Assembly: GCA_016839585.1 (NCBI GenBank) | Contig: JAEOTZ010000017.1 | Coordinates: forward strand, 1 to 64,000 | From: Promethearchaeota archaeon | GTDB taxonomy: Archaea > Asgardarchaeota > Lokiarchaeia > Sigyniarchaeales > SOKP01 | DNA length: 64,000 nucleotides | Reading direction: 5' to 3' | Shown: positions 1 through 64,000 of the stretch, piece by piece | Position numbering within the stretch: the first letter of the stretch is position 1 | Layout: every line of letters begins with the position of its first letter | Translations under genes and position numbers: made by a program | The notes under the pieces: model-generated | Seen by the model: only the letters and a program-made list of their open reading frames with translations | Database searches by the model: none | What the model was told of the DNA's origin: nothing

Positions 1-315
1 ACATTAATTCTAGCAATTTTCATAATAAAACAATAATTATTGAAATCAATTTATTTTTTACTTATTACATCTGCTTTTTTTGTAGGTATTAAACAAAATA
101 ACAAAAATGTGCTTTAAAATTGAAAAAAATTATATTTCAATGACTTTCTCTTTTAAGGTAAATAAAAAAAACTTTTAAATCTCTAAAAAAAGAAGCAAAG
201 ATTTAAAAGTGTAACTGGAATAATATATTCTATTAAATGTATAATAAGGTCTATTTTTGTAATATAAAATTTTGAAAAGCTAATATTACCTATATAATAT
301 GCTCCAGGAATTAAT

Positions 316-1242
316 ATGAATAACAATTATCGTTATTTAATAAGAAATAAAAATATTGATCAAGATAATTTACCTCAGATTCAATGTTGTGATAATCCGA
401 GTATTGAAGCTCGAGATGGAAATAAAGTTTGTTTAAATTGCGGAATTATTTTTGAAAGAACATTTGTTGGGAACGAAAGGAGAGCATATACTATCGAAGA
501 AATACAAAATCGACGTAGAACTGAGCCTAGATGGAGAGATTTTGGTCCAAGGACAATGTTACCTACTACTAAGACAGATTCGAAAGGTAAATCAATAGGA
601 CCAAAAGAACAAGCTCTTTTTTCTCGTTTATCAAAAATTCAAAATTCACTCATAAGTAGTATTGAAAGAAATTTTTGGGAAGCTAAACCTAAATTAAAAA
701 TGCTTACTTCAAAGCTTAACATACCTGAATATATCGCTGAAACAGCATGGAAGATATATAGTATTGTAGCGAGAAAGAAATTAACTATGGGAAGATCAAT
801 TAATGGATTTATCGCAGGGTCTTTATATGCGGCAATTAGAGTGCATGATTTTCCACGATTGCTAGATGAGGTATGTGAGGCGTCATTAACACCAAGAAGA
901 ACGGTTCATAGAAGTCTGGCAATGATAATTCGTGAAGTTTTACCGGAGCTAAAGCTAAGATATCAGCCAATTACTGCTGAAAGTTTAGTTTTTCGATTTG
1001 GAAACGAATTAGATCTACCTATAAAGATTCAAAAAAAAGCTATCAATATGTTAAGAACGGCTTCTAAAAATGGATTAAAAAGAACTGGTAAGGATCCTAA
1101 AGGTTTAGCAGCAGCTTGTATCTATATCGCAGCAAAGGATGGTTTGATTAGAAAAACCCAATCTCTTGTAGCGGACATTGCAAAGATTACAGAGGTAACA
1201 CTTAGAAGCCGTGCGAAGCAAATTAAGATGAAATTAATTTAA
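316..1242 (+). CDS. tfb: Transcription initiation factor IIB
   Basis: N-terminal Zn ribbon (CCDNP...CLNCG), B-reader-like ERRAY...R, two cyclin repeats (GRSINGFIAGSLY; GKDPKGLAAACIY...TEVTLRSR). Confidence 0.93.
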   Translation: MNNNYRYLIRNKNIDQDNLPQIQCCDNPSIEARDGNKVCLNCGIIFERTFVGNERRAYTIEEIQNRRRTEPRWRDFGPRTMLPTTKTDSKGKSIGPKEQALFSRLSKIQNSLISSIERNFWEAKPKLKMLTSKLNIPEYIAETAWKIYSIVARKKLTMGRSINGFIAGSLYAAIRVHDFPRLLDEVCEASLTPRRTVHRSLAMIIREVLPELKLRYQPITAESLVFRFGNELDLPIKIQKKAINMLRTASKNGLKRTGKDPKGLAAACIYIAAKDGLIRKTQSLVADIAKITEVTLRSRAKQIKMKLI

Positions 1243-1279
1243 TTTTTTTCCTTTTAGTTATTTTTAATTTTTCTGATTT

Positions 1280-1870
1280 CTAATTATTTGAAGAATTCGA
1301 GGATTCTTCTCTTTCAATTAATGATGTCCATTTTATTCCAGCAGTAGTTACTATTACACCTGTAATTAAGAAACAACATATGACGGATATAAAAAACACC
1401 CAAATAACTCCTGATGAAAAAGGAGTAATAGTAGAATCATAAAGAGCAGTTTGAAAGGGTATAGAACCTAAAACTGTGTCTACATTTGTTTTTCCCAACA
1501 ATACTAGATAATCCATTTTAACAAATGCCCCTAATAACATTACCATACCCAACACTACTAGATATTTTGCTAATGGTTTACTTTCAATCTTATTATTTAG
1601 TGCAAATCTAAGCATATGAATTCCTAGAATTAGGAAAAACACCATACAAATTATTAAAAATACCCATAATAACGATCCAGATATTGATATAAAATCTGAA
1701 GATAAGATTAATTCATGTAAAAGGAGAATCTCTGGAACAACATTAACCTCTGTAAAAAGCAATAAGACGATAAAAACAAGTTCCATTATTGAAAGAATAA
1801 TTAAATAAGCAGCAATAATTTCAATAGCTTTTACAACAGCTTTGTATTCCATTTTTTTATTCACCTTCAA
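1280..1870 (-). CDS. Hypothetical membrane protein (about 4 TM)
   Basis: 196-aa ORF with four hydrophobic segments; no recognised motif. Confidence 0.75.
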   Translation of the reverse strand: MKVNKKMEYKAVVKAIEIIAAYLIILSIMELVFIVLLLFTEVNVVPEILLLHELILSSDFISISGSLLWVFLIICMVFFLILGIHMLRFALNNKIESKPLAKYLVVLGMVMLLGAFVKMDYLVLLGKTNVDTVLGSIPFQTALYDSTITPFSSGVIWVFFISVICCFLITGVIVTTAGIKWTSLIEREESSNSSNN

Positions 1871-2011
1871 TTTTTAATAAAGTAAGAAAAATTTTTTATT
1901 TCATTATATTTTTACTTATTATTGTTTTTGAAGTTTATAAAAATTTTTATATATTATTATTTTTAAAGAAAATCTGTTTTATACTAATAAAATTCATTAA
2001 TTGAGTTTTTT

Positions 2012-2968
2012 TTGAAAAATAGGAAAGAAAATAATCCGGAAATCTCAAGTTGTCAACATAAAAACATTAAGAAAGATGCAGGATTTTATGTTTGCCAAGA
2101 TTGTGGTTTAATCTTAGATGAAAATGTAGTATTCGAAGGTGATCTTTATTTTAGTGATTCTGATTCACAAAGAGATTATGAAAGGAGAATTAGAATTAGT
2201 GATTCCAAGGCCCTCCAAGATCCCATTATCAAAGAAAAATATGAACGAATAAAAACACTTGAGAAATGGTTTCGTGATTATGAATCTGATTTTACAGAAC
2301 AAAAAAAAACTATTGAGCTTCTTAAGAGTTATGGAATTGGATTGAATATAGATTCAATTAAATACCAAACTGTTAAGGATAGGTATCTGAAATACAATAA
2401 ATATCATAGACATACATATCAGAATATGGTAATTATTTTTTTAGCTATTGTTTGGATGGAAATTAAAGATACAACTAATATTCGAATTGAAGAATATATT
2501 AAAGCTTCAAGGGAGTTAGGTCATAAGGTAAATAAGAAAATGCTGAATAATGCTATGCTAAAAGTGAAGCGAACTGAGAAAATGTTAAATAAAAAGTATA
2601 AGAACGTTTCAGATATCGAAAAAGACATTAAAAACAAAATAAAAATTGTATTTCAAAAAGGTTTAAACGGAATTGCCTTTGAGAAAGTTTCTGATCAAAT
2701 CAAAACAGAAGAACAGTTTAATAAATTAAAACTAGACATGATGCTAATGGCAGATGAGTATCTCATAAACATCTCTTATGATCATTTAAAAAATTTAAAT
2801 TATAAAGCCTTCACCGCAGGATTGATTTATTATATTGGTCAAACTTTAGATAAAAAACGGAAAATTTTTACTCAAAGTCTTATTGAAGAGACTACTAAAT
2901 TTTCTAGTACAACGATAAGAAAAAAATATCATCTTTTAGTAGATATTTTAGGAGATCCTCGAAAATAA
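2012..2968 (+). CDS. Divergent TFIIB-like protein (Zn ribbon + cyclin folds)
   Basis: CQH...CQDCG Zn ribbon; C-terminal KAFTAGLIY...FTQSLI...SSTTIRKKY resembles the second TFB cyclin repeat and helix-turn-helix. Confidence 0.7.
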   Translation: MKNRKENNPEISSCQHKNIKKDAGFYVCQDCGLILDENVVFEGDLYFSDSDSQRDYERRIRISDSKALQDPIIKEKYERIKTLEKWFRDYESDFTEQKKTIELLKSYGIGLNIDSIKYQTVKDRYLKYNKYHRHTYQNMVIIFLAIVWMEIKDTTNIRIEEYIKASRELGHKVNKKMLNNAMLKVKRTEKMLNKKYKNVSDIEKDIKNKIKIVFQKGLNGIAFEKVSDQIKTEEQFNKLKLDMMLMADEYLINISYDHLKNLNYKAFTAGLIYYIGQTLDKKRKIFTQSLIEETTKFSSTTIRKKYHLLVDILGDPRK

Positions 2969-3104
2969 CACTAGAATAATTGCCTTAAATTTCATAACTC
3001 TTTATTTTTAAGAAATTAAATAACTCTAAAATAATAAATTATTAAAAAAAATACACTCTTAGAATAATTATTATTTTAACCTAAATAATCTGATTAAATT
3101 CCTT

Positions 3105-5975
3105 ATGTCCCAAGATAAATTTACTAATTCTTCTGATAATAAATATTATTATCAATCTATTAAGGATTTAATTAGTAAATTTAATACAAACTTTGACTAT
3201 GGTTTAAATTCTATAGAATTAAAAGAGAGATACTTTAAATTTGGATATAACGAACTTCCAAAAATAAAAAAATCATTATGGAAAATATATTTATCTCCAA
3301 TTTTTAATTTCTTAATTGTCATTTTAATAATTTCTGGAACTTTTATTGCTATATTAGGATCTCCCGGCTCTGCAGCGATAATTTTTGTTGTAGTTTTTAT
3401 AAACTCTATAACAATTGTAATACAACAATTTAGAGCACAGAAAGCATTAGAATCTTTAAAAAAAATTGCTGCTCTAAAGGCGACTGTTCTAAGAGATGGT
3501 TTACAATTTGAAATTCCTACCAGAGAACTAGTTCCTGGCGATATTATTTTATTAGAGCAAGGTGATAAAGTTCCTGCTGATGCTAGAATAATTGAACTCA
3601 TGAATTTTACTGTTAATGAAGCTAGTCTTACCGGAGAATCTGAACCTGTTGAAAAAATCAAATCTGTCTTACAAAGAAAAGATTTACCTATCCAAGAACA
3701 AATCAATATGGTTTTTATGGGGACTTTTGTTAATACAGGTAGATGTAAAGCATTAGTAACAGGTACTGGTGTTAATACAGAAATAGGTAAAATATCAGTT
3801 CAATTAAATGCAATGGGAAGTATTGAAGATATCCCACTAACTAGAAAGTTAAATAGATTGGGATATATCTTAGGATTTATCGCAATCTTTATTTTATCTA
3901 TATTAATTACTTATAAATTTATATTTTTAGCTGTAGAAGGAGATTTTAATGAAGAGTTCATTGGTGAAGCACTAGTTAGTTCTATTTTAAGATCCACTAA
4001 TGTCGTTCCATTTAATTTACCATTATTATCAACCTTAGTTTTAATAACTGGTGTACTTGAAATAGCTCAGAGTGGAGTAATCATAAAAAATTTATCAGCT
4101 ATTGAATCTCTTGGTCGCGTATCTGTAATATGTTCCGATAAAACAGGCACTATCACGAAAAATGAGATGACAATTAAGAAATTCTGGTTAAATAAAATAG
4201 AATATGAAGTTACTGGATCTGGATATGATGCTGAAGGTGAAATTTTGAAAGATGGGATTAAAACTAATTTAAAAGATAATTTAACCTTCCAAAAGTTTAT
4301 TGATTCTATTGTTCTAAACAACAATGCAAATTTAATATATGAAGATGTTAAAGTACGAGTTAAAAATATGACAGAAATAGCTGTAAGAAGAGCGTTAGGT
4401 TCTCCTACCGAAGCTTCTTTATTAGTACTTGCTGAAATAGCGGGATATATTACATATGATATCAAAAGCAAATATGAAGTTCTAAAAGAATTTTCATTTG
4501 AATCTGAATTAAAACGAATGACTACAATTTGTATGTCTAATCACAGTAAAAATGTATTATATGCTTTTTCAAAAGGAGCTCCTGAAAAATTGATAACTCT
4601 CTGCTCTCAGATTGAAATTAATGGTAAAATCCAAGCGATCGATAATGATTTAAAACGTGAGATATTAAATCAAATAGAAGTACGTGCAAATGAAGGTTAT
4701 AGAACCTTAGCTATAGCATATAAACAATTGCAAGATAATAATTATCAAGAGAGAGATTCCATTGAGAGAGATTTAATTTTCTTAAGTTTCGTATCCATAT
4801 TAGATCCCCCTCGAGTTGGCGTTAAAGAATCAATAGAAGAATGTCAATCAGGAAGGATAAAAGTCGCTATAGTAACGGGAGATCACCCCGCAACAGCAAA
4901 AACTATAGCCATACAGATGAGCATTTTTAAAGAAGGGGATTTAGTAATAGAGGGCTCTGAGATCGAAAAGCTAAGTATAGAAGATTTCAATAAAGTATCA
5001 GTTTTCGCGAGGGTGGAACCAACAGATAAAGAAATAATAGTAGAAAATTACCAAAAACAAAATAAAATAGTAGCAATGACAGGTGATGGGATCAATGATT
5101 CACCAGCATTGAAGAAAGCTCAAGCTGGAATAGCTATGGGTATAACAGGTACAGATCTAGCTAAAGAAACTTCCGATATGGTAATTTCTGATGATAATTT
5201 TACGTCAATTGTTAAGGGCGTAAAAATTGGGCGTGGTCTATTTGCTAAAATCCGAACGATTATTTATTTCTTTATTTGTCTAAATATAATGGAAGCGTTT
5301 ATTTTCTTTACCTATGAATTTATTCCATTTTTCGAACTTTTTAGTTCTGAATGGCAACACATTTATATATTTGGAATTGTACATTCATTACCATCTCTAG
5401 CATTAGTAATCGATACATATCCTAAAGATATTATGCAAGATCCACCCCGAGATGAAGAAGAACTTTTAAATAAAAATATGTGGCTACTTTTGTTAATTCA
5501 GGCATTTTTAATGGGAATAGGGTTAGTTTTAGTTTTTCAATTAACATATAATGGAATTTTTCCATTGAATGAATGGAATACTAATTCTAATTTAAGTTAT
5601 TTAGTACTTGACTCAGAAGAATGGATAGCTCAAAAAGCAAGAACTATGTTTATAACAACCCTATATATCGCAGAAACTAACTTTATATGGGCTTTTAGGA
5701 GACCGAACAAATCAATTATTAAATCCTTAAAAGAAGAATTAAGCATGGCGGTTTTAATTGTCTGTTTATTCACTTTAGGACTTCATATTCTTCATATCTG
5801 TTTCTCATATCAAATAAACTATTATATCAATGATGTAAGTGGTCTTAATTTTCAAATAAACTTTATGTTCTTAAGTGGCTTAGACTGGTTAGTTTGTGTA
5901 TTATTTGCCCTTCCAGGAATAGTTGGAATAGAATTAGTGAAATATTTTGCTAGAAATAAGAATATAAATTTTTAA
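3105..5975 (+). CDS. P-type ATPase, P2A-like scaffold with atypical M4/M6 transport site
   Basis: TGES, DKTGT, KGAPE, DPPR, TGD, GDGIND; M4 PFNLP instead of PEGLP; His at the M6 Asp position. Confidence 0.93.
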   Translation: MSQDKFTNSSDNKYYYQSIKDLISKFNTNFDYGLNSIELKERYFKFGYNELPKIKKSLWKIYLSPIFNFLIVILIISGTFIAILGSPGSAAIIFVVVFINSITIVIQQFRAQKALESLKKIAALKATVLRDGLQFEIPTRELVPGDIILLEQGDKVPADARIIELMNFTVNEASLTGESEPVEKIKSVLQRKDLPIQEQINMVFMGTFVNTGRCKALVTGTGVNTEIGKISVQLNAMGSIEDIPLTRKLNRLGYILGFIAIFILSILITYKFIFLAVEGDFNEEFIGEALVSSILRSTNVVPFNLPLLSTLVLITGVLEIAQSGVIIKNLSAIESLGRVSVICSDKTGTITKNEMTIKKFWLNKIEYEVTGSGYDAEGEILKDGIKTNLKDNLTFQKFIDSIVLNNNANLIYEDVKVRVKNMTEIAVRRALGSPTEASLLVLAEIAGYITYDIKSKYEVLKEFSFESELKRMTTICMSNHSKNVLYAFSKGAPEKLITLCSQIEINGKIQAIDNDLKREILNQIEVRANEGYRTLAIAYKQLQDNNYQERDSIERDLIFLSFVSILDPPRVGVKESIEECQSGRIKVAIVTGDHPATAKTIAIQMSIFKEGDLVIEGSEIEKLSIEDFNKVSVFARVEPTDKEIIVENYQKQNKIVAMTGDGINDSPALKKAQAGIAMGITGTDLAKETSDMVISDDNFTSIVKGVKIGRGLFAKIRTIIYFFICLNIMEAFIFFTYEFIPFFELFSSEWQHIYIFGIVHSLPSLALVIDTYPKDIMQDPPRDEEELLNKNMWLLLLIQAFLMGIGLVLVFQLTYNGIFPLNEWNTNSNLSYLVLDSEEWIAQKARTMFITTLYIAETNFIWAFRRPNKSIIKSLKEELSMAVLIVCLFTLGLHILHICFSYQINYYINDVSGLNFQINFMFLSGLDWLVCVLFALPGIVGIELVKYFARNKNINF

Positions 5976-6023
5976 TACAATTATTTCATTAAATTTAAAA
6001 TTAATATTTAAAAAGAGAATATT

Positions 6024-6830
6024 ATGGCTGAAATATCCTCCAACGTTCAAACAGAAAAAAAACCTTTTCTTAGAAAATATGGGGGTCTCCTCTTTATCAG
6101 TGGAATTGTATTATTATTTGTAATTTTGGCACTAGCTAATATTAACTTTGGACAATGGCTCGCTGATACAATTTATTGGTTTTATGAGGAATTTGGAGAT
6201 GTTGGAATCTATATAGGGGTTTTTGTTATAAGTATATTTGGTAATTTCACAGTTATTTTTCCAGTGCCGTATGTAATCGCCGTGATTGTAGTTTCCGCCG
6301 TAATCCCTGGAGTAAATCCCTTATTATTGGGTCTTGTTGGAGGATTGGGAGCAAGTATAGGAGAAACTACAGCATGGCTAATTGGACGCGGATCACAAAA
6401 AATGATAGGAGATGTTGAAAGTATTGAACGGATGAAAGGATACGTTGAGAAGGGCTGGGCTCCATTAATAATATTTATTTTTGCTGCAACCCCTTTACCT
6501 GATGATGCATTTTTAATCGTATTAGGAATCGTAGAGTATAGCATTATTAAAACATTAATATATACATTTATTGGCAAATTTGTTCTCTGTTCTTTATGTA
6601 GTGCCCTTCCCATTTGGTATGCAGATACTCCATTAGGTGATTTTTTATTCAACTTATTTGGAATTGATCTTGAGGCAGCTCAATCTGGGAGTATACCCCC
6701 TAGTACTCCTTTAGAGATTTTAACAAGTTCATTAGTTTGGGCAACTGTTATCATAATTATGTTCTTACTAGTCTATGTGGACTGGGGAAAAATTCTTAAA
6801 AGAATAAGAAAAAAAAAACCTAATGAGTAA
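6024..6830 (+). CDS. VTT/DedA superfamily (VMP1-like) membrane protein, putative lipid scramblase
   Basis: FPVP re-entrant motif, GLGASIGE...W.IGRG, FAATPLPDD...LG. Confidence 0.85.
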   Translation: MAEISSNVQTEKKPFLRKYGGLLFISGIVLLFVILALANINFGQWLADTIYWFYEEFGDVGIYIGVFVISIFGNFTVIFPVPYVIAVIVVSAVIPGVNPLLLGLVGGLGASIGETTAWLIGRGSQKMIGDVESIERMKGYVEKGWAPLIIFIFAATPLPDDAFLIVLGIVEYSIIKTLIYTFIGKFVLCSLCSALPIWYADTPLGDFLFNLFGIDLEAAQSGSIPPSTPLEILTSSLVWATVIIIMFLLVYVDWGKILKRIRKKKPNE

Positions 6831-6997
6831 TTTGATTCATATGTCTTAAAATAAATTCTTAAATAATACTCGAATTGTATTTTTTGAAAAAAGGAATAAA
6901 TTAAAAATTATAATTGTTATTGTCTATTTATTAGATCTAAAAAGAAAAATTTAGAGAATTTTCTTTTGATCCTATTCAAACTTATGGCAGAATTAAT

Positions 6998-9898
6998 ATG
7001 GAAAAAGTAGAAGAAAATTTTTATAATCTTGCCCTAGAACAAATTTATCAAAAAATTAAAACTAATCCTAATAAAGGTTTAACAACAACTGAAGCTAATA
7101 AGAGGCTAGAGAAATTTGGTCTTAATGAAATACCAAAAGTATCAAAAGGATTTATCAAGATATATTTAGCACCTCTATTTAACTGGTTAATCGTAATTTA
7201 CTTAATCGGAGCTCTTATACTATTTTTAGCTAGTATTTTTGGGGGAGAAGGAAGCCTACTTTTTATAGGTTTGACTTTAGGTATTGTTTTTCTTAATTGT
7301 ATGGTGGCTATAATTCAGCAATATAGGGCCACAAAAAAATTAAAAGCATTAAGAGAATTATCTGCTCCAACCGCAACTATTATTAGAGATAATCAGAAAC
7401 AAGATATTCCCACAAAAGAAATTGTAATGGGAGATTTACTAGTCTTAAACCAAGGAGATAAAATTCCGGCTGATGCTAGAATTGTAGAATCTTTTAATCT
7501 GGAAGTTAACGAAGCATCACTTACAGGTGAATCAGAACCAGTTAAAAAATTAAGGAAAGGAGATGCATTAGGCAAAGATGAAATTCCTATAAGTGATCGT
7601 AAAAATATGGTTTTTTACGGGACATATATAACTATTGGAAATGGTACAGCAATTACTGTAAAAACTGGTGGAGATACTGAAATTGGTAAAATTTCCCACG
7701 GTTTGGAGGAAGCTGGAACGTCCGAAATCCCTATTCGTCAAAAATTGAACCACTTTGGTAAATGGTTAGGTCTAATCATCTTTATTTTTTGGTTTATTTC
7801 ATTGATGATGATATGGGCAGCCACAAGATTTACTGAAGATCCTGAAGTAGTTAAAAGTTTGAACTCTGCCCTTGACTTGATGCCATTGAACATCCCATTA
7901 CTTGTCACAATTGTATTAATCACAGGAGTCTTATCAATGGCGCGATATGGCGTTATTATAAGAAATCTGGCTTCTGTTGACAGCTTAGGTCGTGTAAGTG
8001 TTGTTTGCTCAGATAAAACTGGTACATTAACTAAAAATCAAATGTCGATTCAACATGTCTGGACAAATGGATCATTATATAGAGTAACTGGTAGCGGTTA
8101 TTCTCCAGAGGGGGATATAATTTTAATGGATGACCCGAAAAATCCCGAATACGTACGCCATATTGATGATTATCCTCAATTAAAACTTCTTTTAATTTCT
8201 GGATTTTTAAATAACAATTCTGCCCTCATAAAAAATGAAATTGAAACTCCTAGGAAAATTGTTTATAATTGGAATGTGGTGGGATCTCCAACAGAAGGAG
8301 CCTTAATGGTTCTGTTTCAAAAAGGGATGGGTGATTATCTTCTTGATGATTTTGAATCAATTACTGAATTTCCGTTTGATTCAGCTTTAAAACGAATGAC
8401 AAAAATTTACAAAAGAGAAGACAAATTGTACTCATTTACTAAAGGTGCTAGTGAGATATTAATCCCTTTATGTTCTGCAATTTTATACAATAATAATGAA
8501 GTGAAATTTATTGATGAAATAAAAGCTAAAGTAATGGATATAGTAAATCTTTATGCAAATCAAGGTTATCGAATTTTAAGCTTAGCTTATAAGAAGCTAG
8601 ATGAGTTACCTCCCGAAGGAGAAGAAAGTAGGGTTCAATGCGAATCAGAAATGATCTATATTGGATTTGTGACAATATTAGATCCTCCTAGAGAGGGTGT
8701 GAAAGAATCAGTGATACAATGTCATGAGGCAGGTGTAGATGTTATTATGATAACAGGTGATTCAACGATGACAGCAAGAGCTATAGCTTCACAAATTGGT
8801 ATCATAACTGAAGAAAGTGAAATTGTTCTTGAAGGAAGCCAAATTAAAGACGTAAAGACCTTCTTTGACTTTAATAAGATTAAAGCATTTGCAAGAGTAT
8901 CTCCTGAGCATAAAGAAGATATTATTGAAAAATATCAAGCAACCAAAAAAGTAGTTGCTATGACGGGTGATGGAGTAAATGATAGTTTAGCCTTAAATAT
9001 GGCTGATGCAGGTATAGCTATGGGCATAACAGGAACAGATGTAGCTAAAGAAGCTTCCGATATGGTTATTTCAGATGATTCATTTAACTCGATTGTCACA
9101 GGTATCCATCACGGAAGAGGTATTTTTGCGAGGATCCGTGCACTAGTTTTCTTTTATATTTGTATAAATATATTTGAAGGTATCGTTCAATTTATATTAG
9201 CTGTAGTCTTTGAATTACCATACTTTTTAGATGAAGCGTTTTATTTACAATGGATTTTCTTATCGATCACTCTCCATATGTTTCCTGGATTAATACTTGC
9301 TTTTGATACAACTTCAAAAGATGTTATGAAAGAAAAACCTCGCGATTCAGAAGAAATACTCTCTAAAAATGTGTTAGTACTTCTGTTTATATTTGGAATT
9401 TTACTTGCAATTAGTATGGTTTTAGTATACTTCTTAACAATGAGTGAAATTTGGCCTGTCGTTACTGAAAATTGGGATTTAGGTAATGCATTTCTCTATT
9501 CATCAGATGAATTGATTCCAGATATTTTAACAGATGATTATACATTAGAAGAGATTAGAATAATGGCTAAAACTCTAACTATGTTAATGGTAACTTTATT
9601 TTTCTGTGAATCATTTTTAGTGTTTCAGATAAGACGTCCAAATAAATCCTTAATCAGAAGTCTTAAAGAAGATAGCAATAAACGAATGTACCTAATAATT
9701 GGTTTCTTATTTGCTTTATTTCTTATGTTAATGTACATCCCTAATGCTCAAGTTGCTTTAGCAAGAGCTGGAATTAATTTCATGTTTATGTATTTAACTG
9801 CTCTTGATTGGCTGATTTGTTTCTTGATTTCACTGATATGTATTATAACTTTTGAGTTTGTGAAATATATAGCACGCAAGTATAAAATTTCCTTTTAA
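6998..9898 (+). CDS. P-type ATPase, P2A-like paralog with atypical M4/M6 site
   Basis: TGES, DKTGT, KGASE, DPPR, GDGVND; M4 PLNIP; M6 SITLHMFP. Confidence 0.93.
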   Translation: MEKVEENFYNLALEQIYQKIKTNPNKGLTTTEANKRLEKFGLNEIPKVSKGFIKIYLAPLFNWLIVIYLIGALILFLASIFGGEGSLLFIGLTLGIVFLNCMVAIIQQYRATKKLKALRELSAPTATIIRDNQKQDIPTKEIVMGDLLVLNQGDKIPADARIVESFNLEVNEASLTGESEPVKKLRKGDALGKDEIPISDRKNMVFYGTYITIGNGTAITVKTGGDTEIGKISHGLEEAGTSEIPIRQKLNHFGKWLGLIIFIFWFISLMMIWAATRFTEDPEVVKSLNSALDLMPLNIPLLVTIVLITGVLSMARYGVIIRNLASVDSLGRVSVVCSDKTGTLTKNQMSIQHVWTNGSLYRVTGSGYSPEGDIILMDDPKNPEYVRHIDDYPQLKLLLISGFLNNNSALIKNEIETPRKIVYNWNVVGSPTEGALMVLFQKGMGDYLLDDFESITEFPFDSALKRMTKIYKREDKLYSFTKGASEILIPLCSAILYNNNEVKFIDEIKAKVMDIVNLYANQGYRILSLAYKKLDELPPEGEESRVQCESEMIYIGFVTILDPPREGVKESVIQCHEAGVDVIMITGDSTMTARAIASQIGIITEESEIVLEGSQIKDVKTFFDFNKIKAFARVSPEHKEDIIEKYQATKKVVAMTGDGVNDSLALNMADAGIAMGITGTDVAKEASDMVISDDSFNSIVTGIHHGRGIFARIRALVFFYICINIFEGIVQFILAVVFELPYFLDEAFYLQWIFLSITLHMFPGLILAFDTTSKDVMKEKPRDSEEILSKNVLVLLFIFGILLAISMVLVYFLTMSEIWPVVTENWDLGNAFLYSSDELIPDILTDDYTLEEIRIMAKTLTMLMVTLFFCESFLVFQIRRPNKSLIRSLKEDSNKRMYLIIGFLFALFLMLMYIPNAQVALARAGINFMFMYLTALDWLICFLISLICIITFEFVKYIARKYKISF

Positions 9899-9974
9899 AT
9901 TTTATTTCTTTTTATTTATTGCATCATTTAATAAATGCATAAAATTTTTTTCTCTAGTTGTATTAGAATTTTGT

Positions 9975-10517
9975 ATGTTAAAAGGAAAAAAAGTTATTCT
10001 TGCTCCACCTAAAAGAGAATATATAGACACTTTTATTAAATGGATAAATGATCCAGAAATAACTCAATACTTACTAGTATTTAGACCTATGACTAAAGAA
10101 ATGGAAGAAGAATGGTTTGAGTCATTAAAAGATAGGGAAAATAACTTTCTTTTCTCTATACTCATTCCATTAAATGATGGTTCAGAAAAGCTTATAGGAA
10201 ATTGCGGAATCCACAAGATCGACTGGAAAAATAGAGTGGGAGAATGTGGTATAATGATTGGGGAAAAATCAGAACAAAGTAAAGGTTATGGTACAGAAGC
10301 GATGGAATTATTAATTAATTATGGTTTTAATACTCTAAATCTTAATAGGCTCCAGTTAAGTGTTTATGATTTTAATATCTCTGCTATAAAATTATATAAA
10401 AAAGTAGGGTTCATAGAAGAAGGTCGAAAAAGAAAGGCACATTTTGTTAATGGAGAATACCATGATCTAATCATTATGGGTATATTGAATGAAGAATGGG
10501 TAGAAAATAAAAAATAA
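9975..10517 (+). CDS. GNAT N-acetyltransferase, RimJ/RimL family
   Basis: IDWKNRVGECGIMIG...KGYGTEAM...N.SAIKLYKKVGF.EEG. Confidence 0.92.
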   Translation: MLKGKKVILAPPKREYIDTFIKWINDPEITQYLLVFRPMTKEMEEEWFESLKDRENNFLFSILIPLNDGSEKLIGNCGIHKIDWKNRVGECGIMIGEKSEQSKGYGTEAMELLINYGFNTLNLNRLQLSVYDFNISAIKLYKKVGFIEEGRKRKAHFVNGEYHDLIIMGILNEEWVENKK

Positions 10518-10525
10518 TATTATTT

Positions 10526-11566
10526 CTATAATTCTTTAAAATAGGGGATAATTTTATCCCGAAAAATTTCGTAAACTTTGTTAGGGTCAGGTCCTCTATT
10601 CATTATACTAATGTGTGTTGCACCAGCTTCTTTATATTTTTCTATATTTGAAATAACATCGTCTGTTGTACCTAAACAGTTAAAATCCTGGAGAATAGTT
10701 TCAGGTAATCGCTTTAAGTTATTTAGATAATCTGATGTGACATTACTACTTATATCATAATCATGAACATTAAAATTTTCAGGTAGATTTAAATTTGGAT
10801 ATGCTTCATTTGTAATCCAAGAATTTAACAAATAAGAAATTTTAAAGAATTCACATCTTTTTATTGCATTATCAGGATCATTGTCATCTATTGCTACAAA
10901 ACAATCATATACATAATCAATTTCAGAGGGATCCCGACCAGCCTTTTTTGCAGCATTATAGACTTCTGTGTAATTTTTCTTATAGAGCCATGGTGGTTGG
11001 TAAAGCGGATACCATCCATCTGCTAATTCTCCAGTTAATTGACGAGTTTTTGGACCATTAGCAGCAACATAAATCGGTGGATTCTTCTGAACTGGTTTTA
11101 TTTGAATATAAGCATTTTTTATCTCTCCCCAGAATTCACTTATTTTGTTGACTCTTTTCTTAGTCCAAAATTTTCTCATTAATATAATATATTCTCTTAA
11201 TTTTGAAACGGATTTATTTCTATTTAATCCATACATATCGATATTCATTGCTTCACCTGCTCCGAGCCCTATCATGCCTCTTCCATTAGAAATTTGATCT
11301 AAAGTAGCTACTTTGTGTGCCATTAAGGCAGGATGAAAACGATGACAATCAGAAACGCCAGTACACAATTTTATTTTTTTTGTTATCATTGCTAAAGATG
11401 ATAAAAAACAGTAAGCATCATAACAAGTTCCTGGTCCTGGAGGTAACATTGCTGTGTGATCTGCATAAAAAATTCCAAAAAAACCACATTCCTCAGCCCT
11501 TTTTGTTCCTTCGAACATATATTCAAGACGAGGAGTAGGCACAGGAATATGAAAACTAAATCTCAT
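10526..11566 (-). CDS. LLM-class (F420/flavin-dependent) oxidoreductase
   Basis: ADH, ATLDQISNGR..GLGAG, PIYVAANGPK...GELADGW. Confidence 0.9.
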   Translation of the reverse strand: MRFSFHIPVPTPRLEYMFEGTKRAEECGFFGIFYADHTAMLPPGPGTCYDAYCFLSSLAMITKKIKLCTGVSDCHRFHPALMAHKVATLDQISNGRGMIGLGAGEAMNIDMYGLNRNKSVSKLREYIILMRKFWTKKRVNKISEFWGEIKNAYIQIKPVQKNPPIYVAANGPKTRQLTGELADGWYPLYQPPWLYKKNYTEVYNAAKKAGRDPSEIDYVYDCFVAIDDNDPDNAIKRCEFFKISYLLNSWITNEAYPNLNLPENFNVHDYDISSNVTSDYLNNLKRLPETILQDFNCLGTTDDVISNIEKYKEAGATHISIMNRGPDPNKVYEIFRDKIIPYFKEL

Positions 11567-11726
11567 AATTTATTAAATTTATAATATTTTATAAACTTCA
11601 ATTAAACTGTTTGCCTTAATTGTATATTTAAGAAAACCAAAAGCTATATTAAAATTTTAGACCTAATTTAATTATTGTTATAAATAGATTTTAAATGAGA
11701 TAACTATTGTTATAAGTTGTGATTAT

Positions 11727-12851
11727 ATGGACATTAGCGATATAAAAATAGGAACTGAAGGCAGTTTTGTTGGACCGATTGATGAGGGAATTAAAGGCAT
11801 AAAAAGAATTGAAGAAATTGGTTATGATTCGATCTGGATGGCTGATCATATAATGGGTTGGACTCCTGAATCAATTTGGACTCCAGATCTTATTAAAGCA
11901 GCAGCTTTTCAAGAAGATCCCCATTTTTTTCATGAAGTATATTCTATAATGGCTGTTGCAGCATGGAATACTAACAGGGTAATATTAGGCACAAGCGTTA
12001 CCGAAACTTTTAGAAGACATCCTGCAGTTCTAGCTCAAACATTATTAACTCAAGATCGAATCTCTAAAGGTAGAGTAATTTTAGGCATAGGAGCAGGAGA
12101 AGGAGAAAATGTAATCCCTTACGGTATTAAATGGGATAAGCCAGTTAGTAGATTAGAAGAAGCCATTAAAATTATAAGGTTATTGTGGGAAAATTATAAA
12201 AAAGTGAGTTATGATGGAGCGTTTTGGAAACTAAAGGATGCTGTTCTCACAATAAAACCTTACAAGGAAGGAATATACCCTCCTATATGGATTGCTGCTC
12301 ATGGACCAAAAATGCTTGACATAACGGGGAGATTAGGAGATGGATGGTTACCTGCATATTCTGATCCTCCTTCTTATAAGCTTAGATTGGACCATATTCG
12401 AAATTCTGCGAAAAAAGCGGGGAGAAACCCAGATGATATAACTCCTGGTCTTTGGAATTATTTAGTTATTGATGAAGATCATAATGTATGTGATGATTTA
12501 ATAGAGACTCCTGTTGTAAAAAATAATCTATTAACTTTTCCAAATGCAGTCTTTAAAGAATATGGTATTACACATCCTTTTGGGGAAGACTTTTACGGAT
12601 TGCTCGATTATATACCAACACGATATGATCGAGATACTGTTTTAGAAGCAATTAATAAAATACCAAAAAAAATGTGTGATGATAATATAATGCATGGTAC
12701 TCCTGATGAAATAATAAGCAAAATTGAAGAATATGCTAAAGTAGGCTTAAAACATATCGTATTTTATAATACAACGTATTTAGCTGATATGTCGAAAATT
12801 AAAAGCTCATTTAGTTGTATGAAAAAAGTCTTAAATTATTTCAAAGGCTAA
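11727..12851 (+). CDS. LLM-class (F420/flavin-dependent) oxidoreductase
   Basis: GYDSIWMADH, RHPAVLAQ..LTQDRISKGRVILGIGAG, PIWIAAHGPKML...GDGW. Confidence 0.9.
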   Translation: MDISDIKIGTEGSFVGPIDEGIKGIKRIEEIGYDSIWMADHIMGWTPESIWTPDLIKAAAFQEDPHFFHEVYSIMAVAAWNTNRVILGTSVTETFRRHPAVLAQTLLTQDRISKGRVILGIGAGEGENVIPYGIKWDKPVSRLEEAIKIIRLLWENYKKVSYDGAFWKLKDAVLTIKPYKEGIYPPIWIAAHGPKMLDITGRLGDGWLPAYSDPPSYKLRLDHIRNSAKKAGRNPDDITPGLWNYLVIDEDHNVCDDLIETPVVKNNLLTFPNAVFKEYGITHPFGEDFYGLLDYIPTRYDRDTVLEAINKIPKKMCDDNIMHGTPDEIISKIEEYAKVGLKHIVFYNTTYLADMSKIKSSFSCMKKVLNYFKG

Positions 12852-12884
12852 TTATTTTTAAATTTATAATTTTGACATTATAAA

Positions 12885-13763
12885 TTAACTATGATTACGA
12901 TCAGCAATAATAAATACATGATGTTCTGGTACAGCGGGTTCATCAATTCCAACATATTTAGTTTCAATCACCTCAAATCCATATGATTTCAGAAGTTGTT
13001 CCCAAGCTTCCACCCTAAGAAAATTAAGAGGCACATTGATATCTTCATCGCCAATTACTCGATTGTAAAACCAATCAACAAAGCTATTAGTCATCCTTAT
13101 ACAATCTTCCTCAATATAACTTTCTTTGATTACTAAGCGTTGTTTAGTTACTCTCGTTGCTTCTTCTAATAGATGCTTGGGGTCACTTGCATGATGTAAG
13201 ACAGTATATAGAATGGTAGTATCTACTTCTTCATCTGCTAACGGTACTTTACCCTCTGGATTATATAAGATCAATGGCAGGTCTGTATAATTATAATCTA
13301 CAATATCGACTAGTACAACTTCTTTATCAAGCTGTTCTTTTATTTCTAGCGCTAAAAGCCCATTTCCAGCACCAAGGTCAAGTATCTTTTTTCCTACGAT
13401 GTATTCTTTTACTTTTTCAAACCTAATTTTAGCATATTCAAATTCTTTAGCCTTTAGATCTTTTTCATTATCAACATGTCTTCTAATAAACTTTCGTAAT
13501 GTCTCTTCAACTTTAATAAGAGGTAATCCATTTTTTAGACCTTTAGTTATGGTTCTACTTACATATAACCAAAATATATTTCTTTTAAAAGAATTAACTT
13601 TAAGATATTCCATGGCTGATAATAATAATGAACGGATTTCATTCCAATAGAGTTTATTTTTTTCAGTTTTCTTAGAAAATATAGGATATATAATACTTTC
13701 CACAAAATTTATATCATTTTGATTAAGAGGTTTGTGGAATTTTATGGTTTTTATTTGGGTCAT
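12885..13763 (-). CDS. Class I SAM-dependent methyltransferase
   Basis: ILDLGAGNG motif I, VLHH..DP..LL.EA.RV. Confidence 0.85.
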   Translation of the reverse strand: MTQIKTIKFHKPLNQNDINFVESIIYPIFSKKTEKNKLYWNEIRSLLLSAMEYLKVNSFKRNIFWLYVSRTITKGLKNGLPLIKVEETLRKFIRRHVDNEKDLKAKEFEYAKIRFEKVKEYIVGKKILDLGAGNGLLALEIKEQLDKEVVLVDIVDYNYTDLPLILYNPEGKVPLADEEVDTTILYTVLHHASDPKHLLEEATRVTKQRLVIKESYIEEDCIRMTNSFVDWFYNRVIGDEDINVPLNFLRVEAWEQLLKSYGFEVIETKYVGIDEPAVPEHHVFIIADRNHS

Positions 13764-13815
13764 TTATTTTAAACACATCCTTTTAGCAAACCTTTAAGTA
13801 ATATTTTTAAATAAG

Positions 13816-13857
13816 TGAGTATTTACTCATTTATAAACTTTATGAGTAATTGCTCAT
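13816..13857. promoter_or_regulatory. Two palindromic operators flanking a TATA-like box; probable TetR binding sites
   Basis: TGAGTA-TT-TACTCA (13816-13829) and ATGAGTA-AT-TGCTCAT (13842-13857), with TTATAAA (13831-13837) between them, in the divergent methyltransferase/TetR intergenic region. Confidence 0.75.
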
Positions 13858-13871
13858 TTAATATTATTATA

Positions 13872-14486
13872 ATGTCAACTAAAAAATTCTCAAGAAATAA
13901 GCAAGAAAAAATTAACCGGATTTATGATACATTTTTTAAACTAATTTTAAAAAAGGGATATCACAAAACAAGTACAAATCATGTTGCAATATCAGCTAAG
14001 ATTAGTATTGGTACGATTTACAAATATTTTCCGAAAGGTAAAGAGGATATTATAAGAAAATATTTTGAAGAATCGATGGAAACTTTTTTGGATAGTCAGG
14101 ATTTAAGTAAGATGAATGATGAAAATATAAGAGATTTTCTCAATCATTTTGTTTTAGATTTATTTAAGAATCATGAGGAAAATAAAGGATATAATCTAGC
14201 TTTTAGGTCTGCTATACAATCTGATAAACCATTGCATGATTTATACAAAGAGAGGATTATCAATTTTTTTAAAGATACTGTACAGGAATTAAGAAAGAGA
14301 AATGAAAATTTTAAAAAGATATCCGAGAAAAGATTAATTGATGTATTTATCTTCATGTATAATCTTGTTAATGCGATTTTATATCATCATTTATCTATAA
14401 TGGAATTATTTGATACAGATGATAAATTTGTTGAATATCTTTCAAATTTAGTAATTTTTTCATTAAAGTACTATCTTGAAACATAG
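13872..14486 (+). CDS. TetR/AcrR family transcriptional regulator
   Basis: N-terminal HTH GYHKTSTNHVA..AKISIGTIYKYFP.GKEDI; start moved to ATG 13872 because the track start (13815) runs through the operators. Confidence 0.9.
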   Translation: MSTKKFSRNKQEKINRIYDTFFKLILKKGYHKTSTNHVAISAKISIGTIYKYFPKGKEDIIRKYFEESMETFLDSQDLSKMNDENIRDFLNHFVLDLFKNHEENKGYNLAFRSAIQSDKPLHDLYKERIINFFKDTVQELRKRNENFKKISEKRLIDVFIFMYNLVNAILYHHLSIMELFDTDDKFVEYLSNLVIFSLKYYLET

Positions 14487-14513
14487 ATATACTAAATCCA
14501 TGGAACTGAAGAA

Positions 14514-15284
14514 TTATTTAAATCCTTGACAAAAAGAATCTACATTTTTAGGTAATACACTATGATTATAACCTCCTTCTAATAGGGCATACCTTTTACC
14601 TTCGCATAATTCTTCAGAGTATTTTTTCATTAAATTTCCTAATTCATAATAGTCCTCAGGATATAATAAATGGCCCCAATCTTCAATCGCTTGGTCAAAC
14701 CCTGCTGAAGCAACGAAAATATCAATATCATGCAAATCTTGCATATATGCTTTTACTTCTTTTATATAACCAGTTCTACCACTAGAATAGGGATTAAGAA
14801 TTTTAACTCTAAAATCATCATCTCTATTTGTTAGAATATTTATATTTCCATCTCCATTATGAAGGTCGAAATCCAATACAAATGTTGATTTTATTTTACC
14901 CTCCGAATAAAGCTTTAATAAGCTTATACTAATATTATTAAAATAACAAAAACCCCAGCATGAATCAGCTGAAGCATGATGACCAGGGGGTCTTATAACT
15001 GCAAAAGTTGGATTTCCATTATATCCTTCTTCTGCTGCTAATATTGCTCCCCCCGCAGCAAGAGAAGCTAGCTCAAATAATAATCCCTCTCTTTTTATAC
15101 CTTGGACATGCCTATTAGTATGAGCCCTCAAAATATCTTTCTCGGTTGCGGGTTTAGGCATTATTATTTCATATTCTTTATTTTTTGATAGAATATCCAT
15201 TATACCCTCTAAACGTCCAGGAGAAGCAGCAGGATCCCAAGCATATTCTGAATTGTAATATCTCTCATGGAATATAATTTTCAT
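14514..15284 (-). CDS. Histone deacetylase family Zn-dependent deacylase
   Basis: RPPGHHA, GFCYFNN, DFDLHNGDG, SAGFD, LEGGY. Confidence 0.92.
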   Translation of the reverse strand: MKIIFHERYYNSEYAWDPAASPGRLEGIMDILSKNKEYEIIMPKPATEKDILRAHTNRHVQGIKREGLLFELASLAAGGAILAAEEGYNGNPTFAVIRPPGHHASADSCWGFCYFNNISISLLKLYSEGKIKSTFVLDFDLHNGDGNINILTNRDDDFRVKILNPYSSGRTGYIKEVKAYMQDLHDIDIFVASAGFDQAIEDWGHLLYPEDYYELGNLMKKYSEELCEGKRYALLEGGYNHSVLPKNVDSFCQGFK

Positions 15285-15435
15285 TCTGGATACCTCCTTG
15301 ATTAATAGTTAATAACATTGATATTATGATTAAAAATTAGAAATTATCATGATTATAATTACATTTAAAAAAGTATATGATGAATATTATTTTAACTATT
15401 TTCTTAAATTTGAATGGCATTTTCGAAAGAAAAAA

Positions 15436-16530
15436 ATGACAGACACAGAGCAGAATATATATCAAGATTTGCAAAAACACTTAGATCAATTCCCTATAGG
15501 ATTTCCTGCATCAATGTCAGGTGTTGAATTAAGAATGTTGAAACGTCTTTTTACAGAAAAAGAAGCGTTCATAGCAACAAAATTAAGTTGGGATTATGAT
15601 ACACTCGAGAATATTTACAGTCGTTTTAATGATGGGAAAATAGCAATTGAATATTTAGAGCAAACTCTTGATAGTATGATTAAAAAAGGGTTAATAAAAT
15701 ATAAAAAAGAGGATGGTAAAAGACTCTATGCTAATATTCCACTTGTAGTTGGAATTTATGAATATCAAGTAGATAAAGTTACACTAGAATTCTTAGAAGA
15801 TTTTGAGGAGTATTTAGTATCTACATTTGGTGCTGAATTATTAGGTACAAAAATATCACAATTTCGAACTATACCCATAGAGCAGAGTATTGCTCCTGAA
15901 CAGCGTATAGCAAATTATGATGAGATAAGACAAGTAATGGAGAACTCTGAGGAACCTATTGGTGTAGCAAATTGTCTTTGTCGTCAAGCAAAAGATCTTA
16001 TGAGTCAACCATGCAAAAAAACATCATTAAGAGAGAGTTGTTTATATTTTGGAACAATAGGGCAATTATTTATAAATGAAGGTTGGGCACGCTCTATAAA
16101 TATAGAAGAAGCTTTAGAAATATTACAAAAAGCCGTGAATGATGGGTTAATTCTACAATCGGGAAATACAGAGAATCCAGAATTTATATGTACTTGTTGT
16201 GGCTGTTGTTGTATAATTTTAACAAAACTACAAAAGGTTCCGCGACCATCAAGAATCATTCCAAGCAATTTTCATTCAGAGATCAATCCTGACTTATGTG
16301 TCGGATGTGGAACTTGTATCGAACGATGTCAGGTTGATGCTATAAAATTAGTTGATAATATTGCTAAGATTATTCTTAAGCGATGTATTGGTTGTGGAGC
16401 ATGTGTGCCTACTTGCTCAGAGGGAGCAATCAAGCTCAAAAAGAAAGAGGAAGAAGCAATACCCCCTTCTACAAGGGAAGATCTATATTTACAAATCATG
16501 AATAAGAAACAACAATTAAGAAAGAAATAA
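15436..16530 (+). CDS. 4Fe-4S dicluster protein with N-terminal wHTH-like region
   Basis: CLCR, ICTCCGCCC, CVGCGTCIERC, CIGCGACVPTC; likely start ATG 15436 (track start 15349). Confidence 0.85.
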   Translation: MTDTEQNIYQDLQKHLDQFPIGFPASMSGVELRMLKRLFTEKEAFIATKLSWDYDTLENIYSRFNDGKIAIEYLEQTLDSMIKKGLIKYKKEDGKRLYANIPLVVGIYEYQVDKVTLEFLEDFEEYLVSTFGAELLGTKISQFRTIPIEQSIAPEQRIANYDEIRQVMENSEEPIGVANCLCRQAKDLMSQPCKKTSLRESCLYFGTIGQLFINEGWARSINIEEALEILQKAVNDGLILQSGNTENPEFICTCCGCCCIILTKLQKVPRPSRIIPSNFHSEINPDLCVGCGTCIERCQVDAIKLVDNIAKIILKRCIGCGACVPTCSEGAIKLKKKEEEAIPPSTREDLYLQIMNKKQQLRKK

Positions 16531-16549
16531 TAAAATAAGAATTTCTTAT

Positions 16550-17494
16550 TTACATTCTTCTACTTAATTTCTCAATCATATCCTTCGTCATTGATGCAAG
16601 ATTAAAACTAGGATTCCAACCCCATTCTTCACGGGCTACGGAATCATCAATTGATTTTGGCCAAGAATCTGCAATTGCTTGCCTAAAATCAGGTTTATAT
16701 TCTATTTTAAATTCAGGAATATGCCTTTTTATTTCAAACGCTAATTCACCTGCTGAAAAACTCATCCCTGTAACATTATATACTCGTCGTTTTAATTTTG
16801 AATCATCTACTTCTAAAAGATCAATCATACATTTAAGGCAATCTGGCATATACATCATAGGTAAGACTGTATCTTCCTTTAGAAAACAAGTATATTGCTT
16901 TTTCTTAATGGCTTCATAAAAAATCTCAACAGCATAATCGGTTGTACCCCCACCTGGGAGTGTCTCACTACTAATTATACCAGGTAATCTCATTGAACGA
17001 GTATCAAGCCCATATTTTTTGTAATAATATTCTGCTAAGAGTTCGCCAACAACCTTTGTAATTCCATACATAGTGGTTGGTTGTAAAATAGTCTCATTTG
17101 GTGTATTATCTCTAGGGGTTGTAGGGCCAAAAGCGGCTATGGAACTTGGCCATATAATCCTTTCAATATTATATTTTCTTCCAATTTCAAGGACGTTTAG
17201 TAATCCATTTATATTAATATCCCAAGCTGTCTGAGGCATTCTTTCGCCTGTTGCAGAAAGTAGAGAAGCCATAAGAAAAATAGTATTTATTTTATATTCA
17301 TAAATTACTTTTTTAAGAGCATCTATTTCTAAAGCATCTAAATATATTACAGGTCCTGTTTCCTGTATAATTTTTGGGAGAGGTGTTTTTCGACCAGTAG
17401 CAATAACGTTGTCCTTACCATATTTTTCTCTTAATGCTGGAACAAGTTCACTTCCAATTTGCCCAGCAGCTCCAATTACTAAAACTTTTTTCAT
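16550..17494 (-). CDS. tdh: L-threonine 3-dehydrogenase (extended SDR type)
   Basis: GAAGQIG, LLSATGE, PSSIAAFG, YGITK, GGGTTDYA; divergent from kbl. Confidence 0.88.
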   Translation of the reverse strand: MKKVLVIGAAGQIGSELVPALREKYGKDNVIATGRKTPLPKIIQETGPVIYLDALEIDALKKVIYEYKINTIFLMASLLSATGERMPQTAWDININGLLNVLEIGRKYNIERIIWPSSIAAFGPTTPRDNTPNETILQPTTMYGITKVVGELLAEYYYKKYGLDTRSMRLPGIISSETLPGGGTTDYAVEIFYEAIKKKQYTCFLKEDTVLPMMYMPDCLKCMIDLLEVDDSKLKRRVYNVTGMSFSAGELAFEIKRHIPEFKIEYKPDFRQAIADSWPKSIDDSVAREEWGWNPSFNLASMTKDMIEKLSRRM

Positions 17495-17690
17495 TTTAAT
17501 CAGTAAATTATTGGCAGAATTTTAGTATTGTATCATAATTTTATCGCATAAAAAAGTTTTATGACTTTGCTTTTATAGAAATCATTCTTAATTTGATATT
17601 GATAAAACTTTATTTAATAAAAAATATATAAGACAATTACGGTTTAATTAATATATTTTAAATAATATCAAATTATAATATGGTGATTAA

Positions 17691-18878
17691 ATGAAAAGAG
17701 ATCCAGTAGCATTTCTAAAAGAAGAGATGAAGGACTTAAGAAACAAAAATCTTGAATGGATTATTAGATATCTTGAGGAGGGTTCAAAACCCCATTCTGT
17801 AGTGGATGGAAAAAAAGTATTAATGTTAAATACAAATAATTACCTTGGACTTGCATCGCATCCAAAAGTAATACAAGCCGCTCTTGATGCAATAAAAAAA
17901 TATGGTGCTGGTGCTGGTGCTGTCCCCGTTATTGCTGGCTCATTTGATTTAACCAAAAAATTTGAAGAGAAATTTGCTAAATTCAAAGAAGTAGAAGCTT
18001 CATTATTATGTCAAACAGGATATGCCGTTAATTCTGGATTAATACCTATGTTAGTTGGAAAACCAGATATCGTAGTCTCAGATGAATTAAATCATGGATC
18101 TATTATTGATGGTGTTAGATTATCTGGCGCTAAAAGGATAATATATAAACATAGAGATACCTCAGATTTAGAGAATCAATTAAAGGAAGCTGAGAAGGAA
18201 AGAGCAAGAAGAATTTGTATTATAACTGATGGTGTCTTTTCAATGGATGGGGATATTGCGCCATTAGGAGACATCGCAAAAGTTGCAGAGGAATATGGAG
18301 CAATGATTTTCGTTGATGATTGTCATGGAGAGGGTGTTTTGGGAAATGGACGGGGAATTGTAGCTCATTTCAATCTGCAAGGTAAAGTACATGTGGAAGG
18401 TGGCTCGATGAGCAAAGGTTTTGGCGTATTTGGAGGGACAGTTGCAGGATCTAAGGATTTAATAGAGTTTTGTGCAAATAAAAGTCGAACCTATTTACTT
18501 AGCACAGCACATCCTCCCGGAGTAGTTGCTGCTTGCATTGCTTCAATTGAAGTAGTTGAAACTGAACCTGAACATGTTAAAAGAGTATGGGATCATACGA
18601 ATTATTTTAAGAAAGAAGTCCAAAATATGGGTTATAATACAGGAAATTCAGAAACTCCAATAATTCCTTTAATTATAGGGGATCCTGGGAAAGCACAAGA
18701 ATTAGCACGAGTATTATTTGAAGAAGAAAATATATATGGAACACCTATTGTATTTCCTATGGTTGCTAAAGAACTTTCCAGAATTAGAGTCCAAATGAAT
18801 GCGTTATTAACTAAAGACGATTTAAATACTGCTTTAAGCGCTATAGAAAAAATCGGTAAAAAATTAAAAATAATTTAA
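17691..18878 (+). CDS. kbl: Glycine C-acetyltransferase (2-amino-3-ketobutyrate CoA ligase)
   Basis: NNYLGLA, SDELNHGSIIDG, TDGVFSMDG, DDCHG, PLP lysine SMSKG, RIRVQ; paired with tdh. Confidence 0.88.
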   Translation: MKRDPVAFLKEEMKDLRNKNLEWIIRYLEEGSKPHSVVDGKKVLMLNTNNYLGLASHPKVIQAALDAIKKYGAGAGAVPVIAGSFDLTKKFEEKFAKFKEVEASLLCQTGYAVNSGLIPMLVGKPDIVVSDELNHGSIIDGVRLSGAKRIIYKHRDTSDLENQLKEAEKERARRICIITDGVFSMDGDIAPLGDIAKVAEEYGAMIFVDDCHGEGVLGNGRGIVAHFNLQGKVHVEGGSMSKGFGVFGGTVAGSKDLIEFCANKSRTYLLSTAHPPGVVAACIASIEVVETEPEHVKRVWDHTNYFKKEVQNMGYNTGNSETPIIPLIIGDPGKAQELARVLFEEENIYGTPIVFPMVAKELSRIRVQMNALLTKDDLNTALSAIEKIGKKLKII

Positions 18879-18922
18879 AATTATTTTTTTATTCGTTCTA
18901 GAAAAGGCTATTGATTATTATA

Positions 18923-19519
18923 TTATAATGGTTTACATAGTATTGCTTTAACTCGTAATTTATCAAATAAACTAGTAGGTGCTGGCTTAATTAAACAAAC
19001 TGTATCTGCACCACGACCAGTACCTCCTATACAGATTACATCTCTTTCAAGATCATCAATCATTCCTGCATCAACAGCCATAGTAGCAATTTCCATACAC
19101 ACTTTCGTGCCTTGACTAAATTGTTCTCTCAGATATTTAGCTATTAATTCAACTGGACCCCATTGATTTAGAGATCTTCGAATACTCCTTTCAGGACCTG
19201 CTAATGCATGGGTTCCAATAAAAACTTTAACACCTTTTTCCTTTAAAGCAGATATCTTTTCTTCTGGAAATTCTTGTCTCTTTTCAATTCCTACGAAATA
19301 ATACGAGTGTGCTATTACGACTAAATTGTAATCATTTGGATTAAATTTTTCTATTGCTTTCTCTGCAACCATGCCTGTAGTGCTCGCGAGTATGATATCT
19401 TTGATATTATATTGATCAGCATATTTTTTGGCGATTTCTAAGGCTTTATCAGTATTTTCTCTTCCAGGGGTCTCAAAATAAGTAACTTCTATATTTAGAT
19501 CTGGCATATTTTGTCCCAT
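18923..19519 (-). CDS. Pyruvate kinase C-terminal-like alpha/beta domain protein (archaeal)
   Basis: YFETPGRENT, ASTTG, HALAG.ER, GTKVCMEI..MAVDAG, GGTGRGADT. Confidence 0.8.
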   Translation of the reverse strand: MGQNMPDLNIEVTYFETPGRENTDKALEIAKKYADQYNIKDIILASTTGMVAEKAIEKFNPNDYNLVVIAHSYYFVGIEKRQEFPEEKISALKEKGVKVFIGTHALAGPERSIRRSLNQWGPVELIAKYLREQFSQGTKVCMEIATMAVDAGMIDDLERDVICIGGTGRGADTVCLIKPAPTSLFDKLRVKAILCKPL

Positions 19520-19753
19520 CTCTAATAATTAATTTTAATTATTTACTAATTTTAGGTTATTAATCATCAATAATTAAATTTAATCTTATTTTCTTTAGCT
19601 CCTATATAACTCATAGCTGAATTCAAATAATTCTCCGCATTTATTCGACTTTGTTGAAAATAAATTTTAGAAATTATAACAATAGTTTTAAATAAAACAA
19701 AATCTAATACCATTTATTATTAATTTATAAAAAAATCAATTCTAGGGGATTAT

Positions 19754-21160
19754 ATGAGTGAAGAACGTTTAACAAGTACGAAAACTAAACTCCTTTTCGG
19801 AATGAATGCTTTTCCAGATCAATTATCTTATCAAGCTTTCACTATTTATATATTCACTTTTTATTTTTCTGTGATTGGACTCTCTATGGGGGAAATGTGG
19901 CTTGGATTTAGTTTATGGGGTATTTGGAATATGGTAAATGACCCTCTATTGGGTGCGTTAAGTGAAAGAACTAAACAGAAAGGGAAATTAGGAAAACGCA
20001 AGTTTTTTTTAATTATTGCTTTTGTGCCATTAGGGCTTACTATGCTATTATTATTTACAGTTCCAATGAATATAAAGTTCCTTTATTTTATCTTGATAAT
20101 ATTTACATTTGAGTTATTTTACACAATGTTTTCAGTGAATACAAATGCTGTATTTCCCGAGATGTTCCGAACTGATAAAGAGAGAAAAACAACAAATACT
20201 TTTTTGAAAATTTTTACAATGTTAGCTGTAATAACAGCTTCGCTTATTCCAACACTTATTATTGATCCATTGGTTCCAGTTTCTGATCCACCTGATCCAG
20301 CAGAAGTCGCGGATATTCGATCTATGTATGTTACTGCTGGTTTAGTCTTATGCCTTATAGTAATAGTTACGGCAGTTTTCTTTATTATTTCAGTTAAAGA
20401 AAAAGAAGAAGGTATAAGTGATTTTGAAAAAAGACCAGGATTTTTTAAATCTATAAAGATTACATTTTCAAACAAGACTTTTATAAAATTTACTCTAGGA
20501 AACATGCTTATTTGGTATTGCTTTAATGTACTACTAACTGCTTTTCCTCTCTATTCCGTTTTTGTACTTGGAAGATCTGAGGATGCTTTTTTAATTGGAG
20601 TAACCTTGATGTTAGCACTTCTCTCAGCAGCAATCTTTATGCCATTGCACATTAAAATTAGTAAAAAAATAGGTAAAAGGAAAGGTTTAATGGCAGGAGA
20701 ATTAATTTGGATTTTAACATTACTTCCCTTATTATTTTTATCAAATAATGACCTAAGCCGAATTTTGTCACTGGTTGTATTTGTCACTATCGGTTTTGGT
20801 TTATCTGCTGCTTTATTTTACGTTGATCTAATACACGCAGATATTATTGACCAAGATGCCCTTAATTTTGGTGTGAAAAGGGCAGCTAGCTATTATGGCG
20901 TAAATGCTTTTATACATCGATTTTCAATGATACTAGGTATTACTACTATTGCTATTATATTTTCAGGAACGGGCTGGAGTGATTATACACCTGTTACTGA
21001 TGACCCTGATTTAACAATTCTTGGTTTAAAATTGATAATGTTTTTATTTCCTTCGATTGCTCTCATAGGATCATTCTTATGCTTTAGATCTTACGACTTA
21101 CATGGTGAGAAATTAATTCAAATGAGAGAAGAATTATCAAAACATCCAGAATTAAAATAA
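19754..21160 (+). CDS. MFS transporter, GPH (sugar/cation symporter) family
   Basis: WNMVNDPLLG..SE...GKRK, ADIIDQD...KR...YYG; about 12 TM. Confidence 0.9.
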   Translation: MSEERLTSTKTKLLFGMNAFPDQLSYQAFTIYIFTFYFSVIGLSMGEMWLGFSLWGIWNMVNDPLLGALSERTKQKGKLGKRKFFLIIAFVPLGLTMLLLFTVPMNIKFLYFILIIFTFELFYTMFSVNTNAVFPEMFRTDKERKTTNTFLKIFTMLAVITASLIPTLIIDPLVPVSDPPDPAEVADIRSMYVTAGLVLCLIVIVTAVFFIISVKEKEEGISDFEKRPGFFKSIKITFSNKTFIKFTLGNMLIWYCFNVLLTAFPLYSVFVLGRSEDAFLIGVTLMLALLSAAIFMPLHIKISKKIGKRKGLMAGELIWILTLLPLLFLSNNDLSRILSLVVFVTIGFGLSAALFYVDLIHADIIDQDALNFGVKRAASYYGVNAFIHRFSMILGITTIAIIFSGTGWSDYTPVTDDPDLTILGLKLIMFLFPSIALIGSFLCFRSYDLHGEKLIQMREELSKHPELK

Positions 21161-21224
21161 GTAATATTTTTTTTTATTTTTTTTTTATTTCAAGATTTTC
21201 ATAAAGATATAAGAGAATTTTTGT

Positions 21225-22124
21225 TTACCTTTTTATGCTAAGAATTTCTTTAGTCTCATCTACGGATGCAGGTTCTCTTCCAATCTCTTTAGCTAATCTA
21301 ACCATTCGTTTGACTAATTGAACATTACCTTCTGCAAGTTCCCCTTTTCCATAGTAAATAGTGTCTTCAAGTCCAGTTCTAATATTACCCCCCATACACA
21401 TAGCTATTACAGTAGTTCTTAAATTAAACTTTCCTACTGTTACCACTTGCCATGTAGAACCTTCTGGAATTTGATCAACCATATTTAATAAGTTTGAAAC
21501 AGTTGCAGGGGTGCCTCCTTTGATTCCCAAAACAATACTAAAATGTAATGGGGATTCTAATAATCCTGTGTCTACAAATTCCAATATATTGGCAATATGG
21601 CTTAAATCATAAACTTCAATCTCAAGACCAAAGCCCTTTTTCTTACATCTTTTCACATATTTTCTATTAAAATCTATAGGGTTATTAAATAATGCACCTC
21701 CATAAGGAGTTCTAAATTCAAAAGAACCAGCATTAATAGTATGCATTTCTGGGGGAGGATCAATATTTAATAGATTTAATCGTTCTTCCAACATGGGTTG
21801 TACTATTTCTGTGGAAACTCTCTTTGCACCTGATCTTGTTGTATATTTATGTTCCTCTAAACGAGCGCCTATTCCATTGCCAATTTGTCTAATTATAGGG
21901 GATTTCTCACCAATTAATTTAATAGTTTTATTATAATATTTTAAATCAGGAGTATTTTGCCCATCATCACCACGAACATGAATGTGAACAATGGCGGCTC
22001 CTGCTTCATAACATTCAAGGGCAGTTTGTGCTTGTTCTTCAGCAGTTATGGGTAAACTTGGATTTGCCCATTTTCCATGAATTCCCCCTGTTATAGCTAC
22101 TGTAATTATTACTTTTTCTTCCAT
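21225..22124 (-). CDS. BKACE / 3-keto-5-aminohexanoate cleavage enzyme family protein
   Basis: ITVAITG, EAGAAIVHIHVR, EIEVYD..H, GGNIRTGLED. Confidence 0.9.
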   Translation of the reverse strand: MEEKVIITVAITGGIHGKWANPSLPITAEEQAQTALECYEAGAAIVHIHVRGDDGQNTPDLKYYNKTIKLIGEKSPIIRQIGNGIGARLEEHKYTTRSGAKRVSTEIVQPMLEERLNLLNIDPPPEMHTINAGSFEFRTPYGGALFNNPIDFNRKYVKRCKKKGFGLEIEVYDLSHIANILEFVDTGLLESPLHFSIVLGIKGGTPATVSNLLNMVDQIPEGSTWQVVTVGKFNLRTTVIAMCMGGNIRTGLEDTIYYGKGELAEGNVQLVKRMVRLAKEIGREPASVDETKEILSIKR

Positions 22125-22236
22125 TAGAATATTAGGTTTAATATTAATTACCTCTTTATTATCTTATATCATTTTTAATTATGCTTTATTTAGAAATATT
22201 TAGAAATATTTATGTTAAATATTATCAAACATTATT

Positions 22237-23124
22237 ATGGTAAGGATAATGAAACTTTTAGAAGGAAAGTATGCATTAATAACTGGAGGAGGCAGAGGTA
22301 TTGGTAGAGCCGTAGCGCTTGAATTTGCAAAAAACGGTGCAAATATTGCTGTGACTGCTTTAGAAAAAGATGAATTAGAGCAAACCGTAAAAGATATTAA
22401 AAAATTTAATGTAAAAGTATTATCAATCCCTGCTGATCTTACTAATATAGCTGGTGCAAAATCTGTAGTAGAAACATATTTTAATCACTTTAATAGAATT
22501 GATATTTTAGTTAATAATGCTGGAATGTCATATTATTGCCCAATGATAGAAGTTTCCCTTGAAAAAGTCGTAAAATTGTTTAATTTAAATCTTATTGCCT
22601 ACTATGCTATGATTAAACTAATTCTTCCAAAAATGATTGAAAATGGAGGAGGAAATATAATAATGACTGCTTCAGTCCATGGAAATATGTTTTTTAATCC
22701 TAATCAAGTTGCATATTCAGCAGCGAAAGCAGGTGTTACAGCAATGAGTAAATGCCTTGATGCAGAGTTAAGTCCATATAATATACAAGTAAATGTAGTA
22801 TTACCTGGAGCAATTAAAACTAGATTATCCGAGGATAGCGCCAAAAGAGGACAAATTACACCTAAACTAATACCCCCAGAGGATATATCACCTATATACC
22901 TATTTCTTGCTAGTGATTTATCTAGTCGAAGATATAAGGGGAAAATTATCAATCAAATGATCTTGTTTGAACTTTTAACTAAGTTTAAGAGTGCTATTAG
23001 TAATAAATCATTTGATATTAAGGAATTAACTAAAGAGATGGAGGAAAAACTTAGAAAGGATATGTACGGATTATTAAGAAAAAATCAGGAATTAATCGAT
23101 TTTTTATTAAAATATCAAGAATAA
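22237..23124 (+). CDS. Short-chain dehydrogenase/reductase
   Basis: TGGGRGIG, NNAG, YSAAK, PG.IKT. Confidence 0.92.
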   Translation: MVRIMKLLEGKYALITGGGRGIGRAVALEFAKNGANIAVTALEKDELEQTVKDIKKFNVKVLSIPADLTNIAGAKSVVETYFNHFNRIDILVNNAGMSYYCPMIEVSLEKVVKLFNLNLIAYYAMIKLILPKMIENGGGNIIMTASVHGNMFFNPNQVAYSAAKAGVTAMSKCLDAELSPYNIQVNVVLPGAIKTRLSEDSAKRGQITPKLIPPEDISPIYLFLASDLSSRRYKGKIINQMILFELLTKFKSAISNKSFDIKELTKEMEEKLRKDMYGLLRKNQELIDFLLKYQE

Positions 23125-23169
23125 AGTTCAAAAATATAAAAAGAAAATGAAGAGGTTATCGACTAAAAA

Positions 23170-24339
23170 TTGACCTTTAAAATCGAAAGTATAGAATTAA
23201 CACCATTATTTGTACCATTTAAGGCACCCGTAAAACATGTAATGCAATCAAGTAAAGGTGGGCTAGGAATGGCTATAAAAGCAGAGGAACCTTGGTTAGG
23301 TGGTGATTTTGTAATAAGCAAACTCATTTGTAATAATGGCAATATTGGATTAGGTGAATCATTTTTTTGGTTACCTGAAAGTGGTATTACACCATATCAA
23401 ATAATAGATTCTATAAAAAATGGTTTGGCAGATTATGTAATTGGTGAAAATCCATTCAATATTGAAAAAATTAATCAAAGAATGGATAATAATGTCGCTA
23501 GAAGTGAAGCTGCAAAAGGATTATTAGATATGGCCTGTTATGATTTAATGGGACACATTAAAGAAATTCCAACTTTTAATTTGATGGGAGATAATATTGC
23601 TGATAAAATCCCACTTGCTGCACTTATTCCGCTTACAAGTCCTATACTTATGAAAGGAATAGTGAAGAGTTATTATAGAAAAGGTTTTCGTACTTTTAGA
23701 TTAAAACTTGGGAATAGTATTAATGAGGACATAGAGATTGTAGAAACAATTCGCAAAGCATTAGGTAACGAGATTAGAATACGAGTAGATTATAATCAAG
23801 CATATGATCCTCCAGAGGCTATACATGCTATTAAGGCAATAGAATCTTTCCAGATTGATTTTGCTGAACAACCAGTCGGAGCTGATGACTATTTAGGAAT
23901 GGCATATGTTCAAAAACACGTCAATACACCATTAATGGCACATGAAGGATTTTTCTCATTGAAAGATTTTATAGTCCTTGTTGAATTAAAGGCCGTTAGA
24001 GTACTTGGTATTAATTCAGAACGACCTGGAGGAGTAACTAATGCTTTAAAAGCATTAAATTACGCAAAAAGTAAAGATATTGGTATTGTTTTACATAATC
24101 AACCACTTGGTATAGCATCTGCAATGCATATCCATTTTCATGCTGCGAATTACAATTCAATTGGTTATGCTACAGAGTTATTTGGTCAAGAAATGTTAGA
24201 AGATGATTTAATTTCTTCCCCTATTGATTATAGCAATGGATTTGCTAAAATTCCTGAAGGTTCAGGCTGGGGTGTTAAATTGGATGAAAAAGCACTAAAG
24301 AGATATGCAACTGATGAAACTGTTATTATTGGAAAATAA
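23170..24339 (+). CDS. Enolase superfamily (mandelate racemase/muconate cycloisomerase-like) protein
   Basis: GLGE, DMACYDL.G, RLKLG, RVDYN, EQP, PEGSGWGV. Confidence 0.87.
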   Translation: MTFKIESIELTPLFVPFKAPVKHVMQSSKGGLGMAIKAEEPWLGGDFVISKLICNNGNIGLGESFFWLPESGITPYQIIDSIKNGLADYVIGENPFNIEKINQRMDNNVARSEAAKGLLDMACYDLMGHIKEIPTFNLMGDNIADKIPLAALIPLTSPILMKGIVKSYYRKGFRTFRLKLGNSINEDIEIVETIRKALGNEIRIRVDYNQAYDPPEAIHAIKAIESFQIDFAEQPVGADDYLGMAYVQKHVNTPLMAHEGFFSLKDFIVLVELKAVRVLGINSERPGGVTNALKALNYAKSKDIGIVLHNQPLGIASAMHIHFHAANYNSIGYATELFGQEMLEDDLISSPIDYSNGFAKIPEGSGWGVKLDEKALKRYATDETVIIGK

Positions 24340-24387
24340 ATATTATTGTCTTTATACCTTTTTATAGTACATTACTCAATTATAATT

Positions 24388-25755
24388 ATGAGTAAACAGA
24401 AAAATTATTCTACCGCAATTCATACATCATATGGTATGGGTGGGTTCCTTGACAACTTTTTAACAGCAGCATTTACAATAAGGGTTATCGGATTTTACGA
24501 AGATGAAATTCTCCTTCCGATTTTCCTAATAGGAGTTGCGTATATTTTATATGGAATTTGGAATATGTTTAATGATCCAGTTACAGGTTATCTTTCTGAT
24601 CGAAAGACACGCTTTATAACAAGATGGGGGAGAAGATATCCTTGGTTTATCATTGCATTTGCTCCATATACATTATTTTATCTTTTAATTTTTACAGTTC
24701 CTAGCTCTGATACAATAATTGCATTTTTTTGGTTATTATTCACTATTTGTATGTTTGATTTCTTCTATTCGTTATGGATGACAAATTGGTTAGCCCTTTT
24801 TCCTGATAAATTTCGAAGTATTGAAGAACGAACAAAAGTAGGGGGATTCAGTACTCTATTGGGTCAAGTGGGACTAAGTTTTGGAATGTTAATACCTCCT
24901 ATCTTTATTACTTATGGTAACATTGATAGTTATGCTATTTCTGGTGCTGTTGTGTTATTTATTGGTCTTATTAGTGGATTCCTAATGATTCCAGGCATGC
25001 GTGAGGATAAAGAGTTGAGAGTGCGTGCAATAAAAATGATTGAGGAAGAAGAAAGTGAATCTTTCTTTCAAGTGTTGAAATTTGCAATGAAACAAAAGAA
25101 TTTTGTGGTTTATGTTTTTGTTTATTTAGCACAGATGATGTTATTTATGCTTGTACTTGGATCTGTTCAATATTGGGTGCGATATATATTAAAAGAGGGA
25201 GAAATAATGGAAATGGTGATCTCAGCTGCGTTTCTTGTAGGGAGTGTTATCTCGGTTCCTTTATGGGTCTTCTTAGGAAGAAAATCAGGTAATCGAAAGG
25301 TATATATGTATGGTTCAATTTTTCCTGCTATAATCTTTATCTCTTTTTTCTTTATATCAGATATAATTGGCACTATCATTGGTACAGCTTTACTGGGTAT
25401 AACTATTGGTGCTATTTGGACTCTAATGTATCCAACATTTTCTGATGTGATTGATGAGATAGTAGTTAAAACGGGAAAGCGAAAAGAGGGAATATATACA
25501 GGAATTAGAACATTCTTTGGACGGTCATCTAACATAATAGGCGCAATAGTATTCGCAACGGTTCATATGTTTACATCTTATGCTCCTGGTGGGAGTGATC
25601 AAACAGGGTTAGCACTATTCGGTATACGAGTTATTATGGCATTAGTTCCAATGATTTTCTATTTCATTTCATTCCTACTAATATGGAAAGTATATGACTT
25701 AAAACCAGATAAAGTACAAATGATTAAAGAAGAATTAAATAGACTTAGTCTATAG
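24388..25755 (+). CDS. MFS transporter, GPH family
   Basis: WNMFNDP.TG..SD...RWGRR.PW, SDVIDE...KRKEGIY; likely start ATG 24388 (track start 24346). Confidence 0.9.
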   Translation: MSKQKNYSTAIHTSYGMGGFLDNFLTAAFTIRVIGFYEDEILLPIFLIGVAYILYGIWNMFNDPVTGYLSDRKTRFITRWGRRYPWFIIAFAPYTLFYLLIFTVPSSDTIIAFFWLLFTICMFDFFYSLWMTNWLALFPDKFRSIEERTKVGGFSTLLGQVGLSFGMLIPPIFITYGNIDSYAISGAVVLFIGLISGFLMIPGMREDKELRVRAIKMIEEEESESFFQVLKFAMKQKNFVVYVFVYLAQMMLFMLVLGSVQYWVRYILKEGEIMEMVISAAFLVGSVISVPLWVFLGRKSGNRKVYMYGSIFPAIIFISFFFISDIIGTIIGTALLGITIGAIWTLMYPTFSDVIDEIVVKTGKRKEGIYTGIRTFFGRSSNIIGAIVFATVHMFTSYAPGGSDQTGLALFGIRVIMALVPMIFYFISFLLIWKVYDLKPDKVQMIKEELNRLSL

Positions 25756-25830
25756 GTATTATTTTTTTAATTACATTCTTTTATAAAACAATTTAAAATT
25801 TATATATAAGAAGATTTTAAAGTATTTATT

Positions 25831-27921
25831 ATGGAAATCTATAAAAAATATTTTAGTAAATATTATTCAGAATTAATTCTTATTAGCATACTATTTCTGT
25901 TCTTTTTCCAGCTGATATCGGATTTCATTGAGTCGATTTATGCTTTGAACCTTATTGAAGTTGAATTGAATGAGAATGCTGCTGCTGCTCTCTTCTTGTT
26001 AAGTCCAGTAATATTGTTCATACCGATATTTAAAAAAGGATTCCCAGATAGAGGGATGGTAATTATTGGCGAAACTATGATAATGTGTAGAATTTTAGAA
26101 CCTTTATTTAAAACGCAACTTAAGATGGTATTGACCGGTATAGGAATTTTCTGCTTTATGCTCTTTCTCCCTGTTTTTCTTCAATCAAAATCGAAAACAA
26201 ATGAAGAAAAAAACAGTTTATTAATCGGAGTGGAATTAAGTTTAGGATTAGCAATGTTAATTCTCTTGAGAACATTAGGTTCTACACTTGATCTCACCTA
26301 TCATTTTTGGTTTTTATGGATTAGTTGGATTCTTGCTGCTATTGCAGCTCTTATGCTGGTAAATTTTTTAAATCCTGAACGAATAACAAAAATCTTTGGA
26401 GAACAAATAAATGTGAGTGAATCTAATAAAGAAAAAAAAGGTAGTAAATGGAAAGTTCTTGGCTTAAGTTTTGGTATAACAAGTATTTTGGTATTAATTT
26501 ATTTTGCTTTTAGTAGTCCTGGTGTAATTTCGCGATGGACTGAAGGGAATTATACTGCAATTACAATAATAATAATTTTAGCAATAATAGCTTTTATCTT
26601 TCTTGTTGCTTTTAAACCAGATTTAATTAAAAGAATTACTTTTAAGGGACTCTTAGTTTGGAATGGTCTTTTTGTTCTAATGCTCGTTTTAAATATTGGA
26701 ATTCATCAGATACCTTTCTTATTTACAACATCGTACCCTGTTTATGCTCCTACAACTACTATATTACATCATATCCTACTTTATATTATGCTAATCTTCT
26801 CACCAATAATTTTAATTGATTTTACATTGTTAACAAGAGAACTCTTCAGGAGTAGACCATCTATTCGAAAGATTGGAGGGAGTTTCTTTATAACATCAAT
26901 ATATTTTTTGCTCATGATTTTTTCTGCTGTATTTACAACAGTTTGGGATTACGTACCTTATATTGGAGCGTTTTTTAGAGATATGATCTGGTTTATATAT
27001 CTAATTGTTGGATTAGTAATAGCTTTACCAATTTTCTTAGTAAAAAAGGATTCATTATTTTTTGCAAAACAATCGAGAAACAACTTTAAGGCCAAGCTTA
27101 AAATTTCGGGTTTAATATCGATAATATGTTTTGGGACAATAATTGGAGTAGTTTTGCTTGAGATGCCACCAAAAGAATATGCTATAGACAATCCGATAAG
27201 GATTTTATCTTATAATATTCAGCAAGGTTTTGATGAAAATGGAGATAAAAATTTTGAAGGGCAATATGAGGTTATAAAAAATGCTAATGCTTCGATAATA
27301 GGGCTGCAAGAGTCTGATACTTGTAGAATTTCTAATGGAAATGCAGATATCGTAAGATATATCAATAATCGATTGAGATATTATTCATATTTCGGTCCAA
27401 AGACTATCACTGGCACCTATGGTATAGCTTTATTATCAAGATATCCTATTAAAAATGCAAAAACGTTTTATATGGAAAGTGAAGGGGAGCAGACAGCAAC
27501 TATAGAAGCTGAAATTACAATCGGGGTTATTACATATAATGTCTTTGTTACTCACCTTGGTGAGTTTATAGACCCAACCATACCTCCATTTGATAGATCT
27601 CAAATAATCCAACAAGAGCAGTTATTAGAAAGAATTGGAGCAAAAACTAATGTTATATTACTGGGAGATTTTAATTTTCGACCTGATACTGAACAGTATA
27701 ATATTACATTAGTCCATCCTTTAGATGATTGTTGGGAAATCGCAAATTCAACCTTAATTGGTGATGTTCCAAATGAATGGGAACCTCGACTTCCTGCTGA
27801 AAGAGTAGACTATGTGTTTATATCACCCGATTTAACAGCTTTTAGCACCTATATAGAAGTCATTTATTTCGGAGGTACTGCATCAGATCATCCAGCGTTA
27901 TTAACATCGATTAGAGTATAA
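25831..27921 (+). CDS. Polytopic membrane protein with C-terminal EEP phosphoesterase domain, CWH43/PGAP2IP-like
   Basis: About 13 TM followed by SYNIQQG, GLQESDT.RI..GN.D, YFGP....TYGIALLSRYPI, THLG, GDFN, DYVF, SDH. Confidence 0.8.
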   Translation: MEIYKKYFSKYYSELILISILFLFFFQLISDFIESIYALNLIEVELNENAAAALFLLSPVILFIPIFKKGFPDRGMVIIGETMIMCRILEPLFKTQLKMVLTGIGIFCFMLFLPVFLQSKSKTNEEKNSLLIGVELSLGLAMLILLRTLGSTLDLTYHFWFLWISWILAAIAALMLVNFLNPERITKIFGEQINVSESNKEKKGSKWKVLGLSFGITSILVLIYFAFSSPGVISRWTEGNYTAITIIIILAIIAFIFLVAFKPDLIKRITFKGLLVWNGLFVLMLVLNIGIHQIPFLFTTSYPVYAPTTTILHHILLYIMLIFSPIILIDFTLLTRELFRSRPSIRKIGGSFFITSIYFLLMIFSAVFTTVWDYVPYIGAFFRDMIWFIYLIVGLVIALPIFLVKKDSLFFAKQSRNNFKAKLKISGLISIICFGTIIGVVLLEMPPKEYAIDNPIRILSYNIQQGFDENGDKNFEGQYEVIKNANASIIGLQESDTCRISNGNADIVRYINNRLRYYSYFGPKTITGTYGIALLSRYPIKNAKTFYMESEGEQTATIEAEITIGVITYNVFVTHLGEFIDPTIPPFDRSQIIQQEQLLERIGAKTNVILLGDFNFRPDTEQYNITLVHPLDDCWEIANSTLIGDVPNEWEPRLPAERVDYVFISPDLTAFSTYIEVIYFGGTASDHPALLTSIRV

Positions 27922-27983
27922 TCAAATTTTTACAAATTTTTTCTTTTTTTCTTTATTTCTTATAATAGAAACTAAAGATATTA

Positions 27984-28961
27984 CTATATCAGAATTAGGA
28001 TTACTCCAATGATTGTAATTACTACTCCTAAGAAGCCCAAGTTTGATATTTTTTCATGATTTATAAAATATGTAAGTGGAAGTGAGAATAAGGGGGTTGC
28101 GGTGGCTATTAATGACATCAAAGAGGCTCCCGCTATCCGTATTGCTTCTGTATATAAATAGGCTCCTAATGACGTTCCAATAATAGAGGCAATAATCAAC
28201 CAAAACCATGTTTGGGAAGACCTCCTTTTCTTTTTTGTAAAATTTGATTTGGAATAAAGATATTTTTCTCTCCAAACAATTGAAAGTAATATTAATAATG
28301 CAAAAGGAAACCGGATTACATTCGCTATTATTGAGCTTAAATTGTCTGTGTCTAATATTCGATCAATTTCATTAGTAGCGAAATCAATTAGCACAGCTCC
28401 AATTGCCCAACCAAGAGATGCAATTAAAGCTAAAACTATTGCTTTAACCATAATTAAGGATTTAGGATTTAAACCTTTCATTGTTTCGTTAATATCCTCT
28501 TGAGAACTGTTTAACGAGTTTATATCATCCATAGGAATTTTACATTTTCCAATTATAATTACTCCGATCCCTACTAGAATTGTAGAAATAATAAATCTAT
28601 AATCAAAAGGTCTGTTAAGAAACACCATTGATAAGATAAAAGTAAAGAGAGGAAATGTCATTGCTAGTGCTAGAGTTATAGTTACCCCGAGATTTTTTTG
28701 AGCAGAAAAATATGATGTATCTCCTATTACTTGTCCAAAAATAAAACTTACTACAAGAATAACCCATAATCCCCATGGAAGTGAAAAGATTTCGCATAAT
28801 ATTCCAAATATTATTGCAACTATAATAAATGTAAGAGTTCCGATTGCGGTTCGAACCACATTAATATACACTGGAGAAGCTTCATGTTCGGTTTTTCTAA
28901 ATAAAACATTAGAGGTAACAAATGTGAGACACGCTAAAATAGCAATTAATTCACCTAGCAA
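27984..28961 (-). CDS. DMT/EamA family transporter
   Basis: Two EamA-like repeats, about 10 TM, HEKI...GFLG. Confidence 0.88.
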   Translation of the reverse strand: MLGELIAILACLTFVTSNVLFRKTEHEASPVYINVVRTAIGTLTFIIVAIIFGILCEIFSLPWGLWVILVVSFIFGQVIGDTSYFSAQKNLGVTITLALAMTFPLFTFILSMVFLNRPFDYRFIISTILVGIGVIIIGKCKIPMDDINSLNSSQEDINETMKGLNPKSLIMVKAIVLALIASLGWAIGAVLIDFATNEIDRILDTDNLSSIIANVIRFPFALLILLSIVWREKYLYSKSNFTKKKRRSSQTWFWLIIASIIGTSLGAYLYTEAIRIAGASLMSLIATATPLFSLPLTYFINHEKISNLGFLGVVITIIGVILILI

Positions 28962-28978
28962 TTAGTTCACCTAGCAAT
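28940..28978. repeat. 16-bp tandem duplication at the DMT start codon
   Basis: TAGCAATTAATTCACC-TAGCAATTAGTTCACC-TAGCAAT. Confidence 0.65.
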
Positions 28979-28986
28979 AAGTGTCT

Positions 28987-30201
28987 TTATAATTGATTGT
29001 ATAAATTCTTTTTTAGATCATAATACTCTAAAAGATATTTTAAAAGTCTATACGCTAAAATTCTATAATTCTTATCTAATTTCATTCGAATAGATAATTG
29101 AACGTTTTCCGATGAATTAACTATTTCAAACAACTTGGAGAGAAATATATCTCTAAATTCAAGGTTAAAATGATCAAATAGTTGATTTAGATAACTTTTA
29201 TCAAATTCTTCATAAATTCTGTAAAGAAATCTAATTATGTAATATGTGAAATTTAAATGTGTAAGAAATCCAAACCTATCACTTCTGATAACTTCACTTA
29301 ATTTTACATTAAAATTGTAGTTGGGATCTTTAATCAAATCTCTTAATTTATCCTTCTCGAAATGTTCAAACCAGTTAAAAACCAATAAAATCGTTAAATC
29401 AAATAAATTATTTTTTCTTAAGATTTCTAAGATTCTATCTTGTTGACCATTCGTTAGGACTTTTCCAATATTCATAAAAAATTCACTCAATTGAAAAAAC
29501 CGCTGTGGGGGATTCTCTTCCTCTAAATATTTTATAATATTGAATAAATGACCAGAAAATTTAGGATTATTAAAGAAAAAGATCCAGTGAGTTGTATTAA
29601 ATTGCGTAAATATAGAATTATAAATCCATGAAAATATTTCCTCATTATCTAAATTAGATTCTAAAATTTCTAAAAAACCAATTGGATTCTCTAAATTAGA
29701 TATAAATTGCCAAAAATTATGAGGCGTATTGCTAAACCAGGATCCCCATAAAAGTTCAAAACTAGAAGTATCTTCAAGTTCAAAAATTCGTAATATCACT
29801 TGTTTTAAATAATTGAAATAATCATTAGATAACCCTTTCTTTAAAGTGAATGCAGTCTCACCTATAACTTTACATAACCTTATTACGAATTCAATTGAAA
29901 TGCTTTGCTCTATCAAATATTTTACTAGAAATAGACCCTTTTCAGGAAAATTCTTAATTATACACTCTGTTGCCTTTATTCTCACATCCTTATCAGTATC
30001 AGATAATGCTATTTCCTCTAAACTTTTGAAAAGGTTTTCAGCTCTTCCTCCCTCTAAATCAATTATTTCTAAACATTCTAACCTTGTTGATTTCGATTCT
30101 GAATGCTCACAAATAATTAATAGATCTTCGATTAACCTTATCTGATTAATCTTCTTTTGTTTATATAACTTATAAATTTTTGAGGGTGTCTGCTTACCCA
30201 A
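28987..30201 (-). CDS. HEAT-repeat/alpha-helical hypothetical protein
   Basis: TRLECLEII...LFKSLEEIALSDTDKDVRIKATECI HEAT-like unit near the N-terminus. Confidence 0.65.
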   Translation of the reverse strand: MGKQTPSKIYKLYKQKKINQIRLIEDLLIICEHSESKSTRLECLEIIDLEGGRAENLFKSLEEIALSDTDKDVRIKATECIIKNFPEKGLFLVKYLIEQSISIEFVIRLCKVIGETAFTLKKGLSNDYFNYLKQVILRIFELEDTSSFELLWGSWFSNTPHNFWQFISNLENPIGFLEILESNLDNEEIFSWIYNSIFTQFNTTHWIFFFNNPKFSGHLFNIIKYLEEENPPQRFFQLSEFFMNIGKVLTNGQQDRILEILRKNNLFDLTILLVFNWFEHFEKDKLRDLIKDPNYNFNVKLSEVIRSDRFGFLTHLNFTYYIIRFLYRIYEEFDKSYLNQLFDHFNLEFRDIFLSKLFEIVNSSENVQLSIRMKLDKNYRILAYRLLKYLLEYYDLKKNLYNQL

Positions 30202-30408
30202 TATACCTTCACGGATTAAAAATTAAGTTTTATATACTATTTCTTGAAACTAAATACTTCTTCTTTTAAAATTGATTCCTTAATATATAATAAAAATTTC
30301 AAAAATTAAAAAATCTAATTCATTAAATTTTGAAAACTTCACCCTTCTAAGTTGTTATTATACGAAAACAAAACATTTAAATATGCAACTTTATATATGT
30401 AAATCAAT

Positions 30409-30436
30409 GGTTGACGCCAAGAGATTGTTGTCAATT
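30409..30436 (+). promoter_or_regulatory. Inverted repeat / GAGA-tetraloop hairpin in the hsp20 leader
   Basis: GTTGACGCCAA-GAGA-TTGTTGTCAAT, downstream of TTTAAATA (30376-30383) and upstream of GGAGGT (30462-30467). Confidence 0.5.
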
Positions 30437-30474
30437 AAATATTACAATTAAAAAATGAATTGGAGGTTAATAAT

Positions 30475-31056
30475 ATGACAGAAATAAAAGAAGATAAAAA
30501 GGTAGAAATTAAAGAAAAGGAACCTTTAGAATCTGAAGAGGGAAATTCTAAAGAAGAACAGAAAAAAGGTGAACTTCAATTACGAAAATATCGTCCTCTT
30601 TCAATTTTTGGCGGTATTGATCATTTTTTCGATGAAATAGATAGAAGTTTTAGAGATTTTTGGAAACCATCACGATTTTGGGATTTTGAGCCTTTTAATC
30701 TAAGTTTATTGGATGAGGATAAATTCTTTCGAACTCCATTGACAAATATATCGGATGATGGAGATAAATATAGTATTACTGCGGAGTTACCTGGGTTAGA
30801 TAAAGGAGATTTAGAGATAACTATTCATGATGGGCTTTTAGAAATTAAAGGCGGTCGAAAGGAAGAATACGAAGAAAAGAAAGAAGGGTACGTCAGAAAG
30901 GAATACAGTAGCTCAAGTTATCACAGGAGTTTTTCATTACCTGAGAATATTGAAGAAGATAAAATTGATGCCACTTTAGACAAAGGAGTTTTGAAATTAA
31001 TTCTACCTAAGAAAGAAGAAGAACAGAAAGAAAAGAAAAAGATAGAAGTTAAATAG
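30475..31056 (+). CDS. hsp20: Small heat shock protein, Hsp20/alpha-crystallin family
   Basis: AELPGLDK.D, RSFSLPE...A.LDKGVL; GGAGGT precedes ATG 30475. Confidence 0.93.
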   Translation: MTEIKEDKKVEIKEKEPLESEEGNSKEEQKKGELQLRKYRPLSIFGGIDHFFDEIDRSFRDFWKPSRFWDFEPFNLSLLDEDKFFRTPLTNISDDGDKYSITAELPGLDKGDLEITIHDGLLEIKGGRKEEYEEKKEGYVRKEYSSSSYHRSFSLPENIEEDKIDATLDKGVLKLILPKKEEEQKEKKKIEVK

Positions 31057-31089
31057 GATTTTTTTTAATTTTATTTTTATTAATTTATG

Positions 31090-31887
31090 TTAATTTTCTT
31101 TTTCTAATTGTTTTTTTAAGAACTCTATGTTTTCATTAAGAGTTTGGGTTATAGGCTCATCACTTAAATCAAGATTATTTAAAATTTGGAGCGCATCTTC
31201 GAATAATTTTAAAGCCTCAGGATATTGAGTTCGTCTATAATAAACTCCAGGGATATTGAAAAATTTGTATGATATTAATTGAAGTGCTGTAATTAGAATC
31301 CATGAGTACATTAAAATTGTCAATATCCATTCTATAAAGGGTGTAAAGGGGGTATTTATAAGGAACATAATTATAAGAATTATCAATACAACACCGTTGC
31401 TAAAGCCAAAATATGCATGATACTTTTTAAATGTTGGACCTTTATACATTTTCGATTTAGGTCCGTTATACATAAGTATACTGTAAAGTACGATATATAT
31501 TGATGATCCTGCAAAACTAACAACAGCAACAAAACCATGAAATAATTGAAATATGTCCCAATAAGTTTCATCTGGAATTATTCCTACTAACGCGATGCAC
31601 ACGCATGTAAATATTGATACTCCTGTTGCTAGCCTTCTAATACTTTCCTTTATATTAATTAATTCTCGCTCGAGAAAGATAAAAAAAGGAATACTTAATG
31701 ATCCTCCTACAACAAAACTAATACTAAATAATGTTTTTGCTTCTTCTTTTCCTAATGAACTTACAGCATTTATTAATGGGTTATATCCCGGAGAAAGAAA
31801 TGCCGCTGCAATTAATAAAATAAATGAGACTAATGTGCCAAAAAATCCAAATAATACTTCCATTCTATCTTCTGTTCTTTTAACCAT
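31090..31887 (-). CDS. DUF998 / Frag1-DRAM-Sfk1-like 6TM protein with C-terminal TPR-like helix pair
   Basis: GYNP...AVSSLG, FHGFVA..SF, TM6 EW, C-terminal GVYY....YPEALKLFEDAL. Confidence 0.65.
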   Translation of the reverse strand: MVKRTEDRMEVLFGFFGTLVSFILLIAAAFLSPGYNPLINAVSSLGKEEAKTLFSISFVVGGSLSIPFFIFLERELINIKESIRRLATGVSIFTCVCIALVGIIPDETYWDIFQLFHGFVAVVSFAGSSIYIVLYSILMYNGPKSKMYKGPTFKKYHAYFGFSNGVVLIILIIMFLINTPFTPFIEWILTILMYSWILITALQLISYKFFNIPGVYYRRTQYPEALKLFEDALQILNNLDLSDEPITQTLNENIEFLKKQLEKEN

Positions 31888-32048
31888 TCTTATTCCCTTT
31901 TCGTTTAAAACTTAATATTCCTTTTTTCATTATTACAATATCATTATGTAAAGTTTTATTAAATTTTTATTCATATATCAAATCAAAAAAAGTTCGATGT
32001 TTATAATTGATCGAAAATTCTATAATGAGAATTTAAGAGGATGATTAT

Positions 32049-32618
32049 ATGCATAGTAGCTCAGAAAAATATATATTTAAGATTGTTGTTGTTGGAGATG
32101 GGCAAGTAGGCAAAACATCTTTAATACAAAAATTTACAGAAGGTAATTTTCAAGAGGAATACATAAAAACTATTGGAGCACAGTTTTCAATATATGAAAT
32201 GGAAATAGATGGAGACTTTTGTGAGCTTTTTTTCTGGGATATTGCGGGTCAAGATGAGTTTCATTTCTTACGACCCTCCTTCTATAGAGATAGCAAAGCA
32301 GCTATTATTGTATATTCGCTTGAAGAAAATGATCTTGGTAAAAATAGTCTCAAGCATATACCAAATTGGCATGATGATATTCTTCAATTTTGCGGTGATA
32401 TTCCAGTTGTTGTATTCGCAAATAAAGTTGATTTAGTTGATAAAGAGAATTTGGTAGATACAAAGATTTTAAAAATTATGAAAAAAAGAAATTTTCTTGA
32501 ATATTATAGAACATCAGCAAAAACAGGAGAGGGAGTATTTCCGGCCTTTCAAACAATAATCAGAGAATTATATAATAAATATAAGGCATTATTCTTAGAA
32601 TTGCAAGGTAAAAGCTGA
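32049..32618 (+). CDS. Rab-like small GTPase
   Basis: GDGQVGKTS, TIG, WDIAGQ, NKVD, TSAK; no C-terminal prenylation Cys. Confidence 0.93.
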   Translation: MHSSSEKYIFKIVVVGDGQVGKTSLIQKFTEGNFQEEYIKTIGAQFSIYEMEIDGDFCELFFWDIAGQDEFHFLRPSFYRDSKAAIIVYSLEENDLGKNSLKHIPNWHDDILQFCGDIPVVVFANKVDLVDKENLVDTKILKIMKKRNFLEYYRTSAKTGEGVFPAFQTIIRELYNKYKALFLELQGKS

Positions 32619-32645
32619 TTTATTATTTTTTCCTTTTAAATCCTC

Positions 32646-32675
32646 TCATAATCATCTTAATTAATCTTATTATCT
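32646..32675 (+). promoter_or_regulatory. Conserved 30-bp upstream element, copy 1
   Basis: TCATAATCATCTTAATTAATCTTATTATCT; 29/30 identical to 36871-36900 and at the same distance from the ATG. Confidence 0.75.
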
Positions 32676-32719
32676 AATATTAAATTAAGTAAAAATATAG
32701 ATAAAAATAGAGATCTGCT

Positions 32720-35335
32720 ATGATATTAAAAATTTTCATTCTTGCGAGAGGAGGAATTCTCTGTTATTCTAAGAATTTTTTTGAGCAGATTGATATAGAT
32801 GAAACCGTTATTAGTGGATTTCTTAAAGCTATTAGTGATTTTGCTAAAGAAATTAAAGGGGGTGAAGTAAAAACCCTTAATTTTAGAAATTTTAAGTTTA
32901 TATATTCTTACTCATTTGAATTTGATTGTATCTTTGTTGTAGTAATTGATAAAGACGATTTTGTACAAGAAACAAGAATTAAACTTGAACTGATGAAAAA
33001 TGAGTTCATAATAAAATATAAACCATTTTTAGAGAATTGGACAGGAAATGTTAGTGTTTTTGAAGATTTTGATGATTTTGTGGATGAGAATGTATTTATT
33101 CCACCTAAGATCTTATTAACTGGAGAAGATGGTGTAGGAAAAACAACAATTATGGATTTAATTCCTGGTGACACTATTTTGGAAATTGATGATAATTTAA
33201 ATGAGGTTATTCAAAAACCTATTAATTTAGATGATTTAAAGGGAATACATCAATGTATTATACAAGAAATTAATATGGAAGAACTGACCTATAATCCGCA
33301 ACTATACAAAAACTTATTAAAATCTGTTGATGTTGTACTTATTGTTACAAATTCAGCCGCAAGTAATTTGGGTCGAACAAAGACTTTAGTCTCAGAATTA
33401 AAACCTGAAGTAAAGAAAGCAGACTTTTATCTTTTAGCAAACTTTCAAGATTTGAAAGATGTTGCATTCGAGCCTGAAAAAATAGAAGAAACGCTTGGAA
33501 TCAAAACTTTTGGCTTTACAGCAATTAAGGAGGAATCTAAAACTAAAATAATTTTCATTATTAAAGAAATACTAAAAATTTCTATTTTAGACAAAATAGA
33601 AAAAAAACATATCTCCACAATAGAAGAAGAACCTATTTTTTATAGTGAAGAAAAAGTTGAATATGAGAAGGTTGATTATGTTGATATTTGGGATCAAATA
33701 GAAAAAGCAAGAATTTTAGAAAGAAAAGGTGAGCATCTTGCAGCTGCAGAAAAATTCTCTTGTGCTGCTACTCAATTTAAAGATATGTGCTCAAGAGTAG
33801 AATTCGAACAAGATATAGAAGAACTTACTGCCATTTCTTTTCTTTGTAGCGCATGGGAAGCTATGGAATTTGCTGAAGAATATGAAGATCCCGAAAGATT
33901 TTCAGATGCAGCAGAGTTATTTAATGAAGCAAGTAAACATTTCACAAATAGTAAATTAAAGTTGTTAGCTTTAGGAAATTCTGCTTTTTGTCAAGCATTA
34001 GGTTTAGGTTGTGAATTTGATAAGGCAAAAAACACATCTACTAAGGCAGAAATTTATCCAAAAATTAAAATGATGTTAAGAAATGCTGCAAATTTATATC
34101 AAAAGGGTGAATTTAAAAGCGAGGCAAATTGGGCTCTTGCAACTTCTACTTATTTTGATGCTACTTGGTATATAATCAGAGCAGATGAAGAATTAAATCT
34201 GGATGAAAAGAAAAAACTTTTAGAAATTGGATCTGGCGTATTAAAATCTGCAGCTGAACTATTTGGTAAAGCAGGTTATAAAGACAGAGAAAAAGAAGTT
34301 TTAGATCGCTTGGATTTAATAGCGAAAGAAGAGAAAATAATAATTTCGGCATTAAGTACAATTAGCGAACCTTCTCTATCTAAAAATACTTTAGATTTAT
34401 TGGTACCATCGATTCCACACCCAACTCCGAAAAAAGAACTGCAAAAAAGGGGTAAAGAAAGAAAATATAAATTAATTTATAGAGATTTACTTAAAGAGTA
34501 CCCAAAAATTCAGAGAAGAGAATGTAGAGTGGGTATTGCTCAGATAGGGGTATCTAGTACCGGAGATTATTTAAAAGAATTCTATAAAGAAAAATCACCT
34601 GGTTTGTTAGGACTCCGTAAGGATAAAATTGATGTGATTAGATCTAAGGTTAAGAAGATAATAGAAAAAGCACATGCCAGCAATGTAAATGTCCTTATCT
34701 TTCCAGAAATGTCCATTGATCTCAATTATGATAAATTTCTTGAGGATATCTCTAATTTTGCTAAATCATATGGAATGTATATTATCCCGGGATCATATCA
34801 CAATAAAGAAACTAGGCAAAATATCAGTATGGTTTTTAGCCCAGATGGAATACTTTGGGAGCAAGAAAAACATATTCCCGCAATTATCCATTTTAAAGGA
34901 AAAAGGTTTAAAGAAGGTATCAACACAGAAACTTTACCAAGGCAAACTATAATATCTAATACCGAATTTGGTAGAATGGCAATAGCTATATGTAGAGATT
35001 TTCTTGATATGGATCTCAGAGTTGAACTTAAAAATTTTGAACCACCAATAGACATAATGTTCAATCCAGCCTTTACTCCCGTTACAGCTGATTTTAAAGC
35101 AGCCCATTTTGATGCCCGGAGGTCAATATATGCTTATTGTTTCTTTGTAAATATCGCTGAATTTGGAGAATCTCTCATTTACACACCAGAAAAAGAACGT
35201 ATCGAAAGAACAATACCATCTAAAGAAGAGGACATAATTTTTAAAGATGTAGATCTCTTTAAATTGCGTTCAGAACGTAAGAAATGGGAAAAAGAACGAA
35301 AAAGTGATAAGAGATTCATACAAAGCACAAGATAA
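32720..35335 (+). CDS. Longin + degenerate small GTPase + TPR/SNAP-like helical region + nitrilase (CN-hydrolase) fusion
   Basis: Longin (IFILARGGILCYS...ISGFL.AI..FA); GEDGVGKTT and ANFQD; Ala-rich helical repeats; nitrilase triad IFPE / QEKH / ICRD. Confidence 0.8.
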   Translation: MILKIFILARGGILCYSKNFFEQIDIDETVISGFLKAISDFAKEIKGGEVKTLNFRNFKFIYSYSFEFDCIFVVVIDKDDFVQETRIKLELMKNEFIIKYKPFLENWTGNVSVFEDFDDFVDENVFIPPKILLTGEDGVGKTTIMDLIPGDTILEIDDNLNEVIQKPINLDDLKGIHQCIIQEINMEELTYNPQLYKNLLKSVDVVLIVTNSAASNLGRTKTLVSELKPEVKKADFYLLANFQDLKDVAFEPEKIEETLGIKTFGFTAIKEESKTKIIFIIKEILKISILDKIEKKHISTIEEEPIFYSEEKVEYEKVDYVDIWDQIEKARILERKGEHLAAAEKFSCAATQFKDMCSRVEFEQDIEELTAISFLCSAWEAMEFAEEYEDPERFSDAAELFNEASKHFTNSKLKLLALGNSAFCQALGLGCEFDKAKNTSTKAEIYPKIKMMLRNAANLYQKGEFKSEANWALATSTYFDATWYIIRADEELNLDEKKKLLEIGSGVLKSAAELFGKAGYKDREKEVLDRLDLIAKEEKIIISALSTISEPSLSKNTLDLLVPSIPHPTPKKELQKRGKERKYKLIYRDLLKEYPKIQRRECRVGIAQIGVSSTGDYLKEFYKEKSPGLLGLRKDKIDVIRSKVKKIIEKAHASNVNVLIFPEMSIDLNYDKFLEDISNFAKSYGMYIIPGSYHNKETRQNISMVFSPDGILWEQEKHIPAIIHFKGKRFKEGINTETLPRQTIISNTEFGRMAIAICRDFLDMDLRVELKNFEPPIDIMFNPAFTPVTADFKAAHFDARRSIYAYCFFVNIAEFGESLIYTPEKERIERTIPSKEEDIIFKDVDLFKLRSERKKWEKERKSDKRFIQSTR

Positions 35336-35402
35336 ATAATAAACTATATAAGTTTAAGAAGATCTCATTAGTTCTTTACATTAAATATAAAAAAGAAAAA
35401 TA

Positions 35403-36470
35403 TTAATTTTTGGGTTTTTTTATTTTATCCTTTACTTCAGCTTCAGTTCCCTCAATTTTAAAAGGTTTTGAGGGTCTTGATTTGTCAATCGGGGCATTAC
35501 AAGCCCAACAAGCATTTTCCAAATTGGATAATGCACGTGCACAGTTTTCACAATATAAAGCATCACAACTAGTGCAGATATACGTATTGAAACCCCCTAC
35601 CTTACTTTTGCAAACTAAACATATTTTCTGTTCCCGATAATAAGTAACTTCTTCTTCAGTTATTTGTTTAGGTCTTTTAGCAATCCTAAATATTGAATCT
35701 TCAATTTTTACTTCTTTTTCAGCAGAGATCTTTTCAATTTTAATAGGTTCTTCTTTCAATCCCAAATAATACAGCCAAAATGTAAAAACCATGCCAATTC
35801 TTACTAAAAAAAGTCCAACGCCAATAATTCCTAAACCCTCAATCAAACTAAATATAGAATTTAAAATGAAGCCAATTGCTAAATAAAAATACTTTTTTCT
35901 TAGTACATCTGTTGATTTAATACTTTTAATCAAATACCCAATTCCAAGAAAAACGAAGGAAATAGCGACGTATGAAAAGCCAATTAGGTAAAAAAGGCTA
36001 TTAGCGAGCAAATCTTCATCAACAAGATCTTCACCTGGCACATCGGGAACGTAAATCGATATAGATCCTAGTGGATCTAAAAAAAGAAGTAATTCCCATA
36101 CAATTGATATGAATACAATAAATCCAACCATATACCATTTTCTTTTAGGAATTAGCAGTTCGCCACCAACATAAATGATAAATATTATTGAAAAAGGTAC
36201 CCAAATGTAACTCATAATAGCTTGTAATTCATATGGTATATTTATTCCATTTACAATATCAAAATTTTTGCCTGTTATTAAAAGAGATAAAGATTCCCAG
36301 AAATTACCCCAATACCAAAGACCATTAAAAAAAATAGCCAAACCCATAAAAAAGAGGAGTTTAACATTAGTTTTTCTACCCTGATATATAAAATATAATC
36401 CAAAAGAGCAGCCAATTATAAGAATGCCCATTATTGAGATAACATTAAGCCAACCTACATCAGAAAGCAT
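35403..36470 (-). CDS. 7TM membrane protein with C-terminal C4C4 RING-like Zn finger (paralog 1)
   Basis: Seven hydrophobic helices, then CLVC-x11-CTSC-x4-CENC-x10-CWAC. Confidence 0.8.
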   Translation of the reverse strand: MLSDVGWLNVISIMGILIIGCSFGLYFIYQGRKTNVKLLFFMGLAIFFNGLWYWGNFWESLSLLITGKNFDIVNGINIPYELQAIMSYIWVPFSIIFIIYVGGELLIPKRKWYMVGFIVFISIVWELLLFLDPLGSISIYVPDVPGEDLVDEDLLANSLFYLIGFSYVAISFVFLGIGYLIKSIKSTDVLRKKYFYLAIGFILNSIFSLIEGLGIIGVGLFLVRIGMVFTFWLYYLGLKEEPIKIEKISAEKEVKIEDSIFRIAKRPKQITEEEVTYYREQKICLVCKSKVGGFNTYICTSCDALYCENCARALSNLENACWACNAPIDKSRPSKPFKIEGTEAEVKDKIKKPKN

Positions 36471-36647
36471 TTTTGGATCCGCCTTTTTAAATATATTTTT
36501 TTTGTAATTTTTATTGTAATTATCTCTTTTTTACAATATAAAAAGCTTACTACATTAATGTTCAATCTCATTAATCTTATTAATTAAATTATTAAAAATC
36601 CATAAAAATAGTTCAATTTTATTTTGTGTTTACTGCTAAGAATATTA

Positions 36648-36809
36648 TTAAGTAATATTATTCTCTTTTGTATTTGATTCATTTGTATCTTTTTTCTTAG
36701 TAAATTTGTAAAAAATAATTTTATCATTGGGAGGTTTTCGTTCAATTATTCCTTTCTTTTTTGTTTTTACTATTTTTGGATATGAATCTCTATTCTGTTT
36801 CTCATGCAT
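36648..36809 (-). CDS. Small Lys-rich hypothetical protein, 53 aa (not in track)
   Basis: Hand-translated MHEKQNRDSYPKIVKTKKKGIIERKPPNDKIIFYKFTKKKDTNESNTKENNIT*. Confidence 0.4.
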   Translation of the reverse strand: MHEKQNRDSYPKIVKTKKKGIIERKPPNDKIIFYKFTKKKDTNESNTKENNIT

Positions 36810-36870
36810 GAGAGCTCTCTTGATATTTTTCTATAGTTTTAAACTTATCAATTATATTTATATATATTTT

Positions 36871-36900
36871 TCATAATCATTTTAATTAATCTTATTATCT
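36871..36900 (+). promoter_or_regulatory. Conserved 30-bp upstream element, copy 2
   Basis: TCATAATCATTTTAATTAATCTTATTATCT upstream of ATG 36945. Confidence 0.75.
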
Positions 36901-36944
36901 TAAATAAAATTAAAAATCAAGTCAAAAAATAATTAGAATCTAAG

Positions 36945-37850
36945 ATGATATCTAGGATATATGTCATAGCAAAAGGAGGGATACTCTGTTATTCAAAAAA
37001 TTATATATGCCCTAGTGAAGTAGAAGATGATTTAATAAGTGGTTTTCTTACAGCAATTAGTGGTTTTGCAAAAGCAGTTAAAGTTGGTGAAATAAAATCA
37101 CTTAACTTTAAAAATTTTAATTTTTTCTATTCCTATTCATCTGAATTCGATTGTATGTTTATTATTGTTACAGATATAGAAGATCTGGAAGATGAGGTAA
37201 GAGAAAAAGTAGAGTTGATGAAAGTTGAATTTATTAATAGATATCATGAATATTTAGAGAATTGGACAGGTAAAACTCAAGTGTTTGAAAGTTTTGATGA
37301 GTTTATTGAAGCACATATATATATTCCCCCAAAAGTTTTATTTGTTGGTGAAACTGGTGTAGGAAAAACAACTATTATGGATTTATTTCCTGAAGAAACT
37401 ATTTTAAATATAGATGATGATATGAATGAAATCATTGAAAAACCAGTTGATATAACAAATTTAGGAAATATAAAGCAATTTATATTAAGGGAGATTGATT
37501 TAGAAGATTTAATAAGTAATTCAAAGCAGTATAAAACTTTATTAAACATTTGCGATATTATATGTATTATAACTAATTCAGCAGCCAGTAATTTAAGAAG
37601 AACAAAAAAATTATTTTTAAAACTTAAGAAAAAAGTCCGGAAAGCAGATTTCTATATAATTGCAAATTTTCAGGATTTAAAAGAAACATCTTTTGAAGCT
37701 AAGGAAATTGAAGAAACTTTTGGTGTAAAAACATATGGATTTTCTGCAATCCAAGAAGATTCGGCTAAAAATATTTTTATCATAATGAATGAAATTCTAA
37801 AAAATTCCATTTATAATAAAATTCAAATGAAGCAAAAGCAAGTTTCTTAA
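36945..37850 (+). CDS. Longin + degenerate small GTPase; paralog of the N-terminus of 32720..35335
   Basis: Longin N-terminus, GETGVGKTT, no DxxG, ANFQD, FSA. Confidence 0.85.
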   Translation: MISRIYVIAKGGILCYSKNYICPSEVEDDLISGFLTAISGFAKAVKVGEIKSLNFKNFNFFYSYSSEFDCMFIIVTDIEDLEDEVREKVELMKVEFINRYHEYLENWTGKTQVFESFDEFIEAHIYIPPKVLFVGETGVGKTTIMDLFPEETILNIDDDMNEIIEKPVDITNLGNIKQFILREIDLEDLISNSKQYKTLLNICDIICIITNSAASNLRRTKKLFLKLKKKVRKADFYIIANFQDLKETSFEAKEIEETFGVKTYGFSAIQEDSAKNIFIIMNEILKNSIYNKIQMKQKQVS

Positions 37851-37893
37851 ATAGAAAATTCAAACTAATTACAATCAAATCAATTTCTTAATT

Positions 37894-38406
37894 ATGACAA
37901 TTGACGAGAATTACGTATTTCCATTATATATTACTAAAGAAGTAATAGAAGGGATTAAAAAGATATGTAAAGAAAACGTTAATGAAGTTTTTGGTTATTT
38001 AGTTGGAGAACGCTACATTTGGGATAAACAGAAATACATTTTATTAAATCATTATCTTTACATAAAGGAGGCTTTCATAGCAAATGAATTTTATTTTCAA
38101 GAATCAGGAGAAAAAGGGATAGTCAACAATATTCAATTTGAATTTTTTAAATATTCGGAGGAATTTGATAAATTAAAATTAGATCCAAATAATGAAAACT
38201 TACTAAGGTTAGGGTGGTGGCATTCCCATCCAAATTTTGGATGCTTTTTAAGTAGTGTTGATTTAGCTACTCAACGCTCAATTTTTAATAAATCATATCA
38301 CGTAGCTTTAGTTGTTGATCCAATTAGAGATGAATATAAATTTTTTACTTTAAATGATCAATTCGAAGATGGATATAAAGAAATTAGTTATGCCATTATC
38401 AAGTAG
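37894..38406 (+). CDS. JAMM/MPN+ metalloprotease (Rpn11/CSN5-like deubiquitinase)
   Basis: NEVFGYLVG...[21 protein letters not shown]...ALVVDP. Confidence 0.93.
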
Positions 38407-38459
38407 ATATTTGATAATTTTTAATTTCGATTCAATTATTAAAATAATCTTGTAAAAAT

Positions 38460-39338
38460 ATGACAGACAACAGTGATAATGAATATAAAATCTTAGGAGA
38501 GGAGGATATAAATGAGGATAAGTATGATCGACAGAAACGAATTGCTGGATGGGACCAAAATAAGATCTCAAATGCTACGGTAATGATAATAGGGGTTGGT
38601 GCAACCGGTAACGAAGTCGCTAAAAATTTAAGCTTGAGCGGAATTGGAAAGTTAATTATTATTGATTATGATATTATTGAAAAATCCAATCTTAATCGAT
38701 GTATTTTGTTTAATATGGAAAATAAAGTAGAAAATAAATATAAAGTAGATATCATTAAAGCAGCGTGTGAAAAACTCAATCCTGAAGTTAAAATTTTAAC
38801 AATAAAGAAAGCTCTTAATGAGATAGATAAAGATTTGTATAAACAAGTGGATGTGATTTGCTCTTGTCTTGATAATGTTGAAGCTAGACTTGAAGCAAAT
38901 AATTATGCATATTATTATCAGGTACCTTTTATTGATTCTGGAATTGATGAATTCTTTGGATCAGTCCAAGCTGTATATTCTGGAGTTACTGATGCTGCTT
39001 GTCTACAATGCGGGATTTCTGGTGCTGATTTAGATTTAATGTGGGTAAAGTTTTCCTGTACAGGAGAAGAAATCGAATCTTCTAATGGAGCTACTATTGG
39101 TAAAATTGCAACTATAATTACTACAACTTCTATTATAGGAGGAATTCAAACTCAACAAGTAATAAAATTTTTATTAGGAATTGATCAATTTAAAGAGCAA
39201 GGAAAGTGGAATCCTCATATTGGAGAACCCTTAATAGGTAAACAATTAAATTATAATGGATTAATAAATAAATTTGAAGTTATTGAAAAGTTAAAGAATC
39301 CAGATTGTTGGACATGTTCTTATAAGGATAATAAATGA
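38460..39338 (+). CDS. Ubiquitin-activating enzyme E1 (ThiF/UBA family)
   Basis: KYDRQ, GVGATGNE, DYDIIEKSNLNR, CLDNVEAR, Zn pairs CLQC/CWTC, putative catalytic FSCTG. Confidence 0.92.
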   Translation: MTDNSDNEYKILGEEDINEDKYDRQKRIAGWDQNKISNATVMIIGVGATGNEVAKNLSLSGIGKLIIIDYDIIEKSNLNRCILFNMENKVENKYKVDIIKAACEKLNPEVKILTIKKALNEIDKDLYKQVDVICSCLDNVEARLEANNYAYYYQVPFIDSGIDEFFGSVQAVYSGVTDAACLQCGISGADLDLMWVKFSCTGEEIESSNGATIGKIATIITTTSIIGGIQTQQVIKFLLGIDQFKEQGKWNPHIGEPLIGKQLNYNGLINKFEVIEKLKNPDCWTCSYKDNK

Positions 39339-39447
39339 AGATTAAATCCATTTCAAAATAAAAAATGATTATTATGAAAGATATAATATAAATATAAAGA
39401 AAGAAAATATCAATATGTAACTTAATGAGATTTTTAATTTTAAAAAG

Positions 39448-40005
39448 ATGCCAGAACTTCCTTTAGAAATTTGGAAAAATAGGATTGAAAATGAAATTAA
39501 AAGTTTAAAAAGCTTAAACGTTATCGATATGAATTCAATAGTTCAAAGTGATAATAGTGTTAAGTTTTTAATCAATTTACAAGGCTTAGGTTTTATTATG
39601 GGTACTTTTAAGGAAGGAATTGATATTGTTCCTCAGAAAGATCATCAAATTCATTTGGAACTAAATAGAGCTTTTCCATATCCTGGAGGCATTAGATTTT
39701 CTTGGCAATCAAATATATTTCATCCCAATATTCATCCTGCTAAAGCCCCCTTGCGTTACGAATCTGGAACTGGCTATATTTGTTTAAACATTCTAAAAAA
39801 ATGGTCAAGACTTACAGATTTAGAGACTACCGTCAAAGCCTTGCAAAAATTAGTGGAGAATCCTAATCCAGATGATCCATTAAAATATGATATTTGTTTA
39901 GAAGCAGCAAATTTTTTTAAGCAAAATACTATGGAAGACCTCAAGAAAGAATTCAAAATTGAAGAAGAAGAGGAAGAAAAGGATGATATAGTCATCATAG
40001 ATTAG
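39448..40005 (+). CDS. Ubiquitin-conjugating enzyme E2
   Basis: FPYP, IFHPNI, GYICLNILKKWS, ENPNPDDPL...AA; acidic tail. Confidence 0.92.
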   Translation: MPELPLEIWKNRIENEIKSLKSLNVIDMNSIVQSDNSVKFLINLQGLGFIMGTFKEGIDIVPQKDHQIHLELNRAFPYPGGIRFSWQSNIFHPNIHPAKAPLRYESGTGYICLNILKKWSRLTDLETTVKALQKLVENPNPDDPLKYDICLEAANFFKQNTMEDLKKEFKIEEEEEEKDDIVIID

Positions 40006-40079
40006 AAAAGTTAAATATCATTCTTAATCCTAACTTATTAACTTATTCTTAATAATTGGATCTCCAATTAAAAAATAAT

Positions 40080-40346
40080 TTATTGTTTATAATAACCCCC
40101 AATTACTCTCGCCCATAAAGCTAGCTTGTCATTTTCCTTTAATCCAAATTTATGCACAGAATCCTCGATGGTTATTGTTGAAGGTAACTCCTTTCCATTT
40201 AATACTAAAGTATATGCGCGTTCCTCGGCACTAATAATGCCCATATGCTTTACAATTATGTCTATAATCCTTTCAATTGTATGATGCTCCTTAACATCAA
40301 GTTTAATAACTTTACCTGTTCGTGAATCCTCAATAGTTATTCTCAT
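40080..40346 (-). CDS. Ubiquitin-like protein precursor
   Basis: Beta-grasp pattern MRITI...TGKVIKLDV...TIE...LVLNGKEL...GLKEND.L.L..RVIGG, plus YYKQ extension. Confidence 0.9.
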   Translation of the reverse strand: MRITIEDSRTGKVIKLDVKEHHTIERIIDIIVKHMGIISAEERAYTLVLNGKELPSTITIEDSVHKFGLKENDKLALWARVIGGYYKQ

Positions 40347-40489
40347 ATAAATCTCTCTCTTTTTTTTAAATTATGTAAATATTTTAATGATTAATTTAAT
40401 TTATTTTAAAATTTGTATTATATATTTAAATATTTTATTTCTTTTCATGTAATCTTAATTTCACTTATTTATAATAACTTTTTGAACCT

Positions 40490-41593
40490 CTATTCTTCTC
40501 TGAGTGTTTTCCTTGATCCTTCTGATATTGTGATATCGATATCATCTTCTTCTATTTTAAAAGGTTTAATGGGTTTTGAATCGTCAATTGGATTATTACA
40601 AGACCAACACATGTTTTCTAATTGAGTTAGAATTTGAGCGCAATTATCGCAATAAAATGATTTACACTTAGGACAAATAAAAACATCAATGAATCCCTTT
40701 AATTTTTTTTTACAAACTAAACAGATTGTTTGTTTTCGATATAACTCAATCTCTTTTATGGATATATCAGAGGGTCTAGAATAAGATAACACCTCGGATA
40801 ATGAAGTTGTTAGGATATCCCTCTCAATTTCATCATCATGAATATCTTCTTCTGGCTGGGTTGTAACTTCTTCTTTTTTTACTCCCAAAACAAAAAAAAG
40901 TCCACTAGCGACCATTCCATATCTAACAATAATTAAAATGATTGTTGGCAGGAAAAATAAAATATCCACAGTTCCAAATCCTAATAAAAGAATGAAACAG
41001 ATAGTTAAATTCGCGAATTTTTCTCTTAAGAGACCTGTTGATTTAACAGATCCATAAAAAAATCTAACAACATAGAATAGTGTTGCTGTTGCAAAAAAGA
41101 TAATAAGTAAAATAGAAGCAGGAGAACCCATAATTAAAACATTATCAATTAAATTTTCTCCTGAATTTGAAGGCATCTTATAATCTACAGTACCAAATGG
41201 GTCTAATAAAAGAAATAAATCAAAGATTATCGCTAAAATAATATAAATAAATAATATTGAATTTTTAAATTCTTTTTTAACACCTGGTATCAAAAATTCA
41301 ATACCAAGATATATCCCAAATGAGAGAGTTGGAGCAAACCATATGAATGTTAAAATACCATGAATTCCAGAGGCATTATTCAAATTTTTGCCAGTAAAGA
41401 GGATTGTGAAAAAATCTAAAACTATACCAGTGAAAAACATACTTATGAATATGATTAGTAATCCAAAATACAATAAAATATCAGATTTTGATTTTTTATA
41501 TCTATACAGACTAAAGGAACCCCAAAGAAAACCAGTGATATACCAAATAATCGCAGTTATTCCATTAAATAGTCCAATAGGAGTTAGAGTTAT
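40490..41593 (-). CDS. 7TM-C4C4 RING-like protein (paralog 2); probable ATA start at 41593
   Basis: Frame is open 40 codons upstream of the track start (41473) and encodes TM1 homologous to paralog 3; CLVC-x12-CPKC-x4-CDNC-x10-CWSC. Confidence 0.78.
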   Translation of the reverse strand: MTLTPIGLFNGITAIIWYITGFLWGSFSLYRYKKSKSDILLYFGLLIIFISMFFTGIVLDFFTILFTGKNLNNASGIHGILTFIWFAPTLSFGIYLGIEFLIPGVKKEFKNSILFIYIILAIIFDLFLLLDPFGTVDYKMPSNSGENLIDNVLIMGSPASILLIIFFATATLFYVVRFFYGSVKSTGLLREKFANLTICFILLLGFGTVDILFFLPTIILIIVRYGMVASGLFFVLGVKKEEVTTQPEEDIHDDEIERDILTTSLSEVLSYSRPSDISIKEIELYRKQTICLVCKKKLKGFIDVFICPKCKSFYCDNCAQILTQLENMCWSCNNPIDDSKPIKPFKIEEDDIDITISEGSRKTLREE

Positions 41594-41791
41594 ATGCTAC
41601 ACCTTTTATAGTATATAGATTTCAATATATTTAAGCTTGATATTTAATAACAAAATATAAATTTGTAAAAGATTACATAATAAATTTTGCTCAATTTCCT
41701 TAAAAATTTTTTCACTTTAAGGCAAGGCTAAATGTAATATTACTTTTTTTTAGCATCTTAAAAAAAGCTTTTAATTATTTTTAATTATATT

Positions 41792-42841
41792 TCAAGATAT
41801 ATCATTATTTTGCTTAACAGGTTTTGATTCATCAATTTGCTCCTCACATATCCAACACTTATTACTCATTTCTATCATCTTTTCCGTGCATTTTTCACAA
41901 TATAATGCTTCACATTGAGGACATAAGAAAATTTTAATGAAGCCCTGAATTTCTCTTTCACAGATTAGACATTTTGTTTGTTCTCGAAATGCTAAGATTT
42001 GTTCTTGTGATATCTCTTTAGATTTAGTCTCAGATAAAATATCTATAAGAGAAGGTTCTTCAGATCTAAATTTTTTAATGGAAGGCAATTTCATGCCTTT
42101 TACAGATTCTTCTTTTAAGCTAAAATAAAAGATAAATCCCCCAATAATCATAAGAACTCTTATTATAATTATTGATGTACCTTTAGGTAAATTAAAGAAA
42201 TCTAAAGGGAAAATAACTACGTCTAAAGAACCAGAACCAAAAAATACTATGAAAGTGATTAATAATAATATGAGTTTCTTTCTTAATATTCCTGAGGATT
42301 TAATACCACTATATAAAAATGAAAGACTAAATACTATAATCCCCGGAAATAAAGAAATTCCGAGCATATAAAATGGAGGAGTCCAAAAAACTAAGATATT
42401 ATCAATTAAGTCTTGACCGGGTTCTGAGGGGCTTTTATAAATAATCGAACTTGAATGAGTTAAAAATAACAGAATTTCGTATATTATACTTATTATCGAA
42501 AAATAAATTAATATTAAATACTTCAACCATACTTTAAAGTTCATAGCAATAAGTTCATTAAATATATAGGTACCAATAATTATTAAAGGACCAAACCAGA
42601 AAAATGTAAGAATACCATGTATATTTGTATCTAAGTTGCTCTCTGTAAAAAGAACTAATAAAGAATCTAAAACCAAACCTGAATATAATAAGCTTATAAA
42701 TAATATAGCCAAACCCATAGAAAATAAAACATTTGATTTTGATTTCCTTGCCTTAATTAAACTATATGTCCCCCATATTAAACCAAGGGTAAACCATATA
42801 ATAATGGTTAAAGCACTTATTACTCCAATAGGAGAAGGCAT
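41792..42841 (-). CDS. 7TM-C4C4 RING-like protein (paralog 3)
   Basis: Seven TM helices; CLIC-x12-CPQC-x4-CEKC-x10-CWIC. Confidence 0.8.
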   Translation of the reverse strand: MPSPIGVISALTIIIWFTLGLIWGTYSLIKARKSKSNVLFSMGLAILFISLLYSGLVLDSLLVLFTESNLDTNIHGILTFFWFGPLIIIGTYIFNELIAMNFKVWLKYLILIYFSIISIIYEILLFLTHSSSIIYKSPSEPGQDLIDNILVFWTPPFYMLGISLFPGIIVFSLSFLYSGIKSSGILRKKLILLLITFIVFFGSGSLDVVIFPLDFFNLPKGTSIIIIRVLMIIGGFIFYFSLKEESVKGMKLPSIKKFRSEEPSLIDILSETKSKEISQEQILAFREQTKCLICEREIQGFIKIFLCPQCEALYCEKCTEKMIEMSNKCWICEEQIDESKPVKQNNDIS

Positions 42842-42896
42842 TTGTAAAAAATATGATTTAATTCTAAATTCTTTTACCTTAAATCTGAATACAAAA

Positions 42897-43472
42897 TTAA
42901 TATATTTTGAAAATTATATCATTTAAATCTCTTTTAGGTACATGTATGGTACCTTCTTCATCCTTCCAATAGTTAAAGGAGTCTTTATAAGGTTCAATGA
43001 TAGCGACCTCATCTGGATATCCTAAGCTTATAACATGCTTTATATCATAATAGTCAGGAATCTCAAATAATTCTCGAATCTTTTTTGCATTAATATTTCC
43101 CATCCAACAACAACCTATGCCAAATTGTACTGCACCAAGTAAAATATTTTCAACTGCTGCTCCAACATCAAAATCAACATAAGTTCTTTTTATTTCAGTA
43201 TTTACGAGAACAATTATATAAGCTGTAGGTTCTCTTCCCTTTTCCGGAGTTCTTTCATCTTTTGGAAGAAGTGCTGCCCAATTTACTAATGGAAATAATT
43301 TTTGGCGAATATCCTCTTTTTGAATAATAATAAATTCAAGAGCTTGCCGATTAGTTGCCATTGGAGCAACACGAGCAAAATCTATCAATTTTTTTAATAT
43401 ATCTAAAGGGATCGGATCTTGCTTAAATCTTCTTATTGTTCTTCTTTTAAATATAATTTCTTCTAATTCCAT
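42897..43472 (-). CDS. Nitroreductase family protein
   Basis: RRTIRRF...AP.A.NRQ, DVGAAVENI.L.A...GIGCCW, LGYP. Confidence 0.92.
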   Translation of the reverse strand: MELEEIIFKRRTIRRFKQDPIPLDILKKLIDFARVAPMATNRQALEFIIIQKEDIRQKLFPLVNWAALLPKDERTPEKGREPTAYIIVLVNTEIKRTYVDFDVGAAVENILLGAVQFGIGCCWMGNINAKKIRELFEIPDYYDIKHVISLGYPDEVAIIEPYKDSFNYWKDEEGTIHVPKRDLNDIIFKIY

Positions 43473-43492
43473 TATCCTTACTCAAATTTATA

Positions 43493-43825
43493 TTATTTTT
43501 TAGAATTAATTAATGCTTCTGCTATTTTATGAAAACTTAATTCTACATTTTTTCCAGTTAAAGCAGAAGTTTCTATATAATCGAGGTTAAGTTCTTTTGC
43601 AATTTTGATTACTTCTTTTTCCCCAAGTAGTCTACTTTCCGATAGATCTACCTTGTTTCCTAAAATAAAGCCTATTATCTTAGTATTGGATATTATATAT
43701 TTTTTTATGTCCTCATACCATTTTGGTATACTTTCAAAGGATTTACGATTTGTTAAATCAAATATTAAAATAACTGCTTCTGTTCCTTTATAAAAATGTT
43801 TTCTCATTGTTTCGAACTTGGATTG
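43493..43825 (-). pseudogene. 5'-truncated Rab-like GTPase (G4/G5 half only)
   Basis: Homology begins at QSKFETMRKHFY, the Q of WDIAGQ; GNKVD and ETSA present; P-loop absent; in-frame TGA just upstream. Confidence 0.8.
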
Positions 43826-44126
43826 AAAGTATTTTTTTTTTCATTACTATTCCAAATATGCAATACAAAATTTATACTTTTTTTGTTAAAAATGTGACAA
43901 TTGAAAAAAAGAAGTCATAATTTCAAAAATTCCCATAAAGTCTATAGAAGGAGTTACAAAGGGCGAAATCCAACACAAGACAAAAATACATTGAGATATG
44001 GAATTCTCTTTAGACTAATAAATAAAATAATAAAGATTTGATAATTAAAACTTAACAGAGTGGAAAATTTATCTGTCTGTTATATTATTTAAAATTTAAA
44101 TCAAAAATTCAATAAATTTAATTCCT

Positions 44127-44291
44127 TTATCTTACTACTACGCTTTTTAGCTCCTGAACATCCTCAGTAAGTTGATAAAGAATACATTCAGATGGATTAC
44201 CCCATTGTTTATCTTTACATTTAACAGCCCCATAAAAGCTACAACCTTCTCTATATTGACAATGATCAAGCTTAGTTTTTATATTTACCAT
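44127..44291 (-). CDS. Small Cys-rich protein, 54 aa (not in track)
   Basis: Hand-translated MVNIKTKLDHCQYREGCSFYGAVKCKDKQWGNPSECILYQLTEDVQELKSVVVR*; directly downstream of 44324..44644. Confidence 0.55.
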   Translation of the reverse strand: MVNIKTKLDHCQYREGCSFYGAVKCKDKQWGNPSECILYQLTEDVQELKSVVVR

Positions 44292-44323
44292 TAGATTTCC
44301 GCTTTTTTTTTATTATAAAATTT

Positions 44324-44644
44324 TTATTTCTCTGGTTTTTTATAATTATCAAAATTTTGAAGGGTTCTATTAATATCATCTAATTTATGTTGAATATCAA
44401 ATGATAATTCTCGTAAAACCTCTTTCAATGCATCTATAAAAGGATTCTCTCCTTGTAAAAAACTTCTAACCACATTTCTATAATCTTGCTTTTGAGCAAT
44501 TAAAGATAAGTCTTTATCGCTTATCGTTCCCTTTTCGAGTTTTTTAGCAATCTTTCTAACTTTCCAAGTACTTAAAATATATTTGATCCCGGCTGCTGAA
44601 GTTATCCCGGTAAATATCAGGGTCAGAATTTCTAAAATAAACAT
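44324..44644 (-). CDS. Small protein with N-terminal TM and helical C-terminus
   Basis: 106-aa ORF with hydrophobic N-terminus. Confidence 0.65.
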   Translation of the reverse strand: MFILEILTLIFTGITSAAGIKYILSTWKVRKIAKKLEKGTISDKDLSLIAQKQDYRNVVRSFLQGENPFIDALKEVLRELSFDIQHKLDDINRTLQNFDNYKKPEK

Positions 44645-44993
44645 TTTCTTGCTAAAGCATTGTTCGAACTATTTTTTAAGAGAAATAAGAGTAGTGATTT
44701 TTTAATTTTTAATAAGCAGGTCTAGGAGAAACTTCTTGAAAAACCATATATCTCGATCAAGTTATGTGCTTTTTTCTTGAAAAAATGATTTCAAAGAGGA
44801 TTGTCATGAACCTTTCATTACAAATTAAAAAAGTACTGATAAAAGAATATATTAAAAACATAATATTAAAAAACAAAGTTAAAATGAGATTATTTTCAGG
44901 AATAAATAATCAAAATCTTCAAGAGTTCTAAAACTAAAATAATAAATATAACATAAATCTCTTTTAAAATAAATAAATCAATGAGGGTAAAAA

Positions 44994-45431
44994 ATGGGTA
45001 GTATGATAACTCTACAAGAACTAGGTCGCAGGAAAAGAATAATTGATAGAATGAATAATGGAGAACTTCCATTATTTATAGGAAACTGGGATGAAAATAA
45101 TGATAAAATCTCAGAACATCATATAAATACGAAAAGAAAAGATAGAAGACCCGAAAATATTGTTAAAATTCCAAGATGGTTTCATGATATGATATCTAAA
45201 CAACATAAGTATATAAAGCGTATATTAGCTCTTAGTAAAAAATGTTTTATAAAATGTGTTAATGAAAAAGCCATCACGTTCAATATAACATGGGGATATG
45301 ATTATGACCGGTGGAAAGTGACCATAATCGTATGTAGTAATAATCATCATCACCAACGGATGATTGCATCATTACCCAATGATCATAAATGGAAGGGAAA
45401 ATGGACATATACAGATGAAGAATTATTATAA
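44994..45431 (+). CDS. HNH endonuclease-like protein
   Basis: EHHINTKRKDRRPENIVKIPRWFH fits the HH..(D)...N.......H HNH pattern; GAGGG upstream of the ATG. Confidence 0.55.
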   Translation: MGSMITLQELGRRKRIIDRMNNGELPLFIGNWDENNDKISEHHINTKRKDRRPENIVKIPRWFHDMISKQHKYIKRILALSKKCFIKCVNEKAITFNITWGYDYDRWKVTIIVCSNNHHHQRMIASLPNDHKWKGKWTYTDEELL

Positions 45432-45508
45432 TTATTTTTTTCTCAACCGTTATATAACAAAAATAAAGGTAAAAAAGAAAGTATACATAAATAAGCGAAA
45501 GGTCTTAA

Positions 45509-45733
45509 AATAGAAACGATTTTTTGAAAGTAGTAAATCGATTTGAATCTAAATATATTCCAGTTATGAAATTCCTATTAAATGAAGATTATCTTAAATA
45601 TTTAGATACTAATGAATTACAATATTTAATTGATACATTGGATATTCTTATACAGAAGACTAATGACATTAAAAAATCTCAAATATTACAAAAAGTCAAG
45701 AATAAGATAAAAAATACTTATATACAATTATAA
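45509..45733 (+). pseudogene. Probable 3' remnant of a helical protein gene
   Basis: Frame opens after TAA at 45506 with no N-terminal ATG; host-like composition; converges on the uDENN-Rab gene. Confidence 0.4.
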
Positions 45734-45745
45734 TTATTTTTGATT

Positions 45746-46789
45746 TTATCCCAATTCAGTTTCAATACATTTTTTAGCAATTTGCTTAAAGACTTCGGAT
45801 ATGTTTTCACCAGTTAATGCTGATGTTTCATAATAATCAAGGCTTAATTTTTTAGCAATATCTTCTGCCTCTTTTCTTTTTATCATTCTTTTCTTGGTTA
45901 AGTCACATTTATTTCCAATAATCATCATTGGCAAATTATGATTTAATTTTACTTCTTTTATTATATCTTTATACCATTTTGGAATATTCTTAAGAGTTTC
46001 AGGATTTGTCAAATCAAAAATTAAGAAAGCTGCCTCTGCTCCTTTGTAATAATGTTTTCTCATCATCTCAAATTTTAACTGCCCCGCGATATCCCAAAGA
46101 ATGAAATTTACCCCCTCTTTATTTATTAATACATTCTTCTCTGAAATTGAAACCCCAATGGTAGCTATATACGTTCGCCTAAAGGCATTATCAGTAAATC
46201 TTAAAATAGTTGATGTTTTTCCTACTCCGGGATCTCCACAAACGACTATTTTAAACTTATATTTTATAATCCCTTTATCCTCTACAGGCTCCTCAGGAAA
46301 TGCTTCAGATTTTAAGACAGATTGTTCTTTTATTCGGAGATCCTCTAATATATTTAAAATTTCAGCACGTAAATTATCTATTTGATTAGAAAGGATTTCT
46401 TTATTTTCTTTAATATCTTCTATTTTAATTATTTCTTGAGTAATTTTATTAAATGCAGGTTCTAAAAAGCTCAAATATTTATAAAAAATCAGATCGTCAA
46501 TTTCACTAAAAAGTAAAGTAATAGATGATTGAGCAACACCACCACGGCGAGATTTATCTTCTTTTTCTATATATTTTATTATACCTTTCGAGGTTAATGA
46601 TGGGAATGGCATAATTATTAAAGATTTAGGCATTAAACCCTGGTCTGCTGAAAGAATGGTAATTGATTTAATACTAACCGCCATCCGAAAGCTCTCAGGT
46701 AAATCAGAAGGATACCATAAAATTGGGTTTGGTCCAAGTTTTTCGTCAAATTCTGTAAATATTATTGCTTTTATTAGTTCTTTAGCCAT
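45746..46789 (-). CDS. uDENN/NPRL2-like longin domain fused to a Rab-like GTPase
   Basis: IKAIIFTEFDEKLGPNPILWYP N-terminus; GDPGVGKTS, TIGV, WDIAGQ, GNKCD, ETSA; likely start ATG 46789 (track start 46963). Confidence 0.87.
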   Translation of the reverse strand: MAKELIKAIIFTEFDEKLGPNPILWYPSDLPESFRMAVSIKSITILSADQGLMPKSLIIMPFPSLTSKGIIKYIEKEDKSRRGGVAQSSITLLFSEIDDLIFYKYLSFLEPAFNKITQEIIKIEDIKENKEILSNQIDNLRAEILNILEDLRIKEQSVLKSEAFPEEPVEDKGIIKYKFKIVVCGDPGVGKTSTILRFTDNAFRRTYIATIGVSISEKNVLINKEGVNFILWDIAGQLKFEMMRKHYYKGAEAAFLIFDLTNPETLKNIPKWYKDIIKEVKLNHNLPMMIIGNKCDLTKKRMIKRKEAEDIAKKLSLDYYETSALTGENISEVFKQIAKKCIETELG

Positions 46790-47008
46790 CGTCAGTTCAG
46801 TAAATTTATAACTTAAATAAATATTAGCACTATATATGAATAATTTATATAAATTATAATAATTTAAACATTTAATCAATTTAAATAAGCATATAAAAAA
46901 TATGAATGTGGTATTTAACATTATAGGAACTAATTCTTTATTAATTTTATAATAAATCAACAATCTTAGTTTAGTTTCACGAAGTATAACTTAGAAGTAA
47001 TCAAATAT

Positions 47009-47039
47009 TTAAATCAATAAGGAACGATTTTTTACAATT
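47009..47039 (+). repeat. 31-bp direct repeat, left copy
   Basis: TTAAATCAATAAGGAACGATTTTTTACAATT, identical to 55356-55386. Confidence 0.88.
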
Positions 47040-47140
47040 TTATACAAAAAATGAGAAGTAAGTTTTTATCCAAATACAATTCAGTCTCGCCGTCCTTAAA
47101 GACTAAATAGAAAATTTAAAAAAATTAAAAAAAAAAATAA

Positions 47141-47233
47141 TTAAATAGATTCATAATAAAGTGCTGCCATGCCTATTCCTGCTAAAAGTCCTGCTCCAAT
47201 AAATAATATTGCTGACCACTCTGAAGTAAAAAG
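47141..47233 (-). pseudogene. 3' relic of a paralog of the LRR membrane protein
   Basis: Translates LFTSEWSAILFIGAGLLAGIGMAALYYESI*, versus LFTAEWSAILFIGAGILAAVGMVALYYELS* in 48716..49666. Confidence 0.85.
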
Positions 47234-47282
47234 TCTGAAGTAAAAATAAAAATAAATAAAAAAAAAGAATTTTAAATTAGAT

Positions 47283-48443
47283 TTATTTTGGTCTTCTTCT
47301 TCTTAATATGAAGATTGCTAAGCCAATCACCGCTCCCCCACCAATAACCGAAGATGTGATAATAATTAACTCTAGAGGAAATGCGTCTCCACCTGTCGGT
47401 CCCTCTTTGTAACCAAAATTCACCAGTAACATATCGGAATATGTCACGTAAGTATCTGAAAACCCCCCAAGGTAGAGATTATCAGAGGAATCCACTGCTC
47501 CACAATAACATATTTCACGGTTATCACCACCCCACGTACGATTCCAAAGTTGTATCCCAGAATTATCATATTTCACCAAAACCATATCATCACCTCCAGC
47601 TCCAAAACTACCTGTCTCTCCTGTAAGGTAAATATTATCTGTAGAATCAATTGCAATTCCATAACTACTGTCAGATAGAGCACCACCCCACGTGCGATTC
47701 CATAGTTGCACTCCAGAACTATCGTACTTCACCAGAATTATATCCTCCTCACCTGCGCCAAAGCTGAAGGTTTCTCCCACAATGAAAATATTATTTGACG
47801 AGTCCAGTGCAATTCCAAAGCCACTGTCAGATAGGGCACCACCCCACGTGCGATTCCATAGTTGCACTCCAGAACTATCATACTTCACCAGAATTATATC
47901 CTCCTCACCTGCACCAAAGTTATTTGAAACTCCTACAAGATAAATATTATCTAATGAGTCTACTTCTACTCCCCAACCGGTATCCACATTAAGAATAGCA
48001 CTCCCTCCCCACGTACGATTCCAGAGTTGTATCCCAGAACTATCATATTTCACCAAAACCATATCAACACCTCCAGCTCCAAAACTCCCTGTCTCTCCTG
48101 TAAGATACACATTGTCTAATGAATCTACCGTCACTCCATAACTCTTGTCGTAACTACTTCCCCCCCAGGTACGATTCCAAAGTAGTGTCCCAGAATTATC
48201 ATATTTCAGCACAGCAATAGCTGAACTTCCTTGACCAAAACTATATGAATACCCCACAAAATAAATATTATCTGAAGAATCCACTGCTACACCATTGCCA
48301 TTTTCGGGGTCGTTTCCACCCCATTTACGATACCAGTTAACTCCAAAAGAATTATTTGTCGATAAAACACTAGATATTTGTAATATAAAGCTAAAGTACA
48401 TAACTAATATAACCATTGTTAAGTAAGATCTTTTATTTTTCAT
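47283..48443 (-). CDS. Secreted SBBP-type beta-propeller protein with C-terminal TM anchor
   Basis: Signal peptide, repeats of WNRTWGG...G.GVAVDS.DNIY..G...LVKYD, TM followed by RRRRPK. Confidence 0.88.
   Translation of the reverse strand: MKNKRSYLTMVILVMYFSFILQISSVLSTNNSFGVNWYRKWGGNDPENGNGVAVDSSDNIYFVGYSYSFGQGSSAIAVLKYDNSGTLLWNRTWGGSSYDKSYGVTVDSLDNVYLTGETGSFGAGGVDMVLVKYDSSGIQLWNRTWGGSAILNVDTGWGVEVDSLDNIYLVGVSNNFGAGEEDIILVKYDSSGVQLWNRTWGGALSDSGFGIALDSSNNIFIVGETFSFGAGEEDIILVKYDSSGVQLWNRTWGGALSDSSYGIAIDSTDNIYLTGETGSFGAGGDDMVLVKYDNSGIQLWNRTWGGDNREICYCGAVDSSDNLYLGGFSDTYVTYSDMLLVNFGYKEGPTGGDAFPLELIIITSSVIGGGAVIGLAIFILRRRRPK
47667..47919. repeat. Near-identical 97-bp intragenic repeat, 156-bp period
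   Basis: 47667-47763 versus 47823-47919, 3 mismatches. Confidence 0.8.
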
Positions 48444-48715
48444 TTATCACTTTCAACTTCTTTTTATATTTTTTTCTCATTTTCACTTACTCTTTTCTTG
48501 TAGATTATAATTAAATGATGAGAGATAGTACCCTTTATAATTGAGCTTCCGATAGTTCCATAGAACTTTCAATATCTTGTGATAGTTTCTTAGAAAAAGT
48601 ATAAATAGATACGAGAATGGTATAAGCATTCTATTAAATAATTAGTTATCTTCTTAGCCAAAATCTAGTTTAAATTTTTTAAAAGTAAGAGAAAAAAAAA
48701 ATAATTTAAAAAGAA

Positions 48716-49666
48716 TTAAGATAATTCATAATAAAGTGCTACCATACCCACAGCTGCTAAAATCCCTGCTCCAATAAATAATATTGCCGACCATTCTGCA
48801 GTAAAAAGCACTTCCCAGAAATCAAATTTTACTGGATCTGGATTGTAATTTGTCACTGCCAAAATAATTATCAAAGTTATAAAGCTTGCAATTCCAAAAG
48901 TTATCCCTGCCCATACTGCTAGAGCTAGTAAAATTTTCTTTCCCACTTCATTAATTTCATGGTAGGTCTGACGTCGAATGATCTTCTTTAAGCGCTTTAA
49001 TTCTTGTTTTGGGAACCATTGTTTTGGTCCAAAATGGATTTTCTTATAAGTTTCTTTCGAATAAATGTGGAAATTCTCAATAGGATTCTTTGCTATGTTA
49101 ATATGTGTCGCTGTATTAGGCAAATCTGTTATGTTGAACTCTTTTAATTGATTATTATCAAGGATTACTTTTTTCAATTTTTGAAAATTTCTAATATTTT
49201 CAATTTTTTGGACCTTATTATCACTTAGTTTTAGTATTCTTAAATTTGGAAAATATTCAATTCCCTTCATAGTTGTTATTTGATTGTGAGAAAGATCCAG
49301 CTTTCTTACACGCCAGAGATGATCAAGCCCTTGAATATCAGTAATACTGTTTATGTGTTTACCACATAATTTTAAGGATTTTGATCCCACACGATGTTGT
49401 ATTCCTTCAATTATAATATACTTTGGTTCCAAATTTTGTGCTGAAGATGGATTGGGGGTTGTAAATGTATTAGGTAGCTCTGGTTTGATATCTGTTGATT
49501 CTGTAATTCTTAGGTATATAGAAATAATTGCAGTACCGATTATCGATAGTACCATAAGTGTGAGCATCACTATAGGATTTAGAGTTAATAGCCAAACCAA
49601 TAAAAAAAGAACTAGACATTCTACATACCATATCCTTTTTGACCATGGATCAAGATTTTTGTCCAT
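48716..49666 (-). CDS. Leucine-rich repeat membrane protein (2 TM + LRR + 2 TM)
   Basis: LDLSHNQITTMKGI, LKLSDNKVQKIENI, VILDNNQL repeats between hydrophobic ends. Confidence 0.85.
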   Translation of the reverse strand: MDKNLDPWSKRIWYVECLVLFLLVWLLTLNPIVMLTLMVLSIIGTAIISIYLRITESTDIKPELPNTFTTPNPSSAQNLEPKYIIIEGIQHRVGSKSLKLCGKHINSITDIQGLDHLWRVRKLDLSHNQITTMKGIEYFPNLRILKLSDNKVQKIENIRNFQKLKKVILDNNQLKEFNITDLPNTATHINIAKNPIENFHIYSKETYKKIHFGPKQWFPKQELKRLKKIIRRQTYHEINEVGKKILLALAVWAGITFGIASFITLIIILAVTNYNPDPVKFDFWEVLFTAEWSAILFIGAGILAAVGMVALYYELS

Positions 49667-52600
49667 TTACTTCTCCCTTCTTCTAAGTTTTTTAACGATT
49701 AATGGAATTGATATTACGGCAATTATTCCCGCTATACTGGTTCCTATAATTATCGGCAACAGATTTGGTTGTTTTGTTGTTTTTACTTCTTTAACTGTTA
49801 TGGCTATTGTATCAGCAATAGAATTTCCATACGCGTCAGTAAAATTGATAGTAAAGATGTATTCGCCTGAAGATAGACCTTCTGGAATGATATAGACAAT
49901 CGCCACTCCGCTTGACCAAGAAGCTGGACCTGCTACGATACCAGACCCTTGAAGCTCAATCGTATAGGTATTTGGATGAGGATCTGTTGCCGTCCATGAG
50001 ATATTTACTCCAGAATAGCCGTAATCAACCGTAAAATCACTTGGGGCATCTGTTATTACCGGATCTATCGTATCTTCAATAGTCATAGTGACTGTATGAG
50101 TAGCAAAGTTACCATAGTTGTCTGTAAAGTTAACGGTATAGATGTACTCGCCTACATTTAAACCATCTGGGATGGTATAGTTGATTGGAGTATTACTAAG
50201 CCATGAATCTGGACCTGCTACGATACCAAATCCTTGAAGCTCAATTAAATAAGTATTTGGATGTGGATCAGTTGCAGTCCAAGAAATACTTATCCCTGTG
50301 TATCCGAACTCGATATTAAAGTCGCTTGGGGTATCTGTTATTGTCGGACCTATTGTATCATCAATAGTCATAATAACTGTATCAGTAGCAAATTGACCAT
50401 AACTATCAGTAAAGTTAATGGTATAGATATATACACCCACATCTAAACCATCTGGGATGGTATAGTTGATTGGAGTATTGTTAGACCATGAATCTGGACC
50501 TGCTACGATACCACTTCCTTGAAGTTCAATGGTGTAAATGTGTGAATGTAGATCTGTTGCAGTCCAAGAAATATTTATCCCTGTGTACCCAAACTCGATG
50601 TTAAAGTCGCTTGGGGCATCAATTATTATCGGATCTAAGGTATCAGATATCTCATCTGTAAATTTAGGTCTTAAAAAGTCTTTTCCAGCAAGACCTTGCC
50701 ATAATACCTCTTCTCCAGAAGTAGTAGGATTGAGAGCATATATCTTATTATCATCACTCCCTACAATTATTTCAAGCTTTCCATCTCCATCCACATCTCC
50801 CAGAGCAGGTGAGGAAATTATATTTCCTCCCAACTGATAGTTCCAAGCTTTAGTTCCATCTTCGCCGTTTATTGCATATATATTATCATCATAACTTCCT
50901 ACTATTACTTCAAATTTTCCATCACCATCGATATCGCCTATTGCAGGAGATGAATACACTTGATCTCCCGTTTGAAAGTTCCAAGTTTCAGTTCCATCTT
51001 CGCCGTTTATTGCATATATCTTATTATCATAACTTCCTACTACTACTTCAAACCTTCTATCACCATCAATATCAGCTATTGCAGGAGATGACATTATCCT
51101 ACTTGCTGTCGTATAATTCCAAATTTCAGTTCCATCCTTGCCGTTTATTGCATATATTTTGCCGTTATAACTCCCTACTACTACTTCAAACTTTCCATCT
51201 CCATCCACATCGCCTATTGCTGGAGAAGAATAGATATCATCTCCAGTGTTATATTTCCACCTAAGAGATCCACTCTCTCCATTTAATGCATATAAATAGT
51301 GATCACCACTTCCAATAACTACCTCAAGCTTTCCATCACCATCCACATCTCCCAGAGCAGGCGAAGAAATGATAATGTAATTCGTCTTATGACTCCATAA
51401 TACACCTCCATTCTCTCCATTTAGGGCAAATATTCTACCATCATAGGTATTACCAAAGATTACCTCAAGCTTTCCATCCCCATCCACATCTCCCAGAGCA
51501 GGTGAAGAATCTACATCACTTTGAGTATCAAACTGCCATATCAGGTTCCCATTTTCACCATTTAGAGCATATAAATAATTATCGTCACTTCCCACTACGA
51601 CCTCAAGTTTACCATCCCCATCAATATCTCCAAGAGCAGGTGAACATGAAATACTACTCCCAGTTGCGTAATTCCATAGCTCAGTTCCATCTTCACTATT
51701 TAGAGCATACACCTTGTCATCATGGCTTCCGATTATAACTTCGAGTTTCCCATCCTCGTCTATATCTCCTAATGCTGAAGAGGAAGTTATATCGTCTCCT
51801 GTTGGGTAATTCCATAATTCTGAAACCAATGGAAAGGACTTCATTCTGTAAAAGTCAGTGCCGGCTAATCCTTGCCATACGATTTTTTCTCCAGAAGGAG
51901 TAGATTTTATTGCATATACTTTATAATCATAGCATCCTATTACTACCTCAAGAGTCCCATCTCCATCCAAATCACCTAATGATGGAGAAGACCTAACTAA
52001 CCCACCCGTCTGGTATGACCAAGATATACTTCCATCCTTACCATTAATTGCATACACTTTTCGGTCATCGCTTCCAATCACTACTTCGAGCTTTCCATCA
52101 CCATCCACATCACCTATCGCAGGAGAAGACCATACTTGGTTTCCTGTTGAGATTTTCCATTCGACACTTCCATCTTCTCCGTTGAATACGTACACATAAT
52201 TATCAGTATTTCCAATGCCTGACTCAGTACTTCCAACCACTACTTCTAGTTTTCCATCACCGTCCACATCACCTAAAGCAGGCGAAGACCATACAATTGA
52301 CGCTTCTGTGGCGCGCCACCATGCAGTAGTACCGTCTTCTCCATTTAGAGCATAAACTCTGGAATTTGAAGTTCCGAATACCACTTCAAGCTTTCCATCC
52401 CCATCTATATCTCCTATAGCTGGAGATGAGAAGCAGTTAAGGTTTCTAGACCATACAGGGGTTCCATCCTCACCGTTAAATACATAAGTACCCGCAACGA
52501 CCTCGAGTTTTCCATCACCGTCCACATCGCCCAATGAGGGAGAATATGCTGCACCACCTAAATATTCCCATAGCACACTTCCATTTTCACCGTGTAATAC

Positions 52601-53158
52601 TTTTATGTTTCCAGTACTTCCAGAAAACAAAATATGTACTACTACTTCAAGTTCCTCATCTCCATTTACGTCGCCCAGAACAATAGGATTATCTACAACA
52701 CCGCCAAATTTTGTTGTCCATTCAGTATTTCCAGTCAGACTATTCAAAGAATAAACATGTTGATTCGTACTTCCTATTAATACTTCCAAATATCCATCAT
52801 CATCAACATCGCCTATTGCAGGAGATGAGTGTATACTATCCCAACCATCTCCCGTTTTATGATCCCACATCAGGCTTCCAGATTCACCACTTAGGGCATA
52901 TATAGTACTATTATGACTTCCGAAGAACACTTCAAGCTTCCCATCGTGATCTACATCAAATAGTGCAGGGTTACAATATACTTGATCATCAGCTTGAAAA
53001 CTCCATAATAACGAGGCTGTTGCTGAAGTATTCAATTCGCTTTCCATAGTATTAAAGTGGTTTTCCATTTTCGTATCTTGAATAACTGTTGTTGCTGCAA
53101 AAATAGTTCCTAAAATCAGTACTATAATAACAATTTTTGGGTTTATGATTTTTTTCAT
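49667..53158 (-). CDS. Surface protein: two 8-repeat FG-GAP/PQQ-like propellers, three Ig-like repeats, TM anchor
   Basis: 16 SSPA.GD.DGDG.LEVV.G repeats in two sets of 8, each followed by WQGLAG.DF.R; three ~90-aa PSDF..GY...SWTATD repeats; TM + KKLRRREK; likely start 53158 (track start 53167). Confidence 0.9.
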   Translation of the reverse strand: MKKIINPKIVIIVLILGTIFAATTVIQDTKMENHFNTMESELNTSATASLLWSFQADDQVYCNPALFDVDHDGKLEVFFGSHNSTIYALSGESGSLMWDHKTGDGWDSIHSSPAIGDVDDDGYLEVLIGSTNQHVYSLNSLTGNTEWTTKFGGVVDNPIVLGDVNGDEELEVVVHILFSGSTGNIKVLHGENGSVLWEYLGGAAYSPSLGDVDGDGKLEVVAGTYVFNGEDGTPVWSRNLNCFSSPAIGDIDGDGKLEVVFGTSNSRVYALNGEDGTTAWWRATEASIVWSSPALGDVDGDGKLEVVVGSTESGIGNTDNYVYVFNGEDGSVEWKISTGNQVWSSPAIGDVDGDGKLEVVIGSDDRKVYAINGKDGSISWSYQTGGLVRSSPSLGDLDGDGTLEVVIGCYDYKVYAIKSTPSGEKIVWQGLAGTDFYRMKSFPLVSELWNYPTGDDITSSSALGDIDEDGKLEVIIGSHDDKVYALNSEDGTELWNYATGSSISCSPALGDIDGDGKLEVVVGSDDNYLYALNGENGNLIWQFDTQSDVDSSPALGDVDGDGKLEVIFGNTYDGRIFALNGENGGVLWSHKTNYIIISSPALGDVDGDGKLEVVIGSGDHYLYALNGESGSLRWKYNTGDDIYSSPAIGDVDGDGKFEVVVGSYNGKIYAINGKDGTEIWNYTTASRIMSSPAIADIDGDRRFEVVVGSYDNKIYAINGEDGTETWNFQTGDQVYSSPAIGDIDGDGKFEVIVGSYDDNIYAINGEDGTKAWNYQLGGNIISSPALGDVDGDGKLEIIVGSDDNKIYALNPTTSGEEVLWQGLAGKDFLRPKFTDEISDTLDPIIIDAPSDFNIEFGYTGINISWTATDLHSHIYTIELQGSGIVAGPDSWSNNTPINYTIPDGLDVGVYIYTINFTDSYGQFATDTVIMTIDDTIGPTITDTPSDFNIEFGYTGISISWTATDPHPNTYLIELQGFGIVAGPDSWLSNTPINYTIPDGLNVGEYIYTVNFTDNYGNFATHTVTMTIEDTIDPVITDAPSDFTVDYGYSGVNISWTATDPHPNTYTIELQGSGIVAGPASWSSGVAIVYIIPEGLSSGEYIFTINFTDAYGNSIADTIAITVKEVKTTKQPNLLPIIIGTSIAGIIAVISIPLIVKKLRRREK

Positions 53159-53264
53159 ATTTTTCACTTCCTTTGTTTTATAAATTATTTTTTTTAGATT
53201 TTGACAATTTTATATAATTGGAAAAAAAAATTTGATTGTTATATTTAAAGAAAAAAGAGTATTT

Positions 53265-53363
53265 TCCTAATGTACGATGCCATTCGTATGTATATGTTAT
53301 CCTTATCCCCTCTTTACCTTTTTTTAGTTTTCGTATTTATTTTTCCCTTCTCCTAAGTTTTTT
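53265..53363 (-). pseudogene. Intergenic gene relics (surface-protein tail and SBBP head)
   Basis: 53337-53363 encodes KKLRRREK*, identical to the FG-GAP protein end; 53265-53300 encodes ITYTYEWHRTLG, similar to ISHEYEWHRTWG of the neighbouring SBBP gene. Confidence 0.65.
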
Positions 53364-53398
53364 ATTAGAATATAATATCTTTCAAATTTTATTGGGAT

Positions 53399-55282
53399 TT
53401 AGCTCATCCTTCTTTTTCTAATATATACTACAACTGCAACGCCAATCACTGCTCCTCCACCAACAGTCGTTGTTAGAATTATTAATTCGAAAGGAATTTC
53501 TGGTTCTTCATTTTTCTTTACTTTTTCTATAATTACTTCACTATGCCCAATATTTCCTACGAGGTCTTTAGCCCAAAACTCCATTGATATGCTACCATAT
53601 GAAGCAGCTTCCCATGCAGTTTGATTTATTGTCCCTGTCTCGTGAATAATACTGAAGTTAGTAATACCATTATCAATAGTATACCATATTGAATCCAAAT
53701 TTGGTTCTATGAGTGAGATATCATAATTAGGAGCGTCATCACTGAATTTTTCTCCTTGAGAGGGTTTATTTATAGTAATTTTAGGGTCATCAATATCTTT
53801 AAAGATTGTAACCTCAGCATGTCCTTTTTTACTAAAGGTATTATTCGCCCAAAATGTAATATTTATCCAACTAGTTCCTTCTTTTTCCCATTCTGTTTGG
53901 TTTATTGTTCCAATCAGTCCACTAAATATAATATTAGATAATCCATCATCTAACGTATACCATGTAGAATCTAAATTTGGTTCAAGAACAGAAATATTGA
54001 AAGTTGGTGCTAAAATTCCAAATAACTCATTTTGTTGTGGCGAATTAATTACAACTTCTGGAATCTTACAATACTTCACCAAAGCAATATCTTCAAGACC
54101 AACTTCTGTTATTCCCCCGAAATACACATTTTCTGATGAATCCAATGCTATTCCAAAACCCATATCTCTTAAACTTCCGCCCCATGTGTAATACCATTGC
54201 TCCTCACCAAGAGAATTATATTTCACGAGAGTCATGTCAAACAATCCCGTACCAAAACCAACTGTTGTCCCTGCAAAGTAAATATTATCCGAAGAATCCA
54301 CCGCTATTCTGTTACCATAATCGGTACTAATTCCGCCCCATGTACGATACCACTGCTGCACACCAGTACTATCATATTTAAGTAAAACCATATCGCTATC
54401 TCCCGCTCCAAAACTTCTTGTTCTTCCTGATACATACATGTTATCAGATGAATCTACAGCCACACCCAAACCATAATCCCAATTACTTCCGCCCCATGTT
54501 TTATTCCATTGCAGTATTCCAGCACTATCATATTTCTCCAAAAGTATGTCTTTAAGTCCTGCTCCAAAATATGTGTCTCCTACAAGATAAATATTACCTA
54601 ATGAATCCAAAGCTAATGACGTACCGAGACTTCCAATTTCACTCTCGGTATTAATCCACTGTAGTACCCCAAAACTGTCATATTTCACTAGAACAACGTT
54701 ACCGAAGCTCTCTGTATATCCCGTAATATACACATTATTTGCTGTATCTACAGTTATCCCCAAACCTTCATCATCTTCAGTCCCACCCCATGTGCGATTC
54801 CACTGTTGTACTCCGTCACTATCGTATTTCACTAGAACAATATCAGAACCTCCTGCGGTGTAACTTTGGGTGTTCCCTACAAGATAAATAAAGTTTGTTG
54901 AATCAACAGCTAAATCCGCACCATAATCGTAATTTACTCCACCCCATGTACGATACCACTGCTGCACTCCAGCATTATTAAATTTCACCAGAACAATATC
55001 AGTCCCACCTGCCCCGTAACTCTCTGTGTATCCCACAACATATATATTATCTAACGAATCTATTGCAACTCTACCACCAATATCACTTAAACCACCACCC
55101 CAGGTACGATGCCACTCATATTCATGTGAAATGCTTGTAGATGATTTAATTTTAATGTTTCTATTATCTTCATCACTTTGTCGATTAGAAATAATATTTT
55201 TTCCCTGGAATATAAAGCTAAAACACAGAATTAAAATAAATACCGCTAAATATGTTTTTTTCATTGAGTACTTTTTTTTCAT
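53399..55282 (-). CDS. Secreted SBBP beta-propeller + two Ig-like domains + TM anchor
   Basis: W.RTWGG repeats; two EPNLDS.WYT.D.G...GTINQT.WE...FWA units; TM + RKRR; likely start 55282 (track start 55306). Confidence 0.88.
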   Translation of the reverse strand: MKKKYSMKKTYLAVFILILCFSFIFQGKNIISNRQSDEDNRNIKIKSSTSISHEYEWHRTWGGGLSDIGGRVAIDSLDNIYVVGYTESYGAGGTDIVLVKFNNAGVQQWYRTWGGVNYDYGADLAVDSTNFIYLVGNTQSYTAGGSDIVLVKYDSDGVQQWNRTWGGTEDDEGLGITVDTANNVYITGYTESFGNVVLVKYDSFGVLQWINTESEIGSLGTSLALDSLGNIYLVGDTYFGAGLKDILLEKYDSAGILQWNKTWGGSNWDYGLGVAVDSSDNMYVSGRTRSFGAGDSDMVLLKYDSTGVQQWYRTWGGISTDYGNRIAVDSSDNIYFAGTTVGFGTGLFDMTLVKYNSLGEEQWYYTWGGSLRDMGFGIALDSSENVYFGGITEVGLEDIALVKYCKIPEVVINSPQQNELFGILAPTFNISVLEPNLDSTWYTLDDGLSNIIFSGLIGTINQTEWEKEGTSWINITFWANNTFSKKGHAEVTIFKDIDDPKITINKPSQGEKFSDDAPNYDISLIEPNLDSIWYTIDNGITNFSIIHETGTINQTAWEAASYGSISMEFWAKDLVGNIGHSEVIIEKVKKNEEPEIPFELIILTTTVGGGAVIGVAVVVYIRKRRMS

Positions 55283-55355
55283 ATTTTTCACTTGTTTTGT
55301 TTTCAAAATTGATTTTTATTAGATTTTGACAATTAGAGATTAATTCTCCTAATTA

Positions 55356-55386
55356 TTAAATCAATAAGGAACGATTTTTTACAATT
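55356..55386 (+). repeat. 31-bp direct repeat, right copy
   Basis: Identical to 47009-47039. Confidence 0.88.
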
Positions 55387-55489
55387 ATATAAAAATGCTT
55401 ATATAAGTTTGTATAATAATAAGATATAACAAAATTTAGATCTCTAAGACGAAAAAGAGAAGATAAATCCAAAAAACCTCACATGAAGT

Positions 55490-56218
55490 ATGAACCAAGT
55501 ATCTGTCATCTCTAACATTAGCTTAAAGCACCCAAATGTTCAGGGAGTAATAGAAATTGCCGAGGAAATTGTTGCAGAAAATAGAGTAGTAACTTTAGAT
55601 AATTTATATTACAGGGCAAAAAGAAAGTTAAAAATTCCCCGTAGAGGTTTAAAGTCTATAATCCAATACCTAGTTAATAAGAAAGTGTTGGTTGACCAAT
55701 CAAGATTTACAAGAAATTCTATTTTATCACACCCTCTTAGAGAGGAAATTTATTATTTTATAAGAGATAATCTAGGAGTTCATTTATCAACTATTCGAAG
55801 ACACTTCCAATCTGAGAACACGGGAACAGGTCAATTAGTTTGGCATTTAGATATGTTATTAAAATTTAATTATGTAAAGTCGATAAAATTGAAGAATTAT
55901 TTACTCTTTCTTCCCAAAGATATTGATGATGAAGCTGGTATCATCTATTTTTTTCTTAGAGATGATTTAAATTTTAGAATTGTTAAGTTATTATTAGAAA
56001 AAAAAGAATTAAAGAGAGCAGATATATATAAGAACTTAGCAGAATCTCGAGAATTAGTGTATTATCATCTAAATAATCTAATAGATGATAAGGTGATTGA
56101 ACTTAAGGAAGATAAATTCGTCTGTATTAATCCTAAGAAAGTATTATTAATTGAATCCATTATTAAAGATTTAGAGAATATATCAAAAGATAAACTTATA
56201 ACCAACAAATTGAAGTGA
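55490..56218 (+). CDS. Tandem winged-helix transcriptional regulator
   Basis: R.EIYYFI..N.GVHLS.IRR...GQLVWHL..L and second wHTH SRELVYYHLNNL. Confidence 0.8.
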   Translation: MNQVSVISNISLKHPNVQGVIEIAEEIVAENRVVTLDNLYYRAKRKLKIPRRGLKSIIQYLVNKKVLVDQSRFTRNSILSHPLREEIYYFIRDNLGVHLSTIRRHFQSENTGTGQLVWHLDMLLKFNYVKSIKLKNYLLFLPKDIDDEAGIIYFFLRDDLNFRIVKLLLEKKELKRADIYKNLAESRELVYYHLNNLIDDKVIELKEDKFVCINPKKVLLIESIIKDLENISKDKLITNKLK

Positions 56219-56224
56219 ATAAAA

Positions 56225-57526
56225 ATGGCATTAAATTGGACACCAGAAGTCATTGCTGGATTTATTAACACAGGTATATTACTATTTTGTGCTACGCTTA
56301 CATACACATCACCGAAGACAAAGAAGATCATCTCAGTTGCATACATTAGAATGGCATGGATCTTTCTTTCCCTGTTTTTTTTATTTGAAGGAGTTTCAAT
56401 TCTCACGTTAAGTTTAGCAATAACAAGATTTTATACCCTCTTCATGGCAGCAGGAATTATTTTCTTTTTAATGGGGATAAACTATACTATGAAAGAGCGT
56501 CTATATTCAATCGGTCTAATGGTTGTAGTTATATTATCGCTATCGCTATTATACCTCCCATTTCAAACCGAGGTTGCAGATATCATAATTGAAGGAGGAT
56601 ATAATACCACAGATCTTCTTGGTATTTACAGTATTATTAGCGACTTATTATTTTTAATTGTAGCCATTTATCTTTTTGTTTGGGCGATAAAGACATGGAG
56701 AAATGCCCCTTTCTTAATAAAGACAGAAGCCACAATATTTTTCTTGGCATTAACTATATCATCAGTAATTATGATGATTGTTTATCTTTTTTATTATTTC
56801 AATCCTATGTTTATTTTAATATCGGATCTTATATTCGCGGTTGGTATCTTTGCATTTACCTATTCAGTCATAAGAGAACCAAAGCTACTTTATATCTTAC
56901 CGTTTGAAATTAGTCGAATTGTAGTAAAAGACAGGGATGGCTTTCCTTTATTCGATCATGATTGGTCAGAATCGAAAATTAGTGAGTCTATGTTTACTGG
57001 TTTTATTAATGCGGTACAACTAATGAGTGAGGAGGTTATACATAAAGGTGGTGTATTAGATATAGTTTTAACTGATGGTATTCTAATACTACGAGAATCA
57101 AGATATATTACTGTAGGTTTAGTCGCGTCCAAATCATCTAAGTTATTGAGAACTTCATTAATTAATTTTGCTAATGAGTTTGAGGAAAAGTTTTCAAAGT
57201 TATTAAAAACTTCATGTAGAAACATAGAAGAGTATGATGGAGCATATGAACTTCTCGATAAGTATTTCTCAAACTTTCCATCCAAATTAATATCTAGTAA
57301 AAAGGATGCTTTATATTTAATTGCGAAATATAAAGAAATTCCACTTGAATTAGAAAATAAGTTAAGAGGTCTTATTACAGACGAGACTGACTTTGAGAAG
57401 ATTAAAGAAGAGTTTAGGAAATTTCCTAAAGGTGTTCCATACCACTTCATGAATTTTTATGAAAATAACAAGGATACATTAGCATTCAGGGATGAAAAAG
57501 AATTATCCGATAAAACTCAAGAATAA
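56225..57526 (+). CDS. 7TM receptor-like protein with C-terminal longin domain
   Basis: Seven TM helices, then RIVVKDRDGFPLF...MFTGFINAVQLMSEE...F.NEFEEKF longin pattern. Confidence 0.75.
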   Translation: MALNWTPEVIAGFINTGILLFCATLTYTSPKTKKIISVAYIRMAWIFLSLFFLFEGVSILTLSLAITRFYTLFMAAGIIFFLMGINYTMKERLYSIGLMVVVILSLSLLYLPFQTEVADIIIEGGYNTTDLLGIYSIISDLLFLIVAIYLFVWAIKTWRNAPFLIKTEATIFFLALTISSVIMMIVYLFYYFNPMFILISDLIFAVGIFAFTYSVIREPKLLYILPFEISRIVVKDRDGFPLFDHDWSESKISESMFTGFINAVQLMSEEVIHKGGVLDIVLTDGILILRESRYITVGLVASKSSKLLRTSLINFANEFEEKFSKLLKTSCRNIEEYDGAYELLDKYFSNFPSKLISSKKDALYLIAKYKEIPLELENKLRGLITDETDFEKIKEEFRKFPKGVPYHFMNFYENNKDTLAFRDEKELSDKTQE

Positions 57527-57674
57527 ATATAGCTTGAATGAACTCGAAAAAGTTGATTTCATTTATTGAAAATTAGGGAATCATTAATCTTATAATCCTT
57601 TTATTGTCTAACATCCATTATATTGTTATGTAACAAAGATTTAAAAATCTAATAAAATAAAAATAAAGAGGTTT

Positions 57675-57948
57675 ATGTATAAAATGGGTATTATTGAAAG
57701 AACGTTAAAAAGAGCAGTTTTTGACTAGGTTTTATATTTTTCATGCATATGATCTAGATCAAGGCATTTTAGAATCAGGTGCACTTGCAGCAATTATTTT
57801 CCTTCCATTACTCCATTTCATTCTAATGATCCTTTTTACTCCTGCTATAATCATTTTTAATAGTACAAGTGAAAAAAGGCAGCAGAATTTGTTAGAATTA
57901 GCAAAAGAATTGCAAATTAATCAAGATCTTAAAGAGCTACTAATATAA
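57675..57948 (+). pseudogene. Small membrane protein, possibly frameshifted
   Basis: GAGGT + ATG 57675 frame stops at 57728; the TM-encoding frame (track 57721..57948) is offset by +1 across a T5 run. Confidence 0.35.
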
Positions 57949-57994
57949 AATAGTTTATCAAAAAATTATTAACTCTTAATTATTTCTTTTTTTT

Positions 57995-59044
57995 TTATAA
58001 ATCATCCTTTAATGATTCATATAAAGCTTTGGCAATGTTATAAAAAGCTTGTTCAACATTTTCTCCTGTTAAGGCTGAAGTTTCTATATATTTAAGGTTC
58101 AAATTTCTTGCTATCTTATTTGCTTGTTCAAACCCAACAATTTTTTCATTAATTAAATCACTCTTATTACCGATTATAAATCCTATAATTTCTCTTGTCT
58201 TTTTCAATTGACTTTCAATATCTTGATACCATCTTGGAATGCTATCAAAAGATTTAGAGTTAGTTAAGTCAAATATTAGGAAAACAGCGTCTGTTCCGAG
58301 ATAAAACTGGCGCCTCATGGTTTCAAACTTTATCTGCCCAGCAATGTCCCAAATCACCAATTGAACAACAGAATCATCGATTTTAAAGGTTCGATCTGAA
58401 ACCACGACTCCTAATGTTGGAATGTACCTTCTTCTAAACGCTTTTTTAGTAAATCTTAAAATTAAAGAAGTTTTACCAACACCAGGATCTCCACAAATGC
58501 TTATCTTAAATTTGTAATCAATAAATTCAGAAGTTTTTCTTGATATTTCAGGAAAAGCTTCCATATCTGGAGCAGAAGTTTCTTTTACTTTCAACTCATA
58601 TAATACATTTAATATAACTCTTTCAAGTGTTTTTATCTCGTTTATAATATATTTCATATCTGCTTTTGATTTTTCTAACATAATGATTTTTGCAGTAATT
58701 TCATTAAAAATTAACTCAAGATTATTCTTATATTTATAAAATATAACGTCATCAACATTTTTAAAAAGTACAGTAATAGCAGATTGACCAATATTACCTC
58801 TACGAGATTCATCCTCCCATATTATATATTTAATCAATCCCTTTAAATTTAGTGAAGGAAATGGAAGAATTACGAGAGATTCTGGAACCAGACCATGTTC
58901 ACCAGAAAGAATTGTAATAACTTTTATACTGATATGCATTTGATTTTCAAGAGAAAACTCAGAAGGAAGACAAACAATAGGATTTGGTCCGAGTTCATCG
59001 TTAAGCTCGATATATAAAACCGCAGTTATGATATCTTCTTCCAT
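57995..59044 (-). CDS. uDENN/NPRL2-like longin domain fused to a Rab-like GTPase (paralog)
   Basis: ITAVLYIELNDELGPNPIV..P; GDPGVGKTS, WDIAGQ, GNKSD, ETSA. Confidence 0.87.
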   Translation of the reverse strand: MEEDIITAVLYIELNDELGPNPIVCLPSEFSLENQMHISIKVITILSGEHGLVPESLVILPFPSLNLKGLIKYIIWEDESRRGNIGQSAITVLFKNVDDVIFYKYKNNLELIFNEITAKIIMLEKSKADMKYIINEIKTLERVILNVLYELKVKETSAPDMEAFPEISRKTSEFIDYKFKISICGDPGVGKTSLILRFTKKAFRRRYIPTLGVVVSDRTFKIDDSVVQLVIWDIAGQIKFETMRRQFYLGTDAVFLIFDLTNSKSFDSIPRWYQDIESQLKKTREIIGFIIGNKSDLINEKIVGFEQANKIARNLNLKYIETSALTGENVEQAFYNIAKALYESLKDDL

Positions 59045-59177
59045 TTTAGATTTTCTCCATTTATAGCTCTTTATGAAAGGATTATTTTAATTAAAAAAAA
59101 TCGTTATTCAATCATATTTTGTATTTTCGCTTTTTTATTTTTTATTGATCGAATTACTTAGAAATATTATTAAAATC

Positions 59178-59495
59178 TTACTTTTCAGCTTGGGAGAGCT
59201 CTAATGCGTTGCCGTTAATGCAATAATACCCCCAACGGAGACCCATTGTTCTAGTAATTGGGCATTGCCCACATAAACAAGCTTTCTTCTCAGTTATTAC
59301 GGAACTCTTTCCCACCATACAAAAAGCAAGAGATTCTTCTCCAGTTCCCTCATAACTTGGACATTTTCCGCAATACTCCCTACACATATATATTATTTGT
59401 TCACGACCATTCTTCTGTTGTTTTTCTGACATCTTGCTGTATAGCATTTTCATTTTTTCTTCAAAAGTGGCAGTTTTGAAATTTTTTTCCGACAT
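59178..59495 (-). CDS. DUF2769-like Cys-rich protein
   Basis: C...CGKCPSY...FC..GKS......CLCGQCP...YYC..G. Confidence 0.75.
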   Translation of the reverse strand: MSEKNFKTATFEEKMKMLYSKMSEKQQKNGREQIIYMCREYCGKCPSYEGTGEESLAFCMVGKSSVITEKKACLCGQCPITRTMGLRWGYYCINGNALELSQAEK

Positions 59496-59599
59496 TAGTA
59501 TTATAACACTTTATTTCTTTCTGAATTTGATGTAATTATGAATCAACATGAAAATCTATTAAATTTTATTAAAAAAAAAGATTGATTTTTTGGCTTTTC

Positions 59600-60304
59600 T
59601 TATCTTAAACCCACGTACATAAACCAAAAACTACTCAAGTACCCAATTCTTACGATAATCACCATAAAACCTGGCGCAGTTAAACCTTCTAAAAGTCCGA
59701 AGATACAAAAGCAAAAAACTCCAATTGAGAGAAAATAGAATTTCTTTTTTATTTCGCCTGTTGATTGAAAAGCTTTATATAAAAATCCAAATCCAAGAAA
59801 AATCAATACTGACAATAAAAAACTACCCATTAACATGCCGGCAAGTGTATTCAAATTAACATTATAGTCAATTAATCTGTCAGGAGGAGTTGTAGTAGGT
59901 TCATCAAAATAGAAAGAACCTAGTGGATCCATAAATATGACGAATTCAAAAACTATGCTTAAAATTAAAAATATTAACACAATATACCACTTTATATTCG
60001 GTGTTAGAAGTTCAGCCCCTATAAACATTGATACAATAATTACTGGACCAAACCATATATAGCTTAAAATTCCAACCAATCCATTCGTATTATCGATGTT
60101 ATTTTCTGTTAATACAACTAGCAAAAAATCTAAAAACACTCCTAAAAACATAAGACCTGCAAGTAAATTTGCTAAACCTAAATAGAAAAGAAGTTTTGCT
60201 TTCCTTTTTCTTGATACATAAAAAAAGAATAAACCAAAAATTATTCCGAAAATTACCACACCTGAGGCAGTAATACCATCGATCCAACCATCTGTAGAAA
60301 CCAT
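59600..60304 (-). CDS. 7TM protein of the 7TM-RING family, lacking the RING
   Basis: Shares N..GI.SYIW, FMDPLGS, LID, KAFQSTG..KKKF, VRIG motifs with the paralogs; ends right after TM7. Confidence 0.8.
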   Translation of the reverse strand: MVSTDGWIDGITASGVVIFGIIFGLFFFYVSRKRKAKLLFYLGLANLLAGLMFLGVFLDFLLVVLTENNIDNTNGLVGILSYIWFGPVIIVSMFIGAELLTPNIKWYIVLIFLILSIVFEFVIFMDPLGSFYFDEPTTTPPDRLIDYNVNLNTLAGMLMGSFLLSVLIFLGFGFLYKAFQSTGEIKKKFYFLSIGVFCFCIFGLLEGLTAPGFMVIIVRIGYLSSFWFMYVGLR

Positions 60305-60493
60305 TATGAAATTTCACCAACAAGAATATTAATATTCGATTTTAGTTCGAATAAATTATTTTATTAGTCTTAATACAAATATATAATTTTTTCTAAATTA
60401 TATTAATGAATTGTTATTTTTCTTATTTGATGAGACATAAATAGGATAAAAAGACAAGACTCTTTGAATTTTTTAAGGTAAAATGAATTTTAA

Positions 60494-60775
60494 CTAATCT
60501 TTAATTTTTTCTAAAATTGACAAGATTCTATAGATCGTAGTCCGGCTATGAAAGGGTATGTTTGGATCTTGCGAGAGATCATCAACCATATACATTATAT
60601 TGCTCGAAAGAACGCCAGCAGTTTCATCTTCTCTCTTTAACTCATTAATGCATCTTTGAGAGATTCTTTTTATATTTCTAGGAACAGAACGATCATTAAT
60701 CATTCCTTGTAATAACTGTTCCACATTCTCAAAAACTTCCTTAACTTCCTTGCTAAATTCTTTTACCCTTGTCAT
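60494..60775 (-). CDS. UPF0147 family protein
   Basis: D.SVPRNI.R...DPNIP.H.RT.I..I.S.LE. Confidence 0.88.
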   Translation of the reverse strand: MTRVKEFSKEVKEVFENVEQLLQGMINDRSVPRNIKRISQRCINELKREDETAGVLSSNIMYMVDDLSQDPNIPFHSRTTIYRILSILEKIKD

Positions 60776-60907
60776 AGAACAAAATCACCCAAAATAACGA
60801 TTATAGTGAATAAAGGGTTTTAATTCTGAAATATTTCTTAAAATATAATTTTTTTGATTTTTTAAGACTTATAAAATAAATCATTAATGAAATGATAAAA
60901 AAAATCT

Positions 60908-63820
60908 TTAATAAATACCAAATTCACGAATTTTTCGCTGTAAATTTGGAAGTTCATTTACATATTCAGTGATCTGACTGTGATATTTATTGAATAACTC
61001 GTTGAAATTAATAAATTTACCTTTATCAATCTCTTTTACAAAATCATAAGAAATTTTTTGTATTTCATCAAAGTTATTATCAAACCGTTCAGTAGTTTCT
61101 ATTAATCTAGGAATTACTTCCTTTCTTTGTTTTCTTACCATATTTCGAAGTTTACCCCTAGGTATCCTAATTGTTTCTATTAATTTATCACATTCACTTA
61201 AGAATTCATAAGACATTGCTCTCTCCTCATCATCAAGTTTTGCTTCGATAATTTCTGTTCTCCATGTGTTTATCCTACCTCTCGCATAAGTATCAAAATT
61301 TAATGAAATAGAATCAATTCCTTCACGAACTAGAAATCTAAGAAAATCTGGGTCATCGCTTGGAGCTTGTCCACAAATACCTACTTTTCTATTAAATTCA
61401 TGAGCAATTTTAATTAAATGGCTTACTGATCTCTTAATTGCTTCACTATTTGTATTATAATTATAATAATTCATTAAGGGGATCATTTTTTCGTTGTCTC
61501 GTCCCACTCCATACGTAAGTTGAGTCAGATCATTAGATCCTATACTGAACCCATCAAAATATTGACTAAATATATCCGCACAGATAATATTTGATGGGAT
61601 TTCAGCCATAACATATACCTTTAATCCATCTTGACCTCTTATTAAACCCTCACTCTTCATAATATCCATTATTTTTTGAGCTTCTTCTGGGCTTCTACAA
61701 AATGGAAGCATAGCTATTATATTTTTTAGACCCCACTCTCTGGCTTTTTTTATCGCTCTTAATTCTAAAATAAATGCATTTTGAAACTCATCATGCACAT
61801 AGCGAGAGCAACCTCGAAATCCTAGCATTGGATTATTCTCTTCACCTTCGTAAATCCAACCACCTATTAGATTCGCATATTCATTAGTTTTGAAATCTGA
61901 AAGTCTTACAACACATTCAGCAATATCCCCATCAGATAATTCTTTCCAAACTCCAGCAGCAATCGTAGCAATTCCTTCTGCCAATTTTTCTATATAAAAT
62001 TCTTCTTTATTGTCATATCCAACTGTTAATTCTCTGATTTTATCAAGGGTTTTTCTTAATTTCAAGATTTCTTGACTAAAAGGGTCTTTATGATATAAAT
62101 CACTTTTTTTAATATTCTCAATTCTTTTTCTTTGTTCTAGTAAAATATCATATCTCATGACTAAAGCTTCAAAATCTAGTAAAGCATTTGGGTGAATTTG
62201 AATCTCATCGTTAATAATAAATTCTAATCTTGCTAAACCTGTTCCGTCTGGATATTTACCAGAAGATAATGCTCCTTTAGGAATACCCGAATTAATGAGA
62301 ACCTTAGTTTGTGTATGTGGAAGTTTTGCAAATTCAATTGTATCAAAATCATATTCTACATCTTTTAGCCAGATTCTCGGCTCTCCTTGGCTACAATCAA
62401 TAGTGATATATTCAATACCTTCACGTTGTTTTTCTTTCATTGTTTCTACTATATTATCAGCTCCTACGATAGACGCTATATTTAATTCTCTTGAAACTAT
62501 AGCAGCATGACAGGTAGGCCCTCCTCTTTCAGTGATTACACCACCTAAATTTTGCATATAAGATGTCCAGTCTGGATTAGTCTCCTCAGTTATTAGAATA
62601 TCACCATCTTTTAAAAAATGTGCGTCATTAATGGATTCTATTACTTTAACTTTTCCATATCCTATTCTTCTTCCAATAGCGATACCTGAATTCTCAATTA
62701 ATAATTCTTCATTAATCAATTTTTCAGGATTCTCAAGAAGATAAAAGATTTCCTCAACATCACCTTTGATGCTATGAACTGTTTCAGGACGAGCTTGCAC
62801 CACGTATACTTTACCATTATTTCCAACAGCCCATTCTATATCCATCCTTCTTTCATAATGAGTTCTTATTTTTTTGGCGTATTCTGCTAATTGTAAAACT
62901 TCTTCATCTGTTAAACAATATTGCATCTGATTTTCTTCTGGTACGGATATTATTTCAGTTCCAATCTTTCTAGTTTCTTTCGTGAAAACCATCATTTTTT
63001 CTTTTTTCACCAGCTCACGACGAATAATTCTAAGTTTTTTTGGGTCATGCTTAAAAACAATGAATTCATCACCCTTTTCTATTCCTTGTACTATTAATTC
63101 ACCAAGACCCCAAGTTCCTCTTATAACAACAACATTTGGATTACCAGAATCAGGATCCTCAGTAAACATCACCCCTGATGCTTTAACACCACCTAAACCT
63201 CCTGCCATTTCTTGAACGCCTACACTTAACTTGACAGCAAAATGATCAAATCCTGCCCTTTCACGATACATTGTTGCCCTTGTGGTGAAGACTGATGCCA
63301 TATCTTTTAATATATATTCTAATAATTCTTTTTCTCCCGATATATTCAAATGAGTATCTTGTTGTCCTGCGAATGAAGCATCTGGTAAATCTTCTGCTGT
63401 TGCTGAACTTCTAACTGCAAATGTTGTTTCATCTCCAATTAGCTTTATTAACTTATGATATGCATCTAAAATTTCATCTCCTAGACTATCAGGAATTTTA
63501 GCTTGTTCTATCACATAACGGGCATTAGCACATATTTTATCGACCTTTTCGATAGATTTAATATCTTCGCTTTTTAGCTCATTAGAAATCCTTCTAATAT
63601 CTCTTGATATTAACTGTCTTAAGGAAACTTCTTTATCTTTTATTGTAAAATAATTTGTATCTAATATATAGTCATATGCCTTTGCTGTTACCGCAAAACC
63701 TAAAGGCACTGGGATTCCAAAACTTAAAAGTTCTCCTAAAGAAGCATTTTTCCCTCCTACTAAAGGCACATCAGTGTTCCGGACTTCTTCGAAAAACTTT
63801 ACGTATACATATTCACTCAT
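60908..63820 (-). CDS. ppsA: Phosphoenolpyruvate synthase (pyruvate, water dikinase)
   Basis: VGGKNASLGE, AVRSSATAEDLPDASFAGQQDT, phospho-His TCHAAIVSRE, NPMLGFRG, FSIGSNDLTQL, GICGQAPSD. Confidence 0.95.
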   Translation of the reverse strand: MSEYVYVKFFEEVRNTDVPLVGGKNASLGELLSFGIPVPLGFAVTAKAYDYILDTNYFTIKDKEVSLRQLISRDIRRISNELKSEDIKSIEKVDKICANARYVIEQAKIPDSLGDEILDAYHKLIKLIGDETTFAVRSSATAEDLPDASFAGQQDTHLNISGEKELLEYILKDMASVFTTRATMYRERAGFDHFAVKLSVGVQEMAGGLGGVKASGVMFTEDPDSGNPNVVVIRGTWGLGELIVQGIEKGDEFIVFKHDPKKLRIIRRELVKKEKMMVFTKETRKIGTEIISVPEENQMQYCLTDEEVLQLAEYAKKIRTHYERRMDIEWAVGNNGKVYVVQARPETVHSIKGDVEEIFYLLENPEKLINEELLIENSGIAIGRRIGYGKVKVIESINDAHFLKDGDILITEETNPDWTSYMQNLGGVITERGGPTCHAAIVSRELNIASIVGADNIVETMKEKQREGIEYITIDCSQGEPRIWLKDVEYDFDTIEFAKLPHTQTKVLINSGIPKGALSSGKYPDGTGLARLEFIINDEIQIHPNALLDFEALVMRYDILLEQRKRIENIKKSDLYHKDPFSQEILKLRKTLDKIRELTVGYDNKEEFYIEKLAEGIATIAAGVWKELSDGDIAECVVRLSDFKTNEYANLIGGWIYEGEENNPMLGFRGCSRYVHDEFQNAFILELRAIKKAREWGLKNIIAMLPFCRSPEEAQKIMDIMKSEGLIRGQDGLKVYVMAEIPSNIICADIFSQYFDGFSIGSNDLTQLTYGVGRDNEKMIPLMNYYNYNTNSEAIKRSVSHLIKIAHEFNRKVGICGQAPSDDPDFLRFLVREGIDSISLNFDTYARGRINTWRTEIIEAKLDDEERAMSYEFLSECDKLIETIRIPRGKLRNMVRKQRKEVIPRLIETTERFDNNFDEIQKISYDFVKEIDKGKFINFNELFNKYHSQITEYVNELPNLQRKIREFGIY

Positions 63821-64000
63821 TATAAGTCAATTATGAGATGTTGTTTAATTTAAAATTTTTTTATTCCTCTAATTATAAATTAAACCTTCATAAAAAAAAT
63901 AAGTATTCTATTAACTGTAAGGAATAATTAATATTAAAAAGAAAAAGAAATATTAAATTTAAGTAAATTCAATATGGAATTAACTTAATAGTCAATTTAT

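Follow-up and report, generated by a model that had tools for sequence, protein, structure and literature searches.

Two P-type ATPases encoded near the start of the window (the whole stretch of archaeal DNA that was analysed, 64,000 nucleotides) are not canonical Ca2+ pumps, as had been proposed from the sequence. They are probably cation pumps with a single rebuilt Asn/Glu/His/Glu site, situated beside an independent DedA gene. The departure from canonical Ca2+ pumps is evident in invariant replacements in M4 and M6, in NCBIfam scores below the cut-offs and in the presence of a separate canonical pump in the same genome. The two enzymes, termed pumps A and B, would be old paralogs. Their family, termed here the PxN/His family, is distinct, spans the Asgard archaea and is sister to the P2A Ca2+ pumps.

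Gene organization

A VTT/DedA gene lies between the two pump genes on the same strand, as originally described (Table 1). It begins 48 nt past the stop of pump A and ends 167 nt before pump B. Full-length alignment of the two pumps gives 43% identity.

Table 1. Coordinates of the pump locus and of the transport-site motifs in the window
Feature	Position	Strand	Basis
TFB-like gene, directly 5′ of pump A	2012..2968	+	Weak TFIIB zinc-ribbon match, Pfam Zn_Ribbon_TF 22.8 bits
Pump A, P-type ATPase of the PxN/His family, 956 aa	3105..5975	+	Pfam E1-E2_ATPase, Cation_ATPase_N/C, Hydrolase
Pump A M4 NVVPFNLP, aa 299-306; Phe at SERCA E309, Asn at G310	3999..4022	+	
Pump A M5 LNIME; SERCA N768/E771 equivalents present	5280..5294	+	
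Pump A M6 IFGIVHSLP; His760 at SERCA D800	5367..5393	+	
Pump A M8 IAETN; SERCA E908 equivalent present	5667..5681	+	
DedA/VTT-domain membrane protein, 268 aa	6024..6830	+	PF09335 match, invariant motifs, AF2 model
Pump B, paralogous P-type ATPase of the PxN/His family, 966 aa	6998..9898	+	Pfam, NCBIfam, alignment to A
Pump B M4 DLMPLNIP, aa 293-300	7874..7897	+	
Pump B M6 LSITLHMFP; His760 at SERCA D800	9260..9286	+	

The genes for TFIIB, an orf, the TFB-like protein, A, B, GNAT and two luciferase-like proteins are collinear in most loci, and the TFB-like gene is found 5′ of A in 43 of them. As the whole block is collinear, adjacency within it is weak evidence of function. Pump A is followed by pump B, with gaps of 74-236 nt, in ∼50 Lokiarchaeial loci. 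Ten loci from other Asgard families have one family member within ∼8 kb, and most such genomes score two matches. Neighbours in these families include panB, metallo-beta-lactamase, subtilase, MFS transporter and DUF1858 genes, which provide no hint of the pump substrate.

Catalytic motifs and the transport site

At the amino acid level, the motifs TGES, DKTGT, KGAxE, DPPR, TGD and GDGxND are all found in both pumps, in agreement with the original prediction. [quoted passage not shown] The intact ATP-hydrolysis and phospho-enzyme machinery indicates that A and B would be working E1/E2 pumps.

The transport site differs from that of P2A pumps. The PEGL motif of M4, with its Ca2+-binding Glu, is absent from both pumps and reads PFNL in A and PLNI in B. 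The N..(T)D motif of M6 is also missing, and FGIVH (A) and SITLH (B) are found in its place. An HMMER alignment to LMCA1 of Listeria sets PF over PE and His over the M6 Asp. Together with the family alignment, it bears out the hydrophobic residue predicted at the SERCA E309 position within NVVPFNL and DLMPLNI. The predicted loss of N796 and change of D800 to His likewise hold, and the retention of N..E in M5 and of Glu in M8 was correctly read; pump B has INIFE and FCESF, and the same residues are kept in pump A.

In an alignment of 47 family sequences, four positions (P302, N304, E730 and H760) show no variation and two more (N727 and E857) hardly any. The M4 consensus of the family is P-[ILFVW]-N, and the Ca2+-binding residues E309, N796 and D800 of SERCA are replaced in every member. 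Such invariance or near-invariance argues that the replacements at the transport site are not due to chance. The aligned residues indicate that Ca2+ site II is erased in the family, with the M4 Glu now Ile, Leu or Phe and the M6 Asn gone. They also indicate that site I is rebuilt, and it would comprise the Asn and Glu of M5, the His of M6 and the Glu of M8, plus a new, invariant M4 Asn.

Phylogenetic position and distribution

Both pumps fall well under every NCBIfam equivalog cut-off. The best match of pump A is the SERCA-type model TIGR01116, which gives it 441 bits (pump B, 424 bits) where the cut-off is 703, and TIGR01522 yields 420 bits for A and 457 bits for B against 798. Scores for the two pumps are 327-343 bits with the P3A model TIGR01647 (cut-off 615), 243-244 bits with the P5 model TIGR01657 (cut-off 618) and 105-115 bits with the P4 model TIGR01652 (cut-off 431). 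The double Pro of the P5-type M4 motif, PP(E/A)LP, is not found in A or B. The best sequence matches of the pumps are LMCA1 (404 bits), SPCA1 (387) and SERCA (336).

As a working definition, members of the PxN/His family have P-hydrophobic-N in M4, N..E in M5, His at the D800 position of M6, Glu in M8 and a place in the family clade; the alignment and the tree show all of these for A and B. A P-type phylogeny with P2A, P4 and P5 pumps had been suggested. The tree that was constructed contains 140 representatives other than eukaryotic P4 and P5 sequences and is rooted with P1B pumps. Within it, 29 PxN/His sequences and three variants form a single clade with SH-like support of 96. The sister group of this clade consists of 106 mostly canonical P2A-like pumps, 96 with PEGL/Asp and the remainder variants.

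At E<=1e-200, the family profile matches 354 of the 400 genomes scanned across the phylum and 84 of 90 of high quality. Pump A orthologs are 54-93% identical and lie immediately 5′ of B in 46 loci; those of pump B show 64-94% identity in loci across Lokiarchaeia. Two loci (L041 and L054) seem to carry 59-residue insertions in pump B, but these are stretches of N introduced by scaffolding and are not real. The source genome also encodes a canonical P2A pump with PEGL and N..TD (contig C60), as well as two P1B pumps.

The family is annotated everywhere as 'Ca2+-transporting ATPase', and a transporter survey labels Asgard pumps 'putative Ca2+ ATPase TC 3.A.3.2.21' (PMC7997004). A 2023 review of P-type ATPases makes no mention of Asgard (PMC10654040), and a literature search found no account of a PxN/His pump family. 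Apparently, these pumps form a family that has not yet been described in the literature.

Comparison with known pumps

The pumps share with the P2A Ca2+-ATPases (LMCA1, PDB 9euq/6zhf; SPCA1/PMR1; SERCA1a) the domain set, length class and catalytic motifs, as well as the PxxxP motif of M4, the N..E of M5 and the M8 Glu, and P2A is their sister group. They differ in having a hydrophobic residue and Asn for the Glu-Gly of M4, in the loss of the M6 Asn, in the change of the M6 Asp to His and of the M2 QE to QQ, and in forming a clade of their own, which is centred on Asgard archaea.

P4 flippases (ATP8A1/ATP8A2, Drs2p) also have a hydrophobic residue past the M4 Pro, and in pump A an Asn precedes this Pro by three residues, in a P4-like N-x-x-P-hydrophobic arrangement. 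On the other hand, the pumps have TGES for DGET, PxNxP for PISL, acidic residues in M5 and M8, and the M6 His. P4 flippases have Lys and Asn where the PxN/His pumps have the M5/M8 Glu and the M6 His. The predicted likeness to P4 is confined to the hydrophobic residue after the M4 Pro; the A-domain motif, the buried M5 and M8 Glu and the low P4 model score all set the pumps apart. A hydrophobic residue past the M4 Pro is found in P3A proton pumps as well (AHA2, Pma1); their M4 reads P-I-x-x-P, with Ile at the E309 position. One protonatable residue at the D800 position of M6 is central to both P3A and PxN/His pumps, but it is Asp in P3A and His in the PxN/His pumps, and P3A pumps carry Arg in M5.

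The DedA/VTT protein and its linkage to the pumps

The middle gene encodes a DedA/VTT protein of the ordinary kind and was inherited vertically within its archaeal family. The Pfam model PF09335 (VTT_dom) scores 33.6 bits with the protein (cut-off 33.9) and 36.2 bits in a six-frame search. FPVPY, GxxGE..W..G and TPLPDD are invariant motifs of the protein. Its AF2 model (pLDDT 75) matches VTT clusters of the ESM Atlas with a feature score of 0.93 and a TM of 0.56, and a DedA-PAP2 cluster with a TM of 0.50; a Foldseek search of the PDB with the model found nothing at E<=0.001. The FPVPY and TPLPDD motifs and the Atlas cluster matches point to the VTT fold with two re-entrant loops. The protein shares with bacterial and archaeal DedA/VTT proteins (PF09335; UptA-type polyprenyl-phosphate flippases, YqjA) and with eukaryotic VMP1/TMEM41B the VTT domain, a matching fold and a pair of re-entrant-loop motifs with Pro, but it represents a divergent subfamily with a score at the Pfam threshold. 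The probable MK-D1 genome (G135) contains only a relative of 31% identity.

Any VTT gene is present in only 10 of 74 pump-centred loci, and just 10 of the ∼50 A-B tandems have one in between. A profile HMM of the VTT gene found no further VTT in the 74 loci; the same HMM detects both paralogs in the gene's own genome. Among 124 pump-bearing genomes of the source GTDB family (f1), the VTT ortholog is linked in 19-20 (∼15%), unlinked in 11 and absent from ∼90. The unlinked orthologs of these 11 related genomes share the invariant motifs and have ProRS, TFIIB and FAD-oxidase genes as neighbours. Outside f1, four loci with distant orthologs (40-52% identity) were examined, and none has an ATPase within 7 kb of the gene. 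In the pump B tree, VTT-bearing loci make up two clades nested in VTT-less groups; in the basal lineages, A and B occur without it. One genome (G163) has the VTT gene upstream of A, not downstream, and in another clade a C_GCAxxG_C_C gene occupies the A-B spacer and is decaying there. The VTT gene is a local, often-lost insertion rather than a conserved pump partner.

In loci with a VTT gene in the spacer, only 27-58 nt separate its start from the end of pump A, and both genes lie on one strand, which fits co-transcription. Its position after A is identical in the two clades, and its divergence resembles that of the pumps (71-73% identity); a selective tie to the pump locus in these two clades is conceivable. 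A complex prediction for the VTT protein and pump A, the latter split into two chains (residues 1-345 and 690-956), with an alignment for each, gave a score of 0.00 and no verdict, and counts neither for nor against binding. A search of sequencing runs for the stretch returned marine-sediment DNA runs only, with no RNA run listed.

Proposed function and alternatives

Pumps A and B would each carry one small cation other than Ca2+. The putative substrate is most likely a proton or else a divalent metal with a His ligand (e.g. Mn2+, Fe2+, Zn2+, Ni2+ or Co2+); that it is a small cation is proposed solely from the His and the buried Glu residues still present. As the residues lining M6 differ, A and B probably differ in specificity or regulation. 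The VTT gene lies in the A-B spacer in some lineages and elsewhere in others, and most have lost it. Its protein probably acts independently, like other DedA flippases of lipids or polyprenyl phosphates, and the gene would share, at most, a transcript with pump A in VTT-bearing lineages.

The original prediction offered a lipid-transport module of the three genes as one possibility. In such a module, a membrane lipid or polyprenyl phosphate would be flipped by the pumps, with the DedA/VTT protein cooperating, e.g. as an opposing scramblase. Published work describes DedA/VTT proteins elsewhere as flippases of lipids or polyprenyl phosphates, the E309 position is hydrophobic as in the PISL of P4, pump A reads N-x-x-P-F-N-L, and 10 loci show the close same-strand spacing. 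Nevertheless, the module is quite unlikely, given the ∼15% linkage within one GTDB family and the basal lineages that lack VTT, the TGES rather than DGET motif, the M5 and M8 Glu and M6 His, the second Pro of M4 PxNxP (P2/P3 type), the low P4 score and the sister relationship to P2A. The ancient SERCA-VMP1 partnership offered as another possibility finds no more support in these linkage data, the ortholog being unlinked in the loci examined outside f1. Conserved linkage to the VTT gene, whose absence the original prediction had named as counting against it, is largely missing across pump loci. Metazoan VMP1 acts on SERCA, and by analogy the VTT protein might bind and tune pump A as an optional accessory where present, the pumps being independent of it elsewhere. 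The tight, conserved spacing after A, kept in two clades as divergent as the pumps, is consistent with such a role; it is unlikely, as orthologs with the same motifs stand unlinked in 11 related genomes, the pumps have outlasted repeated losses of VTT, and in G163 the VTT gene precedes A.

The current annotation would make A and B Ca2+ or Na+ pumps with unusual coordination, in keeping with LMCA1, SPCA1 and SERCA as top matches and with the retained M5 and M8 residues of site I. This is very unlikely in view of the family-wide replacement of E309, N796 and D800, scores far under the P2A equivalog cut-offs, and the canonical P2A pump of the same genome. Retention of the A-then-B tandem raises the question of whether the two form a heteromeric machine or one regulates the other. 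That arrangement is likewise very improbable: every catalytic motif is intact in both, the ten loci of other Asgard families have a single member nearby, and the tandem may be mere inherited gene order, as the surrounding block is collinear. Only slight probability attaches to non-ionic PxN/His pumps with a lipid-like or bulky substrate, the A-VTT pair of some Lokiarchaeia being a flippase-scramblase remnant. If this were true, the family would be a prokaryotic relative of the stem that gave rise to the eukaryotic P4 flippases. Cation pumps with a rebuilt site remain the favoured explanation.

Significance

The value of the DedA-linkage result for this locus is mainly negative. The idea of a pump and scramblase acting together, similar to SERCA and VMP1, is without backing from gene linkage, and the DedA neighbour should not steer work on the family. 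The PxN/His family is large and nearly universal in Asgard archaea, and its transport site precludes Ca2+ binding as in known pumps. Identification of the substrate would correct thousands of annotations, and would add a His-centred site on a P2 scaffold, a new transport chemistry in a well-studied class of enzymes.

Genes of the window and their motifs

Pumps A and B, the two P-type ATPases of the window, are 43% identical over their full length and flank a gene of the DedA/VTT type. Both carry the Pfam set typical of P2/P3-type pumps (Cation_ATPase_N, E1-E2_ATPase, Cation_ATPase, Hydrolase and Cation_ATPase_C) and the complete set of catalytic motifs (TGES, DKTGT, KGAxE, DPPR, TGD and GDGxND); the catalytic engine is intact. 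The rebuilt transport sites that were originally predicted are present: M4 reads NVVPFNLP in pump A and DLMPLNIP in pump B, M6 reads IFGIVHSLP and LSITLHMFP, and both retain the N..E of M5 and the Glu of M8. In a HMMER alignment with the solved Listeria Ca2+ pump, pump A has Phe at the M4 Glu and His at the M6 Asp.

Features of the window and of related loci (L, fetched loci; C, contig; G, genome)
Feature	Position	Strand	Remarks
Pump A	window 3105-5975	+	956 aa
VTT membrane protein	window 6024-6830	+	268 aa
Pump B	window 6998-9898	+	966 aa
Block flanks of pumps	window 316-2968 and 9975-12851		TFIIB, orf, TFB-like; GNAT, luciferase-like
Canonical P2A pump	contig C60:18709-21561	-	SAVPEGL, LNIATDGIP; same genome as A and B
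C_GCAxxG_C_C spacer gene	L012:1218-1757		also L018, L022, L023
VTT ortholog in long frame	L096:6563-8134 (G082)		GTDB family f18

A pump family of Asgard archaea

Both pumps score far below all NCBIfam equivalog cut-offs. By score, P2A ranks first (441-457 bits), followed by P2D, P2B and P2C, then P3, P5 (243 bits), P1B and lastly P4 (105-115 bits). The wide margin and the replaced Ca2+-site residues support the proposal that these are not canonical Ca2+ pumps. Five P-type ATPases are found in the genome: A, B, one canonical P2A pump and two CPC-type P1B pumps (contigs C3 and C9). One P1B pump has a C-terminal Cys-rich extension that, by eye only, resembles YHS/TRASH-type metal-binding sequences.

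Pump A served as query in an exhaustive search over 1.84 billion cluster representatives, and about 35 of the clusters hit have a signature in common: P-[I/L/F/V/W]-N in M4, N..E in M5, His in M6 and Glu in M8. These are termed here the PxN/His family. The hits that follow have nearly all PEGLP and N..TD, with a few variants. In a FastTree phylogeny of 140 representatives, rooted with the genome's P1B pumps and built without eukaryotic P4 or P5 references, the 32 signature-bearing pumps group in a single clade (SH-like support 96), with 106 mostly canonical sequences as its sister. In the family alignment of 47 sequences, P302, N304, E730 and H760 (pump A numbering) do not vary, and N727, E857 and Q108 are almost fully conserved. 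At a threshold of E<=1e-200, a profile made from this alignment recovers the family in 354 of 400 genomes of the phylum; among the 90 of high quality, the figure is 84. Source names of close relatives are exclusively Asgard (Promethearchaeota, Hod-, Thor-, Hel-, Hermod-, Odin- and Heimdallarchaeota); remoter members with the same motifs come from a Bathyarchaeota MAG and an Atabeyarchaeia genome.

In another Asgard family, f31, the loci L100-L103, L107 and L108 each show a single PxN/His pump with the motifs TIMPINIP and VVTTHSFP. Its neighbours are panB, DUF1858, metallo-beta-lactamase, subtilase and an MFS transporter, a lineage-specific gene order with no relation to the Lokiarchaeial block.

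In a survey of Asgard transporters, the pumps appear simply as putative Ca2+ ATPase orthologs (PMC7997004), and Asgard goes unmentioned in a 2023 review that treats open questions about P-type ATPases (PMC10654040). No description of the family was found in the literature searched, coverage of which was incomplete. The PxN/His pumps are a real family, which appears to be undescribed, and a variant of P-type ATPases.

The VTT gene

The gene between the pumps scores 33.6 bits as protein and 36.2 bits in a six-frame search against Pfam VTT_dom (threshold 33.9). It has the invariant motifs FPVPY, GxxGE..W..G and TPLPDD, and a similarity of 0.93 to VTT clusters by language-model features. Its AlphaFold model (pLDDT 75) aligns with a VTT cluster at TM 0.56 and with a DedA-PAP2 cluster at TM 0.50. 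It is taken to encode a divergent DedA/VTT protein; the genome has two further VTT genes. The DedA superfamily paper records three DedA members for Prometheoarchaeum, one in the VMP1 branch (bioRxiv 10.1101/2020.12.18.423352).

In f18 genomes, VTT orthologs of about 40% identity lie within open frames of 497-569 aa, with the VTT domain at residues 132-224 and the remainder without Pfam match, so that the f18 protein is either a fusion or an extended version.

Linkage of the pumps and the VTT gene

Among 79 loci fetched around relatives of B, about 50 Lokiarchaeial loci have A followed by B. The VTT gene is between them in only 10, while in about 33 the spacer, 74-236 nt long, holds no gene. 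A VTT profile HMM, which detected both own-genome paralogs as a control, found no further copies in 74 pump-centred loci. Five loci of another Lokiarchaeial clade have in the spacer a 179-aa C_GCAxxG_C_C (PF09719) gene, and decayed remnants of it are present in two more (remnants are recorded for L011, L020 and L064); the spacer seems to take up and lose small genes.

Conserved pump-VTT synteny across Asgard is not borne out. In the window's GTDB family, 124 of 135 genomes have the pumps and about 31 have a VTT ortholog (E<1e-100), which adjoins A or B in 19-20 genomes, is elsewhere in 11 and is absent from about 90. No ATPase was found within ~7 kb of the ortholog in the 7 of 11 unlinked loci fetched, where neighbours include ProRS, TFIIB, FAD-linked oxidase and metallo-beta-lactamase, or within 7 kb in four loci from other Asgard families (40-52% identity).

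The original prediction was a possible lipid-transport module of pumps and scramblase, or else an ancient SERCA-VMP1 partnership. Neither gains support from linkage. In a B tree rooted with A, the loci with the VTT gene fall into two clades, each surrounded by lineages without it, and the earliest-branching lineages all lack it. Between the two clades the VTT proteins are 71-73% identical and have diverged as much as the flanking pumps, which makes vertical inheritance, with local relocations and repeated loss, the likeliest history. The gene order differs at L098 (G163:C44:20000-36000), where it reads TFIIB, orf, TFB-like, VTT, A, B, the VTT gene being upstream of A; this genome has a second A-like pump on contig C74.

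An optional tie of the VTT protein to pump A is conceivable, if improbable. Where linked, the gene begins 27-58 nt downstream of A, a spacing consistent with A-VTT co-transcription, and stops ~170 nt short of B; its position survived in two clades. Adjacency is a poor sign of joint function in this lineage, because gene order is kept across the whole block in most of about 50 related loci. The block comprises, in order, TFIIB, a 196-aa orf on the minus strand, the TFB-like gene, A, B, GNAT and two luciferase-like monooxygenases. The TFB-like gene (318 aa, with only a weak TFIIB zinc-ribbon match) is immediately upstream of A in 43 loci. Within this block the DedA-type gene is an insertion restricted to certain lineages.

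The transport site

Of the SERCA site II ligands, E309 and N796 are lost in both pumps, and D800, which is shared between sites, is replaced by His. Site I ligands N768, E771 and E908 are kept. In M4 of the PxN/His family, a hydrophobic residue is followed by a new invariant Asn. These residues may form a single rebuilt pocket of Asn/Glu/His/Glu plus Asn. P4 flippases, which use DGET and PISL and are not known to have the buried acids of such a pocket, differ from A and B. The chemistry of the pocket would fit a proton or borderline divalent metal far better than Ca2+. The M6 positions beside the His are F-G-I-V in A and S-I-T-L in B, and because of this difference the two pumps probably differ in specificity or regulation.

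Follow-up and report, generated by a model that had tools for sequence, protein, structure and literature searches.

Does an uncultured Loki-type Asgard archaeon (Promethearchaeota archaeon, JAEOTZ010000017.1) encode a ubiquitin cascade whose E3 ligases are built into membrane proteins? Within the window, i.e., the whole analysed stretch of 64,000 nucleotides, a 10-kb block (32720-42841) contains a full ubiquitin-tagging gene set (Table 1). The longin/Arf-like GTPase, JAMM, E1 and E2 genes run on the plus strand and converge on the minus-strand ubiquitin gene; 7TM-fingers B and C are co-oriented with the latter and lie upstream of it. This co-oriented run and the three paralogous 7TM proteins with eight-cysteine fingers, two of them upstream of and co-oriented with ubiquitin, were recognized in a preliminary description of the locus, and the gene positions bear out both observations. 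We consider the block, with a probability of about 0.6, to be an accessory ubiquitylation cassette, complete in itself, that belongs to one Loki-type Asgard lineage of family rank and in which the finger serves as a RING-type E3 module tethered by a 7TM domain.

Table 1. Genes of the block and its two boundary markers, with positions in the window.
Feature	Position	Strand	Evidence	Remark
Ras/Rab-like small GTPase	32049..32618	+	Pfam Ras 144 bits	left boundary marker, outside cassette
871-aa longin/Arf-like GTPase-helical-nitrilase fusion	32720..35335	+	residues 1-297 56% identical to 301-aa protein; CN_hydrolase 31.4 bits, cut-off 23.2	
7TM-finger A, 355 aa	35403..36470	-	AF2 pLDDT 84.5; family alignment; E2 complex model	
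Longin + Arf-like GTPase, 301 aa	36945..37850	+	AF2 pLDDT 82, pTM 0.81; Foldseek Arf/Arl; alignment	
JAMM/MPN metalloprotease	37894..38406	+	Pfam JAB 38.3 bits, cut-off 22.5	
ThiF/MoeB-type compact E1, 292 aa	38460..39338	+	Pfam ThiF 161 bits	
UBC-fold E2, 185 aa	39448..40005	+	Pfam UQ_con 46.5 bits, cut-off 27	
Pro-ubiquitin, 88 aa	40080..40346	-	sequence: RVIGG then YYKQ	
7TM-finger B, about 367 aa	40490..41593	-	homologous frame; probable ATA start	
7TM-finger C, 349 aa	41792..42841	-	paralogue of A and B	
Nitroreductase	42897..43472	-	Pfam 100 bits	right boundary marker, outside cassette

The cassette is a single presence/absence unit, with the 871-aa fusion inside and the Ras/Rab-like gene outside. 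Where genomes of the same genus lack the E2, the orthologues of the Ras and nitroreductase genes are adjacent, separated by gaps of 77 bp (G276:C16) and about 100 bp (G204:C26), and because they adjoin where the cassette is missing, the Ras/Rab-like gene is a flank. Two GTPase genes had been noted upstream of the run; the longin-GTPase fusion stays in the block and also carries a helical region and a nitrilase domain, and the Rab-like gene is a conserved neighbour that remains in place where the cassette is absent. The chromosomal site is constant across one genus and is shared by one locus of a second genus (L016), it is bordered by ordinary genes (HSP20, DUF998, Ras, nitroreductase) and not by a defence island, and neither repeats nor an integrase were found at the cassette ends.

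The ThiF, UQ_con and JAB domains all score above their Pfam cut-offs, and the proteins have the features of the enzymes of archaeal E1/E2/ubiquitin/JAMM operons. The pro-ubiquitin has the GG end and propeptide of a beta-grasp modifier, i.e., an 84-residue core with a GG terminus followed by YYKQ, and the C-terminus of 27 orthologues consists of GG and 0-9 variable residues; its Pfam match to Rad60-SLD is sub-threshold. The JAB protein retains an intact HSHPx7SxxD motif, and its likely role, as predicted from sequence, is ubiquitin-precursor processing and deconjugation. The E1 carries two CxxC pairs and partially matches the NCBIfam models Ube1 and SAMP E1. In the E2, the HPN motif and the catalytic Cys112 are invariant in the family alignment, and the N-terminal helix and loop-4 PYP (P77-Y78-P79) nearly so. 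It further shows an insertion of 9-10 residues ahead of the catalytic Cys, seen in the alignment and in profile comparison with PDB E2s, and a conserved acidic tail that ends in an aliphatic run (consensus EEDDDIIIIDD). A single Asgard family (f1) was found to have this E2 type, other Asgard E2s being matched only at E of about 1e-7, and in the source genome (3.45 Mb) one E2, one ubiquitin and five finger genes were found.

The 301-aa protein encoded ahead of JAB is predicted to join a longin fold to a Ras-superfamily G domain. In its AF2 model, the order beta-beta-alpha-beta-beta-beta-alpha-alpha, by which the longin domain was assigned on topology only, is followed by an Arf-like domain (Foldseek against Arf/Arl, E 6e-9, TM 0.6-0.7 depending on the target), which scores 17.2 bits with Pfam Arf, below the cut-off of 22.3; in the ESM Atlas, its neighbours belong to Asgard Arf/Roc/Ras clusters of about 308 aa. 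The family keeps G1 (GxxGVGKT) intact and a G4-like NFQD and G5 SA conserved, and neither DxxG nor the switch II Gln is present in 27 aligned sequences, i.e., the full G1-G5 set is absent. In each of the 34 related loci extending that far, the gene immediately precedes JAB as an invariant operon head. The proposed link of the cascade with small GTPases is supported in silico for this longin/Arf-like protein and fails for the flanking Rab-like GTPase; Ras-type GTPases are abundant in the source genome (56 ORFs). Fusion of the longin/Arf-like protein to a nitrilase occurs in one genus. In the 871-aa fusion, the longin and degenerate Arf-like GTPase part is followed by a helical middle and a C-terminal nitrilase-superfamily domain with an intact triad and FPE, EKH and AICRD motifs conserved among paralogues.

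The AF2 model of 7TM-finger A consists of seven TM helices, a disordered linker, a conserved juxtamembrane helix and the C-terminal C4C4 finger. Gene B has no ATG, GTG or TTG at the homologous N-terminus and its frame extends to 41593; the ORF listed from TTG 41473 would be without TM1, and the probable start is an ATA 7 nt past GGTG, in a GGTG-stop-NNN-ATA/ATT arrangement shared with two sister genomes. No Pfam match was obtained on the TM region of the 7TM-finger proteins. The nearest non-family structural neighbours of the module in the ESM Atlas are of the HisKA_7TM / 7TMR-DISM type (TM 0.50-0.59). Alignment to HisKA_7TM with hhalign was full-length and co-linear over 206 columns (81% probability, E 1e-5), and a rerun gave 63.5% versus 1-1.6% for reversed controls; the curated HMM (PF16927) had no match in G000 and 11 other genomes of the family. 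Similarity to GPCRs in Foldseek was generic (E 4e-4 and worse, TM 0.36-0.46), and the top Z of 14.1 in VIA (rmsd 4.0, 228 aligned) has to be read against a Z of still 11.0 at rank 50, with rhodopsins and PAQR proteins included, since helical bundles reach such values by arrangement alone. The 7TM module weakly resembles HisKA_7TM sensor domains.

The order longin-GTPase>JAB>E1>E2><ubiquitin is invariant in 34 related loci from four genera, many of these loci coming from close relatives. Of 35 loci, 25 encode a finger protein, in most cases immediately after ubiquitin, and the ubiquitin-adjacent finger is carried by two unrelated TM scaffolds in different genera; in the remaining ten loci no finger gene lies nearby, four of them being at a contig edge and six not. 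Within the family f1, strong finger matches were present in 32/33 E2-positive and 4/36 E2-negative genomes, which as kin are not independent; four genomes have finger genes and no detected E2. The association of 7TM-finger and ubiquitin genes for which the preliminary description proposed a survey is seen here, and in the source genome the finger HMM found five copies in 3.45 Mb, three of them in the cassette within 4 kb of the sole E2. The finger is present in 42/68 genomes of one family, with only three weak matches among 232 other Asgard genomes searched. Because the finger was found almost only in one Asgard family, and the E2 type in that family alone, the idea of a precursor of eukaryotic receptor down-regulation is unsupported, and the cassette looks like a lineage-specific, parallel invention and not an ancestor of the eukaryotic machinery. 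Our literature search found no paper describing this ubiquitin/membrane-finger arrangement.

The finger is always C-terminal and was found on 7TM, 8-9TM, MFS-like 12TM, TPR and LRR scaffolds or solo, a modularity usual for E3 families, in one to at least 16 copies per genome and in 680 clusters at E<=1e-10 among 1.84 billion representatives. The finger HMM detected no soluble copy within the 64-kb window, in line with the earlier remark that the cluster lacks a soluble RING gene; soluble forms of about 100 aa occur in some relatives (e.g., L029, L046). A module restricted to membrane proteins is ruled out by the TPR, LRR and solo forms.

This variety of scaffolds would also suit a conflict or immune-type network, in which 7TM, TPR and LRR sensors with interchangeable tails (finger, TIR, nitrilase) trigger ubiquitylation upon infection or membrane damage, rather than serving housekeeping signalling or quality control. 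E1/E2/JAB operons with an antiviral function are known from bacteria. The E2 is patchy and accessory (32/68 genomes of the family), other members of the genus have clean sites without the cassette, the 7TM module occurs elsewhere alone or with a TIR_2 tail (39-48 bits, cut-off 28), TPR and LRR fusions of the finger exist, its copy number varies widely between genomes, and PADLOC matches the nitrilase part of the 871-aa protein to the nitrilase effectors of DRT systems (E 1e-14). However, PADLOC matches only the generic JAB, E1 and nitrilase domains and none of the E2, ubiquitin, longin-GTPase and 7TM-finger proteins, any similarity between the TPR-finger and TPR-nitrilase scaffolds is undetectable, the ordinary flanks do not form a defence island, and the site is fixed, with ends free of repeats and integrase. 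We regard such a network, which is compatible with the finger being an E3, as unlikely.

The finger has eight zinc ligands (C284, C287, C299, C302, C/H307, C310, C321 and C324), conserved across 38 and 31 sequences, with the cross-brace-compatible spacing C-x2-C-x11/12-C-x1/2-C-x4-C/H-x2-C-x10-C-W-x-C. It is of the C4C4 type, and some members have His as the fifth ligand, i.e., C4HC3. In the AF2 model of finger A, strands 296-298 and 305-307 and helix 308-317 form a beta-beta-alpha fold, zinc geometry not being part of the model output. Compared with solved proteins, the finger profile matched best the RNF4 RING (6e-5) and second the KMT2D PHD finger; the TRIM37 RING and the TFIIH p44 C4C4 RING both matched at 7e-4. 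No Pfam RING model reaches its gathering score on the finger, the best being zf-C3HC4_3 with 23.7 versus 27 bits, and the commonest sub-threshold match is C1_2/DC1 (30/31 members), with PHD, B-box and DZR models matching too.

In the complex model of E2 (residues 1-170) with the finger of 7TM-finger A (residues 262-340), the score was 0.66, and the best of three controls reached 0.00. The score mark was reached by 58/80 solved complexes and 2/110 mismatched pairs, counts that are only rough because our own alignments served as input. The runs agreed in at least 83% of contacts, with a partner pLDDT of at least 79. In the predicted interface, E2 residues 2-19, 78-79 and 121 face residues 286-289 and 309-318 of the finger; this arrangement corresponds to the canonical RING-E2 mode, and as a prediction it involves the helix 1, loop 4 and loop 7 face of E2 used by RING-type E3s. 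The docking of the finger on E2 proposed for modelling by the preliminary description is seen here on the canonical RING surface with all controls passed; since RING-E2 complexes are abundant among solved structures, this outcome may stem from likeness to them rather than from binding between these two proteins. V286 and W322 of the finger are conserved and the finger residues of the predicted interface are nearly invariant. Reconstitution of the Caldiarchaeum system showed a need for the corresponding PY in loop 4 of its E2 and for I30/W58 of the srfp (PMC5654768).

The same profile results leave room for the finger being a non-catalytic PHD, C1/DC1 or B-box zinc module that binds ubiquitin, lipid head groups or partners, with the 7TM proteins as substrates, receptors or anchors and the E2 acting without an E3, as it would in the loci that lack one. 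We judge this quite improbable. The sub-threshold RING matches, the C1_2 match in 30/31 members next to PHD and B-box models, the second rank of the KMT2D PHD finger and the six loci away from contig ends that lack a nearby finger gene are all in its favour, but in the model the finger occupies the E2 face to which RINGs bind and every control scored 0.00, the E2 N-terminal helix, loop-4 PYP and interface finger residues are nearly invariant, and the strict co-occurrence with E2 and the TPR and LRR fusions fit an E3 adaptor logic. The His as fifth ligand gives the PHD pattern C4HC3, but membrane E3s of the RING-CH type have this pattern too. That the clustering is a historical accident, with 7TM-finger and GTPase genes merely lying beside a standard Asgard ubiquitin operon, is highly unlikely, as the close relatedness of many of the 34 loci, the 56 Ras-type ORFs and the Rab-like gene being a mere flank are outweighed by the gain or loss of the whole block as one unit, the two unrelated TM scaffolds with the same finger beside ubiquitin in different genera, the proximity of three of the five finger genes to the sole E2, and the finger-E2 co-occurrence.

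Returning to the cassette with a membrane-tethered E3, its ubiquitin adjacency, E2 co-occurrence, RING-like spacing and fold, and E2 docking model indicate that the fingers are likely E3 modules on integral membrane proteins. From what is known of the enzyme families, JAMM is expected to trim pro-ubiquitin to its GG end, the compact E1 to activate it and the single E2 to carry it as a thioester. The lineage-specific C-terminal finger, C4C4 or sometimes C4HC3, would act as a RING-type E3 docking on helix 1, loop 4 and loop 7 of E2. In the three cassette proteins it would hang in the cytoplasm from the 7TM domain, and E2~Ub would therefore be brought to the membrane, where the 7TM proteins themselves, their TM-only paralogues or neighbouring membrane proteins would be likely targets. 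As the finger also sits on other membrane scaffolds and on TPR and LRR proteins elsewhere, one E1/E2 pair would serve a diversified E3 repertoire. The longin/Arf-like operon head, with the P-loop kept and the switch II DxxG lost, is taken as a core component that probably acts as a nucleotide-dependent adaptor or regulator of the cascade and is possibly its main substrate. Regarding the membrane-receptor E3s of the preliminary description, the E3 at the membrane stands in silico, and the terms receptor and signal-dependent are only hinted at by the TIR-tailed and solo 7TM forms and the weak HisKA_7TM likeness, to which the curated HMM adds no match.

The cassette shares with the Caldiarchaeum subterraneum operon (Hennell James et al. 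2017, PMC5654768) a pro-ubiquitin with a short post-GG peptide, a maturing JAMM, a compact ThiF-type E1, the operon layout and a UBC E2 whose loop-4 PY contacts a RING-type finger, a contact that is predicted here. The E3 in Caldiarchaeum is a small soluble RING (srfp), whereas here the finger forms the C-terminal end of multi-pass membrane proteins and, elsewhere in the genomes, of TPR and LRR proteins; the longin/Arf-like first gene, the E2 insertion and acidic-aliphatic tail, and the nitrilase fusion are found in the cassette only. Asgard ubiquitin-ESCRT clusters likewise encode E1, E2, RING-type E3 and pro-ubiquitin together, and a functional cascade was demonstrated for a Helarchaeal set (Hatano et al. 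2022, PMC9192718; UEV-Vps23 preprint 10.1101/2023.07.25.550441). Their RING is soluble, whereas the cassette has membrane-embedded E3 candidates and no ESCRT gene in or next to it. Eukaryotic multi-pass RING E3s (MARCH/RING-CH, Hrd1, Doa10; PMC4021871) also expose a cytoplasmic RING-type finger on a polytopic protein and recruit a soluble E2 to the membrane, and some cassette-type fingers share the C4HC3 variant. However, their TM domains and those described here showed no sequence relationship, the cassette fingers sit at the C-terminus, and with C4-x4-C5 they follow the spacing seen in C4C4 RINGs, e.g., TFIIH p44; the restriction of the family to a single Asgard lineage makes convergence the best reading of the likeness. 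Asgard longin/roadblock-GTPase fusions (Liu et al., 10.1101/2020.10.19.343400) similarly join a longin-fold domain to an Arf/Rag-like G domain, but in the cassette the longin is N-terminal, DxxG is lost, G4 is NFQD, the gene is the fixed head of the JAMM-E1-E2 operon, and it is fused to a nitrilase in one genus. What is added here to the preliminary description is the presence/absence of the cassette, the invariant operon, the finger-E2 co-occurrence, the diversity of finger scaffolds, the E2 docking model, and the 7TM forms that stand alone or carry TIR.

Like HisKA_7TM (PF16927) / 7TMR-DISM proteins, i.e., bacterial and archaeal sensor kinases and GGDEF/EAL proteins, the 7TM-finger proteins combine an N-terminal seven-helix module with a variable cytoplasmic output, which here is a RING-like finger, TIR or nothing and there a kinase or cyclase. 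As the 7TM module is sensor-like, it may be conjectured that ligase activity responds to a membrane or external cue. Tentatively, and with more doubt than confidence, the family may represent a prokaryotic receptor-ligase system, in which HisKA_7TM-like, MFS-like, TPR and LRR sensors carry the RING-type finger output in the slot that TIR occupies in paralogues, and in which a stimulus would be converted into ubiquitylation via the single E1/E2 pair, gated by the longin/Arf-like nucleotide switch, in membrane signalling or an Asgard immune-like network. If true, archaea would have arrived on their own at the coupling of sensors to E3s and at the expansion of an E3 family, two features usually regarded as eukaryotic.

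The ubiquitin genes of the window, a sequence with a G+C content of about 30%, lie in a block of co-oriented and converging genes between a Ras-family GTPase and a nitroreductase (Table), and every gene named in the preliminary description was found where it had been placed. JAB, ThiF and UQ_con each scored higher than the gathering threshold of their Pfam model; the protease keeps an intact JAMM motif (HSHPx7SxxD), and the E2 keeps both HPN and the catalytic Cys112. The ubiquitin orthologs carry 0-9 variable residues beyond the GG. No NCBIfam model matched E2, ubiquitin, JAMM or the 7TM-finger proteins. As established for these families, and with the motifs checked here, pro-ubiquitin would be matured by the JAMM protease, activated by the E1 and carried as a thioester on the E2. 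The sequencing runs that contain window 35400-42900 are from marine-sediment DNA only, with no RNA run listed.

Table. Genes of the cassette and of its immediate flanks, in window coordinates.
Feature	Coordinates	Strand	Remarks
Ras-family GTPase	32049-32618		Flank
871-aa longin-GTPase/helical/nitrilase fusion	32720-35335
7TM-finger A	35403-36470	minus	Multi-TM with C-terminal 8-Cys finger
301-aa P-loop protein, JAB/JAMM protease, ThiF-type E1, UBC E2	36945-40005		Co-oriented run
Ubiquitin-like gene, 88 residues	40080-40346	opposite to E2 run	Converges on E2 run; product ends RVIGG-YYKQ
7TM-finger B	40490-41593	minus	Multi-TM with C-terminal 8-Cys finger
7TM-finger C	41792-42841	minus	Multi-TM with C-terminal 8-Cys finger
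Nitroreductase	42897-43472		Flank

Two details of these genes deserve mention. There is no ATG, GTG or TTG at the homologous N-terminus of 7TM-finger B (window 41560-41600, minus strand), either here or in two sister genomes (loci L001 and L002); in all three, a Shine-Dalgarno-like GGTG box precedes an in-frame stop codon, a single further codon and then ATA or ATT, and the frame encoding TM1 is kept, which suggests that translation starts at a near-cognate Ile codon. The E2 C-terminus (window 39950-40005) consists of a conserved acidic stretch, an aliphatic run and two acids (consensus EEDDDIIIIDD), and a nearly identical tail occurs on two longin-GTPase paralogs of other genomes (L028:1279-2235 and L029:14004-14951). 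The tail may be a shared docking motif of a SIM-like kind.

Genomes have or lack the region 32720-42841 as a whole, a unit made up of the 871-aa fusion, the longin-GTPase, JAB, E1, E2, ubiquitin and the 7TM-finger proteins A, B and C. When 34 E2 loci were retrieved and mapped with profiles, the order longin-GTPase, JAB, E1 and E2 with converging ubiquitin was kept in all loci reaching that far, in four genera. An E2 ortholog (at least 57% identity) was present in 32 of the 68 other genomes of the family and was not found outside it among 300 Asgard genomes, where other E2s match only at about 1e-7. The unit follows from two E2-less genomes of the same genus, both 100% complete, in which the Ras and nitroreductase orthologs stand side by side within the same outer flanks, 77 bp apart in G276 and about 100 bp apart in G204. 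The Rab-like GTPase, at first counted as a cluster member, therefore has to be assigned to the flank, because it adjoins the nitroreductase ortholog where the cassette is missing. As to signals of mobility, no tRNA genes were found within 28-61 kb and no terminal direct repeats bound the block.

The surroundings have features of their own. A Ras-domain ORF of 104 aa (43493-43807, minus strand) matches only residues 245-354 of a 355-aa N-terminal-domain/Ras fusion that occupies the corresponding place in a sister genome, and since the 5' two-thirds of that fusion have no match up to window 45000, the ORF is a truncated remnant. About 11 kb of higher-GC DNA (0.32-0.38; window about 47000-57900), coding for large beta-propeller/FG-GAP, SBBP-repeat and LRR proteins and an HTH protein, separates two Ras-fusion genes that are adjacent in the sister locus L002 and is thus a strain-specific insertion. 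Farther out, a TM-only 7TM paralog of 234 aa (59600-60304, minus strand) is a conserved outer neighbour, kept also without the cassette (locus L054).

The finger is a candidate RING domain. It has eight invariant ligands (C-x2-C-x11/12-C-x1/2-C-x4-C/H-x2-C-x10-C-W-x-C) and, in the AF2 model, two short strands followed by a helix. Its top profile match among solved proteins was the RNF4 RING (5.8e-5), with the TRIM37 RING and the TFIIH p44 C4C4 RING as the next RING matches at about 7e-4; the second-best solved match was a PHD finger, none of the Pfam RING models reached its cut-off, and the Pfam C1_2, PHD and B-box models also matched. Modelled together with the E2, the finger (residues 262-340) was predicted to dock on the canonical face of E2 1-170 with a score of 0.66, against 0.00 for the best of three controls. 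As many RING-E2 complexes have been solved, this pass shows that the two resemble a RING-E2 pair, not that they bind each other. In the benchmark, 58 of 80 solved complexes scored this high, as did 2 of 110 mismatched pairs, counts that are only rough because our own alignments were used; contact agreement between runs was at least 83% and partner pLDDT at least 79. The modelled interface, formed by helix 1 (2-19), loop 4 (Y78-P79) and loop 7 (121) of the E2 and by the first zinc loop (286-289) and central helix (309-318) of the finger, has the textbook RING-E2 mode, and its positions are nearly invariant on both sides. The reconstituted Caldiarchaeum cascade needed the PY of E2 loop 4 and I30/W58 of its small RING srfp (PMC5654768), and the conserved interface positions here correspond to these residues. 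The finger would thereby plausibly recruit E2~Ub, and proteins A, B and C would probably do so at the cytoplasmic face of the membrane.

Finger genes also lie near ubiquitin genes in related genomes. A finger protein was present in 25 of 35 loci, usually directly 3' of ubiquitin and co-oriented with it, and four of the ten loci without one stop at a contig edge. The genome of the window has one E2, one ubiquitin and five finger genes, three of them in the cassette. Strong finger matches were detected in 32 of the 33 E2-bearing genomes of the family (window genome included), with weaker matches in the remaining one, and in 4 of the 36 E2-less genomes; these co-occurrence counts carry no P value, as related genomes are not independent, and the patchiness of the pattern within three genera implies several joint gains or losses. 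In several genomes the position after ubiquitin is held by a different, unrelated multi-TM domain bearing the same finger. The finger is C-terminal in every case and is carried by 7TM, 8-9TM (about 400-414 aa) and MFS-like 12TM (489 aa) scaffolds, TPR arrays (505-632 aa) and an LRR protein (526 aa), or occurs as a solo form of about 100 aa, with at least 16 matches in some genomes and 680 clusters at E<=1e-10 among 1.84 billion representatives. A constant small domain on many localisation or recognition domains is how E3 families are built.

The AF2 model of protein A, built from a 38-sequence alignment (mean pLDDT 84.5), contains seven TM helices with a beta-hairpin in the helix 4-5 loop, a disordered linker (244-263), a conserved helix (272-281) and then the finger. 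Because basic loops follow TM1 and TM5, the positive-inside rule predicts an external N-terminus and a cytoplasmic finger. The 7TM domain had no Pfam match. Its similarity to GPCRs is generic: neither the Foldseek (TM 0.36-0.46 to GPCRs) nor the VIA list (top Z 14.1, rmsd 4.0, 228 aligned; still Z 11.0 at rank 50, rhodopsins and PAQR proteins included) sets any GPCR class apart from rhodopsins or PAQRs, as expected of a generic bundle. The nearest ESM Atlas clusters were of its own family, a TM-only form (236 aa, 587 members) and a 413-aa form with TIR_2, and the nearest neighbours beyond it were HisKA_7TM and 7TMR-DISM sensor kinases and GGDEF/EAL receptors (TM 0.50-0.59). The curated HisKA_7TM HMM found nothing in the genomes of the family and our 7TM-domain HMM missed true HisKA_7TM proteins even at E 10; profile-profile comparison aligned the whole domain co-linearly with HisKA_7TM (63-81% probability; reversed controls 1-2%). 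Eight TM-only paralogs exist in the window genome, and the TIR_2 fusion was confirmed in three genomes (39-48 bits, cut-off 28). These fusions, from other genomes of the family, are 410-425 aa long (L050:8274-9548, L051:361-1602 and L052:3429-4658), and at two of their loci a longin-like gene and a multi-TM finger protein of the second type are encoded within 5 kb. Judged by its TM-only, finger and TIR forms and by its weak likeness to HisKA_7TM, the 7TM domain behaves like the seven-helix input modules of prokaryotes, with a cytoplasmic output that can be exchanged (none, finger or TIR). The view of these proteins as sensors gains some support from this behaviour. The 7TM domain could conceivably regulate the ligase, and the targets might be the 7TM proteins themselves, their TM-only paralogs or nearby membrane proteins.

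The 301-aa protein that heads the operon was modelled with pLDDT 82 and pTM 0.81; the element order of its N-terminal part (beta-beta-alpha-beta-beta-beta-alpha-alpha) is that of longins, and the C-terminal part resembles Arf/Arl GTPases (Foldseek E 6e-9, TM up to 0.71 by target). The 27 relatives compared conserve the P-loop, the SA motif and NFQD where NKxD is usual, but have no DxxG, so the protein probably binds nucleotide without canonical small-GTPase switching. In the E2 loci it is free-standing, at times in 2-4 tandem copies, or fused to helical and nitrilase parts, and its fixed operon position argues for a core function. An 18-nt motif, ATTAATCTTATTAWYTWA, occurs at window 32660-32677, 36570-36587 and 36885-36902, exactly 60 nt 5' of the start of both longin-GTPase genes and once more in the divergent intergenic region; although its count is within chance (3 matches against a shuffle mean of 1.1, with 10 of 100 shuffles reaching 3), the identical distances may point to a promoter element common to the two genes.

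The 871-aa protein shares 56% identity with the 301-aa protein over its residues 1-297 and ends in a domain of the nitrilase superfamily, in which the FPE, EKH and AICRD motifs are kept among paralogs. Such a domain with an intact E-K-C triad is carried by two further proteins of this genome, each about 1280 aa long (C47:81833-85690 and C3:7667-11503), two divergent nitrilase giants of this kind adjoin the ubiquitin operon of another genus (L014, L019 and L025), and the domain matches nitrilase effectors of DRT defence systems in PADLOC. A scaffold shared by the TPR-finger proteins and the 1281-aa TPR-nitrilase protein was rejected, since BLASTP found no similarity.

A conflict or immune-type role is a live alternative for the biological purpose of the cassette, in keeping with its patchy distribution, its TIR, LRR, TPR and nitrilase associations and the varying finger copy number; PADLOC gave no system-level match, only generic domain matches to JAB, E1-E2 (ThiF part) and DRT nitrilase.

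With the finger read as a candidate membrane E3, the cassette can be set beside known systems. The archaeal ubiquitin systems described so far have one E1, one E2 and a small soluble RING, and the great expansion of E3s, like the linking of E3s to membranes, is regarded as a development of eukaryotes. Our full-text literature searches turned up no account of a ubiquitin operon in Lokiarchaea that includes RING-like proteins with several TM helices. The enzymatic core is of the same kind as in known archaeal E1/E2/Ub/JAMM systems (PMC5654768; PMC9192718; 10.1101/2023.07.25.550441), from which the cassette differs in that the candidate E3 is membrane-embedded and modular, the operon is headed by a longin-GTPase, the E2 carries an insertion as well as a distinctive tail, the block includes a nitrilase fusion and ESCRT neighbours are absent. 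The preliminary description had seen here a possible precursor of eukaryotic receptor down-regulation or membrane quality control; as the finger and this E2 type were found almost only in one Asgard family, within which the cassette is dispensable, we read the likeness to eukaryotic membrane E3s as parallel evolution and not as ancestry.

This single-family, dispensable cassette warns that eukaryote-like arrangements in Asgard genomes are not always ancestral. Should the finger prove to be an E3, the lineage would have arrived independently at polytopic membrane E3s, at a set of E3s diversified over membrane, TPR and LRR scaffolds, with at least 16 copies in some genomes, and at a fixed tie between the cascade and a longin/Arf-like GTPase. 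With one E1, one E2, one ubiquitin and a finger of roughly 80 residues, it would then offer a compact, reconstitutable model for the origin of E3 diversification and membrane-linked ubiquitylation.
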